A stretch of DNA of 64,000 nt. Origin: Macrostomum hystrix. Taxonomy: Eukaryota > Animalia > Platyhelminthes. The notes beneath the pieces are model-generated. The model was not told the origin of the DNA. It ran no database searches and saw nothing but the letters and a program-made list of their open reading frames with translations. The translations under genes were made by a program, and so were the position numbers. The stretch is taken from positions 5,084,001 through 5,148,000 of the forward strand of contig CATNEN010000001.1 of NCBI GenBank assembly GCA_950097015.1, in the 5' to 3' direction. Below, piece after piece: positions 1 through 64,000 of the stretch (the stretch's first letter is position 1; every line of letters starts with the position of its first letter).

Positions 1-1232
1 GCTGGGAGGGATTAGTAACTAATATGGCATTGGATAGGAGAGGATTAGGAGCTGGGAGGGGATTAGTAGCTAATATGGCATTGGATAGCAGAGGATTAGG
101 AGCTGGGAGGGGATTAGTAGCTAATATAATATGGCATTGGATAGGAGAGGATTAGGAGCTGGGAGGGGATTAGTAACTAATATGGCATTGGATAGCAGAG
201 GATTAGGAGCTGGGAGGGATTAGTAACTAATATGGCATTGGATAGCAGAGGATTAGGAGCTGGGAGGGATTAGTAACTAATATGGCATTGGATAGGAGAG
301 GATTAGGAGCTGGGAGGGGATTAGTAGCTAATATGGCATTGGATAGGAGAGGATTAGGAGCTGGGAGGGGATTAGTAGCTAATATAATATGGCATTGGAT
401 AGGAGAGGATTAGGAGCTGGGAGGGGATTAGTAACTAATATGGCATTGGATAGCAGAGGATTAGGAGCTGGGAGGGATTAGTACCTAATATGGCATTGGA
501 TAGCAGAGGATTAGGAGCTGGGAGGGATTAGTAACTAATATGGCATTGGATAGGAGAGGATTAGGAGCTGGGAGGGGATTAGTAGCTAATATGGCATTGG
601 ATAGCAGAGGATTAGGAGCTGGGAGGGGATTAGTAGCTAATATGGCATTGGATAGCAGAGGATTAGGAGCTGGGAGGGGATTAGTAGCTAATATGGCATT
701 GGATAGCAGAGGATTAGGAGCTGGGAGGGGATTAGTAGCTAATATGGCATTGGATAGCAGAGGATTAGGAGCTGGGAGGGGATTAGTAACTAATATGGCA
801 TTGGATAGCAGAGGATTAGGAGCTGGGAGGGGATTAGTAACTAATATGGCATTGGATAGGAGAGGATTAGGAGCTGGGAGGGGATTAGTAGCTAATATGG
901 CATTGGATAGCAGAGGATTAGGAGCTGGGAGGGGATTAGTAACTAATATGGCATTGGATAGCAGAGGATTAGGAGCTGGGAGGGGATTAGTAGCTAATAT
1001 GGCATTGGATAGCAGAGGATTAGGAGCTGGGAGGGGATTAGTAGCTAATATGGCATTGGATAGCAGAGGATTAGGAGCTGGGAGGGGATTAGTAGCTAAT
1101 ATGGCATTGGATAGGAGAGGATTAGGAGCTGGGAGGGGATTAGTAACTAATATGGCATTGGATAGGAGAGGATTAGGAGCTGGGAGGGGATTAGTAGCTA
1201 ATATGGCATTGGATAGCAGAGGATTAGGAGCT
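1..1232. repeat. 51-bp minisatellite (ATGGCATTGGATAGCAGAGGATTAGGAGCTGGGAGGGGATTAGTAGCTAAT), probably intronic
   Basis: Direct tandem copies run from the window start; ORF 540..1244 is its 17-aa periodic translation. Followed by a pyrimidine-rich acceptor ending at 1320. Confidence 0.95.
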
Positions 1233-1320
1233 GCTAGGGCCTAAGGGGTTTCTTAACAGTAAAAATAGACTCTTCTTACTCTTCTATCCCATTTCTCCCC
1301 AATCCATTTTACTCGTCTAG

Positions 1321-1824
1321 ACTTTAGCCGATCGTCGGTACAATGCCAGACTGCAACTGGTTCTGGACACAGCCTCAGCTGCGGGCATCGCTGCAGCTGA
1401 TATAGAACGATTCTCTAGCAAACTGGTCCGCTTAGTCGGTGCTAGATTAGAAGCAATCAGTCGTCAAGAAACCGCCTCCTCTAGGAGAAAGGCACAGCAG
1501 ATTCTAATCGGTTGCGTTGACGATTTGCTAGACGATCAGTCGAATGTTGACGTCGCCGGCAGTTCCGGCGCTGCATCGTCCGATGCCGCGTCGCCTGCCG
1601 CCTCTTGGACTACGGAATCCGAAGGCGAAGCCGATCCTTCGTCCGCCGCCCGCAATATCGGGGTTGTTGCCGATCTGCGCGCCAATTCTCAGCGTCAACG
1701 TAGGGCGTTGGAAAAACTACGCGACGAAGTTGGCGATCAGGATGAAGAGTCGTATTTGGATTCGGATCTGCAGGAGGAGCGACGGCAGTTGGACAGGCTG
1801 TGGGCCATGCTGGGTGCTAAATAG
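1321..1824 (+). CDS. Terminal coding exon of an unidentified upstream gene (TLADRRYNARLQLVLD...QLDRLWAMLGAK*), helical/coiled-coil-like
   Basis: Pyrimidine-rich acceptor ...actcgtctag|1321; frame is open for 167 codons to TAG 1822-1824; GC-rich non-repetitive sequence between two minisatellites. Product not recognised. Confidence 0.65.
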   Translation, partial: TLADRRYNARLQLVLDTASAAGIAAADIERFSSKLVRLVGARLEAISRQETASSRRKAQQILIGCVDDLLDDQSNVDVAGSSGAASSDAASPAASWTTESEGEADPSSAARNIGVVADLRANSQRQRRALEKLRDEVGDQDEESYLDSDLQEERRQLDRLWAMLGAK

Positions 1825-1924
1825 GGCAGCAGGCTAGTTGAGGCGCTAAGGTGGGAACGGAGGTGGATTAGGAACTGAGAGGATTGGGAGCTAGTAGGAG
1901 ATTCGGAGCTTAGAGAGGATTCGT

Positions 1925-2725
1925 TTAGATATGAGATAGGATTAGTAACTGAGATGGGATTAGCAGCTTAAAGAGGATTATTAACTGAGATGGGATTAGC
2001 AGCTGAGACAGTATTATTAACTGAGATGGGATTAGCAGCTTAAAGAGGATTATTAACTGAGATTGGATTAGCAGCTGAGACAGTATTATTAACTGAGATG
2101 GGATTAGCAGCTTAAAGAGGATTATTAACTGAGATTGGATTAGCAGCTGAGACAGTATTATTAACTGAGATGGGATTAGCAGCTTAAAGAGGATTATTAA
2201 CTGAGATTGGATTAGCAGCTGAGACAGTATTATTAACTGAGATGGGATTAGCAGCTTAAAGAGGATTATTAACTGAGATTGGATTAGCAGCTGAGACAGG
2301 ATTATTAACTGAGATGGGATTAGGTGCTGAAAGAGGATTATTAACTGAGATGGGATTAGGTGCTGAGAAAGGATTATTAACTGAGATGGGATTAGGAGCT
2401 GAGAAAGGATTATTAACTGAGATGGGATTAGGTGCTGAGAAAGGATCATTAACTGAGATGGGATTAGGTGCTGAGAAAGGATTATTAACTGAGATGGGAT
2501 TAGCAGCTGAGACAGGATTATTAACTGAGATGGGATTAGCAGCTGAGACAGGATTATTAACTGAGATGGGATTAGCAGCTGAGACAGGATTATTAACTAA
2601 AATGGGATTAGCAGCTGAAAGGGGATTATTTACTGAAATGGGATTAGCAGCTGAAAGGGGATTATTAACTAAGATGGGATTAGCAGCTGAGAAGATTAGT
2701 AGCTGAGAATGGATTAGTAACTAAA
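1925..2725. repeat. 30-bp minisatellite (GGATTATTAACTGAGATGGGATTAGCAGCTGA-type)
   Basis: Tandem copies; 10-aa periodic ORFs on both strands. Confidence 0.95.
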
Positions 2726-3324
2726 AACCTAGCACAGAAAAAATGGAATCAAGAATTTTTTATCCAGTCAATTTTTTTCTTTCGAAAGTTTCTTATAATT
2801 TCAAATAAGCAGATTAGTTTTTCACCGCTATGAGAAAATATAGTGCAGTTATAACAAATGTATGCTTACTAAACTTTATTTTTTATCCAGCAATTTTCCA
2901 ATTTCTTAAAAAGAAAGACAGCAAAAGTGTCTTACATTTATAGAATCTTAGATTTTAATATACAGTAACTTCACAGACTTTTTGCTAAAGTGTATTTCAG
3001 TATTGCTACTCAAGACGATACAAGAAAGAAATAATTTTAACTTGTGAGTACCGAATCATTTTCTTTTATTTATTTCATATTTTCTGCTTTAATGTGCGCG
3101 TGAAATTTCAAAATTAGTTTTTTATTTATATTTTGCTCGCCTACTTTTCTTGTTCTTTAGTTTTGTCAAATTTTTCTGTCCAAAATTGCATTAATATCTT
3201 TTTTCTGGTGAAAGATTCCTTTTATGAAGCCATAAAATATACAACTGATTATGAATTTCGTCATAAAAGTACTTTCTTAATTGATTTCTAAAAAATTACT
3301 CTAGGTAGAATTCTGAAAATCCCT

Positions 3325-4537
3325 TCAGGATCGATTCTTCTCTGAGCTTCAGGTTGGATTCTTCTCTGAGCTTCAGGTTGGATTCTTCTCTGAGCTTCAG
3401 GATGGATTCTTCTCTGAGCTTCAGGTTGGATTCTTCTCTGAGCTTCAGGATGGATTCTTCTCTGATCTTCAGGTTGGATTCTTCTCTGAGATTCAGGTTG
3501 GATTCTTCTCTGAGATTCAGGTTGGATTCTTCTCTGAGATTCAGGTTGGATTCTTCTCTGAGCTTCAGGTTGGATTCTTCTCTGAGCTTCAGGATGGATT
3601 CTTCTCTGAGCTTCAGGATGGATTCTTCTCTGAGCTTCAGGTTGGATTCTTCTCTGAGCTTCAGGTTGGATTCTTCTCTGAGCTTCAGGTTGGATTCTTC
3701 TCTGAGCTTCAGGTTGGATTCTTCTCTGAGCTTCAGGTTGGATTCTTCTCTGAGCTTCAGGTTGGATTCTTCTCTGAGCTTCAGGTTGGATTCTTCTCTG
3801 AGCTTCAGGATGGATTCTTCTCTGAGCTTCAGGATGGATTCTTCTCTGAGTTTCAGGATGGATTCTTCTCAAAGCTTCAGGTTGGATTCCTCTCAAAGCT
3901 TCAGGTTGGATTCTTCTCTGAGCTTCAGGTTGGATTCTTCTCTGAGCTTCAGGATGAATTCTTCTCTGAGCTTCAGGATGGATTCTTCTCTGAGCTTCAG
4001 GGTGGATTCTTCTCTGAGCTTCAGGATGGATTCTTCTCTGAGCTTCAGGATGGATTCTTCTCTGAGCTTCAGGTTGGATTCTTCTCTGAGTTTCAGGATG
4101 GATTCTTCTCAAAGCTTCAGGTTGGATTCCTCTCAAAGCTTCAGGTTGGATTCTTCTCTGAGCTTCAGGTTGGATTCTTCTCTGAGCTTCAGGATGAATT
4201 CTTCTCTGAGCTTCAGGATGGATTCTTCTCTGAGCTTCAGGGTGGATTCTTCTCTGAGCTTCAGGATGGATTCTTCTCTGAGCTTCAGGATGGATTCTTC
4301 TCTGAGCTTCAGGGTGGATTCTTCTCTGAGCTTCAGGATGGATTCTTCTCTGAGCTTCAGGATGGATTCTTCTCTGAGCTTCAGGGTGGATTCTTCTCTG
4401 AGCTTCAGGATGGATTCTTCTCTGAGCTTCAGGTTGGATTCTTCTCTGAGCTTCAGGTTGGATTCCTCTCAAAGCTTCAGGTTGGATTCCTCTCAAAGCT
4501 TCAGGTTGGATTTCTCTCAAAGCTTCAGGTTGGATTC
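3325..4537. repeat. 24-bp minisatellite (GGATTCTTCTCTGAGCTTCAGGTT)
   Basis: About 50 tandem copies; 8-aa periodic ORFs on both strands. Confidence 0.95.
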
Positions 4538-4663
4538 AAATGAATACAGTAAAGAGTTTTTAATTATTTACAGTCTTATAGGTTGTTTTTCTTTTATTTT
4601 CAGGTTCATATTTCAAATTGTTAAGTGCCCATGTTTGATGGCATTTGAAAAAATTGTCTAGCT

Positions 4664-4739
4664 ATGGCCAGCCCAGATATTATCGCTAATAAATGCGGTG
4701 AAGTTAGTTCAAGTGCAGAAGATGCTACTTTCGGCTGTG
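4664..4739 (+). CDS. UPF2: UPF2 coding exon 1 (MASPDIIANK...)
   Basis: ATG at 4664; donor GTAAGT at 4740; phase fits exon 2. Confidence 0.65.
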
Positions 4740-5854
4740 GTAAGTAGCCTGTTTATGAATTGTGTTTATTAATTAAGTTTTTTTTAATTTTACGGACATA
4801 AAAATATTTTTTTGCAGATGAAGCAGCAGCGAAAAATTCGGAAAATGTTAAATCAGAAGAAGGCTTATCGGCTGAGGACATGGTTAGATAATCATTACAC
4901 TATTAATAAATTTTGTAAGAAAAGTCAGAATATTGTTCAAAAACTGCTTTTACATTTCAGATGGAACTGGAAGCCTACCGCGCCGAACTAACAGCTCGCT
5001 ATGCCCTTTTGGATTCACTGTTGCGTGGCAACGAATCCCCATCGTCGTGCTCAGAGCATCCAGCATTTGCAAAAACCGACTCCAGTTTAAAGAGAAATAC
5101 TGCTTTTGTTAAAAAACTGGTTTGTTTGAGAATTTTATTTAACTTATTTAGCAAAATTTTAAACGATTTTGCTCAATCTTAAGGGGCTGGAGTTTTATCG
5201 GGGGTGTTGGCCGATTCTAATTGCTCTCCTCCACGAGTGTCTGGAGTTTTATCGGGGGTGTTGGCCGATGCTAATTGCCCCCCTCCTCCACCACTGACTG
5301 GAGTTTTATCGGGGGTGTTGGCCGATTCTAATTGCCCTCCTCCTCCACGAGTGTCTGGAGTTTTATCGGGGGTGTTGGCCGATGCTAATTGCCCCCCTCC
5401 TCCACCACTGACTGGAGTTTTATCGGGGGTGTTGGCCGATTCTAATTGCCCTCCTCCTCCACGAGGGACTGGAGTTTTATCGGGGGTGTTGGCCGATTCT
5501 AATTGCTCTCCTCCTCCACGAGGGACTGGAGTTTTATCTGGGGTGTTGGCCGATTCTAATTGCGATTCTAGTTAAACAATGTTACTTTTTTCTAAAATTT
5601 AGAAAATCTACACGGACGCGCAGAAGGACGCAGTAATGCGCGAACTGCCAGTTCTGAACCTGACTAAATACCTGGAAGAAGTGGCCAACGCTTTATTAGA
5701 GGCGAAATTGCGTCCCACCGATCTATCAAACATATTGCTAATTAATTGCTTATTGTCTAGAAACTATCCAGATTATGCCGAGTTAGCTCTAGATGCCTGG
5801 CGTAAGATTCTTCTACCGAAGCAGAAGGAATCGCAGCAAAAAGAATTACAACAA

Positions 5855-5890
<36 letters not shown>

Positions 5891-8800
5891 CAATGGAACT
5901 TGGCTAAATTGCGCGTAGATTTGCGCCTGTACGCTGATCTAGTGCTAACCAAAGTTGTGCCAACAATGCCCGGTTTGAAACTACTAGGCCAGTGCCTTCA
6001 AGCCCTGACACTGAATGATTCAGATTTTTCTCACTGCGGCTTAGTGTGTCATCTGTTGAATCACGCCGGAGACTCACTGATTGGTCAATTGCCAACTAGA
6101 AAATCTAATCTAGCCGAGAAGGCTACTGTACAGCTGCCACGCGGAATTAACTATCTAGAACCGGAAACTAGGAAGCCATTCTATCGGCTATTGAGCGAAT
6201 ATGGCAAACGATTGAATGCCGCATTAATAGAACGCGCCACGGAGTTGAGTAAGATGGATAGGCAAAATCGGAGAATATTAAATAGTAAAGGAGAATTGAA
6301 TCAGGATAGGCGCGATTCGTTCGAGGCTTGCAAGAAGGAGGTGGACAGATTGCTTGGTGAGTGAGATTGTTCTCAATTATCTTATGGTTGTCGGGACCAT
6401 GCGTTGAGATTTTTTGGATCAAAATGCCGAATATCGCATGAGATTATCTGAAAAATATACCCTGATATTATGTCTTGAAATTATCTGGACAATACACCCT
6501 GAAATTTTCTGGACAATATCCCTGAGATTATCTGGACATTGTATCATGAGATTATCTTTGACAGTATCCTCTGAGATTATCTTTGACAGTATCCTCTGAG
6601 ATTATCTTTGACAGTATCCTCTGAGATTATCTTCGACAGTATCCTCTGAGATTATCTTTGACAGTATCCTCTGAGATTATCTTTGACAGTATCCTCTGAG
6701 ATTATCTTTGACAGTATCCTCTGAGATTATCTTTGACAGTATCCCCTGAGATTATCTTTGACAGTATCCTCTGAGATTATCTTTGACAGTATCCTCTGAG
6801 ATTATCTTTGACAGTATCCCCTGAGATTATCTTTGACAGTATCCTCTGAGATTATCTTTGACAGTATTCCCTGAGATTATCTTTGACAGTATCCCCTGAG
6901 ATTATCTTTGACAGTATTCCCTGAGATTATCTTTGACAGTATCCCCTGAGATTATCTTTGACAGTATCCTCTGAGATTATCTTTGACAGTATCTCCTGAG
7001 ATTATCTTTGACAGTATCCCCTGAGATTATGTTTGACAGTATCTCCTGAGATTATCTTTGACAGTATCCCCTGAGATTATCTTTGACAGTATCTCCTGAG
7101 ATTATCTTTGACAGTATCCCCTGAGATTATCTTTGACAGTATCCCCTGAGATTATGTTTGACAGTATCCTCTGAGATTATCTTTGACAGTATCTCCTGAG
7201 ATTATCTTTGACAGTATCCCCTGAGATTATGTTTGACAGTATCCTCTGAGATTATCTTTGACAGTATCCCCTGAGATTATCTTTGACAGTATCCTCTGAG
7301 ATTATCTTTGACAGTATTCCCTGAGATTATCTTTGACAGTATCCCCTGAGATTATCTTTGACAGTATCCTCTGAGATTATCTTTGTCAGTATCTTCTGAG
7401 ATTATGTTTGACAGTATCCTCTGAGATTATCTTTGACAGTATCCTCTGAGATTATCTTTGACAGTATCCCCTGAGATTTTCTTTGTCAGTATCCTCTGAG
7501 ATTATCTTTGACAGTATCCTCTGAGATTATCTTTGACAGTATCCTCTGAGATTATCTTTGACAGTATCCCCTGAGATTTTCTTTGTCAGTATCCTCTGAG
7601 ATTATCTTTGACAGTATCCTCTGAGATTATCTTTGACAGTATCCCCTGAGATTATGTTTGACAGTATCCTCTGAGATTATCTTTGACAGTATCCCCTGAG
7701 ATTATCTTTGACAGTATCCTCTGAGATTATCTTTGACAGTATCCTCTGAGATTATCTTTGACAGTATCTCCTGAGATTATCTTTGACAGTATCTCCTGAG
7801 ATTATCTTTGACAGTATCGATCCTGAGATTATCTTTGACAGTATCTCCTGAGATTATCTTTGACAGTATCTCCTGAGATTATCTTTGACAGTATCTCCTG
7901 AGATTATCTTTGACAGTATCTCCTGAGATTATCTTTGACAGTATCTCCTGAGATTATCTTTGACAGTATCTCCTGAGATTATCTTTGACAGTATCTCCTG
8001 AGATTATCTTTGACAGTATCTCCTGAGATTATCTTTGACAGTATCCTCTGAGATTATCTTTGACAGTATCTCCTGAGATTATCTTTGACAGTATCTCCTG
8101 AGATTATCTTTGACAGTATCTCCTGAGATTATCTTTGACAGTATCTCCTGAGATTATCTTTGACAGTATCTCCTGAGATTATCTTTGACAGTATCTCCTG
8201 AGATTATCTTTGACAGTATCTCCTGAGATTATCTTTGACAGTATCTCCTGAGATTATCTTTGACAGTATCGATCCTGAGATTATCTTTGACAGTATCTCC
8301 TGAGATTATCTTTGACAGTATCTCCTGAGATTATCTTTGACAGTATCTCCTGAGATTATCTTTGACAGTATCTCCTGAGATTATCTTTGACAGTATCTCC
8401 TGAGATTATCTTTGACAGTATCTCCTGAGATTATCTTTGACAGTATCCTCTGAGATTATCTTTGACAGTATCCTCTGAGATTATCTTCGACAGTATCCTC
8501 TGAGATTATCTTTGACAGTATCCTCTGAGATTATCTTTGACAGTATCCTCTGAGATTATCTTTGACAGTATCCTCTGAGATTATCTTTGACAGTATCCCC
8601 TGAGATTATCTTTGACAGTATCCTCTGAGATTATCTTTGACAGTATCCTCTGAGATTATCTTTGACAGTATCCCCTGAGATTATCTTTGACAGTATCCTC
8701 TGAGATTATCTTTGACAGTATTCCCTGAGATTATCTTTGACAGTATCCCCTGAGATTATCTTTGACAGTATTCCCTGAGATTATCTTTGACAGTATCCCC

Positions 8801-11800
8801 TGAGATTATCTTTGACAGTATCCTCTGAGATTATCTTTGACAGTATCTCCTGAGATTATCTTTGACAGTATCCCCTGAGATTATGTTTGACAGTATCTCC
8901 TGAGATTATCTTTGACAGTATCCCCTGAGATTATCTTTGACAGTATCTCCTGAGATTATCTTTGACAGTATCCCCTGAGATTATCTTTGACAGTATCCCC
9001 TGAGATTATGTTTGACAGTATCCTCTGAGATTATCTTTGACAGTATCTCCTGAGATTATCTTTGACAGTATCCCCTGAGATTATGTTTGACAGTATCCTC
9101 TGAGATTATCTTTGACAGTATCCCCTGAGATTATCTTTGACAGTATCCTCTGAGATTATCTTTGACAGTATTCCCTGAGATTATCTTTGACAGTATCCCC
9201 TGAGATTATCTTTGACAGTATCCTCTGAGATTATCTTTGTCAGTATCTTCTGAGATTATGTTTGACAGTATCCTCTGAGATTATCTTTGACAGTATCCTC
9301 TGAGATTATCTTTGACAGTATCCCCTGAGATTTTCTTTGTCAGTATCCTCTGAGATTATCTTTGACAGTATCCTCTGAGATTATCTTTGACAGTATCCTC
9401 TGAGATTATCTTTGACAGTATCCCCTGAGATTTTCTTTGTCAGTATCCTCTGAGATTATCTTTGACAGTATCCTCTGAGATTATCTTTGACAGTATCCCC
9501 TGAGATTATGTTTGACAGTATCCTCTGAGATTATCTTTGACAGTATCCCCTGAGATTATCTTTGACAGTATCCTCTGAGATTATCTTTGACAGTATCCTC
9601 TGAGATTATCTTTGACAGTATCTCCTGAGATTATCTTTGACAGTATCTCCTGAGATTATCTTTGACAGTATCGATCCTGAGATTATCTTTGACAGTATCT
9701 CCTGAGATTATCTTTGACAGTATCTCCTGAGATTATCTTTGACAGTATCTCCTGAGATTATCTTTGACAGTATCTCCTGAGATTATCTTTGACAGTATCT
9801 CCTGAGATTATCTTTGACAGTATCTCCTGAGATTATCTTTGACAGTATCTCCTGAGATTATCTTTGACAGTATCTCCTGAGATTATCTTTGACAGTATCC
9901 TCTGAGATTATCTTTGACAGTATCTCCTGAGATTATCTTTGACAGTATCTCCTGAGATTATCTTTGACAGTATCTCCTGAGATTATCTTTGACAGTATCT
10001 CCTGAGATTATCTTTGACAGTATCTCCTGAGATTATCTTTGACAGTATCTCCTGAGATTATCTTTGACAGTATCTCCTGAGATTATCTTTGACAGTATCT
10101 CCTGAGATTATCTTTGACAGTATCGATCCTGAGATTATCTTTGACAGTATCTCCTGAGATTATCTTTGACAGTATCTCCTGAGATTATCTTTGACAGTAT
10201 CTCCTGAGATTATCTTTGACAGTATCTCCTGAGATTATCTTTGACAGTATCTCCTGAGATTATCTTTGACAGTATCTCCTGAGATTATCTTTGACAGTAT
10301 CCTCTGAGATTATCTTTGACAGTATCCTCTGAGATTATCTTCGACAGTATCCTCTGAGATTATCTTTGACAGTATCCTCTGAGATTATCTTTGACAGTAT
10401 CCTCTGAGATTATCTTTGACAGTATCCTCTGAGATTATCTTTGACAGTATCCCCTGAGATTATCTTTGACAGTATCCTCTGAGATTATCTTTGACAGTAT
10501 CCTCTGAGATTATCTTTGACAGTATCCCCTGAGATTATCTTTGACAGTATCCTCTGAGATTATCTTTGACAGTATTCCCTGAGATTATCTTTGACAGTAT
10601 CCCCTGAGATTATCTTTGACAGTATTCCCTGAGATTATCTTTGACAGTATCCCCTGAGATTATCTTTGACAGTATCCTCTGAGATTATCTTTGACAGTAT
10701 CTCCTGAGATTATCTTTGACAGTATCCCCTGAGATTATGTTTGACAGTATCTCCTGAGATTATCTTTGACAGTATCCCCTGAGATTATCTTTGACAGTAT
10801 CTCCTGAGATTATCTTTGACAGTATCCCCTGAGATTATCTTTGACAGTATCCCCTGAGATTATGTTTGACAGTATCCTCTGAGATTATCTTTGACAGTAT
10901 CTCCTGAGATTATCTTTGACAGTATCCCCTGAGATTATGTTTGACAGTATCCTCTGAGATTATCTTTGACAGTATCCCCTGAGATTATCTTTGACAGTAT
11001 CCTCTGAGATTATCTTTGACAGTATTCCCTGAGATTATCTTTGACAGTATCCCCTGAGATTATCTTTGACAGTATCCTCTGAGATTATCTTTGTCAGTAT
11101 CTTCTGAGATTATGTTTGACAGTATCCTCTGAGATTATCTTTGACAGTATCCTCTGAGATTATCTTTGACAGTATCCCCTGAGATTTTCTTTGTCAGTAT
11201 CCTCTGAGATTATCTTTGACAGTATCCTCTGAGATTATCTTTGACAGTATCCTCTGAGATTATCTTTGACAGTATCCCCTGAGATTTTCTTTGTCAGTAT
11301 CCTCTGAGATTATCTTTGACAGTATCCTCTGAGATTATCTTTGACAGTATCCCCTGAGATTATGTTTGACAGTATCCTCTGAGATTATCTTTGACAGTAT
11401 CCCCTGAGATTATCTTTGACAGTATCCTCTGAGATTATCTTTGACAGTATCCTCTGAGATTATCTTTGACAGTATCTCCTGAGATTATCTTTGACAGTAT
11501 CTCCTGAGATTATCTTTGACAGTATCGATCCTGAGATTATCTTTGACAGTATCTCCTGAGATTATCTTTGACAGTATCTCCTGAGATTATCTTTGACAGT
11601 ATCTCCTGAGATTATCTTTGACAGTATCTCCTGAGATTATCTTTGACAGTATCTCCTGAGATTATCTTTGACAGTATCCTCTGAGATTATCTTTGACAGT
11701 ATCTCCTGAGATTATCTTTGACAGTATCTCCTGAGATTATCTTTGACAGTATCTCCTGAGATTATCTTTGACAGTATCTCCTGAGATTATCTTTGACAGT

Positions 11801-14800
11801 ATCTCCTGAGATTATCTTTGACAGTATCTCCTGAGATTATCTTTGACAGTATCTCCTGAGATTATCTTTGACAGTATCTCCTGAGATTATCTTTGACAGT
11901 ATCGATCCTGAGATTATCTTTGACAGTATCTCCTGAGATTATCTTTGACAGTATCTCCTGAGATTATCTTTGACAGTATCTCCTGAGATTATCTTTGACA
12001 GTATCTCCTGAGATTATCTTTGACAGTATCTCCTGAGATTATCTTTGACAGTATCTCCTGAGATTATCTTTGACAGTATCCTCTGAGATTATCTTTGACA
12101 GTATCCTCTGAGATTATCTTCGACAGTATCCTCTGAGATTATCTTTGACAGTATCCTCTGAGATTATCTTTGACAGTATCCTCTGAGATTATCTTTGACA
12201 GTATCCTCTGAGATTATCTTTGACAGTATCCCCTGAGATTATCTTTGACAGTATCCTCTGAGATTATCTTTGACAGTATCCTCTGAGATTATCTTTGACA
12301 GTATCCCCTGAGATTATCTTTGACAGTATCCTCTGAGATTATCTTTGACAGTATTCCCTGAGATTATCTTTGACAGTATCCCCTGAGATTATCTTTGACA
12401 GTATTCCCTGAGATTATCTTTGACAGTATCCCCTGAGATTATCTTTGACAGTATCCTCTGAGATTATCTTTGACAGTATCTCCTGAGATTATCTTTGACA
12501 GTATCCCCTGAGATTATGTTTGACAGTATCTCCTGAGATTATCTTTGACAGTATCCCCTGAGATTATCTTTGACAGTATCTCCTGAGATTATCTTTGACA
12601 GTATCCCCTGAGATTATCTTTGACAGTATCCCCTGAGATTATGTTTGACAGTATCCTCTGAGATTATCTTTGACAGTATCTCCTGAGATTATCTTTGACA
12701 GTATCCCCTGAGATTATGTTTGACAGTATCCTCTGAGATTATCTTTGACAGTATCCCCTGAGATTATCTTTGACAGTATCCTCTGAGATTATCTTTGACA
12801 GTATTCCCTGAGATTATCTTTGACAGTATCCCCTGAGATTATCTTTGACAGTATCCTCTGAGATTATCTTTGTCAGTATCTTCTGAGATTATGTTTGACA
12901 GTATCCTCTGAGATTATCTTTGACAGTATCCTCTGAGATTATCTTTGACAGTATCCCCTGAGATTTTCTTTGTCAGTATCCTCTGAGATTATCTTTGACA
13001 GTATCCTCTGAGATTATCTTTGACAGTATCCTCTGAGATTATCTTTGACAGTATCCCCTGAGATTTTCTTTGTCAGTATCCTCTGAGATTATCTTTGACA
13101 GTATCCTCTGAGATTATCTTTGACAGTATCCCCTGAGATTATGTTTGACAGTATCCTCTGAGATTATCTTTGACAGTATCCCCTGAGATTATCTTTGACA
13201 GTATCCTCTGAGATTATCTTTGACAGTATCCTCTGAGATTATCTTTGACAGTATCTCCTGAGATTATCTTTGACAGTATCTCCTGAGATTATCTTTGACA
13301 GTATCGATCCTGAGATTATCTTTGACAGTATCTCCTGAGATTATCTTTGACAGTATCTCCTGAGATTATCTTTGACAGTATCTCCTGAGATTATCTTTGA
13401 CAGTATCTCCTGAGATTATCTTTGACAGTATCTCCTGAGATTATCTTTGACAGTATCTCCTGAGATTATCTTTGACAGTATCTCCTGAGATTATCTTTGA
13501 CAGTATCTCCTGAGATTATCTTTGACAGTATCCTCTGAGATTATCTTTGACAGTATCTCCTGAGATTATCTTTGACAGTATCTCCTGAGATTATCTTTGA
13601 CAGTATCTCCTGAGATTATCTTTGACAGTATCTCCTGAGATTATCTTTGACAGTATCTCCTGAGATTATCTTTGACAGTATCTCCTGAGATTATCTTTGA
13701 CAGTATCTCCTGAGATTATCTTTGACAGTATCTCCTGAGATTATCTTTGACAGTATCGATCCTGAGATTATCTTTGACAGTATCTCCTGAGATTATCTTT
13801 GACAGTATCTCCTGAGATTATCTTTGACAGTATCTCCTGAGATTATCTTTGACAGTATCTCCTGAGATTATCTTTGACAGTATCTCCTGAGATTATCTTT
13901 GACAGTATCTCCTGAGATTATCTTTGACAGTATCCTCTGAGATTATCTTTGACAGTATCCTCTGAGATTATCTTCGACAGTATCCTCTGAGATTATCTTT
14001 GACAGTATCCTCTGAGATTATCTTTGACAGTATCCTCTGAGATTATCTTTGACAGTATCCTCTGAGATTATCTTTGACAGTATCCCCTGAGATTATCTTT
14101 GACAGTATCCTCTGAGATTATCTTTGACAGTATCCTCTGAGATTATCTTTGACAGTATCCCCTGAGATTATCTTTGACAGTATCCTCTGAGATTATCTTT
14201 GACAGTATTCCCTGAGATTATCTTTGACAGTATCCCCTGAGATTATCTTTGACAGTATTCCCTGAGATTATCTTTGACAGTATCCCCTGAGATTATCTTT
14301 GACAGTATCCTCTGAGATTATCTTTGACAGTATCTCCTGAGATTATCTTTGACAGTATCCCCTGAGATTATGTTTGACAGTATCTCCTGAGATTATCTTT
14401 GACAGTATCCCCTGAGATTATCTTTGACAGTATCTCCTGAGATTATCTTTGACAGTATCCCCTGAGATTATCTTTGACAGTATCCCCTGAGATTATGTTT
14501 GACAGTATCCTCTGAGATTATCTTTGACAGTATCTCCTGAGATTATCTTTGACAGTATCCCCTGAGATTATGTTTGACAGTATCCTCTGAGATTATCTTT
14601 GACAGTATCCCCTGAGATTATCTTTGACAGTATCCTCTGAGATTATCTTTGACAGTATTCCCTGAGATTATCTTTGACAGTATCCCCTGAGATTATCTTT
14701 GACAGTATCCTCTGAGATTATCTTTGTCAGTATCTTCTGAGATTATGTTTGACAGTATCCTCTGAGATTATCTTTGACAGTATCCTCTGAGATTATCTTT

Positions 14801-17800
14801 GACAGTATCCCCTGAGATTTTCTTTGTCAGTATCCTCTGAGATTATCTTTGACAGTATCCTCTGAGATTATCTTTGACAGTATCCTCTGAGATTATCTTT
14901 GACAGTATCCCCTGAGATTTTCTTTGTCAGTATCCTCTGAGATTATCTTTGACAGTATCCTCTGAGATTATCTTTGACAGTATCCCCTGAGATTATGTTT
15001 GACAGTATCCTCTGAGATTATCTTTGACAGTATCCCCTGAGATTATCTTTGACAGTATCCTCTGAGATTATCTTTGACAGTATCCTCTGAGATTATCTTT
15101 GACAGTATCTCCTGAGATTATCTTTGACAGTATCTCCTGAGATTATCTTTGACAGTATCGATCCTGAGATTATCTTTGACAGTATCTCCTGAGATTATCT
15201 TTGACAGTATCTCCTGAGATTATCTTTGACAGTATCTCCTGAGATTATCTTTGACAGTATCTCCTGAGATTATCTTTGACAGTATCTCCTGAGATTATCT
15301 TTGACAGTATCTCCTGAGATTATCTTTGACAGTATCTCCTGAGATTATCTTTGACAGTATCTCCTGAGATTATCTTTGACAGTATCCTCTGAGATTATCT
15401 TTGACAGTATCTCCTGAGATTATCTTTGACAGTATCTCCTGAGATTATCTTTGACAGTATCTCCTGAGATTATCTTTGACAGTATCTCCTGAGATTATCT
15501 TTGACAGTATCTCCTGAGATTATCTTTGACAGTATCTCCTGAGATTATCTTTGACAGTATCTCCTGAGATTATCTTTGACAGTATCTCCTGAGATTATCT
15601 TTGACAGTATCGATCCTGAGATTATCTTTGACAGTATCTCCTGAGATTATCTTTGACAGTATCTCCTGAGATTATCTTTGACAGTATCTCCTGAGATTAT
15701 CTTTGACAGTATCTCCTGAGATTATCTTTGACAGTATCTCCTGAGATTATCTTTGACAGTATCTCCTGAGATTATCTTTGACAGTATCCTCTGAGATTAT
15801 CTTTGACAGTATCCTCTGAGATTATCTTCGACAGTATCCTCTGAGATTATCTTTGACAGTATCCTCTGAGATTATCTTTGACAGTATCCTCTGAGATTAT
15901 CTTTGACAGTATCCTCTGAGATTATCTTTGACAGTATCCCCTGAGATTATCTTTGACAGTATCCTCTGAGATTATCTTTGACAGTATCCTCTGAGATTAT
16001 CTTTGACAGTATCCCCTGAGATTATCTTTGACAGTATCCTCTGAGATTATCTTTGACAGTATTCCCTGAGATTATCTTTGACAGTATCCCCTGAGATTAT
16101 CTTTGACAGTATTCCCTGAGATTATCTTTGACAGTATCCCCTGAGATTATCTTTGACAGTATCCTCTGAGATTATCTTTGACAGTATCTCCTGAGATTAT
16201 CTTTGACAGTATCCCCTGAGATTATGTTTGACAGTATCTCCTGAGATTATCTTTGACAGTATCCCCTGAGATTATCTTTGACAGTATCTCCTGAGATTAT
16301 CTTTGACAGTATCCCCTGAGATTATCTTTGACAGTATCCCCTGAGATTATGTTTGACAGTATCCTCTGAGATTATCTTTGACAGTATCTCCTGAGATTAT
16401 CTTTGACAGTATCCCCTGAGATTATGTTTGACAGTATCCTCTGAGATTATCTTTGACAGTATCCCCTGAGATTATCTTTGACAGTATCCTCTGAGATTAT
16501 CTTTGACAGTATTCCCTGAGATTATCTTTGACAGTATCCCCTGAGATTATCTTTGACAGTATCCTCTGAGATTATCTTTGTCAGTATCTTCTGAGATTAT
16601 GTTTGACAGTATCCTCTGAGATTATCTTTGACAGTATCCTCTGAGATTATCTTTGACAGTATCCCCTGAGATTTTCTTTGTCAGTATCCTCTGAGATTAT
16701 CTTTGACAGTATCCTCTGAGATTATCTTTGACAGTATCCTCTGAGATTATCTTTGACAGTATCCCCTGAGATTTTCTTTGTCAGTATCCTCTGAGATTAT
16801 CTTTGACAGTATCCTCTGAGATTATCTTTGACAGTATCCCCTGAGATTATGTTTGACAGTATCCTCTGAGATTATCTTTGACAGTATCCCCTGAGATTAT
16901 CTTTGACAGTATCCTCTGAGATTATCTTTGACAGTATCCTCTGAGATTATCTTTGACAGTATCTCCTGAGATTATCTTTGACAGTATCTCCTGAGATTAT
17001 CTTTGACAGTATCGATCCTGAGATTATCTTTGACAGTATCTCCTGAGATTATCTTTGACAGTATCTCCTGAGATTATCTTTGACAGTATCTCCTGAGATT
17101 ATCTTTGACAGTATCTCCTGAGATTATCTTTGACAGTATCTCCTGAGATTATCTTTGACAGTATCCTCTGAGATTATCTTTGACAGTATCTCCTGAGATT
17201 ATCTTTGACAGTATCTCCTGAGATTATCTTTGACAGTATCTCCTGAGATTATCTTTGACAGTATCTCCTGAGATTATCTTTGACAGTATCTCCTGAGATT
17301 ATCTTTGACAGTATCTCCTGAGATTATCTTTGACAGTATCTCCTGAGATTATCTTTGACAGTATCTCCTGAGATTATCTTTGACAGTATCGATCCTGAGA
17401 TTATCTTTGACAGTATCTCCTGAGATTATCTTTGACAGTATCTCCTGAGATTATCTTTGACAGTATCTCCTGAGATTATCTTTGACAGTATCTCCTGAGA
17501 TTATCTTTGACAGTATCTCCTGAGATTATCTTTGACAGTATCTCCTGAGATTATCTTTGACAGTATCCTCTGAGATTATCTTTGACAGTATCCTCTGAGA
17601 TTATCTTCGACAGTATCCTCTGAGATTATCTTTGACAGTATCCTCTGAGATTATCTTTGACAGTATCCTCTGAGATTATCTTTGACAGTATCCTCTGAGA
17701 TTATCTTTGACAGTATCCCCTGAGATTATCTTTGACAGTATCCTCTGAGATTATCTTTGACAGTATCCTCTGAGATTATCTTTGACAGTATCCCCTGAGA

Positions 17801-20800
17801 TTATCTTTGACAGTATCCTCTGAGATTATCTTTGACAGTATTCCCTGAGATTATCTTTGACAGTATCCCCTGAGATTATCTTTGACAGTATTCCCTGAGA
17901 TTATCTTTGACAGTATCCCCTGAGATTATCTTTGACAGTATCCTCTGAGATTATCTTTGACAGTATCTCCTGAGATTATCTTTGACAGTATCCCCTGAGA
18001 TTATGTTTGACAGTATCTCCTGAGATTATCTTTGACAGTATCCCCTGAGATTATCTTTGACAGTATCTCCTGAGATTATCTTTGACAGTATCCCCTGAGA
18101 TTATCTTTGACAGTATCCCCTGAGATTATGTTTGACAGTATCCTCTGAGATTATCTTTGACAGTATCTCCTGAGATTATCTTTGACAGTATCCCCTGAGA
18201 TTATGTTTGACAGTATCCTCTGAGATTATCTTTGACAGTATCCCCTGAGATTATCTTTGACAGTATCCTCTGAGATTATCTTTGACAGTATTCCCTGAGA
18301 TTATCTTTGACAGTATCCCCTGAGATTATCTTTGACAGTATCCTCTGAGATTATCTTTGTCAGTATCTTCTGAGATTATGTTTGACAGTATCCTCTGAGA
18401 TTATCTTTGACAGTATCCTCTGAGATTATCTTTGACAGTATCCCCTGAGATTTTCTTTGTCAGTATCCTCTGAGATTATCTTTGACAGTATCCTCTGAGA
18501 TTATCTTTGACAGTATCCTCTGAGATTATCTTTGACAGTATCCCCTGAGATTTTCTTTGTCAGTATCCTCTGAGATTATCTTTGACAGTATCCTCTGAGA
18601 TTATCTTTGACAGTATCCCCTGAGATTATGTTTGACAGTATCCTCTGAGATTATCTTTGACAGTATCCCCTGAGATTATCTTTGACAGTATCCTCTGAGA
18701 TTATCTTTGACAGTATCCTCTGAGATTATCTTTGACAGTATCTCCTGAGATTATCTTTGACAGTATCTCCTGAGATTATCTTTGACAGTATCGATCCTGA
18801 GATTATCTTTGACAGTATCTCCTGAGATTATCTTTGACAGTATCTCCTGAGATTATCTTTGACAGTATCTCCTGAGATTATCTTTGACAGTATCTCCTGA
18901 GATTATCTTTGACAGTATCTCCTGAGATTATCTTTGACAGTATCTCCTGAGATTATCTTTGACAGTATCTCCTGAGATTATCTTTGACAGTATCTCCTGA
19001 GATTATCTTTGACAGTATCCTCTGAGATTATCTTTGACAGTATCTCCTGAGATTATCTTTGACAGTATCTCCTGAGATTATCTTTGACAGTATCTCCTGA
19101 GATTATCTTTGACAGTATCTCCTGAGATTATCTTTGACAGTATCTCCTGAGATTATCTTTGACAGTATCTCCTGAGATTATCTTTGACAGTATCTCCTGA
19201 GATTATCTTTGACAGTATCTCCTGAGATTATCTTTGACAGTATCGATCCTGAGATTATCTTTGACAGTATCTCCTGAGATTATCTTTGACAGTATCTCCT
19301 GAGATTATCTTTGACAGTATCTCCTGAGATTATCTTTGACAGTATCTCCTGAGATTATCTTTGACAGTATCTCCTGAGATTATCTTTGACAGTATCTCCT
19401 GAGATTATCTTTGACAGTATCCTCTGAGATTATCTTTGACAGTATCCTCTGAGATTATCTTCGACAGTATCCTCTGAGATTATCTTTGACAGTATCCTCT
19501 GAGATTATCTTTGACAGTATCCTCTGAGATTATCTTTGACAGTATCCTCTGAGATTATCTTTGACAGTATCCCCTGAGATTATCTTTGACAGTATCCTCT
19601 GAGATTATCTTTGACAGTATCCTCTGAGATTATCTTTGACAGTATCCCCTGAGATTATCTTTGACAGTATCCTCTGAGATTATCTTTGACAGTATTCCCT
19701 GAGATTATCTTTGACAGTATCCCCTGAGATTATCTTTGACAGTATTCCCTGAGATTATCTTTGACAGTATCCCCTGAGATTATCTTTGACAGTATCCTCT
19801 GAGATTATCTTTGACAGTATCTCCTGAGATTATCTTTGACAGTATCCCCTGAGATTATGTTTGACAGTATCTCCTGAGATTATCTTTGACAGTATCCCCT
19901 GAGATTATCTTTGACAGTATCTCCTGAGATTATCTTTGACAGTATCCCCTGAGATTATCTTTGACAGTATCCCCTGAGATTATGTTTGACAGTATCCTCT
20001 GAGATTATCTTTGACAGTATCTCCTGAGATTATCTTTGACAGTATCCCCTGAGATTATGTTTGACAGTATCCTCTGAGATTATCTTTGACAGTATCCCCT
20101 GAGATTATCTTTGACAGTATCCTCTGAGATTATCTTTGACAGTATTCCCTGAGATTATCTTTGACAGTATCCCCTGAGATTATCTTTGACAGTATCCTCT
20201 GAGATTATCTTTGTCAGTATCTTCTGAGATTATGTTTGACAGTATCCTCTGAGATTATCTTTGACAGTATCCTCTGAGATTATCTTTGACAGTATCCCCT
20301 GAGATTTTCTTTGTCAGTATCCTCTGAGATTATCTTTGACAGTATCCTCTGAGATTATCTTTGACAGTATCCTCTGAGATTATCTTTGACAGTATCCCCT
20401 GAGATTTTCTTTGTCAGTATCCTCTGAGATTATCTTTGACAGTATCCTCTGAGATTATCTTTGACAGTATCCCCTGAGATTATGTTTGACAGTATCCTCT
20501 GAGATTATCTTTGACAGTATCCCCTGAGATTATCTTTGACAGTATCCTCTGAGATTATCTTTGACAGTATCCTCTGAGATTATCTTTGACAGTATCTCCT
20601 GAGATTATCTTTGACAGTATCTCCTGAGATTATCTTTGACAGTATCTCCTGAGATTATCTTTGACAGTATCTCCTGAGATTATCTTTGACAGTATCTCCT
20701 GAGATTATCTTTGACAGTATCTCCTGAGATTATCTTTGACAGTATCTCCTGAGATTATCTTTGACAGTATCTCCTGAGATTATCTTTGACAGTATCTCCT

Positions 20801-23800
20801 GAGATTATCTTTGACAGTATCTCCTGAGATTATCTTTGACAGTATCTCCTGAGATTATCTTTGACAGTATCCTCTGAGATTATCTTTGACAGTATCTCCT
20901 GAGATTATCTTTGACAGTATCTCCTGAGATTATCTTTGACAGTATCTCCTGAGATTATCTTTGACAGTATCTCCTGAGATTATCTTTGACAGTATCTCCT
21001 GAGATTATCTTTGACAGTATCTCCTGAGATTATCTTTGACAGTATCTCCTGAGATTATCTTTGACAGTATCTCCTGAGATTATCTTTGACAGTATCTCCT
21101 GAGATTATCTTTGACAGTATCTCCTGAGATTATCTTTGACAGTATCCCCTGAGATTATCTTTGACAGTATCTCCTGAGATTATCCAGATTATTTTACTAA
21201 ACTACGCGACTCTTCCCTAAGCTAACCATAAAGCCATTTGGCAATGGTTTAAAAGCCAAATATCATTCAATTCAACACACCAAAGGCCTAGCCAATCAGC
21301 TAAGCAACCTACTGGGCGATGAGGCTCCGCAATTGCCGCCAATTGAATCCGACGATCTAGACGAAGAGGAGAGAGCCGTAGCCGACTCTCTGTCTGCGCC
21401 TCTTGGTGCTAGTCGCCTACCTGGCTTAGACGAAGCCACAGGTGTTCTAGGTAAATTTGAGGACGAAGATTCTAAACAATTTTATGAGACTCTACCGGAT
21501 CTTCGTCCAATGCTCCCTGAGGTGCTTGTTAGAGAAGCTAAGGAACGAATGGAATTGGCTGCTAAGCAGGTAAAAATTGTTAATTAAAAATCATTTTATG
21601 CTACTAACCATCCTACTATAAGTAGCAACGAGTGTTTTTGTGTTTTTTTTCTTATAAAAAGCTACAAAACTATTTATAGAAAGCAGCAGATTCTGCCGAA
21701 TCTGCTGCCAATAAATCAGATTTATCGCCAGCAGCTAATGAGGCCCAAACAGAGAAAGGCGACGAAGAAAAGTGTTCTGAACTGAAAGCAGAAGAGCCTA
21801 ATGCGGAAGAAGACGAAGCTGCTCTAGAACGCGAACTGGAAGCTGCTGAAGAAGCCGCTCTGGCTGCTGGCTCTTCAGAATCTACCGACGCACAGGCTTC
21901 CGCTTCCGGTGACGCGGACGAAGAAGACGAGCAAAATGTTCCGCCATCAAACATTGAAGATCAGCAGCAACAGCAGCAGCAGCCGGTCACAGCGGCAGCC
22001 TCAGCGTCAACCACTACGTCAACTCAACGCCAAGCTCAACTAGAACAGTTTATAACAGCCCTCCCAACCCTAATTAATCGCGACATGATTGACAAGGCCG
22101 CTATTGAATTTGCTGCCAGTTTAAATTCTAAATCTGCTAGGCGCCGACTAACCCAAGCCATGCTGTCTGTGCACAGGGCTCGCACTGATTTATTGCCATT
22201 CTATGCTAGGCTGGCTGCCGTTTTACAATCTGTGGCGCCTGAAATTGCCGAAGATTTGAGGCATAGATTGCAGTCCGATTTTAAACACGCCTTTCATAAG
22301 AAGGATCACACTAATCTGGAGTCCAAGTTGAAGGTAGATCTTGTCTTTGTTTTCTAGCTTATATGTCTCCTTTCTTTGTTGATGTCTTCTTATGTATGTC
22401 TTTGTTCATTATCCGGCATGTTAGTCTTTGTCTCTTCTCCTGTCAGTCTGTGTCTAATCCCGCCTGGCTTTGTTCCTTATACTGCGGACAGTCTTTGTCC
22501 CGAATTATCTTGTCAGTCTTTATGTCTTATCTTGCCTGTCTGTTCCTTTACTGTGGAAGTCTTTGTTTCTTATCCTGCGAGTCTTTATTCCTTATCCTGC
22601 ATGTCAGTCTTGGTCTCTTATCCTGCCTGCCTATGTGTCCTATTCTGTCACTCATGTCCGAATATTTTATCATGTCAGTCTTTGTCTCATCGTGTCTGTC
22701 TTTGTCTCTTTTTCTGCCATTCTTTGTATATTCTCCTGTCAGTCTTTGTGTCTTATCTTGCCGGTCTGTTCCTTTACTGCGGAAGTCTTTGTCTCTTATC
22801 CTGCTAGTCTTTATTCCTTAGCCTGCATGTCAGTCTTTGTGTCCTATCCGTCACTCTTTGTCTTTTATCATATCAGTCTTTGTCTCATCGTGTCAGTCTT
22901 TGTCTCATCGTGTCAGTCTGTCTCTTATCATATCAGTCTTTGTCTCTTGTCCTGTCAGTCTTTGTCTCTTATCATGTCAGTCTTTGTCTCTTGTCCTGTC
23001 AGTCTTTGTCTCTTGTCCTGTCAGTCTTTGTCTATTGTCCTGTCAGTCTTTGTGTCTTATCCTAGCTGTCTTTGTGCCCTCTCTCACTTTAAAATGTCCG
23101 TCTAGATGAGCAGCTGTTTATAATTTTCATTAAAAAATTACACGTGACCTTTAATTCAACAGACTGTTCGTTTCATTGGCGAGCTAGTGAAATTCGGCCT
23201 ATTTCCAGTCGTGGACGCCGCTACTAATCTAAAACTGCTTATCATCAACTTCAGCAATCACAGCGTTGAATTGGCTTGCACTTTGTTAGAAAGCTGCGGT
23301 CGATATCTCTATGCTACACCTGAAACTCATCTTCGAATCAAGGTAGGCTAGCTAGCTCGCTATTCTCTGATTGGCTAGTAGCGAAAAACTAGTTTGCTTA
23401 TTTAATTGGCCATTAGCTTGCCATTGGCCAGAAACTAGCTTGTCATTCTCTGATTGGCTAGTAGGGAAACTAGCTTGCCATTCTCTGATTGGCTAGTAGG
23501 GAAACTAGCTTGCCATTCTCTGATTGGCTAGTAGGGAAACTAGCTTGCCATTCTCTGATTGGCTAGTAGGGAAACTAGCTTGCCATTCTCTGATTGGCTA
23601 GTAGGGAAACTAGCTTGCCATTCTCTGATTGGCCAGTAGCGATAAACTATTATAGCTTGCCATTCTCTGGTTGGCCAGTAGGGAAACTAGCTTGCCATTC
23701 TCTGATTGGCCAGTAGCGAAACTAGCTTGCTATTATCTGATTGGCTAATAGGGAAACTAGCTTGCCATTCCCCGATTGGCTAGTGGCTAGTAGGGAAACT

Positions 23801-26800
23801 AGCTTGCCATTCTCTAATTGGCTAGTCATTTAGAGAACAAACCTAGCGGTTATTGTTTAGCGAAATTAATAACTGCGAAAATCGTTTAATTTTTATCATT
23901 GGTTAATCGCTCTACACAGGTGTACCTACGCAATCTGTGGAACAAGAAGATCAAGATAATGACAGACGAACGTTTATCAGCGATGATTGAGAATGCTTAT
24001 TATTCCGTGGCACCGCCTGATGCAGCTTCAAGAAGACTAGCTAATGCTGTCCTGCTGCCGCCGATGATGCAGTTCTTGCAGAGGCTGCTTTTTAAAGAGC
24101 TTTGCAATGCCACCGTGGAGAAGGTAGATCAATATTATCATTGCATTATACTCGTAGATTTCCTGTCCTTTATACTTTTATACTTAAAATCCATAAAACC
24201 CCCCCCTAGATTCTAAATATTATTTAGAATCCGCTAATCTTATCCAAATTGCGATTAATCCCATGCTTATATCCTCATTAAATCCCCATTTAGTCCCATC
24301 CTTAAATCCCCATTTAATCCTATCCTTAAATCCCCATTTAATCCTATCCTTAGTCCCCATTTAATCCTATCTTTAAATCCCCATTTAATCCTATCTTTAA
24401 ATCCCCATTTAGTCCCATCCTTAAATCCCCATTTAATCCTATCTTTAAATCCCCATTTAATCCCATCGTTAAATCGCCGTTAATTTTCTTATTGATTCAT
24501 AATTTAATCTCATACTTAAGTTTTAAAAATCCCATTCTAAATATCCACTAATATCCCATATTTAAATCTTTGAAAAAATCATCTGTACCATCATCAATTA
24601 ACCGCGTCCAAGGTGCTTCGCCTCTGCCTTTGTCTGCCCTGGAACGACCCTGAAGTATCCCAATTCGCTATTCGCTGCTTCACCAGTGTCTGGTGTGTAC
24701 CATATGGCTCTGTGCATTGTCTTGCCTCGGTCCTAGCCGGCCTGGCGCCTTACCAGCAGTCGGCCGCCATAGCCGTTGTTGACAATATCCTCGAAGACAT
24801 TCGCCTAGGCATGGAAATCAACGAGCATCGACTGAATCAACGTAGAGTAGCCTGCGCTAGATACCTTGGCGAGCTGTACAACTACTGCCTAGTTGAAAGT
24901 GGACTAGTGTTCAATACTCTACATTCTTTCCTCTCATTGGGCGTTGATTATTCCGAACCATTGTCGACTGGTCAAACTAATCAACAGAATGCCTATTATC
25001 CATCGTTGGATCCACCCGAGCATCTGTTACGCATTCGTCTAGCCTGTGTACTATTGCAGACTTGCGGTCAGTACTTTGACTCCGGTTCCAATAGGAAACG
25101 ATTGGACGCATTCCTGCTCTATCTGCAGCAGTACTATTGGTGGAAACGTCGTCATCCGATTTGGTCCGACGAAGATCGACCATTTCCGCTGGACATTGAA
25201 TATCTGTACAATGAGACTGTGGAAACTCTTAGGCCAAAGTTTAAGCCCGCGGCTAGCTTTGAAGAGGCCAGAGCTCTTGTGGAGAAACAGGAAAAAGCTT
25301 TTCTAGCTAAATTGGGTTTGTGAAATTATTGTCTGCTTTTTTCTAGTTTATCTACTCCACAATCTACCAATCTAATATACTCCCAAATATTCCACTCTAA
25401 TCTACTCCCCAATCTACCATTCTAATCGACTACCCAATCTACCATTCTAATCTACTCCCCAATCTACCATTTTAAATCTACTCCCCAATCTACCACTCTA
25501 ATCTACTCCCCAATCTACCATTCTGATCTACTCCCCAATCTACTATTCTGATCTACTCCTCAATCTACCACTCTAATCTACTCCCCAATCTACCATTCTG
25601 ATCTACTCCCCAATCTACTATTCTGATCTACTCCCCAATCTACCACTCTAATCTACTACCCAATCTACCATTCTGATCTACTCCCCAATCTACTATTCTG
25701 ATCTACTCGCCAATCTACCACTCTAATCTACTCCCCAATCTACAATTCTAAATCTACTCCCGAATCTACCACTCTAATCTACTACCCAATCTACCACTCT
25801 AATCTACTCCCCAATCTACAATTCTAAATCTACTCCCTAATCTACCACTCTAATCTACTCGCTAATCTACCACTCTAATGTACTCCCCAATCTACCACTC
25901 TAATGTACTCCCCAATCTACCACTCTAATCTACTCCCCAATCTACAATTCTAAATCTACTCCCTAATCTACCACTCTAATCTACTCGCTAATCTACCACT
26001 CTTATCTACTCCCCTATCTACAATTCTAAATCTACTCCCTAATCTACCACTCTAATCTACTCGCTAATCTACCACTAATCTACTCCCCAATCTACAATTC
26101 TAAATCTACTCCCTAATCTACCACTCTAATCTACTCGCTAATCTACCACTCTTATCTACTCCCCTATCTACAATTCTAAATCTACTCCCCCAATCTACCA
26201 TTCTTCCCTAATTAGTAGTTCTACTGTTAATCTAGTCTCTAATATCTCTACTTAGATCAATACTTATTGGTCTAATCTCTATTTATTAATTTGTATCTTC
26301 TCCCGAGTCTGCTCCAATTAATCCCAATCCAATCATCCCCATCAGAGCGCATAGCAACCAAGCTGCAGCAGAGCGAGTTGTCCGGCTCGGCTACTGGTTC
26401 GCATCACCTGCCAGCCATCTCGGAGGATTCAGATCAGCTGGCCGCTCTGAAATCTGGCACCTCGGCTACCGAGGAAGAAGACGATGACGACGAAGCTGAT
26501 CGATTCGACGGAGGCAGCAACACTGAAGACGAAGGCAGAGGCGGCGGCGGCAAACGTCGCGGCGGAGTCGGTAGAAAAGGCGACGAAGACGACGAGGAAA
26601 CCGACGATCATAGCGACGACGACGATGCCAAAGAAAGCGAATCGTCGACAAAGAGGTCGGCTCCGAAACCGGAACTGATGGCCTGTCCGGAGGACGAAGA
26701 ATTTATTCGCGCCTTCGAGCGCACCCTAGTCTTGGAGGCTGGCTCCAGTGGCGTTGGCGTTGGCGGCGTCGTCCCTTCCGTCTCCTCCGTACCAGGAACT

Positions 26801-27582
26801 GAAATCGAGCCGGCTAGTAGCTCGGCAAATAGCGGAGGCACAGTCGCCTTCACGGTGCTGGCGCGCCGCGGCGGGGCTTCTCGTCAACAGCCGGTTGTGC
26901 AATTGCCCGCCGACAGTCGTCTAGCTAGACGATATTTAGCCGCGGCGGAAGCCGACGCCAGGGAGCGCGAGGCGGTTAAACGGGCCACGCTGAGCATCAC
27001 GGAGGCGCAGATGCGGCGAGAGGAGGCCGCAGACGAAGCCGCCGCGGCGGCCGCTATCGCCGACGCCGAGGTGCCGTTTCTGGTTGGGGCTAGGCATCGC
27101 GGCGGCGGTGGCAGCAGCGGCGGCGGCGGCGGTCGCTGGCAGCACCGACAAGTTGGAGGTTCAGGCAGGTTAGTGAAGAACAGATCCTCAGATTGAGTCT
27201 GTCACTCTCCCTAACCGTCAGGTTGAGTCTGTCACTCTCCCTAATCGTCAGGTTGAGTCTGTCACTCTCCCTAATCGTCAGGTTGAGTCTGTCACTCTCC
27301 CTGATCCTCAGATTGAGTCTGTCACTCTTCCAGATCCTCAGATAGAGTCTGTCACTCTCCCAGATCCTCAGATCGAGTCTGTCACTCTTCCAGATCCTCA
27401 GATTGAATCTGTCACTCTCCCAGATCCTCAGATCGAGTCTGTCACTCTCCCAGATCCTCAGATTGAATCTGTCACTCTCCCAGATCCTCAGATCGAGTCT
27501 GTCACTCTCCCAGATCGTCAGAATCAAATTATTAAACTACTCTATATAAAGTCAGTATTTTTCTAATTTTAGGCACTTCTAA
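4664..27582 (+). CDS. UPF2: UPF2 / regulator of nonsense transcripts 2, spliced gene model, ~1303 aa
   Basis: Exons joined by hand at GT-AG sites with consistent phases: 4664-4739, 4818-4882, 4961-5119, 5603-6356, 21286-21569, 21680-22333, 23163-23342, 23920-24123, 24613-25315, 26346-27168, 27573-27582 (3912 nt). UPF2 motifs: DSSLKRNTAFVKKL, LNLTKYLEEVA (MIF4G-1); FEDEDSKQFYETLPDL; LINRDMIDKAAIEF, RTDLLPFYARLAA, TVRFIGELVKFG (MIF4G-2); LEDIRLGME, QRRVACARYLGELYNY, RIRLACVLLQTCGQYF (MIF4G-3); acidic tract; UPF1-binding helix PEDEEFIRAFE and hairpin FTVLARRGG...LPADSRLA. Confidence 0.93.
4818..4882 (+). CDS. UPF2: UPF2 coding exon 2
   Basis: ttttttgcag acceptor, GTTAG donor; in frame with exons 1 and 3. 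Confidence 0.7.
4961..5119 (+). CDS. UPF2: UPF2 coding exon 3 (DSSLKRNTAFVKKL)
   Basis: catttcag acceptor; conserved MIF4G-1 start; GTTTGT donor. Confidence 0.9.
5185..5562. repeat. ~57-bp intronic minisatellite with alternating variants
   Basis: Repeats of CTGGAGTTTTATCGGGGGTGTTGGCCGAT..CTAATTGCCC..; 19-aa periodic ORF 5204..5575. Confidence 0.9.
5603..6356 (+). CDS. UPF2: UPF2 coding exon 4 (MIF4G-1, poly-Gln insert)
   Basis: tttag acceptor; LNLTKYLEEVANAL, KLRVDLRLYADL, NRRILNSKGEL; GTGAGT donor at 6357. Confidence 0.92.
6546..21185. repeat. 25-bp satellite array (CTGAGATTATCTTTGACAGTATCCT), ~585 monomers, with higher-order repeat structure, inside UPF2 intron 4
   Basis: Continuous tandem array; the rare variant TCTTCGACAG recurs at 6634, 8488, 10342, 12121, 13975, 15829, 17608, 19462. 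Confidence 0.98.
21286..21569 (+). CDS. UPF2: UPF2 coding exon 5 (FEDEDSKQFYETLPDL)
   Basis: caaag acceptor in phase 1 matches exon 4; GTAAAA donor. Confidence 0.88.
21680..22333 (+). CDS. UPF2: UPF2 coding exon 6 (acidic linker + MIF4G-2 start)
   Basis: tttatag acceptor; 218 open codons including LINRDMIDKAAIEF and DLLPFYARL; GTAGAT donor. Confidence 0.9.
22345..23090. repeat. Pyrimidine-rich degenerate repeat (GTCAGTCTTTGTCTCTT) in UPF2 intron 6
   Basis: Low-complexity TG/TC repeats; the overlapping ORFs in all three frames are compositional artefacts. Confidence 0.85.
23163..23342 (+). CDS. UPF2: UPF2 coding exon 7 (TVRFIGELVKFG...LLESCGRYL)
   Basis: Not in the ORF track; caacag acceptor, 60 codons, GTAGGC donor; conserved MIF4G-2 motif. 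Confidence 0.9.
23360..23825. repeat. 35-bp intronic minisatellite (TAGCTTGCCATTCTCTGATTGGCTAGTAGGGAAAC)
   Basis: About 12 tandem copies, each containing ATTGG (CCAAT box on the - strand). Confidence 0.9.
23920..24123 (+). CDS. UPF2: UPF2 coding exon 8 (MIENAYY)
   Basis: cacag acceptor, 68 codons, GTAGAT donor. Confidence 0.9.
24278..24470. repeat. 24-bp intronic minisatellite (AAATCCCCATTTAATCCTATCCTT)
   Basis: About 8 tandem copies. Confidence 0.85.
24613..25315 (+). CDS. UPF2: UPF2 coding exon 9 (MIF4G-3)
   Basis: LPWND, LEDIRLGME, YLGELYNY, DPPEHLLRIRL, TCGQYF; GTTTGT donor. Confidence 0.93.
25360..26205. repeat. 25-bp intronic minisatellite (AATCTACCATTCTAATCTACTCCCC)
   Basis: Tandem copies; same unit as 31660-32890. 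Confidence 0.9.
26346..27168 (+). CDS. UPF2: UPF2 coding exon 10 (acidic region + UPF1-binding region)
   Basis: catcag acceptor in phase 1; PEDEEFIRAFE, FTVLARRGG, EREAVKRATL; GTTAGT donor at 27169. Confidence 0.88.
27181..27525. repeat. 30-bp intronic minisatellite (CAGATCCTCAGATTGAGTCTGTCACTCTCC)
   Basis: About 11 tandem copies. Confidence 0.9.
27573..27582 (+). CDS. UPF2: UPF2 last coding exon (R-H-F-stop)
   Basis: ttctaattttag acceptor; phase 2 fits; TAA at 27580-27582. Confidence 0.6.
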
Positions 27583-28021
27583 GAAGAACAAGATTTAAGC
27601 AAAACAGCTTCACAATGACCTGGTCAGGCTGTCAACTTAAATTAAAACTTATCCGTCATTATTGACTAATTGTTCCGTTTCATTATTTTCTTGTTTAACA
27701 AACTCCTTACCTTAAATTCTTCTAATTATATCCTCTGTGTTTTTTGTAGATGACCATGATTGTCAAGGGTTTGTTGTTGTTTGTAAATAATCTAAACTTT
27801 CATATTTCATTTCTGTTATGCTATATTTCATCTTTATCAATTGTGAATTTCCTTATCTATCTGTTTAAATTTGAGTTTTACGCCAGCCATGCTACTCTTA
27901 TAAGCTTGTTTAAATTTAAATTATCTAATATAGAAATACACTTGTGCAGAATAATCTGTTATTATCATTTTCAATTCATTAATATCGCTTTTAAATTATC
28001 TACTTGTCTTTATCGTGATTT

Positions 28022-28683
28022 TTTGGCTGGAGAACTTGCTGGAAGATTAGCTGGATAAACTGCTGGAATACTGGCTGGAGAACTTGCTGGAAGATTGGCT
28101 GGAGAACTTGCTGGAAGTTTTGCTGAAGAACTTGCTGGAATACTGGCTGGTGAACTTGCTGGAAGATTGGCTGGAGAACTTGCTGGAAGATTGGCTGGAG
28201 AACTTGCTGGAAGATTGGCTGGAGAACTTGCTGGAAGATTGGCTGGAGAACTTGCTGGAAGATTGGCTGGAGAACTTGCTGGAAGATTGGCTGGAGAACT
28301 TGCTGGAAGTTTTGCTGAAGAACTTGCTGGAAAACTGGCTGGTGAACTTGCTGGAAGATTGGCTGGAGAACTTGCTGGAAGATTGGCTGGAAGTTTTGCT
28401 GAAGAACTTGCTGGAATACTGGCTGGAGAACTTGCTGGAAGATTGGCTGGAGAATTTGCTGGAAGATTGGCTGGAGAACTTGCTGGAAGTTTTGCTGAAG
28501 AACTTGCTGGAATACTGGCTGGTGAACTTGCTGGAAGATTGGCTGGAGAACTTGCTGGAATACTAGCTGGAGAACTTGCTGGAATACTGGCTGGAGAACT
28601 TGCTGGAATACTAGCTGGAGAACTTGCTGGAAGATTGGCTGGAGAACTTGCTGGAAGACTGGCTGGTGAACTTGCTGGAAGAT
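28022..28683. repeat. 24-bp minisatellite (TGGCTGGAGAACTTGCTGGAAGAT) between the convergent 3' ends
   Basis: Tandem copies with 12-bp sub-periodicity. Confidence 0.92.
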
Positions 28684-28959
28684 CATCTTTATGATGTAAG
28701 GGCTAGAAGATGAACTAAACGAAGATTCAGTCAAAAAAATAAAACAATTGTTCAAATTAACTCGCAGTATGGCAGCTACTATTACGAGAAGATAAAGCAA
28801 GACATTTATTTACTATGTTCAGATTAGTTGCTGTGAGCATCCGAAAGAAAACAAAGCTCAGAAAAAGAACGAATAAAGCGAAAGCAAGTTTACTTAATTA
28901 CTCGATTCTCTACTGCTAGATATTTTAAAGGGGTAGATTGTCCAATAATCCTCAATTAA

Positions 28960-29335
28960 GCATCCCAGATCCTCATTCTCATATTGCTGTCACTAATATC
29001 CCAGATCCTCATATTGCTGTCACCAACATCCCAGATCCTCATTGCTGTCACTAGCATCCCAGATCCTCAGATTGCTGTCACTAGCATCCCAGATCCTCAG
29101 ATTGCTGTCACTAATATCCCAGATCCTCATATTGCTGTCACCAACATCCCAGATCCTCAGATTGCTGTCACTAACAGCCCAGATCCTCATATTGCTGTCA
29201 CTAGCATCCCAGATCCTCAGATTACTGTCACCAACATCCCAGATCCTCAGATTGCTGTCACCAACATCCCAGATCCTCATATTGCTGTCACCAACATCCC
29301 AGATCCTCATATTGTTGTCACTAACAGCCCAGATC
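28960..29335. repeat. 30-bp minisatellite (CCCAGATCCTCAGATTGCTGTCACTAGCAT)
   Basis: About 12 tandem copies, probably in the protocadherin 3' UTR. Confidence 0.9.
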
Positions 29336-29447
29336 ATTATTGCCAGGCACGCAGTGGACTTATAGGAAACAATTCAGAAATGCACGGAATTATGAAGTGT
29401 GTCAATAATTGTTTCAAATCAGTTGGACTTGATTGATGTCAAATTCG

Positions 29448-29761
29448 TCAAACAAAGCTGACAGTGAAGTATGGCGACTTTCCGTCGCCGCCGGCTGCTG
29501 TCGAAGACTGCGACGGTCGACGCTTTGAGTCGATCATTATTTTTCGATGAGCTGGCGGACCAGCTTCGCCGGCTGGATAACGAAATGTCATGTAGGTGTT
29601 CTGCACCTCGGCGGATGCCTGCTGTTGACTGCTTGGAGGTAGGACTGTCTGGTAGGTGTGCTGCTGCTGCTTCTGCTGCTGCTGCTGCTGCTGATGCTGC
29701 ACCGGTCGCCTCGATGTGGCAACGCCGCTGTCTTCGCTGCCGTAGCAGTTGCCTTTGAGAG
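29448..29761 (-). CDS. Protocadherin last coding exon (EDSG motif, poly-Gln, -VSFV*)
   Basis: ttctag acceptor; phase 1 fits; TGA at 29450-29448. Confidence 0.75.
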
Positions 29762-32700
29762 CTAGAAAGTTTTGATATTTTTTATGTTAACGAGACAATA
29801 TTTTGTGGAACTTCTACTATGAGTAGAGCAGTATGAACATGTTAATTCACTCACGCATTCGACACTCCAAGTCGGTTTCTAGCAGGGAATTTCCGACCTG
29901 CGTTTGCATCTGCTCGGCTGCCACCGAAGCGTTGCCATACTTACCATATCGATTGCGACCCTAAATTAATTCAATTGGGGAGTATAAAATGGGTTTTTAT
30001 ATTCACTCGTATTTTACTAGCAAGTGTGCAAAGCCATTTATGACAATGCATTTTTTGTTGAAAATTAATTTTTATGCAAATTATGGGAAAAATTTGCGCT
30101 ATAATTCTTGACTGAAAAAAAGTTTTAAATGTTCTCCGCATCTTATTTATACATCAATCTCACTCTAATCTATCCACCAATCGCACTCTAATCTATCCAT
30201 CAATCTCACCCTAATCTATCCATCAATCTCACCCTAATCTATCCATCAATCTCACCCTAATATATCCATCAATCTCACTCTCACTCACTTTCAATCTATC
30301 CACTAATCTCACCCTAATCTATCGATCAATCTCACCCAAATCTATCAACCAATCTCACTCTAATCTATCAACCAATCTCACTCTAATCTATCAATCAATC
30401 TCACTCTAATCTATCAACCAATCTCACTCTAATCTATCAATCAATCTCACTCTAATCTATCAACCAATCTCACTCTAATCTATCAACCAATCTCACTCTA
30501 ATCTATCAATCAATCTCACTCTAATCTATCAACCAATCTCACTCTAATCTATCAATCAATCTCACTCTAATCTATCAACCAATCTCACTCTAATCTATCC
30601 ACCAATCTCACCCTAATCTATCATAGAAAATCATTGTCATTATAAATATCGATTGAAAGTACAAAACTTGAAATATTTCTTCTGGCTCTGACTTCCGGAC
30701 AATGTGCAGGCATAGAATTTCATAAAATAACGAAAAACGAACATCTGACGAAACACGGCCTTCCTATATTATTCGATATGCCGCCCCTAGCAACAAAAAA
30801 GTTATTTGTAGTAGGGCTATAATTACGCTGTGCTGGAAATTTATAACAGTCTATTGCTAAATGAATTGTCGTCAGTTGTGCCGACAGTCGCGTGTGCGAA
30901 TCCCTTTGCCAAAAAACTAACATACAACACACTCAACCGCGTGGTGTATGGCCAAAAAAAGTAATTGGGTTTTTTATGATGCTTGAAAAATCTTGGACAA
31001 AAAACTTGTGTTTCTTGCTTCGTTATTCTTTATGATGAACACCTGTGAGGTTTTTTTTTGCAAAAATTTGGTTTCAGAAATTTAGATAAAAGGTTTTTTA
31101 CTTTAACGGGTTTAGATATTTGTAGGTGACAAAAAATATTTTATTTTTTCCTAGATCTACTACTACTAGGTATACGACTAATCTATTTTATATTCTTAGA
31201 AATCTAATCGACCAACTTGTTAAGCAAATTTATTTTTACCATGCCGCCAAGCACGGTTTGACGTCCAAGCTGCTGCTGCTGCTGCTGCTGTCCAGCCCCC
31301 AGCAACACGCTGTCCATACTTGGCGATGTTAAAACTCCGCCGGAAATTTTCAAATCTCGTCTAGCTGACATGGGGCAAGAATTTTTTGGAACAAATCCGC
31401 CGCCAACGCGATTATCGTCTCCAGCTTCGGCCATAGAATTGACCGATTCGTTTGAGTCGCGTCTCACTCTCGGCTGAGTCTGATAGTTTAACTGAGCAGT
31501 TGAGACTGAAGCCTTTGGGACTAGCAGTATTCGACCACCTGGTTAGAGTTCAGAAGGTCGGATTGGGACTCATGTGATTAAGGACATCATTATAAAATAT
31601 ATTTAACTACCTTTGACCTAACAATACAACGAATATTCTTCCTTCTGTCTACTTCTTATCTGCCATTCTAATCAACAATCTACCATTCTAATCTACTCCC
31701 CAATCTACCATTCTAATCTACTCCCCAATCTACCATTCTAATCTACTCCCCAATCTACCATTCTTATCTACTCCCCAATCTACCATTCTAATCTACTCCC
31801 CAATCTACCATTCTAATCTACTCCCCAATCTACCATTCTAATCTACTCCCCAATCTACCATTCTAATCAACAATCTACCATTCTAATCTACTCCCCAATC
31901 TACCATTCTAATCTACTCCCCAATCTACCATTCTAATCTACTCCCCAATCTACCATTCTAATCAACAATCTACCATTCTAATCAACAATCTACCATTCTA
32001 ATCAACAATCTACCATTCTAATCAACAATCTACCATTCTAATCAACAATCTACCACTCTAATCTACTCCCCAATCTACCATTCTAATCAACAATCTACCA
32101 TTCTAATCTACTCCCCAATCTACCATTCTAATCTACTCCCCAATCTACCATTCTAATCTACTCCCCAATCTACCATTCTAATCTACTCCCCAATCTACCA
32201 TTCTAATCTACTCCCCAATCTACCATTCTAATCTACTCCCCAATCTACCATTCTAATCTACTCCCCAATCTACCATTCTAATCTACTCCCCAATCTACCA
32301 TTCTAATCTACTCCCCAATCTACCATTCTAATCTACTCCCCAATCTACCATTCTAATCTACTCCCCAATCTACCATTCTAATCTACTCCCCAATCTACCA
32401 TTCTAATCTACTCCCCAATCTACCATTCTAATCTACTCCCCAATCTACCATTCTAATCTACTCCCCAATCTACCATTCTAATCTACTCCCCGATCTACCA
32501 CTCTAATCTACTCCCCAATCTACCATTCTAATCTACTCGCCAATCTACCACTCTTATCTACTCCCCAATCTACCACTCTTATCTACTCGCCAATCTACCA
32601 CTCTTATCTACTCCCTAATCTACCACTCTTATCTACTCGCCAATCTACCACTCTTATCTACTCGCCAATCTACCACTCTTATCTACTCGCCAATCTACCA

Positions 32701-35700
32701 CTCTTATCTACTCGCCAATCTACCACTCTTATCTACTCCCCAATCTACCACTCTTTAATTATCTACTCCCCAATCTACCACTCTTATCTACTCGCCAATC
32801 TACCACTCTTATCTACTCGCCAATCTACCACTCTTATCTACTCGCCAATCTACCACTCTTATCTACTCCCTAATCTACCACTCTAATATATTCTATTCTC
32901 TACCATTTTAATCTATTTTTTTCACAAATCTTATCTATTAGATTTATTTGCTCATATAGTCTTTGTAATATTTTTAAATGCATTTTGGATTGATTTTTTA
33001 TTTCTGTTGTCTTTAAATAATTTAATGGCAACTTCACCTTTATTGTTATTGTCCAACAAATTTCTTGTGTAATAACAAAATTAATATTACATGGTAATGA
33101 TCATGAGAATCTGATTCTCTACATGCAAACGTAGTATTATATTTCATCAGAAATACTTTTCGCTACTTTATTATCAATCCAAGTTTATTTAATCAAGCCA
33201 ACTTTCTCTTACATTTTGTTATATCCTCTCTGTACGGAAAAGGTTTCTATTTTTTAGTGAAAAGGCGTTTGATTTTGTTTAACTGAATAAATTTTCAGCT
33301 TAGTCGTTAGACGTTACAAAGCCCAGGGCAGTTTATTAATGTGTCCTAGTTAAACAGAACACTTGATTCTGATTGGTTAACGTTCACCCAGCTGTTAAAT
33401 GGGTACCAGCATGGGCTTGGGTGTGGCGTCCCCCAGTCCATGGACTGAACATCCGTACGCAGCTTTTTGAAGCGGCTGTGCCACTGACTGCGATCTGGCC
33501 CAAAGCTATAGGGCTAGATATTATTTCTACTCTATTTATAGCATCTACTCAAAATCTAATCTGCTCAAATAACTATTATAGAAGCAACAAACAACAGTTG
33601 ATGCGACCAGCACACGCAATAAACATTATAGCTCTGTGACTCGGTGACAAGAAATCTAAATATGATCCGAAAATGACACACGAAAAGTCAAACTGTTTCT
33701 TTCCTCCTCCGCCTGAGAAGCGTCATTTTTTTCTCTTTCCTTTCGCATCATTCGAAATCAGATCCTTAAAAACCAGATCCCAACCTCATCTGTGTATGGT
33801 GTTTGAGTCGGAATTAAAATTTGTGCTCAGAACAGGCGTATCACGCAATCAAACTCCGGGGAGAAAATCACTGGCGAAACAGAATTCGAGGAATCGTGAT
33901 TAATATCGAGGAATTTCTTTTGGGAAAAATCACAGCCACTCACTCAGCGGTTGAGATAACATCATACAGGTGGGGTTGAATTGAAGTGTCAAAGCCCTAT
34001 GAGATCTTAGAAACGATAGTCGCAGCGCGTTTGGTATATCAAATTACTCACGACTAATAATTTCCCCTTTACCCACAACCTCACGTTAGTTTTTTTGCTG
34101 AAATGATGCTTGGTGAAGGAATGAAAGCAAAATTGAAGCGAGTTAATCGGCATTGTTCTGGATCTAGAAGCTGGAAAATTAACATATTCTATCAGGTATC
34201 TTACAGTTCGAAGAGGGATCTAAATTAATAATATCTAAAATGCATTAAATTTGTTTGCAGTCATCTCCCATTCGAATCTATAATTATGTATCCTACATTT
34301 TACTGTGTTTTGCATGATAACATTACTGTTTTTTTTCAAAGTCGGAAAGCTGACACTTTTGTTGACTCACAATAGAAAAAACCAATTCGGATGGAGTTAT
34401 ACGAAAAAGTGAATCTCTATAGAGAATACAAAACATAAAACATACGCAAAAAATAACTGCTTTTGTCTTGTTGGAAATTTTGCCGCTTCTATTGAAATCT
34501 AGACTTGTTGATTAATTGTCTAACAACAAAAGGTGTGCACGACGAATTCAATAAAATACTTTTTTTTAAACAATCACGGTGTTAAATTTGTTTTGCAAAG
34601 TGCCTTTGTTTTAAAACGTGACGTTTCACTCCAGTAGTTCATGAGCGATATAACAAAAAAAAATCAAGCTCCTTTTTGAAGCGATATCTATCGGATATAG
34701 ATAAATAAATGAATAGGGCCTTTTGAAACTACTAGAACCTTCTATCTCAGACCCATAATTGCGTAGAACTTCCATGGTTTGAAACAAAAATCAGTCTTTG
34801 TAAGACGACATGAAAAAAACACGATCTTTCGATATAGTTGGAGAACTTAACAATCTGCAGACGAAAAGGAATGGGACTTTGTGTCAAAGAAACCCTTTTA
34901 AGCGAGCCAAAAACTGAGGAGAATTGCTATGATTGATTTGACAGCCAGCCTTCGCGTTGTAGGTGCAGTGGAGCTTGCAGAAAACAAAATTTACTAAAGG
35001 GGGTTGGATAGCTAGTCCTATATACTAAACTGCCGAGGGGCACGTATCCATGGCTTGGAAATGCAATTTTCCCTATATACCCTCGACTCGGGTTGCTATA
35101 ATTTTGGAAAGTTAGAAGGGGGCAGAACCGATATTTTCACACTTTATCTCTCTTACTCTCTGTTTTCCTCATCAGATTTCCCATTTAAACACAATCATAT
35201 CTCATAGTGGCTTATATCTGCAAAACAGCTTTAGCGCCGAATCTTTGTTTTGACGAAAACATCCCTCATCCTTGACTCCCCATCCCCCTGTTGCAAACCA
35301 TTCGCCACTCCATCATTTTCATAACCCAAGGCCCTATAGCTGCTGTTTCTTTGTCTCTAGTAATCTGCGCTAGTAAATTGGGTGCCGCCAACACAAAAGC
35401 TTGTTTGGAAGGCTATAAATATAATTGGCTCGAGCGGAAGTCTTGAAGGCGCATGTCTTTAAAACTAGAAGTTTAAGGATTGCGTGTCGGCTTTTCTTGT
35501 AGGGAAGATACCAGTCGTGCTTATCGTTTAAAAATAAAAATATATACTCCAATTTCAGTACTGGAAAAAATATTACATTTTTCAGCTCTTCTACGAGTAT
35601 AATATTCTCTTTCTTACCGCTCTCACACCCAGTTTTCACCGCTAGAAAAAGATACTAGTACAAAAGGGCTGCGTAAGATATGTTAATGTCTTCATCGTGC

Positions 35701-38700
35701 AAGCTACTACCAGCTAGTTAGTGCCATCAGCTTCACTTAAGCTCAATTTATCTGTATTAGCAGGACAAAATTGATGAGATACACGTATTGGGAACAGAAT
35801 AAGGGCTGGCTAGAAACTACCATTAGTATCTTTTAATCCTCTTGGGAATAACAGGCTAGCTGTTAACTAAACTCACTTTCATCTGTACTGGTCCTCACAG
35901 ATAATAGAAAGCGAATCGAGAGATAATTGACTCCTAATTCTATTGGATAGAATTCAATTTCGAGTGAATCAGGACCGAGACATACAGACAGAGACAGACG
36001 GAGTGGGGGGGAAGTTGCAGTGGATTAGGAAACTAATTACTAAGCTAAATACCCGCTGAAATAAATCTAGCATGACGGAACAGAGAGGGCCTAGTCAGTG
36101 GAAGCTGCACCGGCTAAGCATTTAATCAACCAATTTCCTGACTAATCTCATTCTCAATCAAGAAATCATCGCGCAGGGTGAAGAGGTTTCACGACCCCGG
36201 GGCCTGCTAAGCCACTGTCCGTGCTAGCCAAGGGTTTATTGTTAGTCGCTGGACCGGAAAAACGAGCTAAGGACACTGGGTCATAAGCCGTGTTTTAATA
36301 GACATTTGTATAGTGTTTCTGTACGCTTTTGCGACAAGAAACTAGCTTTGTTCAATATAGATAGCATCACGGATATTTTCGCCAAAATTTCACATTCTCA
36401 TCCGCCCTTTCCTCTCACTACCTTTTACGTAGGTTCCGCCGCCCATGAACGTGGAGGCGCCAGCTGTTGAACTATCGGCATTCGCAACGGCAGCAGCAGC
36501 AGCAGCAGCAGCAGCTGTGGCGTCCTTTCTCAGTCTCTTGCGCAGCAGAACAACGGCGAGGATGAGAACGGCGGCCAAAATTAATGAGGCCACAACCAGC
36601 GCGGCGATAACAATGCCCTCGGTGTCCGAGCTGCGAAGGACCAGATTTCCGTTCAACCCTCTGCCGCCGCCTCGCCTGCCATCGTCGGGCGAGTCACGGG
36701 GCTTGCCGCCCGACTGACCAGGCACCGCTGGCGGCTGCTGAGAGCCGGGCTGCTGCTGGCCAGAGGGCCTCGCTCCGCCCGGCTGACGTCCGCCGCCTTC
36801 GAATGTGACCACAATGGACTTCCGGCTGACTTCGCGCGGATGACTCGGCTCGAACACTTCCAGGTTGAGCTTGTACCTGGGGTTGATAATGATAATAATA
36901 AAAAAATAATCGCAGGAGGGCTGCGGGCAATGGCACATCATTTGGTGTCACTATAGACTCGCAGCCAGCGAGGAGGCAATTCTGCCTATTCCGCTGACTC
37001 CTAAGCACACACTCACACAGGTGTGTACATCTGCCCTGACTTTTTCTCATCGTCAGCCAGAGTACACTTTCACTGTGCCTCGTAGGTTGGCCTTCAAGAG
37101 CGTAAATTGCACGAGAAGCCCCCAAGACTTCTCTATGGGACTGCGCCCCAAATGAATGTGGCCTCGCCGCGGAATCGAGCTCAGCCCTTTGTACCTGGCT
37201 TAGAGTAATTCGAACAAAACTGTGACTAATTTCTACGAAAAGAAATGTGTCAGTCAATCATTTATTTAGCAGCGAAAACTAACCTGGAAAATTGACACAA
37301 TTTCGGCGCCGACTTAACAAACACCTGGCCGGTGTTTTCATCGACTGCGAAACTGTGCCACTGCTGCGGCTGCTGCTGCAGCAGCTGAGCCTGCGATGTG
37401 TACATCTGGTGCTGCTGTGTCAGAACTGTCACACCTGCAAGTCGGTATCGACGCTGTTTGAAAGCTTCGCTGATGTCCGCATCGACAACGTCCAACTCGC
37501 TGGCAGACAGTGGCAGGATGTGATTCTCCACCGATTCGTCGCACGACACGTTGATGCCAAGTGGCGCCGTTGATCGGAACAGCGGCCGATTGTCGTTGCA
37601 GTCGAGAACTTTCACAACAATGCTAGCCGTGCTGGACAGACTCGGCTTGCCCAGGTCTCTGGCTAGAATCTCCAGACTGTGCTGCGACAGGCCCGACGGT
37701 CCCTCGAGATCTAGACGACCGCCGAGAGAAATTTCGCCATTATTGGCGTCCACACGAAACAGTCGCTGCACTGCCTGCAGCAGCTGCTGCTGATGCTGCG
37801 CGTGAAAGTAGGGCAGCTGCGGCTGCGGTGCCAGCGAGTAGAGCACTCGTCCGTTCTCACCAAGATCCCTGTCAGTGGCAAACACCGTGCCGATGACACT
37901 GCCAAGGCTGGCGTTTTCGTAGACCTCGAATGTCCGTGGCCCGGTGTGGTTGAACACCGGCGGGCAGTCGTTGACGTCCAGGATTCGCACCGAGACCTCG
38001 ACGACAGCCTGATGGTAGCGCGGTGGGGGCGTTGCTGTTGGCTGATCAGAGCCAGCGGACACTGGCGGCTTGTCGATCCAGTCGATGACGGTGATGTTGA
38101 AGCGGTAGCTGTCGCGAGTCTCTCTGTCGAACTCTTTGGTTGTGGTCAGGGCGTACTGGAAGCTGCCGCCGCCGCCGCCGCCGTAGCCACCCTGGTACAC
38201 AACGCGAAAGTGATCGGCCCCGTCGCCGGTAAGTTGGAATTCGCGCTGTTTCTGCAGGTCGTGTCTGTCCAAGTCAGGGTCAACCACGCGAAGCTGTGAA
38301 AAGTACAATTTTAGAGAGCTAGAGACAATTTTATGTTTATTAAGATACTAACGCGTCTGATAGCACGAGCTAAAATTTTCCGCTCAATCCGATGAAGCAA
38401 CTTCCAGAATCACAAAACATCGGCAACGTCATAGTTCATCGTAACGGGTGGAAATTTTTGATTCATGTGGTGGACTTTAACGAAAATCGGTCATTCAGTT
38501 TTGGAGCTATCGTCAAGTAAGGCAGTGCGCATTTAAAATAGTCCTCGAGTCATTCAAGTATCCGAGATTTAGGTTAGGCGTCCGAGGATTTTTCAATGAC
38601 GCCCGCAAAGCTTGGGTATCAATTTTATTGTACCATAGACGTTTTTGCGCAAGCTATACTTAATATCGTTATAATATCGTTATATTATAATATCGTTATA

Positions 38701-40407
38701 TTATAATATCGTTATATAATATCGAAATTCCACAGACAGACAGACAGACAGACTTTAGAGATTTAGTATAGTTGGATATGCTAGATCTACAATTGGTCTC
38801 AGTAAGCATTATATAGGACTCACATCGTAGACTTTGCTGTCTCGACTGACACTCTCCAGAAAGCTAATGTCTATGGGCGAAACCGGGAAAGCCGGCGGAT
38901 TGTCGTTCTCGTCCGTAATTCTAATATTCACTGTGGCTGCCGAGCTCAACGGTGGACTGCCGTTGTCTCTGCACTCGATGACGACCGTGTACTGACTGAT
39001 CGTCTCCCGATCAAATGACCGATTAGCATACAGTGTGTAGATTGTATTGGCGGTACTGTTGAGTTTCAGCTCCAGATAGAATACGCCAATAAGATCAATC
39101 GGCCCCACCTGACAGCTGAGAGCTCCGTTAGCTCCCGGGTCGCGATCGGAAACGTCTAATGTGTGAATGTACAACGGTACAGGATTGTTCTCAACCACCG
39201 ATTTGAACTGATGCTCAAGATTGATTCTAGGTCGATTATCGTTAGCGTCCAGCACATTAATAGTGACAGTGGCGGTGACGCTGAGGGCCGGTTTGCCATT
39301 GTCGATGGCTGCCACAACCAGCAAGTGCTGTCTGGCCGTCTCATAGTCCAATCCGTTGGTGTGACGCAGAGTGATCTCTCCTAGCGAGTTAATAGCGAAC
39401 AGTGAGTCGTCTCTGAGCAGTCGATAGTGGACCTGGCCAAACTCGCTGTCGGCGTCTGTTGCGCTCATCTTTAGCAGCAGTCCTGGCGGGTTGACCTCGG
39501 AGACATTCACGCTGAACAGCTGCCCGGGAGACCACACCGGGGCGTTGTCGTTGTGATCTCGAACGCGTATCACCAGAGTCACGGTGGCTGTGCGACCTCG
39601 CTGATCCTGATCGCTCGATGCTGCGATGCAGTAACGATAGCGAGACACCGACTCTCTGTCTAGCTCTCGGTCCAGTCTGAGCTTGTACTCCGGCGGTCCC
39701 ACGGTGTTGAATGACGAACCCCTTGACAGACTGAATGTTCTGTCGGGCGGTGGATCCTCTGGCGAGCAGCGAACCAGACTGTACACCAGTCGACATGTCG
39801 CATATCCGCTCCGATCGGCGTCAACAGCTCTCGGCAACGGAATCACGTGACCGACGGGAATGTTTTCCCAGATTTCTTCGTCTGGCAGGACTGTACGCTC
39901 AAACTGCGGCGGCGTGTTGTCCACATCTAGAACGTCGATCAATAATTCGGCTATGAGAAAGTCGGCTTCGCTGTCTAGATTTTGAATCCTGACCGCGGCG
40001 GAGATTCTACAAGAGTCCGCCGGGTCAGTCTGCGAACAGTTCAACGCCGCTATGGACGACGGACACAGGTACTCGCGACGCAGCGGTGAGACGAGGCGAA
40101 GCAGCCCGGTGGACCGATCCAGCGACAAGCTGCGAGCCGCTAGCTGTGGCTGTACAGTCAGCAGGCTGTACACAATTCTTGGCCAATCAGGGAGCTGGCC
40201 AAGATCTGTTAGGCGCTTGGGCAGGTTGTCAAGGTTGATTGGCAGATGGGCGGACGATGGTGGCGCTGCAAGGTCGCCGTCAGTCTCGCTAACGGTGAGT
40301 TGCAGTCTTATTGGGCCAGTGTTCGATCCGTAAACGGCGCCGTCGTTCAACACTGCCATGGTTACCCATAGCAACAGCAACTGGCGCAGACGCAACCGAG
40401 GTGTCAT
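29448..40407 (-). CDS. Protocadherin (delta-like, 7 extracellular cadherin repeats, TM, cytoplasmic tail), spliced model, ~1255 aa
   Basis: Exons (minus strand) 40407-38824, 38293-37284, 36876-36422, 31538-31240, 29960-29855, 29761-29448 join with consistent phases (3768 nt). Signal peptide MTPRLRLRQLLLLWVTMAV; Ca-binding linkers DVDNTP, DHNDNAP, DANDNRP, DENDNPP, DVNDCPP, DCNDNRP plus LDRE/LDYE/FDRE motifs; TM IVIAALVVASLILAAVLILAVVLL-RKR; tail with GSEDSGV and C-terminal -TVSFV. Confidence 0.9.
29855..29960 (-). CDS. Protocadherin coding exon 5 (GRNRYGKYGNAS...)
   Basis: aatttag acceptor, GTGAGT donor, open frame. Confidence 0.72.
30150..30620. repeat. 23-bp intronic minisatellite (AATCTCACTCTAATCTATCAACC)
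   Basis: Tandem copies. Confidence 0.9.
31240..31538 (-). CDS. Protocadherin coding exon 4 (cytoplasmic)
   Basis: ctaaccag acceptor in phase 1, GTAAAA donor; open frame containing ORF 31204..31467. Confidence 0.75.
31660..32890. repeat. 25-bp intronic minisatellite (AATCTACCATTCTAATCTACTCCCC)
   Basis: Tandem copies; same unit as 25360-26205. Confidence 0.92.
33296..33460 (+). mobile_element. Degenerate CORE-type SINE fragment
   Basis: CACCCAGCTGTTAAATGGGTACC resembles invertebrate CORE-SINE cores; its 3' part TGGGTGTGGCGTCCCCCAGTCCATGGACTGAACA is shared with the SINE at 52913-53090. Confidence 0.55.
36422..36876 (-). CDS. Protocadherin coding exon 3 (end of EC7, TM)
   Basis: accccag acceptor in phase 2; hydrophobic TM followed by RKRLRK. 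The donor may instead lie 3 nt further on (exon end 36419, same phase). Confidence 0.85.
36886..37205 (-). mobile_element. Possible 5'-truncated tRNA-derived SINE in protocadherin intron 2
   Basis: Minus-strand B-box-like GCTCGATTCC near 37170 and a T/ATT-rich tail at ~36886-36910; no clear A box. Confidence 0.3.
37284..38293 (-). CDS. Protocadherin coding exon 2 (EC5-EC7)
   Basis: ttttcacag acceptor; FDRE, DVNDCPP, ATDRDLGENG, DCNDNRP; GTTAGT donor. Confidence 0.92.
38345..38777 (+). mobile_element. Non-autonomous Helitron/Helentron-like (Lep1/HINE/DINE-type) element in protocadherin intron 1
   Basis: Short subterminal inverted repeat ATACTAA (38345)/TTAGTAT (38763); (ACAG)n microsatellite just before the 3' end; internal AAAATCGG...GTTTTGGAG motif typical of such elements. 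Confidence 0.5.
38824..40407 (-). CDS. Protocadherin coding exon 1 (signal peptide, EC1-EC4, start of EC5)
   Basis: ATG at 40407 after an in-frame stop and an acceptor at 40462-40464; GTGAGT donor at 38823. Confidence 0.93.
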
Positions 40408-40504
40408 CACGGTTGACAGATGAAGCACCGCTTTGATTGATTTGGTTGATCACAAGATTACCTGTGCAATATCAAAGTTGCGGGGTGGATTGTATAATAG
40501 ATAG

Positions 40505-41070
40505 AAGAGATTCAGGTAGATATTCAGGTAGAGATTCAGGTAGAGATTCAGGTAGATATTCAGGTAGAGATTCAGTTAGTGATTTAAGTCGTGATTCAGT
40601 AAAATATTCAGATAGAGATTAAGGCAGAGATTAGGTAGATATTCAGGTAGATATTCAGGTAGAGATTCAGGTAGTGATTTAAGTCGTGATTCAGGAAAAT
40701 ATTCAGATAGAGATTAAGGCAGAGATTCAGGTAGATATTCAGGTAGATATTCAGGTAGAGATTCAGGTAGTGATTTAAGTCGTGATTCAGGAAAATATTC
40801 AGATAGAGATTAAGGCAGAGATTCAGGTAGATATTCAGGTAGATATTCAGGTAGAGATTCAGCTAGATATTCAGATTGAGATTCATGTAGATATTCAGGT
40901 AGAGATTCAGGTAGATATTCAGATAGAGATTCAGGTAGATATTCAGATAGAGATTCAGGTTGAGATTCAGGTAGATATTCAGGTAGATATTCAGGTAGAT
41001 ATTCAGATAGAGATTCAGGTTGAGATTCAGGTAGATATTCAGGTAGATATTCATGTAGAGATTCAAGTAG
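40505..41070. repeat. 12-bp minisatellite (ATTCAGGTAGAT/G)
   Basis: Tandem copies with a larger ~95-bp duplication. Confidence 0.9.
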
Positions 41071-42054
41071 ACATGATTTACTGGCTGATTGCGATATAAA
41101 AAACTCAGTAACAAAAGCAATCTTTTTTAATAGCAAGAAAGATTTTCGATTTAAGTAAAAAACAAAATACAGGAAGGCGTTAAATCAGTTTCAATTAAAT
41201 TTATTTTAATCCCAACAGCCTACAAAATATGTTTATTAACTCCAAGTTATCCATTTTAGGGGAAAATAGGAAAAGGATAGTTTAATTAACGGTGTATATT
41301 TAGGGATAGATTATAATTATGCGATTATCCGAAAATTCTGAGGATCAGGGGGTGGTGCAATGATCAGTGCACGGGACACGCCGAACAAGCCGAGTGTAAT
41401 GAACCCACTGGTATTTAGTGGGCAATGCAATAACTACCTAACTAGCTTTAGCATGCTGATTCCACTTGACCGACACTGATGATCTGCTTTACTTAGAGAT
41501 TTAGTCGGCAGGAAGATAGGAATAATCTATATGGGATATATAATACCCGAATATTCGCTGCAATGCAGATTAGAAGATTTATATCTCAATTTACTCGCCT
41601 TTCCTAGCTCGTCATTTTACTTTAACGTAATCAAAAATGAGAAGAGAGTGAGGGGAGAATAGATAGGGATATCTAGATTCGAAATAAACACCATGTAGCT
41701 TTTAAAAATCTTGGAAAAAATCTTAACTCTAGATTCGAGATCTAAATTACCACGAAGTGACGAAGCTAAACAGACTGGACTGAAGAAGAAAACTTATAGA
41801 TTAGGGAGAATTCATGAGGCTGGAAAATAAGGTTAGGAAATGGAAGAGAAATTCATTCAGCCTAATCAAATCAGGATGAAAGAGAGGAGAAAAGAGGCAA
41901 AGTATCTACGAGTATCTGTGGCTAATAAGGCTGCACTGAAAGAATCTTCACAATGATAATATGGCATCCTAAATGAGAGAATTCAACGATTTCAAGAAAT
42001 CAAATTTACCGACTCCGACCTCTTGTGGTTAGGTTTCCTTCCTACTTTGGCTCC

Positions 42055-43447
42055 AATCAGTTCTTAGCACACCCCTCTGTCACTCTCAAACCAGTTCTTA
42101 GCACACCCCTCTGTCACTCTCAGATCAGTTCTTAGCACACCCTCTGTCACTCTCAAATCAGTTCTTAGCACACCCCTCTGTCACTCTCAGATCAGTTCTT
42201 AGCACACCCCTCTGTCACTCTCAAACCAGTTCTTAGCACACCCCTCTGTCACTCTCAAACCAGTTCTTAGCACACCCCTCTGTCACTCTCAGATCAGTTC
42301 TTAGCACACCCTCTGTCACTCTCAAATCAGTTCTTAGCACACCCCTCTGTCACTCTCAAACCAGTTCTTAGCACACCCCTCTGTCACTGTCAAACCAGTT
42401 CTTAGCACACCCCTCTGTCACTCTCAAACCAGTTCTTAGCACACCCCTCTGTCACTCTCAGATCAGTTCTTAGCACACCCTCTGTCACTCTCAAATCAGT
42501 TCTTAGCACACCCCTCTGTCACTCTCAAACCAGTTCTTAGCACACCCTCTGTCACTCTCAAACCAGTTCTTAGCACACCCCTCTGTCACTCTCAAATCAG
42601 TTCTTAGCACACCCTCTGTCACTCTCAAACCAGTTCTTAGCACACCCTCTGTCACTCTCAGATCAGTTCTTAGCACACCCCTCTGTCACTCTCAAACCAG
42701 TTCTTAGCACACCCCTCTGTCACTCTCAAACCAGTTCTTAGCACACCCCTGTCACTCTCAAACCAGTTCTTAGCACACCCCCCTGTCACTCTCAGATCAG
42801 TTCTTAGCACACCCTCTGTCACTCTCAAATCAGTTCTTAGCACACCCCTCTGTCACTCTCAAACCAGTTCTTAGCACACCCTCTGTCACTCTCAAACCAG
42901 TTCTTAGCACACCCCTCTGTCACTCTCAAATCAGTTCTTAGCACACCCTCTGTCACTCTCAAATCAGTTCTTAGCACACCCCTCTGTCACTCTCAAATCA
43001 GTTCTTAGCACACCCCTCTGTCACTCTCAAATCAGTTCTTAGCACACCCCTCTGTCACTCTCAAATCAGTTCTTAGCACACCCCTCTGTCACTCTCCATT
43101 CAGTTCTTAGCACACCCCTCTGTCACTCTCAAATCAGTTCTTAGCACACCCCTCTGTCACTCTCAAATCAGTTCTTAGCACACCCTCTGTCACTCTCCAT
43201 TCAGTTCTTAGCACACCCTCTGTCACTCTCAAACCAGTTCTTAGCACACCCCTCTGTCACTCTCAAATCAGTTCTTAGCACACCCTCTGTCACTCTCCAT
43301 TCAGTTCTTAGCACACCCCTCTGTCACTCTCAAATCAGTTCTTAGCACACCCTCTGTCACTCTCCATTCAGTTCTTAGCACACCCCTCTGTCACTCTCAA
43401 ATCAGTTCTTAGCACACCCTCTGTCACTCTCCATTCAGTTCTTAGCA
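42055..43447. repeat. 33-34-bp minisatellite (CAGTTCTTAGCACACCCCTCTGTCACTCTCAAAT)
   Basis: About 41 tandem copies. Confidence 0.95.
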
Positions 43448-44064
43448 ATAGCACAAGAATTCAGTTTCAGCCCCAGTTTTGCGACAAAAAACTACAATCA
43501 CAATCAGCAGAATAAGTGTCAGTTTCTCCTAAAAGAAAGTAAAAAAACTAGGACATTTGCCGGCAGAATAAGAGAAAAAGAAGGAAAACAGAATGCTAGG
43601 AAATTGAGATGAAAGCAGAGGGCCGATAGAGACTCTTGGAGTCCGTTATCGAGGCCGTTGCCAAAAGGATCTGAAAAAATGGGATACGACTCTCAGTCGA
43701 TACTTCTGAAATACAACCGTCATCATCGTTCCTGTCTCCCTCTCTTTCTCTACTTCTGTGCCTTCATTTTCGTTCTCAAAATCCCATTTGGGATTTAAAT
43801 TTTTTTTGTTCTCGCAGCCACGTACACACACACAGACAGAGACAGGCAGCGAGTTGGTGTTTTAAGGCCAACAGAAAAGCGAATTTTTTTTCCAGCATCT
43901 GTCGGTGAGGGTGAGTGATAAAAAATGGTTTGTCTGCTAACGACGATAACACAGAGCCACGACTTGCTGGCTTTGCTAGGATAATTTTTTTTCCGATAAA
44001 CAACGCGATGGAAATGAAAATTCTTTTTCTGAGAAATGAATAATAAGAAAATGTTTGTGGGACA

Positions 44065-44670
44065 AATGGTAGATGAGATAGAGCAAAAGATGAGACGGAT
44101 GGAGAGATGAGAAGGGGGGAGTGATGAGAAGTAGGTAGAGATGAGAAGTAGGTAGAGATGAGAGGGAACGAGAGATAAGATTGAGGGAGAGATAAAAGGA
44201 AAGGAGAGATGAGATGGAAGGAGAGATGAGATGGGGAGAGATGAGATGGGGAGAGATGAGATGGGAAGAGATGAGATGGGGGGAGATGAGATGGGGAGAG
44301 ATGAGAAGGGGGAGATGAGATGGGGAGAGATGAGATGGGGAGAGATGAGATGGGGAGAGATGAGAGGAAAGGAGACATGGGATTGAAAGAGAGATAAGAG
44401 GAAAGGAGACATGCGATGGGAGCGAAGGAGAGATGAGTTGTAGGGAGAGACGAGATGGAACGATGGATGAGATTGAGGGAGGGATAAAAGGAAAGGAGTC
44501 ATGAGATGGAGAGAGACGAGATGGACGGAGAGATGAGATGGGGAGAGACTGTAAGGAAGGATATATGAGAGGAAAGGAGAGATGAGATGGACGGAGAGAT
44601 CCGACAAAGTTGAAAAAACGAGTGAGAGAGAAGAGATGGAGCGAGATGAAATTAAAGAGGGGAGATGAGA
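44065..44670. repeat. Purine-rich low-complexity repeat (GAGATGAGATGGGGA)
   Basis: GAGAT-based repeats; the ORFs are S/P/H/L artefacts. Confidence 0.85.
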
Positions 44671-44719
44671 AGGAAGCATTGCAAGAGGCACCATACAGCC
44701 ACAGCTCATAGTCCTGGTA

Positions 44720-44960
44720 GGCAGCATGGTATTAACTCAATGTAGATCAAATTTGTCACAATCTCATCAATTCGGCACGCAGCGTAATATTGAGAAGAAA
44801 TTCAGCTTGCTCAACTTGCATTGCCTGTAGCAGCCCTGAGTCTACTAAACAAAATCTTTGCTAGAGACTCATCGGCCGTTCCATTTCCACAAAAACTCAA
44901 TAGCAATGTCGATACCAGGATTAGAATTATGGCTAATAGATGGATAGCAGAACCTTCACA
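44720..44960 (-). pseudogene. Possible highly decayed hAT transposase C-terminal (dimerisation domain) fragment
   Basis: The minus-strand translation across frameshifts (ILVSTL...SRLRAATG..KLSKL...IDEIV) loosely resembles the hATC consensus (L..LP...ERSFS...LRSTMG.ERLS.L...D.I); weak. Confidence 0.25.
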
Positions 44961-45228
44961 GCTGGTCCCAAAACAACTCAGCATGTTGGGTGTTGTCCAT
45001 CGTTCCAAGAACTCGTAGCTTTGCACTCGTTCTTTTCTTTAGTTTTGTCAGCCAAGACTGCACATTATCAGTTTTCCATGCTTGCTGGTTTCTGTTCTCG
45101 ATATGACATTATCGACCAAACAGTCTGAGATAACTCAATCCATGCTTTTCTAATCATAATTCCTCACATCATTGCTTCGGCACGATTATTTAGATCCCCC
45201 AAATAAATTCTTGCATCCTTGAATTCGC

Positions 45229-45565
45229 TCCCAGATCCTCAGAATGTCTCCCAGATCCTCAGATTGTCTCCCAGAACCTCACATACCCTCCCAGATCCTC
45301 AGATTGTCTCCCAGAACCTCAGATTGTCTCCCAGATCTTCAGATTGTCTCCCAGATCCTCAGATTGTCTCCTAGATCCTCAGATTGTCTCCCAGATCCTC
45401 TGATCGTCCCCCAGATCCTCAGATTGTCTCCTAGATCCTCAGATTGTCTCCCAGATCCTCTGATCGTCCCCCAGATCCTCAGATTGTCTCCTAGATTCTC
45501 AGATCGTCCCCCAGATCCTCAGATTGTCCCCCAGATCCTCTGATCGTCCCCCAGATCCTCAGATT
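45229..45565 (+). repeat. 20-bp minisatellite (CCAGATCCTCAGATTGTCTC)
   Basis: About 16 copies; inverted counterpart at 46843-48300. Confidence 0.92.
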
Positions 45566-46842
45566 TAAACGAAAAGATCCGTCCAGATTTGATCAGAGAT
45601 TAATTGAATATTTAAAATCTTAGAATGGGGATTTGAATTCTTACTCCCAGTTTCCCAGATCCTGTCAAATTTGAGATCGGTCGTGCGTGACCCATCAAGA
45701 ATTTCCCTTTTAAAAAATATTTCTAAATTTCTAAATTATAGAATAGTTGACCCATATATCGGTCATAGAAATGATCCGTCTTTGTCGTTATTGAGTCTCT
45801 AACATAAATATACTTTGCTAATTATATGTCTGCATGAAATTAGCTTTCAAATCTAATTTTTTCAAGGATAAAAGCGTCATTCATTTTGCTAGGGATTGGT
45901 CCACTGACTGAATTGCTTCTTAATTGAATCAGACGCTGACCTTGCGGACGTGGCAGAGCTTGCCTCAATGGGGGAAGCTCAAAGTTTTTCTGTCTGAAAT
46001 AAAAGACAGACCCGCTGAAATTCAATTATAAGACACAGGGTTCCACTTCCACTGGCCAACATCTTTTGAGGGTGATGACTCAACGACTCATCCATACCAC
46101 AGAAAGGAATTGTGAATGAATAGGGACAAACCATTTTTTTTAATTAAGACTATTGTGGAAGCGGCATTGAAAGAAAACTGGCTATAGTAAAATAGGATGG
46201 CAATTTGGCTATACTCATGGCTTGGGAAAAAATCCGCCCCACCTTATTTAGTAACGTTCTCAAGAACTGCCAGCCACGCATTTAATGAATTATTTATTCG
46301 AAAAATCTTCAAACAAGCATATGAAGTTCCGATGTGAAGCACAGGGGGAGGTTTTTCTGCAACAAATCATTTTCTCTCTCGTCCATATACTCACACACGT
46401 ATATATATTTTGCGTTTCACGATTCTCAAGCCAAAAACTGAAGTTAGCGAGTGATGGAGTGTGAATGAGACTAGGTGAAGTTCTCATGCTGCTCCTGTTT
46501 AAGGCTTAGAGGTTTTGACCCAGGCCCTATAAGACTGAGATCCACTTTAGTCAGTCAGTCAGTAAGGGTTGTGTGTGTGTGTAGGCCCTCATTTGCCAAG
46601 TACCTGCCAGTGTGCCAGTATAGTTCTGTCCTGTTTGATGACGACTCCTTCAGAATCTGTAGCTATATGTGCGACTTTTGTAAAAAATCCTTCAAATTCC
46701 TATATAGTTCTGGCCGTACACAACCAACACTGTAATGCACGATAATTTAGATGTAGCTCGTAGGACAAACAATGAAAGCATAAATTAGATTGAATAAATT
46801 AAAGAATAGAAATTCGTGAATAAAGGGATCGAAATGGAAAGA

Positions 46843-48300
46843 ATCTGAGGATATCTGAGGATCTGTAAGACAATCTGAGGATCTAGGAGGAAATCTGAGT
46901 ATCTGGAAGACAATCTGAGGAACTGGGAGACAATCTGAGGATTTGGGAGAGAATCTGAGTATCTGGAAGACAATCAGAGGAACTGGGAGACAATCTGAGG
47001 ATCTAGAAGGGATTTTGGAGATCTGGGAGAGAATCTGAGGATTTGGGAGACAATCTGAGGATCTAGGAGACAATCTGAGGATCTGGGAGACAATCTGAGG
47101 ATCTGGGAGACAATCTGAGGATCTGGGAGACAGTCTGAGGATCTGGGAGACAATCTGAGGATCTAGGAGACAATCTGAGGATCTGGGATAGAATCTGAGG
47201 ATCTGGGAGACAATCTGAGGATCTAGAAGGGAGTTTGAGGATCTGGGAGAGAATCTGAGGATTCGGGAGACAATCTGAGGATCTAGGAGATAATCTGGGG
47301 ATCTGGGAGACAATCTGAGGATCTGGGAGACAATCTGAGGATTTGGGAGACAATCTGAGGATCTGAGAGACAATCTGAGGATCTAGAAGGGAATTTGAGG
47401 ATCTGGGAGACAATCTGAGGATCTAGAAGGGAATTTGAGGATCTGGGAGAGAATCTGAGGATTTGGGAGACAATCTGAGGATCTGAGAGACAATCTGAGG
47501 ATCTAGAAGGGAATTTGAGGATCTGGGAGACAATCTGAGGATCTAGAAGGGAATTTGAGGATCTGGGAGAGAATCTGAGGATTTGGGAGACAATCTGAGG
47601 ATCTGAGAGACAATCTGAGGATCTAGAAGGGAATTTGAGGATCTGGGAGACAATCTGGGGATCTGAAAGACAATCTGAGGATCTGGGAGACAATCTGGGG
47701 ATCTGAAAGACAATCTGAGGATCTAGGAGACAATCTGAGGATCTGAAAGACAATCTGAGGATCTGGGAGACAATCTGAGGATCTAGGAGACAATCTGAGG
47801 ATCTAGAAGGGAGTTTGAGGATCTAGAAGGGAGTTTGAGGATCTGGGAGAGAATCTGAGGATCTGGGAGAGAATCTGAGGATCTAGGAGACAATCTGGGG
47901 ATCTGAAAGACAATCTGTGGATCTGGGAGACAATCTGAGGATCTAGGAGACAATCTGAGGATCTAGAAGGGAGTTTGAGGATCTGGGAGAGAATCTGAGG
48001 ATTTGGGAGACAATCTGAGGATCTAGGAGATAATCTAAGGATCTGGGAGACAATCTGAGGATCTGGGAGACAATCTGAGGATCTAGAAGGGAATTTGAGG
48101 ATCTGGGAGAGAATCTGAGTATCTGGGAGAGAATCTGAGGATCTAGGAGACAATCTGGGGATCTGAAAGACAATCTGAGGATCTGGGAGACAATCTGAGG
48201 ATCTAGGAGACAATCTGAGGATCTGGGAGGGAGTTTGAGGATCTGGGAGAGAATGAGGATCTGGGATAGAATCTGAGGATCTGGGATAGAATCGGAGGAT
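46843..48300 (-). repeat. 20-bp minisatellite (GAGACAATCTGAGGATCTGG), reverse complement of 45229-45565
   Basis: About 72 copies. Confidence 0.95.
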
Positions 48301-48844
48301 CTCGGAAGAATGCCAAGAATAAAAGAAGCCATGCAGCTGGCTGACTCAAGGCATCCAAGGAGCTGCTTCCCTGAGCAGAAGTGCGACCCCCCCTACCCCC
48401 GGTCACGTCTGAGCGATTACGTTTTCTTCTGTTGGAGGAAAAAATGGGTGGATACCGAGGCGGATCACGTTTTTGGGAACAAAGGCTTCCGTTATGTGTT
48501 CCCCTCCCCCCATTAAACGGTCCGTGTATCTTACAAGAACACACCTTAGCGTTTTCTCCGTGTTTTCTCTGCGAGTGCTTCAGTGTTTCATTTGTGTATT
48601 CATCAGTTATTATACGATAGAAAGCTTATTCCATGCAATACAGCTAGCTAGCTACTAAGTCTCAAATAGAGCAGAAAATTTGTTGAATAATATAGAAAAC
48701 TGGGAATAAGACAGGTTATATACTAGGCAAACGATTGTAACGCCTCGATGGAGTCGACTTGAAAGGCTCCGCCCCATTGAATATCGCTTTTTACTTGTTC
48801 CTATCTGGCTGCACTTACTTTTAACATCGCACCGGAGACTGCAA

Positions 48845-50067
48845 TGCCTGAAACTGAGGATGTGGGATCTAGGATGCTTGACATTGAGGATCTGAAATCT
48901 AGGATGCTTGAAATTGAGGATGTGGGATCTAGGATGCTTGAAATTGAGGATCTGGGATCTAGGATGCTTGAAATTGAGGATCTGGGATCTAGGATGCTTG
49001 AAATTGAGGATCTGGGATCTAGGATGCTTGAAATTGAGGATCTGGGATCTAGGATGCTTGAAATTGAGGATCTGGGATCTAGGATGCTTGAAATTGAGGA
49101 TGTGGGATCTAGGATATTTTGACATTGAGGATCTGAGATCTAGGATGCCTGAAAGTGAGGATGTGGGATCTAGGATGCCTGAAAATGAGGATTTGGGATC
49201 TAGGATGCCTGAAACGGAGGATGTAGGATCTAGGATGCTTGAAATTGAGGATCTGGGATCTAGCATGCCTGAAAATGAGGATTTGGGATCTAGGATGCCT
49301 GAAACGGAGGATCTGGGATCTAGGATGCCTGAAAATGAGGATTTGGGATCTAGGATGCCTGAAACGGAGGATCTGGGATCTAGGATGCCTGAAAATGAGG
49401 ATGTGGGATCTAGGATGCCTGAAAATGAGGATGTGGGATCTAGGATGCCTGAAACGGAGGATCTGGGATCTAGGATGCCTGAAAATGAGGATGTGGGATC
49501 TAGGATGCCTGAAAATGAGGATGTGGGATCTAGGATGCCTGAAACGGAGGATCTGGGATCTAGGATGCTTGACATTGAGGATCTGAGATCTAGGATGCCT
49601 GAAAGTGAGGATGTGGGATCTAGGATGCCTGAAAATGAGGATTTGGGATCTAGGATGCCTGAAACGGAGGATGTAGGATCTAGGATGCTTGACATTGAGG
49701 ATCTGGGATCTAGCATGCCTGAAAATGAGGATTTGGGATCTAGGATGCCTGAAACGGAGGATCTGGGATCTAGGATGCCTGAAAATGAGGATTTGGGATC
49801 TAGGATGCCTGAAACGGAGGATCTGGGATCTAGGATGCCTGAAAATGAGGATGTGGGATCTAGGATGCTTGACATTGAGGATCTGAGATCTAGGATGCTT
49901 GAAATTAAGGATCTGGGATCTAGGATGCCTGAAAATGAGGATGTGGGATCTAGGATGCTTGACATTGAGGATCTTAGATCTAGGATGCTTGAAATTAAGG
50001 ATCTGGGATCTAGGATGCTTGAAATTGAGGATCTGGGATCTTGGATGCCTGAAACTTAGGATTTGGG
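48845..50067. repeat. 30-bp minisatellite (GGATGCCTGAAAATGAGGATCTGGGATCTA)
   Basis: About 40 copies; 10-aa periodic ORFs. Confidence 0.95.
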
Positions 50068-50629
50068 GTAATTGAAAGTGAGGACTTTAAAAATATTTAA
50101 ATGAGGATTCAATAAATCAGATCTTTCTATTAAAAATGTTGTCCTAACGAATATCACACTGCCATAAGCATAAACTTAAAGCATTTATAAAATACAGAGC
50201 AACTTACAAAGTACTCAATTTAGTGATTGGACTATCTAACATCATTCCATTTCATACGCCCGTTTCCAATTTATAGATAAGAGACTGGTTTGGTTTAGCT
50301 AGAACTTTCCTGTACTGATTAAACTCCAATTAAGACACTAAATTGATCGTAAACTACAGTAAAGTACGAATAAATAGAGTACGCTAAACGATAAAACACA
50401 GATATAAAAAGGCTACGAAAAAAATCTTAAAATTCGTTAACATAAATAATGCAGAAGAAATATTATCATCGAGTTCTTTCTGGCACAGATTTGTGCACTA
50501 AAGTTATATAGGCTTACAAACCAAATTATCTTTAGTTATTATCGAGTGTCCTATTTATGCAGATGACAATTTTTGTATCACTGGGACTAGGATAAAAGTA
50601 CGATACGATTGGTGGTTAGGCGAGACGGT

Positions 50630-51140
50630 AAGAGAGGATAAAAAAGATTGGAGAGAAAGGTAGAGGATGGGAGAGGATGGAAGAGAATGGGAGAGGATGG
50701 GAGATGATGGGAAAAGATGGGAGGGATGGGAAAAGATGGGAGAGGATGCGAAAAGATGGGAGAGGATGGGAAAAGATGGGAGAGGATGGGAAAAGATGGG
50801 AGAGGATGGGAAAAATGGGAGAGGATGGGAGAGGATGGGAAAAGATGGGAGAGGATGGGAAAAATGGGAGAGGATGGGAGAGGATGTGAGAAGATGGTAG
50901 AGGACATGAAAGGATGGGAGAGGGTGGGAGAGTATGGGAGAGTATGGGAGAGGTTGGGAGAGGTTGGGAGAGGACGTTAAATGGTCGAAGAGGATGAAAG
51001 AGGATGGGAGAGTATGGGAGAGTATAGGAGAGGATGGGAGAGTATGGGAGAGGATGGGAGAGGTTGGGAGAGGACGTTAAATGGTCGAACAGGATGAGAG
51101 AGGATGGGAGAAGATGGGAGAGGGTGGGAGAAGATGGAAG
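50630..51140. repeat. 10-bp purine-rich repeat (GATGGGAGAG)
   Basis: Tandem degenerate copies. Confidence 0.88.
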
Positions 51141-51917
51141 ACGATGTGTGTCATTATCCCCTTGAGAACTTCAGATCAGGGAGAAAATAGTAGAGAAAGG
51201 TGAGCAATGTAATCAGATGCCAAGGTGGTAGGAATAGATGAGAAGAAAGAAGATCGACCGTGGCTTAGATCTAGTTTGAGCTCGGGGAAAACCATTCCCC
51301 AACTTCTCAAGTATGTTTTCCTTCCTCATCTATATAAATCACGAATCAAAATTAATTAAAAAACGGGAATCTGAATAGTGATCGCGTGCTGAATTACGTC
51401 AGCATAATATCTGACGGTGTCACTTAATTCCGTTTATATTCCCAATATCAACTACATAGGTCACGACAGTTTGGTGATGAAGCTTAGTGATTTTTCTGCC
51501 TCCGGGGGATTTTTTTACCAAAATACGACAAATCCTTAGCGAGATTGACTGCAATAAAAGAAATCCCACAATCACTTATAGCAGTCGGAAGTCAACATTT
51601 TCTAGTTCTCCTAGCGCACACATTTCAGTAAGCCAGCTAGCCCTACCAATTCTTATAAATGATGAATGGGAGAATTTTAGTTTTTTTATTTGAAAAGAAT
51701 CTACTAAGTTGATTGTTGAGAAATTCCTCGGGTTGCAACTGTGTAAGAAGAGTCTGACACAAGTAATGGTGCATTTGTAAGAAAAAAACTATTTGGGACT
51801 TCAAAGTTAACTGGCCTGGGAAATAGTATGGATGACAATAAATTGCGGTTGTCAATTATAATTTGACTTTGATTTAACATTTTTGGCATATATATGCCTG
51901 GTAATCGAATGTATTTT

Positions 51918-52370
51918 GAGATCTAATGTTTGGGGATCACAGGTGTTTTGGGATTATAAAATATCTGGGGATCACAGGTGTTTTGGGATTATCAAATATC
52001 TGGGGATCATAGGTGTTTTGGGATTAGTAAATGTCTGGGGATCACATGTGCTTTGGGATTATCAAATATTTGGGGATCACAGGTGTTTTGGGATTATCAA
52101 ATATCTGGGGATCACAGGTGTTTTGGGATTATCAAATATCTGGGGATCATAGGTGTTTTGGGATTAGTAAATGTCTGGGGATCACATGTGCTTTGGGATT
52201 ATCAAATATCTGGGTATCACAGGTGTTTTGGGATTAGTAAATGTCGGGGGATCACATGTGTTTTGAGATTATCAAATATCTGGGATCACAGGTGTTTTGA
52301 GATCCAATGTTTGGGGATCACAGTTGCTTTGGGATAATTAATATCTGGGGATTACGTGTTTCGGGATTGA
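51918..52370. repeat. 35-bp minisatellite (GGGATCACAGGTGTTTTGGGATTATCAAATATCTG)
   Basis: About 12 tandem copies. Confidence 0.9.
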
Positions 52371-52912
52371 TGTAGATTATTAATGCGAATATCTTAGAGA
52401 TTCATCAAATATGAGGATCATTGGTGCTTTTGGGATATTATTATTTTGTCTGTGCATCATAAATGTACATAATTCGGGACTTTGAATTCTTATATAACTA
52501 ACAGAATGTACATTTAAATGTAAATAAGGAACTCAGCAAAGAAATATACCTTCTGTTATCTGTACAAGCAAGGCAAGTAAGAAATCTATATACTATACTA
52601 TACTTAGCTCTTAAATATGCATCGGAAGCCAAGTATGGTGAAAGATAAGAGCAGAACGGTAGCTGTTAACTAAATACGCCAATGGAAAATTGTGGAGACA
52701 GGTAGACTGTTTCAGTTTAAATATTGACTCAGAAAACAGCTGCCCAGAAACTGTGCAAGTATGACCATGAGTACGACGAAGGTTTTATCCAGGTGATAAA
52801 ACAGCTCGGTTCAAGAGTTTGTGCCTGTCTAGATACGTAACCGAGTGTTTGCTCAAAATATTTACGTAACTGTCGCGAGATGCTGTTACACAGCTGAGAA
52901 CATAGAAGAGCA

Positions 52913-53090
52913 GGAGTTGTAGTCTAGTGGTTAGAGCGTCGGTATCACGACTTGAAGATCGGAGGCTCGATTCTTGATTCCACTGGGGCAACTTGTATTC
53001 TTTAGCAAGTCACAACTGGGTGTGGCGTCCCCCCAGTCCATGGACTGAACAGCCGTACATATATAAAGCCAATAATAAAGATAAAAATCA
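52913..53090 (+). mobile_element. tRNA-derived SINE (CORE-like, internally deleted)
   Basis: A-box TAGTCTAGTGG, B-box-like GGCTCGATTC, CORE-like CTTTAGCAAGTCAC, 3' segment shared with 33418-33460, A-rich tail. Confidence 0.65.
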
Positions 53091-53682
53091 ATAACTCACC
53101 AAATTCTGATTTTAGTTTAACAGCTGATAGCTAATTAGTGTTTTCAATAAAAAACTATATCGCAAACAGCCTTCAAAGTTGTAGAGATTTATTAAAAAAA
53201 TTGAAATTGTAGAAAAAATGCAATTACACCAGTTTATTGTAGACGATAAACACATATACCAGTACCAGTGCAGCAGATTTTCAGACGATGCATTCAGTTA
53301 TTAAACGAAGCTTTAGTCCAATGGCACGCCGTTGATAGCTAAATGCAGTAAGACGACAAAGCTAATTTCAAACTGTTACAAGATAGGTTTTCATTCGCTG
53401 CTAGAGAAAAAAATGCGCAATCAGCCAATGAGAGAGAAGCAATGTATGGTGGTTAAATGAAAGCACTAGTGATACTACTAAACTGCTGCTTGTAAACAGT
53501 AGGATATATAGACCATTAATTTCTTCAAAAGTAATAAATCACATCGTTTTTATATATTCACAGTCCAGTTAGTCTTAGTTGGTCTTGTCGCTGAAATGTT
53601 TACAATAGTATAAACGCAATTTAGATATAAACAAAACATACTGATTGATAATTTTCAGAAACACAATGAATCTTTTTCAAAA

Positions 53683-53765
53683 TCAGACGACGCGCATGAT
53701 TTCGTAATCAGCAGCTGTTGAGCAGGACTCAAACCTTTAGAGAGATTCCCTGTAGTTATCATCAT
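53683..53765 (-). ncRNA. Box C/D snoRNA, divergent copy (double guide for 28S rRNA)
   Basis: AUGAUGA...GGGAAUCUCU-CUAA(D')...hairpin...CUGAUUA(C')-CGAAAUCAUGCGCGUCGU-CUGA(D). Boxes and guides match the other copies while the internal hairpin differs. Confidence 0.8.
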
Positions 53766-54022
53766 TAAAGGCAATTTAGAGCGTAAACATATGCACCTTT
53801 GGTAGTTTTGCCACTTCCCAGATTCTCAATAGTTCATTAATTTACCCCACACGAGTTTTCCAAGCACATACCAAAAATGCAAGCCACCAGAAGTAATCGG
53901 TTTAGCACGAACTCCGAAATATCTAAAATATAAATAATTAGTAGTTATTAGTTACGGTCGTATATATTCTGCACAAACATAAAAACTAAGCATAATTAAA
54001 AAATATCTAGAACCGATAAAAT

Positions 54023-54061
54023 TCAGACGACGCGCATGATTTCGTAATCAGTAGCCAAGAG
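54023..54061 (-). pseudogene. Truncated snoRNA copy (3' half only: C', guide, box D)
   Basis: Identical to the 3' half of the other copies, then jumps to flank sequence; box C and the D' guide are deleted. Confidence 0.7.
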
Positions 54062-54079
54062 CAATACATAAAAGCAATC

Positions 54080-55055
54080 GTCAATGATCCAAGATCCCCA
54101 GTTGGTCAGCAGTGGTCAATGATCCCGGATCCCCAGTTCGTCAGCAATGGTCAATGATCCCAGATCCCCAGTTGGTCAGCAATGGTCAATGATCCTAGAT
54201 CCCCAGTTGGTCAGCAATGGTCAATGATCCTAGATCCCCAGTTGGTCAGCAATGGTCAATGATCCTAGATCCCCAGTTGTTCAGCAATTGTCAAAGATCC
54301 TAGATCCCCAGTTGTTCAGCAATGGTCAATGATCCTAGATCCCCAGTTGTTCAGCAATGGTCAATGATCCTAGATCCCCAGTTGTTCAGCAATGGTCAAT
54401 GATCCTAGATCCCCAGTTGTTCAGCAATAGTCAAAGATCCTAGATCCCCAGTTGTTCAGCAATGGTCAATGATCCTAGATCCCCAGTTGTTCAGCAATTG
54501 TCAAAGATCCTAGATCCCCAGTTGGTCAGCAATGGTCAATGATCCTAGATCCCCAGTTGTTCAGCAATTGTCAAAGATCCTAGATCCCCAGTTGTTCAGC
54601 AATGGTCAATGATCCTAGATCCCCAGTTGTTCAGCAATTGTCAAAGATCCTAGATCCCCAGTTGTTCAGCAATGGTCAATGATCCTAGATCCCCAGTTGT
54701 TCAGCAATTGTCAAAGATCCTAGATCCCCAGTTGGTCAGCAATGGTCAATGATCCTAGATCCCCAGTTGTTCAGCAATTGTCAAAGATCCTAGATCCCCA
54801 GTTGTTCAGCAATGGTCAATGATCCCAGATCCCCAGTTGGTCAGCAATGGTCAATGATCCTAGATCCCCAGTTGTTCAGCAATGGTCAATGATCCCAGAT
54901 CCCCAGTTGTTCAGCAATGGTCAATGATCCCAGATCCCCAGTTGTTCACCAATGGTCAATGATCCCAGATCCCCAGTTGTTCACCAATGGTCAATGATCT
55001 CAGATACCCAGTTGGTCGGCAATGGTCAATGATCCTAGATCCTCAATTGTTCAAT
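54080..55055. repeat. 35-bp minisatellite (GATCCCAGATCCCCAGTTGGTCAGCAATGGTCAAT) in a snoRNA-host intron
   Basis: About 27 tandem copies; the same unit fills 61600-64000. Confidence 0.95.
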
Positions 55056-55222
55056 AACTTATAACGAATTAGTTTCCATGCACTCACCAAAAATGGTGTT
55101 CTCTTGAAGCAATTGGTTGAGCAGGAACCCAGAACAATCTAAAATGAAAAAAAATTATTATATATATATACTCTGCACAAAGATAAAAAAGGGTTTAGCA
55201 TAATTAAACAAATTGATAAACT

Positions 55223-55307
55223 TCAGACGACGCGCATGATTTCGTAATCGGTAGCCAAGAGGAGATTAATCCCCACCAGGGCTTTAGAGAGATTCCCAAA
55301 TGTTATC
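55223..55307 (-). pseudogene. snoRNA copy disrupted in box C by transposon insertion
   Basis: Matches the intact copies up to plus-strand CAAATGTTATC, then switches to CCCGTGTAAAAG instead of ATCATTG. Confidence 0.75.
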
Positions 55308-55509
55308 CCCGTGTAAAAGTTTGAGCGAGTGAATCCTTCGAGGTAGCGAGTATTTAGCGGGAAAAGCACCGAGGAAATCAACTTTTTTTACACGGTAGCG
55401 CGTTTTTGTCAATTTTGTGACTCGCTTCCAAAGAAACGCGCTGGCGCACGGTCAAATACGCGGTGGTTTTCACGGTGGGAGCTCGCTCGCTGCTTGACTC
55501 GGTGGCCAA

Positions 55510-55715
55510 CTCGCTACTGTAACTCACTCATTCACTCGCTACTGTAACTCGCTCATTCTCTCGCTACTGTAACTCGCTCATTCTCTCGCTACTGTAACTC
55601 GCTCATTCTCTCGCTACTGTAACTCGCTCATTCTCTCGCTACTGTAACTCGCTCATTCTCTCGCTACTGTAACTCGCTCATTCTCTTGCTCATTCTCTCG
55701 CTCATTCTCTCGCTG
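55510..55715. repeat. 25-bp subterminal repeats of the transposon (CTCGCTACTGTAACTCGCTCATTCT)
   Basis: About 7 copies; the ACTCGCT core also occurs inverted (AGCGAGT) at ~55324-55352. Confidence 0.85.
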
Positions 55716-56044
55716 TGCAAAGGAGCGTATAATATATGTAAATATATTTATTTGACGTGCGCAAATATTAACGGTGTGTCCTTTCTTTATGTTTACAGTA
55801 CTAATTTCTTCTGTTTATTGGAGTTACCTTAATTTAGCATTTAGCATTTCGATTAGCGCTTAATGTATTACATTTCACGTCTGGCACTTCAATTGAAAAT
55901 ACAGTAGATTCAATTATATATTACGTTGAATTCAATAATGACCGGGTTCACTGATTAGCCGTGGAGCCCTACCTATTACGCCTTAGCACCGTTGGTAAAC
56001 TGGAAATGAATAGACCAAGAGACCCACTGACTATTCCAGAGTAA

Positions 56045-59000
56045 ATGCCTAAGGATAAAGAATCAAGACGCCTGCGCCTGCTAAACCAGCGAGCCATGCG
56101 CTCCCTGGCTCAGCTCGCTGTAGCCGAGCAACAAGCGGAGCAGCAGCCGAGGGCCCGGTGGGTCAGAAGAACTGCCCAGCTTGCAGTACCCGAAGCTGCC
56201 CCTGCTCCCCAGCAGGCTGCAGTACCCGACGTTGCCCGTGCTCCCCAGCAGGCTGCAGTACCCGACGCTGCCCCTGCTCCCCAGCAGACTGCAATGGCCG
56301 AAGCTGCCCCTACCGACAATGACGCCTACATGTACTTGTCAGACGGCGACACTATCTATGAGGAAGAAGGCGACGAAACGCGTTCCTTTTCTGATGCGTT
56401 TCAAGACGCTGCTGTCGACGCCGCTGCCCTAGATGATCAGGAGGAGTATGTCCCCTACCAGCCTGCTGACGCAGTGGAGGACGACTTCATGGACGGCTTC
56501 GCTATTGATCCGGAGGGTGAGCTTGATGTCGCCGAATTGGAAGAAGACATTTTCGGTCCGCGACCGGACACTGACAACGACGATAGGAGAGGAGGCTACG
56601 GAGTAGATGGAGTACCTATCAGGTACGTGGTAGAAGTGTTTAGGACTACTCACTACGTACTTTTTACTTTGTACATATGCTGCATCATATCTACTATAAC
56701 TATATATATACCCGCAGTTTAATACTGCCCTTAAAAGTTACTATGTACGCACCACTTACCTATCACAGGTTGCGTCCCGACACCGTCGCGTATCCCGGCG
56801 CCAAGTACACGCACAATGGCATTGCGGTCCTGGCCTCCATTTTGGTCGACCGATACAGTCTGCCTCAAACTTTCTTAAACGACCTGCTGATCTACACAGG
56901 CGAGATTCTGCCCGCGGGCAGCGTCTATCCAATGAGTGCATTCGTCTGTCAGAATATCTTCCGCGGAGCATCCGCTCAACGGCGGCAGTTCTGCCCCCGC
57001 TGTAGTGTCGAGGTGTCGAAGGCAGATGTCGACGGTGAGGTAGCATGCAGAAACTGCGCACTATTGCTCTCAGCTGCCATTGTCAGCAACTTCTGGTGCT
57101 TCAACATCAGGCGACAAATTCGCCAGCTGATTGAGCACTCCCATCTGTTGGGCCATGTCACCTTTCCGGTGGACCAACCCGCAATGCCTGGTTGCCTGCA
57201 GCTTGGATCCAGTGCGGAGTATATGCACTTCAAGCGCAGCATTCCGCTACACGATCGGCAGGATTTATCCTACACCGTTAATATCGATGGATTCCCCCTG
57301 TTTATCAATTCGAGGGGAGAAATGTGCCCAGTCTATCTCGTAATAAACGAAGTAACGGAAGAAGCGCGGAAGCCGAAGCTAATTGTCATCTGCGGCCTCT
57401 GGGCAGCTTGCAAGAAGGTGAAGGCCGTTGCTTTCCTTCCGTGGCTGGTCGCGGAGTTGAACGATTTGCGCCGCGACGGCGTGAAGTACAGCACTGGAGG
57501 AGGTCTTGCGGGTACGACGCCGGGTGTCCTGCGCCTACATCCGCTCCTTTTCGTCATGGACGCCCCACAGCGAGCCGAGGTGATGTGCCTGAAACGTCAT
57601 AACTCGGTGCACGGCTGTGATAATTGTTACAGCGTCGCTGTGTTCCGCCGAGGCGCGCTCCGCTTTCTGTATGACGATGGCGGCGAGGGTGTTGTTAAGG
57701 CCACGGAGGCGGGATGCACCCAGACCAGCGTGCGAAACTTGCTCGCCGATGCTGTTCCAAGAGGACGGGACAATTTGCTGGGAGTGATGGACGTGTCCAA
57801 GCTGCTGCACTTAAACGGCTTCGACTACATGCACGGGTGTCCACCCTGTTTGCTGCACCAGGGCTACATGGGTGTGGTGAAGTGGAAGTGGACCCAGCTG
57901 TTCCACCCGATGAAGAAACCGGACCCAATGGCACGTAGCCCTGATCTGTCGGCAAGGGTCGCGGACATTGATGCAGCGGCGTCGCGACTTCACGTCCCGC
58001 TTGACCACCAGCGTGCACCCCGCACCTTGCGGGAGGTCCTGATGTTCCGTGGCCACGAGTTCCAGACCTGGCTAATTGTGTACGGTCCAATGACGTTGGA
58101 GAGTGTATTCACTGCGGCGAACGCACTGAATTACTATCATCACCTCCTACTCCTAGCGGCGCCGCTCTTCTGGATGACATTCGAGGGTGCGCCGCTGACC
58201 GAGGTCCAAACAGCTGAGGTGTCTCTGCTCCAATACCATCGGCTTCTGGGGGAGATGTACTCCGAAGCTGCGATGACGTACAACGCACATCAAGTGTGCA
58301 GGCACCTAGGTAATCAGAGAACTATTTCTCTATTTGTAGTAGAGCTATATGTAGTTTGACAGTGCTTTGTAAAAACAATATTAGCACCTACAGGTACTTT
58401 TAGATCATTTTGATCGAAACGCAATATTGCAGTACTAATACACTTCGTATTCATACTAATTGGCGGAACTGTCGCCCATATTTGCTTTTTAACGCCCCAA
58501 CTTCCTTAGGAATGTACGCCGAGTTGTACGGGCCGCTGTGGAGGCTTTCTGCCGGGCTTTTCGAGTCGGCACACTGCGCCATGCGACGTCGCATTCACGG
58601 TACTCGCCGAGTGGACGTGGAACTGGCGGGGATTCTGCAACGCCAGTTTGAGCGCCGCGACATGCAGGACCGTCTGAAAATTAGCAATCCATTTGACTAC
58701 GAAAGATACACCGACGTTCGCACTGCAGACGGGTGTGCGCTCCGCGAGTTGCGGACCAATATGGCCGACGCCGGCGGGGCTCGGGCATTCGCCAGAGCCA
58801 CCCTGAGCAGCGGTACGCGAATTGCTGTGTATCAGCCGGGTATGCGAAAGCAGAAAATCGTTTCCTGCTTTGTTGCGTACTGCGTGGACGAGCACCGCCG
58901 CGACTTGTTTGAATATGGTCGTGTGGAGGGAATTTATGTCCGTGATTCGAGCACCACTGTGCTGTTGCGCCGTCTACCGACAAGGCCCTTGCTGCAGAAC

Positions 59001-59204
59001 GAGCACCACTTGCTCCACTTGTTGGGGATCCACTCCAACCGTGGCTGCCGATTCTCGCACGTGCGTCGAATCTACGTGGATCCGTTCGGACCACTATCGC
59101 CATTTTATTTCGAGGTGCCTGCAGCGAGCATTCTGGCGGCCTGCTGCGTTAACGACACAAAAGTGGGCTTCCTACCTCATCGTCAATATTCATTTGCAGC
59201 TTGA
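56045..59204 (+). CDS. CACTA/EnSpm-type DDE transposase (TnpD-like), 3 exons
   Basis: Exons 56045-56622, 56769 (or 56718)-58309, 58510-59204 with GT-AG introns in consistent phase. Motifs: zinc ribbon CPRC...CRNC, NIDG (D1), CPVYLVINE, GLW, MDAPQRA (D2), HGCDNC (C2C), FRGHEF..WL, TYNAHQVCRHL (H3-4H), GPLW..SAGLFES (E)...IHGT. Confidence 0.88.
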
Positions 59205-59868
59205 ATTGACATGAAGTTGATGACTGTATAATATATTCCTGTTCCATCAGTACTTTTGACTGCTGTCGGCTGTTTCTGCAACCAATTACTACGTACTGTA
59301 TAGTAATTACTGCGAGCTTGTTGAACTGCTTCAACTGCTTCAAAGAGCTCGAGAGCCGAGTTGGGCGAGACGGAGGGAGAAGAGAAAGAAAACAAACAAT
59401 AGATTCCGCTGCTCTCACTCCTCACATGACCGCGAGACCGTGCTGGCCAGCTGGCTAACCATGGTTTATTGCGATTGTTCAAACGTGTTGCCTTGTGTGT
59501 CCCAAGCGTAATTTCTGTTTCTGTCTGTTTCTGGTCGTGTTTCTGGATTTAGTACTAGTTCTTACGTAAAATACAACATATCTCTAATATATTAGATCGA
59601 GATCGATCTATTAATAGATCCTGGTCCTAGATCTAGGTCTATATCACAGAACAAAACACAGACACGCAAATAGTCTGTAAAAGACCAGTCAAAGACCAGC
59701 TTGATCCTAGATCTAGGATCAGGATCTATTACGATCTAAGTACGATCTTCCTTCTGCTGATACGACGACGTCTTCATCCTGATTGCATACGTCAAATATT
59801 TGTTTGGCCTTCACTGCAAACCATCAATTATCATCATTTCAAACACTTCAGCCAGTGTACAGCCTCGA

Positions 59869-61337
59869 ATGTCTTCGAATTCAGTTGCTATCCTGCACTC
59901 CTCGCGGAAACGTGACGCAGTGACCAGCAACAAGACACTTAAAAAACCCGCAAAGACGCAACGCGAGGTCGCCAAGAAGAAATTACCCCGCGAGGTCGCC
60001 AAGAAGAAGGCGCTATCCAAAGCGCCTGCCGCAGGCCAGGAAAACGAGGCACCGGCCGCAGGTGTGACAAGCGAGGGGCCGGCCGTGGGTCTAGACAGCG
60101 AGGCGCCGGCCGTGGGTCTGGACAGCGAGGCGCCGGCCGCGGGTCTGGACAGCGAGGCTTCCGACGAAGATTCCGACGAAGACGACGACGCTGACGACGG
60201 TGGTCGTCCTCCAATCAAGCGGTCACACTGCAGCCGGCCTCGTGGACCAACGGAACGGAGGGCCGGCCCAGACACATACTTAGTCTTCCGGTTTAGAGAC
60301 CGGAAGCAAGAGCTGCAGGTGTGGCCGCAGTCAAATATTATGGAGCCACAACCTCCGCCTTGCCACATCGGTGCCATTGTTCAGTTGGCCCCTGTCCACA
60401 TTGTTAAACCAGGCTCGAAGAAATATCCCGCTACGGTGGTCGCTGGCCCGAACGAGACCAGGCGCCTCGCCGAAGACGCGATGGCTGCCATCGCCGGTCG
60501 CGAGGCCGCGGCGTCGAGCACCGCTCAACCGGTGGTGCTGCACCACCGCCCTGAGACATGCCCCCGCTGCACCAGCCTCCTCTCTGAGGCGGCGCAACTG
60601 CGCCGCACTGTTACCGATTATGAGGCGCGCCTAGAACGACTCTCAGCGGCTTCGATGACGGCCAGAACTCAAGAACTGGCGCGCAGTGACGAAATTCAGC
60701 TGCTGAAAGACGAGCTCGTTGCGGAGCGGCGCAACAGCGACCGCCTGAAAAAAAGGAGCGACTTATTGCTTGAAACGGTACGTTCGAGCTACGAGCAGTT
60801 GCGCACCGTCAGCAGCTACCTGACTGAAATTGACAAGGAAGCAAAGAAGTCAGCCGTCAGCAGCAGCAAAATTTACAGCCTCGTCAAAGAAGTCGGCCTT
60901 TGGGCGGCACAACAGGTGATACCATCGCGATCGGGTGCCCCAGATGCTGTGGATGCTGCGGATGCTGCAGAGTCTGCGTCGCCACCCGGCTCAGACGCCG
61001 AGCTTGAACAACTTATGTTTGGCCACAGAGTGACCTCGGCCCAAATTCAAATGGCCCACTCCGCCGCTATAACCGCGTCCGCGCACTCCTCTGCCGCCGT
61101 TGACAACAGCATCAGTAGCAGCCTCTTGCCTTACGGATGTAAGGCAACTCGAGCTGCCCTTCATCGAGGGGTACAGCGACATTGTGACGACGAAAGCAAA
61201 CTGCGACAAGATAGCAGATCTAGTTGAAGCCTGCACAGCAATGCCGAAATCGCAGAAGGAGAAGATGGCACTGTACCGGGCGATCATACGCGCCGTTTTT
61301 ACAACGCAGGAGCTGGCCACGTCGTCATTGCACTCAG
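59869..61337 (+). pseudogene. Transposon second gene (TnpA-like): basic/acidic N-terminus, beta-rich domain, coiled coil, frameshifted and truncated C-terminal BEN-like domain
   Basis: ATG at 59869 in ORF 59800..61227; heptad region LRRTVTDYEARLERL...LTEIDKE. The +1 frame open from 61073 encodes LYRAIIRAVFTTQELATSSL, resembling the BEN-domain (L..LF..EELA.SSL.G) signature, and is cut by the host junction. Confidence 0.65.
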
Positions 61338-61478
61338 CAAAAAATGGTGTTGTTTAGAAGCTATTGGTTGAGCAGGAACCCATAACAATCTAAAATGAAA
61401 AATATAATTATTAGATATACACTGCACAAATATGAAAAGGTTTAGCATAATTAAACAAATGTCTAGAATTTATAAACT

Positions 61479-61568
61479 TCAGACGACGCGCATGATTTCG
61501 TAATCAGTAGCCAAGAGGAGATTAATCCCCACTAGGGCTTTAGAGAGATTCCCAAATGTTATCATCAT
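61479..61568 (-). ncRNA. Box C/D snoRNA (double guide; 28S Am3809-equivalent via D', Cm3787-equivalent via D)
   Basis: AUGAUGA UAACAUU UGGGAAUCUCU CUAA ... CUGAUUA CGAAAUCAUGCGCGUCGU CUGA; flanking TTATAAAAC/GTTTATAA terminal stem; box D ~88 nt upstream of an acceptor. Confidence 0.85.
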
Positions 61569-62469
61569 TGTTTTATAATTCACTTTACATAAAAGCAATC
61601 GTCAAGGATCCCAGATCCTCAGTTGGTCAGCAATGGTCAATGATCCCAGATCCCCAGTTGGTCAGCAATGGTCAATAATCCCAGATCCCCAGTTGGTCAG
61701 CAATGGTCCATGATCCCAGATCCTCAGTTGGTCAGCAATAGTCAATGATCCCAGATCCCCAGTTGGTCAGCAATGGTCAATAATCCTAGATCCCCAGTTG
61801 GTCAGCAATGGTCCATGATCCCAGATCCTCAGTTGGTCATCAATAGTCAATGATCCCAGATCCCCAGTTGGTCGGCAATAGTCAATGATCCCAGATCCCC
61901 AGTTGGTCGGCAATAGTCAATGATCCCAGATCCCCAGTTGGTCAGCAATGGTCCATGATCCCAGATCCTCAGTTGGTCATCAATAGTCAATGATCCCAGA
62001 TCCCCAGTTGGTCGGCAATAGTCAATGATCCCAGATCCCCAGTTGGTCGGCAATGGTCAATGATCCCAGATCCCCAGTTCGTCAGCAATGGTCAATGATC
62101 CCAGATCCCCAGTTGGTCAGCAATGGTCCATGATCCCAGATCCTCTGTTGGTCAGCAATAGTCAATGATCCCAGATCCCCAGTTGGTCAGCAATGGTCAA
62201 TGATCCCAGATCCTCAGTTGGTCAGCAATGGTCCATGATCCCAGATCCCCAGTTGGTGAGCAATAGTGTTCGATCACAGATCCTCAATAGTTCAATAACT
62301 CATAACGAATTAGTTTTTATGCACTCACCAAAAGATGGTGTTGTATAGAAGCTATTGGTTGAGCAGGAACCCATAACAATCTAAAATGAAAAATAAAATT
62401 ATTAGAGATACACTGCACAAATATGAAAAGGTTTAGCATAATTAAACAAATGTCTAGAATTTATAAACT

Positions 62470-62559
62470 TCAGACGACGCGCATGATTTCGTAATCAGTA
62501 GCCAAGAGGAGATTAATCCCCACTAGGGCTTTAGAGAGATTCCCAAATGTTATCATCAT
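62470..62559 (-). ncRNA. Box C/D snoRNA, identical tandem copy
   Basis: Same sequence as 61479-61568, 991 bp away. Confidence 0.85.
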
Positions 62560-63460
62560 TGTTTTATAATTCACTTTACATAAAAGCAATCGTCAATGAT
62601 CCCAGATCCTCAGTTGGTCAGCAATGGTCAATGATCCCAGATCCCCAGTTGGTCAGCAATGGTCCATGATCCCAAATCCTCTGTTGGTCAGCAATAGTCA
62701 ATGATCCCAGATCCCCAGTTGGTCAGCAATGGTCAATAATCCTAGATCCCCAGTTGGTCAGCAATGGTCCATGATCCCAGATCCTCAGTTGGTCATCAAT
62801 AGTCAATGATCCCAGATCCCCAGTTCGTCGGCAATAGTCAATGATCCCAGATCCCCAGTTAGTCAGCAATGGTCAATGATTCCAGATCCCCAGTTGGTCG
62901 GCAATAGTCAATGATCCCAGATCCCCAGTTGGTCAGCAATGGTCCATGATGCCAGATCCCCAGTTGGTCAGCAATGGTCAATGATCCCAGATCCCCAGTT
63001 GGTCGGCAATAGTCAATGATCCCAGATCCCCAGTTGGTCAGCAATGGTCCATGATCCCAGATCCTCTGTTGGTCAGCAATAGTCAATGATCCCAGATCCC
63101 CAGTTGGTCAGCAATGGTCAATGATCCCAGATCCCCAGTTGGTCAGCAATGGTCAATGATCCCAGATCCTCAGTTGGTCAGCAATGGTCAATGATCCCAG
63201 ATCCCCAGTTGGTCAGCAATAGTCAATGATCCCAGATCCTCAGTTGGTCAGCAATGGTGTTCGATCACAGATCCTCAATAGTTCAATAACTCATAACGAA
63301 TTAGTTTTTATGCACTCACCAAAAGATGGTGTTGTATAGAAGCTATTGGTTGAGCAGGAACCCATAACAATCTAAAATGAAAAATAAAATTATTAGAGAT
63401 ACACTGCACAAATATGAAAAGGTTTAGCATAATTAAACAAATGTCTAGAATTTATAAACT

Positions 63461-63550
63461 TCAGACGACGCGCATGATTTCGTAATCAGTAGCCAAGAGG
63501 AGATTAATCCCCACTAGGGCTTTAGAGAGATTCCCAAATGTTATTATCAT
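63461..63550 (-). ncRNA. Box C/D snoRNA tandem copy with variant box C (AUGAUAA)
   Basis: Same as the other copies except plus-strand TTATCAT instead of TCATCAT in box C. Confidence 0.7.
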
Positions 63551-64000
63551 TGTTTTATAATTCACTTTACATAAAAGCAATCGTCAATGATCCCAGATCC
63601 TCAGTTGGTCAGCAATGGTCAATGATTCCAGATCCCCAGTTGGTCGGCAATAGTCAATGATCCCAGATCCCCAGTTGGTCAGCAATGGTCCATGATGCCA
63701 GATCCCCAGTTGGTCAGCAATGGTCAATGATCCCAGATCCCCAGTTGGTCGGCAATAGTCAATGATCCCAGATCCCCAGTTGGTCAGCAATGGTCCATGA
63801 TCCCAGATCCTCTGTTGGTCAGCAATAGTCAATGATCCCAGATCCCCAGTTGGTCAGCAATGGTCAATGATCCCAGATCCCCAGTTGGTCAGCAATGGTC
63901 AATGATCCCAGATCCTCAGTTGGTCAGCAATGGTCAATGATTCCAGATCCCCAGTTGGTCGGCAATAGTCAATGATCCCAGATCCCCAGTTGGTCAGCAA

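What the first reader, a model, noticed from the sequence alone, without database searches (positions are those of the whole stretch)
53562..64000. Hidden non-coding snoRNA host gene amplified as a tandem 'micro-exon + minisatellite + snoRNA' cassette
Seen in sequence: what looks like a plain composite satellite (991-bp period) reads on the minus strand as acceptor ttttcattttAG, a 52-nt exon, donor GTGAGT, a 35-bp minisatellite block, then a complete box C/D snoRNA ending ~88-100 nt before the next acceptor. Six snoRNA copies are visible (53683, 54023 partial, 55223 disrupted, 61479, 62470, 63461). The repeated exon is not a multiple of 3 and gives only short ORFs. Established: GAS5/UHG-type non-coding hosts carry intronic C/D snoRNAs a short distance (roughly 70-90 nt) upstream of 3' splice sites. 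Inference: here one exon-intron-snoRNA unit has been multiplied by unequal crossover, probably helped by the minisatellite, giving a repeat-masked gene that amplifies snoRNA dosage.
Basis: partly seen in the sequence, partly recalled or inferred. Interest (0 to 1): 0.88.

Follow-up and report, generated by a model that had tools for sequence, protein, structure and literature searches.

The report
Tandem-repeated flatworm snoRNA host gene
What looks like a satellite is a spliced, non-coding gene in which one unit (a 52-letter exon plus an intron carrying a repeat block and one rRNA-methylation guide RNA) has been copied about 20 times; this layout is already known from mammalian snoRNA clusters, but here it carries an ordinary rRNA guide in an invertebrate.

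Summary
On the minus strand there are 22 copies of one box C/D snoRNA, 6 in the window and 16 beyond its end. Nineteen sit in near-identical units of acceptor, 52-nt exon, GTGAGT donor, 35-bp minisatellite and snoRNA, with 88 nt between the D box and the next AG. Unit lengths run from 886 to 1796 bp and differ only by whole 35-bp copies, so 991 bp is not a fixed period.

Public RNA-derived contigs show splicing at exactly the predicted sites. Two runs hold an 82-letter contig (52+30) that joins the exon's end to its own start, and coverage is confined to the exon. The exons cannot code.

The snoRNA has C, D', C' and D boxes and two guides that match the organism's own 28S rRNA. They predict Cm2628, at the base of helix 71 (human C3787, SNORD10), and Am2650. 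Both guide motifs occur nowhere else in the 220-Mb genome.

The array is split by a 6-kb transposase-like segment and ends in three decayed units.

The mature ~95-nt RNA, the promoter and any benefit of higher dosage were not shown.

This is a new member of a known kind (SNORD115/116-style arrays, UHG/GAS5 hosts). The scan had already noted other snoRNA host genes in this genome, but none in tandem.

The parts
53336..53590 (-). Terminal exon of the transcript. It starts at 53590 after ...tttcAG; its 3' end is not defined.
   Evidence: An RNA contig of run X4 joins an upstream exon to CGACAAGACC... and runs on for at least 255 letters. The letters were located at 53568-53591.
53683..53766 (-). 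Diverged but intact snoRNA copy (type B). The C box, both guides, D', C' and D are identical to the array copies; the inner spacer is different but also forms a hairpin.
   Evidence: Alignment to the array copy, fold, sequence.
53872..53922 (-). Decayed 51-nt exon with donor GTATGT.
   Evidence: A 1409-nt contig of run X5 joins the end of exon 55138-55088 to ATATTTCGGAG....
54023..54060 (-). Partial snoRNA copy. Only the 3' half is left (C' box, D guide, D box); it is dead.
54073..55053 (-). 35-bp minisatellite, 28 copies, in the intron of a decayed unit.
   Evidence: Tandem Repeats Finder.
55088..55138 (-). Decayed 51-nt exon with donor GTGAGT.
   Evidence: X5 contig with 6 differences from the array exon, flanked on one side by the exon ending at 56760 and on the other by exon 53922. 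Sequence.
55223..55310 (-). snoRNA copy whose C box is replaced by the inserted segment.
   Evidence: Its intron form is seen as a contig in X4.
55311..61328 (+). 6-kb GC-rich segment that splits the array. It holds a 560-aa TNP2/Transposase_21-like ORF at 56677-58359 on the + strand.
   Evidence: Composition, ORFs, ESM atlas features 0.97 (a lead only), Pfam silent, 65-73% identical paralogues elsewhere, no terminal inverted repeats.
56760..58064 (-). Exon read from the minus strand of the inserted segment, with donor AG|GTAAGT at 56760/56759. The upstream limit is only what the contig's length implies.
   Evidence: X5 and X4 contigs join ...CCTGTGATAG to the next exon. Located at 56763-56792. 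Sequence.
61338..61389 (-). Last exon of the homogeneous array. Its donor is mutated to CTGAGT at the edge of the inserted segment.
61479..61569 (-). Array snoRNA copy 1, from C box to D box (91 nt; about 95-100 nt with the terminal stem AAAC/GUUU).
61594..62267 (-). 35-bp minisatellite block of the intron.
62329..62380 (-). 52-nt array exon, with acceptor AG at 62382-62381 and donor GT at 62328-62327.
   Evidence: X5: an 82-nt contig at depth 254 covers the exon only, and its loose end is the exon's own start. X6: a joint 62380->62329 that 'goes back 52'.
62470..62560 (-). Array snoRNA copy 2.
   Evidence: An X4 contig spans 62411-62621.
62585..63258 (-). 35-bp minisatellite block.
63320..63371 (-). 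52-nt array exon.
63461..63551 (-). Array snoRNA copy 3, with a mutated C box (AUGAUAA).
63576..64000 (-). 35-bp minisatellite block. The array continues beyond the window for 16 more units.

Best explanation
This is a spliced, polyadenylated, non-coding snoRNA host gene on the minus strand. It spans about 31 kb, from about window coordinate 84,700 (beyond the window's end) down to about 53,300. Its body is one cassette repeated 19 times: a 52-nt exon, then an intron holding 17-43 copies of a 35-bp minisatellite and one box C/D snoRNA 88 nt before the 3' splice site. Three older, decayed cassettes lie at the 3' end, and a 6-kb transposase-like segment is inserted between the two parts. Splicing of each intron is inferred to release one ~95-100-nt snoRNA, with snoRNP assembly on the intron followed by debranching and exonuclease trimming, as for other intronic C/D snoRNAs. 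The snoRNA is a double guide. The 13 nt before box D pair with 28S 2624-2636 and put C2628 at the fifth position; this is the closing pair of helix 71, equivalent to human Cm3787 guided by SNORD10. The 10 nt before the D'-like box CUAA pair with 2647-2656 and put A2650 at the fifth position. The joined exons form a repeat RNA that cannot code. The array grew by unequal exchange or block duplication and is kept uniform by the same process. Shown: the DNA anatomy, splicing at the predicted sites, lack of coding potential, guide complementarity, and uniqueness of the locus. Inferred: snoRNA release, the two methylations, and the mode of growth.
For: Anatomy: there are 22 copies, and all 19 array spacings equal 11 mod 35. 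The units are aligned.

Splicing: X5 covers only 62329-62385 within the unique part of the stretch. Its 82-nt contig (52 + k-1) has depth 254, and its loose end reads the exon's start straight after the exon's end. X6 has an identical 82-nt contig with the joint 62380->62329. A 1409-nt X5 contig joins 56760|55138 and 55088|53922 at GT-AG sites. X4 joins an exon to 53590. X1, the DNA source run, holds the unspliced form as one 383-nt contig.

No DNA copy of the joined exons exists in the genome.

Non-coding: there is a TAG inside the exon in one frame and 52 is not a multiple of 3, so every frame meets a stop within three exons. From the exon's only ATG the open frame is about 24 codons (plus arithmetic on a single exon).

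Guides: 13 bp (11 Watson-Crick plus 2 G-U) abut box D, and 10 Watson-Crick bp lie one nucleotide from D'. The two targets are 22 nt apart on the organism's own LSU rRNA. Shuffled guides match as well in 32 of 1000 and 5 of 1000 trials. G2612 and C2628 close a hairpin 16 nt apart, as PMC5027482 describes for human G3771-C3787, guided by SNORD10. The plant Rfam family snoR44/J54 carries the same UGGGAAUCUCU guide directly before its D box.

Selection signature: the diverged copy at 53683 keeps all four boxes and both guides unchanged, while its spacer and flanks have changed.

The locus is the only place with either guide motif.

Growth: a two-unit block of 1877 bp is duplicated at 100% identity, and another pair of 1621-bp units is 99.94% identical.
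Against: No run showed the mature small RNA. All runs were contigs, which cannot show RNA ends or levels.

No Rfam family reaches its threshold.

The D' box is CUAA rather than CUGA.

Two of the 19 array copies have a broken C box, one has a changed D' guide and one a changed C' box. Individual copies are therefore not each under strong selection.

Run X4 shows the 3' exons but no exon-to-exon joint of the array. The array and the 3' part may therefore be separate or alternative transcripts.

The first exon and promoter were not found.

The copy number rests on one assembly only.

Confidence: 0.8

Rival explanations
1. The cassettes are not an independent gene. They would be the spliced 3' UTR, or a downstream member of a trans-spliced operon, of the SET/TAF-I-like gene that ends about 1.3 kb upstream on the same strand. 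The snoRNAs would then be hosted by a coding gene's transcript.
For: The last exon of the SET-like gene (acidic tail, TAA) lies at L014:~1800-1905 on the same strand. No exon resembling the array exon, and no proven promoter, lies between it and the array. Earlier notes on this genome (s1-846196, s1-849816) raise operon-like links between snoRNA hosts and neighbouring genes.
Against: An AATAAA at L014:1441 would end the SET mRNA before the array. A TATAAA at about 84,761 followed by a GGTAAG donor at 84,656 offers an own first exon. No contig links SET to the 52-nt exons, although this was not directly tested.
Confidence: 0.12
2. The amplification is neutral satellite-like growth. One or a few snoRNA copies would be enough, and the 19 copies reflect unequal exchange in a genome prone to tandem repeats, not selection for dosage.
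For: Exact block duplications and 99.5% mean identity point to very recent turnover. A C-box mutation has itself been copied into two adjacent units.
Against: This rival is compatible with the best explanation and disputes only the dosage claim. Seventeen of the 19 array copies keep all four boxes, and the locus is the only source of both guides, so at least some copies must be kept.
Confidence: 0.4
3. The functional product is the spliced repeat RNA made of 19 identical 52-nt exons, and the snoRNA-like elements are secondary or inactive.
For: The exon repeat is abundant in what looks like poly(A) RNA, with depth 254 against 11.7 for the single-copy 3' exons. The exon is as uniform as the snoRNA.
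Against: Between the old and new units the exon has diverged (5-6 changes in 51-52 nt), while the snoRNA's boxes and guides have not changed at all. Known non-coding hosts show the same pattern of poorly conserved exons. The exon has no significant complementarity to rRNA or to the snoRNA.
Confidence: 0.06
4. This is a plain composite satellite, and the splice-site and snoRNA motifs are chance resemblances.
For: No Rfam family hit. Folding energy is not better than shuffled sequence (z -0.9 and -1.65), which is also usual for true C/D snoRNAs.
Against: Exon-exon joints lie at exactly the predicted GT/AG sites in RNA-derived contigs of two studies. Two guides in the correct register match neighbouring 28S sites.
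Confidence: 0.01

Closest known systems
Mammalian SNORD116 / SNORD115 arrays (Prader-Willi region); also, from my own knowledge, SNORD113/114 at DLK1-DIO3 and rat RBII-36 in the Bsr gene
   Same: Both have a tandem repeat unit of one short non-coding exon plus one intron with one box C/D snoRNA. There are dozens of near-identical units, all transcribed as a long spliced non-coding RNA. [quoted passage not shown]
   Different: The mammalian arrays carry orphan snoRNAs without rRNA targets, and they are imprinted and neuron-enriched. The snoRNA here is an ordinary double guide for two neighbouring 28S sites. The organism is an invertebrate. The introns are inflated by a variable minisatellite, and this locus is the only source of these guides.
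Non-coding snoRNA host genes of the UHG / GAS5 / Drosophila Uhg type
   Same: Both are spliced and polyadenylated with no coding potential and one snoRNA per intron. The snoRNA lies some 60-90 nt upstream of the 3' splice site, and the exons are poorly conserved relative to the snoRNAs. In Drosophila, 42% of C/D snoRNAs lie in seven Uhg lncRNAs (PMC11014333).
   Different: Those hosts carry many different snoRNAs, with at most a few isoforms of each. This gene carries one snoRNA 19-22 times, with identical exons. A 5'TOP start, typical of UHG/GAS5, was not found here.
Human SNORD10 (28S Cm3787), SNORD79, and the plant snoR44/J54 family
   Same: The D guide targets the cytidine that closes helix 71, which PMC5027482 gives as fully methylated C3787 guided by SNORD10. 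The D' guide UGGGAAUCUCU is the same as the D guide in the consensus of Rfam snoR44/J54.
   Different: Here one RNA carries both. Overall sequence similarity is below every Rfam threshold (best 17.6 bits against a cutoff of 48), so this is not a member of those families by that test.

Membership tests
Box C/D snoRNA (2'-O-methylation guide) | C box RUGAUGA near the 5' end and D box CUGA near the 3' end | tested here: met
   AUGAUGA and CUGA are present in 17 of the 19 array copies and in the diverged copy. Two copies have AUGAUAA.
Box C/D snoRNA (2'-O-methylation guide) | Short terminal stem bringing C and D together | tested here: met
   A 4-bp AAAC/GUUU stem flanks the boxes in the minimum-energy and centroid folds.
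Box C/D snoRNA (2'-O-methylation guide) | Internal D' and C' boxes | tested here: inconclusive
   C' is UGAUUA and D' is CUAA. Both are degenerate, as is common, but both are identical in the diverged copy. A hairpin lies between them in both versions.
Box C/D snoRNA (2'-O-methylation guide) | At least 10 bp of antisense to rRNA, ending one or two nucleotides before D or D' | tested here: met
   13 bp abut box D (LSU 2624-2636). 10 Watson-Crick bp lie one nucleotide before D' (LSU 2647-2656). The rRNA is the organism's own.
Box C/D snoRNA (2'-O-methylation guide) | Target is a position known to be methylated in other eukaryotes | tested here: inconclusive
   C2628 corresponds to human C3787 (SNORD10) by its position as the helix 71 closing pair, as described in PMC5027482. 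I could not confirm A2650 = A3809 in any paper; the only support is the shared guide with snoR44/J54.
Box C/D snoRNA (2'-O-methylation guide) | A stable ~70-120-nt RNA bound by fibrillarin/NOP56/NOP58 | not testable with these tools
   Only contigs were available. X4 holds the snoRNA with its flanks at low depth, which does not show a mature RNA.
Any curated Rfam snoRNA family (SNORD10, SNORD79, snoR44_J54 and others) | Score at or above the family's gathering threshold | tested here: not met
   No hit at gathering thresholds. The best were snoR44_J54 at 17.6 bits against a cutoff of 48 and SNORD53_SNORD92 at 16.5 against 46.
Non-coding snoRNA host gene (UHG/GAS5 type) | Spliced transcript with the snoRNAs in its introns | tested here: met
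   Exon-exon joints at the predicted sites in X5 and X6, and joints of the 3' exons in X5 and X4.
Non-coding snoRNA host gene (UHG/GAS5 type) | No protein-coding potential | tested here: met
   The 52-nt exon has an internal TAG, so every frame is stopped within 3 exons and the longest ATG-started frame is about 24 codons. I did not build or search a joined model.
Non-coding snoRNA host gene (UHG/GAS5 type) | One snoRNA per intron, about 60-90 nt upstream of the 3' splice site | tested here: met
   The gap from D box to AG is 88 nt in all 19 units and 84-100 nt in the decayed units. A CTAAT branch-like motif lies about 24 nt before the AG.
Non-coding snoRNA host gene (UHG/GAS5 type) | 5'TOP transcription start | tested here: inconclusive
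   The first exon was not identified. Candidates are a TATAAA at about 84,761 with a GGTAAG donor at 84,656, and a pyrimidine tract near L014:1505.
Tandemly repeated snoRNA clusters (SNORD115/116 type) | Repeat unit of exon plus intron with one snoRNA, in many near-identical copies within one transcription unit | tested here: met
   19 units are 98.8-100% identical in their unique part. The circular 82-nt contig implies consecutive identical exons in RNA.
Tandemly repeated snoRNA clusters (SNORD115/116 type) | Orphan snoRNA, imprinted, tissue-specific | tested here: not met
   The snoRNA has two canonical rRNA targets. Imprinting and tissue pattern cannot be tested here. The locus therefore works like these clusters but is not homologous to them.

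The most novel reading that the evidence does not exclude
The array may be more than a bag of redundant guides, in three possible ways. (a) The 52-nt exon may be an exapted half of an old snoRNA copy, since it aligns colinearly with the inner and 3' part of the diverged copy (1 of 3000 shuffles scored as well). (b) The abundant RNA made of about 19 identical exons may have a function of its own, as has been proposed for the SNORD116 host RNA. (c) Because this copy-number-unstable locus is the only source of the guides for Cm2628 and Am2650 next to intersubunit bridge B3, differences in copy number between individuals could set the level of these two methylations. That would be heritable ribosome heterogeneity caused by tandem-repeat length.
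Probability: 0.12. Interest if true: 0.65.

Novelty: new member of a known kind. Interest (0 to 1): 0.42.

Why it matters
It shows that the exon-intron-snoRNA tandem array, so far a textbook oddity of imprinted mammalian loci with orphan snoRNAs, also arises in an invertebrate for a housekeeping rRNA guide. That supports unequal exchange as a general route to snoRNA amplification. For annotation, about 30 kb that repeat-masking would discard is an expressed gene and the genome's only source of two conserved rRNA methylation guides. The practical lesson is that repeat-masked DNA can hide essential non-coding genes. The locus is also a convenient natural system for asking whether snoRNA gene dosage limits rRNA methylation. 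The mechanism itself is ordinary.

Tried and rejected
- Rfam at gathering thresholds on the whole window gave nothing. Permissive scans gave only weak, partial hits. Those to nos_TCE, Afu_190 and sR28 fall on the minisatellite and are noise.
- A third guide (CUCCUCUUGGCUA before an inner CUGA, resembling SNORD53/92) was considered and rejected. That stretch is not conserved in the diverged copy, and the CUGA is part of the C' box UGAUUA.
- An 11-bp match of the inner spacer to LSU 2649-2659 was rejected for the same reason.
- Pfam on the four ORFs of the inserted segment gave no family.
- No terminal inverted repeats bound that segment, so it cannot be called a clean transposon insertion.
- A search for an array-like first exon upstream found only the minisatellite edge.
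- Complementarity of the exon and the minisatellite to rRNA is at chance level.
- Literature searches for the A3809/SNORD79 assignment found nothing, and no supplement of PMC5027482 is held. Two searches failed on syntax.
- Nothing has been published on Macrostomum snoRNAs.
- The organism name (a Macrostomum flatworm) comes only from earlier notes and was not verified. The rRNA sizes (LSU 3759 nt, SSU 1812 nt) merely fit a non-insect invertebrate.
- Run X4 did not show the array's exon-exon joint. Its exon contig differs from the assembly in its last 8 letters, so that sample's allele or transcript differs. Contigs cannot show absence.

Full report
**What is in the DNA**

The window is G000:C1:5,084,001-5,148,000 of a 220-Mb eukaryotic assembly. 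Each unit runs as follows:
- an acceptor ttttcattttAG;
- a 52-nt exon (for example 62380-62329);
- a GTGAGT donor;
- about 62 nt of unique intron;
- a block of 35-bp repeats;
- about 25 nt of unique sequence;
- a 91-nt stretch from a C box (AUGAUGA) to a D box (CUGA);
- 88 nt up to the next AG.

A search for the D-guide-plus-D-box string over the window and 40 kb fetched beyond it found 22 copies. Sixteen more follow, up to window-equivalent 82,992. A whole-genome search with one unit found matches in this locus only.

**The period is not fixed**

The 19 homogeneous units are spaced 886 to 1796 bp apart. Every spacing equals 11 mod 35, so the units differ only in having 17 to 43 copies of the 35-bp repeat.

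The unique 326 nt of the units are 98.8-100% identical, with a mean of 99.5%. One block of two units (1877 bp) occurs twice at 100% identity, 3.7 kb apart. Two 1621-bp units are 99.94% identical. This is the signature of recent unequal exchange or block duplication.

High-identity copies of this 35-bp repeat occur only in this locus. Related repeats, 66-75% identical, occur at other places in the genome. Earlier notes of this scan (s1-402488) say that intron minisatellites just downstream of donors are common in this genome. I saw two more next door: a 21-bp array in the last intron of the upstream gene, and a 39-bp array at the 5' edge of this locus.

**Is it spliced?**

Yes. One stretch (window:62250-62660) was laid against contigs of four public runs.

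- **X1**, the likely DNA source of the assembly, covers the whole unique part with one 383-nt contig and shows no joint there.
- **X5** (same organism, another study, 42 Mb of contigs, so most likely RNA-seq) covers the exon and nothing else in the unique part of the stretch. It holds an 82-nt contig at depth 254 spanning 62329-62385. Its loose end beyond the exon's last base reads the exon's first 18 letters. Eighty-two is 52 + 30, which is the length a k=31 assembler gives to a perfect 52-nt tandem repeat.
- **X6** (labelled as a different organism, 2016) holds an identical 82-nt contig with the explicit joint 62380->62329, reported as 'goes back 52'.

No 52-nt tandem exists as DNA in this genome. 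These contigs therefore come from RNA in which consecutive 52-nt exons are joined at exactly the predicted GT and AG.

X5 also shows depth on the minisatellite (24-90) but none on the unique intron parts. That fits low-level precursor RNA, whose repeat words are multiplied several hundred-fold.

**The 3' end of the gene**

Below 55,330 lie three older cassettes:
- one whose snoRNA lost its C box (55223), with a 51-nt exon at 55138-55088;
- one with only the 3' half of the snoRNA (54023), with a 51-nt exon at 53922-53872;
- one intact but diverged snoRNA (53683), followed by a terminal exon starting at 53590.

A 1409-nt X5 contig reads as about 1.3 kb of sequence ending at 56760, then exon 55138-55088, then exon 53922. 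Both joints fall at GT-AG sites on the minus strand. An X4 contig joins an exon to the terminal exon at 53590 and runs on for at least 255 nt.

The upstream 1.3 kb lies inside a 6-kb GC-rich segment (55311-61328) that interrupts the array. This segment replaces everything from just after a donor to just inside a snoRNA. The exon at its upper edge (61389-61338) has its donor mutated to CTGAGT.

The segment's + strand holds a 560-aa ORF that resembles TNP2/Transposase_21 proteins by language-model features only (0.97). Pfam is silent. Only 65-73% identical paralogues exist elsewhere, and there are no terminal inverted repeats. It is therefore probably an old transposon-derived insertion, but this is not proven.

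It remains open whether the 19 array exons and the 3' exons sit on one RNA. In X5 the depth ratio of 254 to 11.7 is close to the exon count. In X4, however, the 3' joints are seen without the array joint. Contig depths and absences are weak evidence either way.

**Coding potential**

I handled the exons one by one and built no joined model. The 52-nt exon has a TAG at positions 27-29, and 52 is not divisible by three, so any reading frame meets that stop within three exons. From the exon's only ATG (positions 7-9) the frame closes in the next exon after about 24 codons (plus arithmetic). The decayed exons also carry stops or differ in length (51 nt). The transcript is non-coding.

**The snoRNA**

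The rDNA of the same genome was fetched and annotated with Rfam: LSU 3759 nt, SSU 1812 nt, 5.8S 154 nt.

- **D guide.** The 13 nt directly before box D pair with LSU 2624-2636 (11 Watson-Crick plus 2 G-U pairs). This puts C2628 at the fifth position.
- **D' guide.** The 10 nt ending one nucleotide before the D'-like box CUAA pair perfectly with LSU 2647-2656. This puts A2650 at the fifth position.
- **Chance.** Shuffled guides do as well in 3.2% and 0.5% of trials respectively, before counting the correct register and the 22-nt proximity of the two targets.
- **Target identity.** G2612 and C2628 close a 17-nt hairpin. This is what PMC5027482 describes for human G3771-C3787 at the base of helix 71, near bridge B3, with C3787 fully methylated and guided by SNORD10. 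The plant Rfam family snoR44/J54 has the same UGGGAAUCUCU guide directly before its D box. That supports both the guide and the register of the CUAA box.
- **Structure.** A 4-bp terminal stem and a hairpin between D' and C' are predicted.
- **Conservation.** The strongest internal evidence for function is the diverged copy at 53683. All four boxes and both guides are letter-for-letter the same as in the array copies. The spacer between D' and C' has been replaced by a different hairpin, and the flanks are unalignable.
- **Uniqueness.** Both guide-plus-box motifs occur only in this locus in 220 Mb. This gene is therefore the only recognisable source of these two guides.
- **Damaged copies.** Of the 19 array copies, two adjacent ones have a broken C box (AUGAUAA), one has a changed D' guide and one a changed C' box.

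**Surroundings**

About 1.3 kb upstream of the array's 5' edge, on the same strand, a SET/TAF-I-like (NAP-domain) gene ends with an acidic tail, a TAA and an AATAAA. Between it and the array lie a TATAAA (about 84,761) and a GGTAAG donor (84,656) that could define an own first exon. This is inference only. Read-through or operon-type expression from SET cannot be excluded.

**How it most likely works**

RNA polymerase II transcribes the array. Each intron is spliced out, and a box C/D snoRNP assembles on the snoRNA, which lies 88 nt upstream of the 3' splice site. That distance is in the range known to favour splicing-coupled assembly in other animals (established knowledge, Hirose and Steitz 2001, from memory). 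Debranching and exonucleases then trim the intron, including the minisatellite, down to the protected ~95-100-nt snoRNA. The snoRNP would methylate C2628 and A2650 of 28S rRNA. The joined exons form a by-product repeat RNA.

The anatomy, the splicing, the guides and the uniqueness of the locus are shown. Processing, methylation and any dosage effect are inferred.

**Comparison and novelty**

The layout is the one known from the mammalian SNORD116/115 arrays (PMC4742849, PMC4171697) and, from my own knowledge, from SNORD113/114 and rat RBII-36. The general gene type is that of UHG/GAS5 and the Drosophila Uhg genes (PMC11014333).

It differs in four ways: it carries a canonical double rRNA guide rather than an orphan; it lies in an invertebrate, said by earlier notes to be a Macrostomum flatworm, which I did not verify; it is the sole source of its guides; and its introns are inflated by a variable minisatellite. 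No paper on snoRNAs of this group was found. Other notes of this scan report several non-coding snoRNA hosts in the same genome, but none with a tandem cassette.

I file it as a new member of a known kind and rate its interest as moderate.

One side observation may deserve follow-up. The 52-nt exon aligns colinearly with the inner and 3' half of the diverged snoRNA copy (score 31; 1 of 3000 shuffles scored as well). The exon may therefore be an exapted snoRNA remnant.

Noticed in passing
L020:67-229 (G000:C15:10067-10229), minus strand: A full-length U1 snRNA gene (151.7 bits against a cutoff of 69.5) lies in the rDNA intergenic spacer, about 2 kb downstream of the LSU gene and on the same strand. 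It is probably repeated with every 11.6-kb rDNA unit.
   Followed up: no
L014:1800-4075 (window-equivalent 85,800-88,075), minus strand: A SET/TAF-I-like NAP-domain gene lies directly upstream of the snoRNA array on the same strand. Its last intron is filled by a 21-bp satellite of about 61 copies (L014:1900-3183) that abuts the last exon's acceptor.
   Followed up: partly
window 55311-61328: A 6-kb GC-rich segment splits the array. It has four + strand ORFs (225, 560, 264 and 475 aa). The 560-aa ORF looks like a TNP2/Transposase_21 protein by ESM atlas features only. Its minus strand supplies an exon (donor at 56760) to the host transcript, which is exonisation of an antisense transposon remnant.
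   Followed up: partly
window 62329-62380 compared with 53683-53766: The 52-nt exon shares an exact 11-mer (TCCTGCTCAAC) and a colinear 45-column alignment with the inner and 3' half of the diverged snoRNA copy (1 of 3000 shuffles scored as well). The exon may descend from a snoRNA copy.
   Followed up: partly
L014:112-500 (window-equivalent 84,112-84,500): A different 39-bp minisatellite (10 copies) replaces the usual 5' intron sequence at the upstream edge of the first cassette. One copy contains a GTAAGT.
   Followed up: no
window 55510-55714: A 25-bp tandem repeat (8 copies, 95% matches) lies at the lower edge of the inserted segment.
   Followed up: no
window 8000-20000: Composition is flat to the third decimal (GC 0.367-0.370, constant skews) over 12 kb, which indicates a long, very regular tandem array. 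I did not examine it.
   Followed up: no
window 62337-62383, run X4: In another sample, an exon identical to the array exon over its first 44 letters lies between the insert-derived exon and the terminal exon, and it ends differently from every exon in the assembly. This suggests that the locus differs in structure or sequence between individuals.
   Followed up: no
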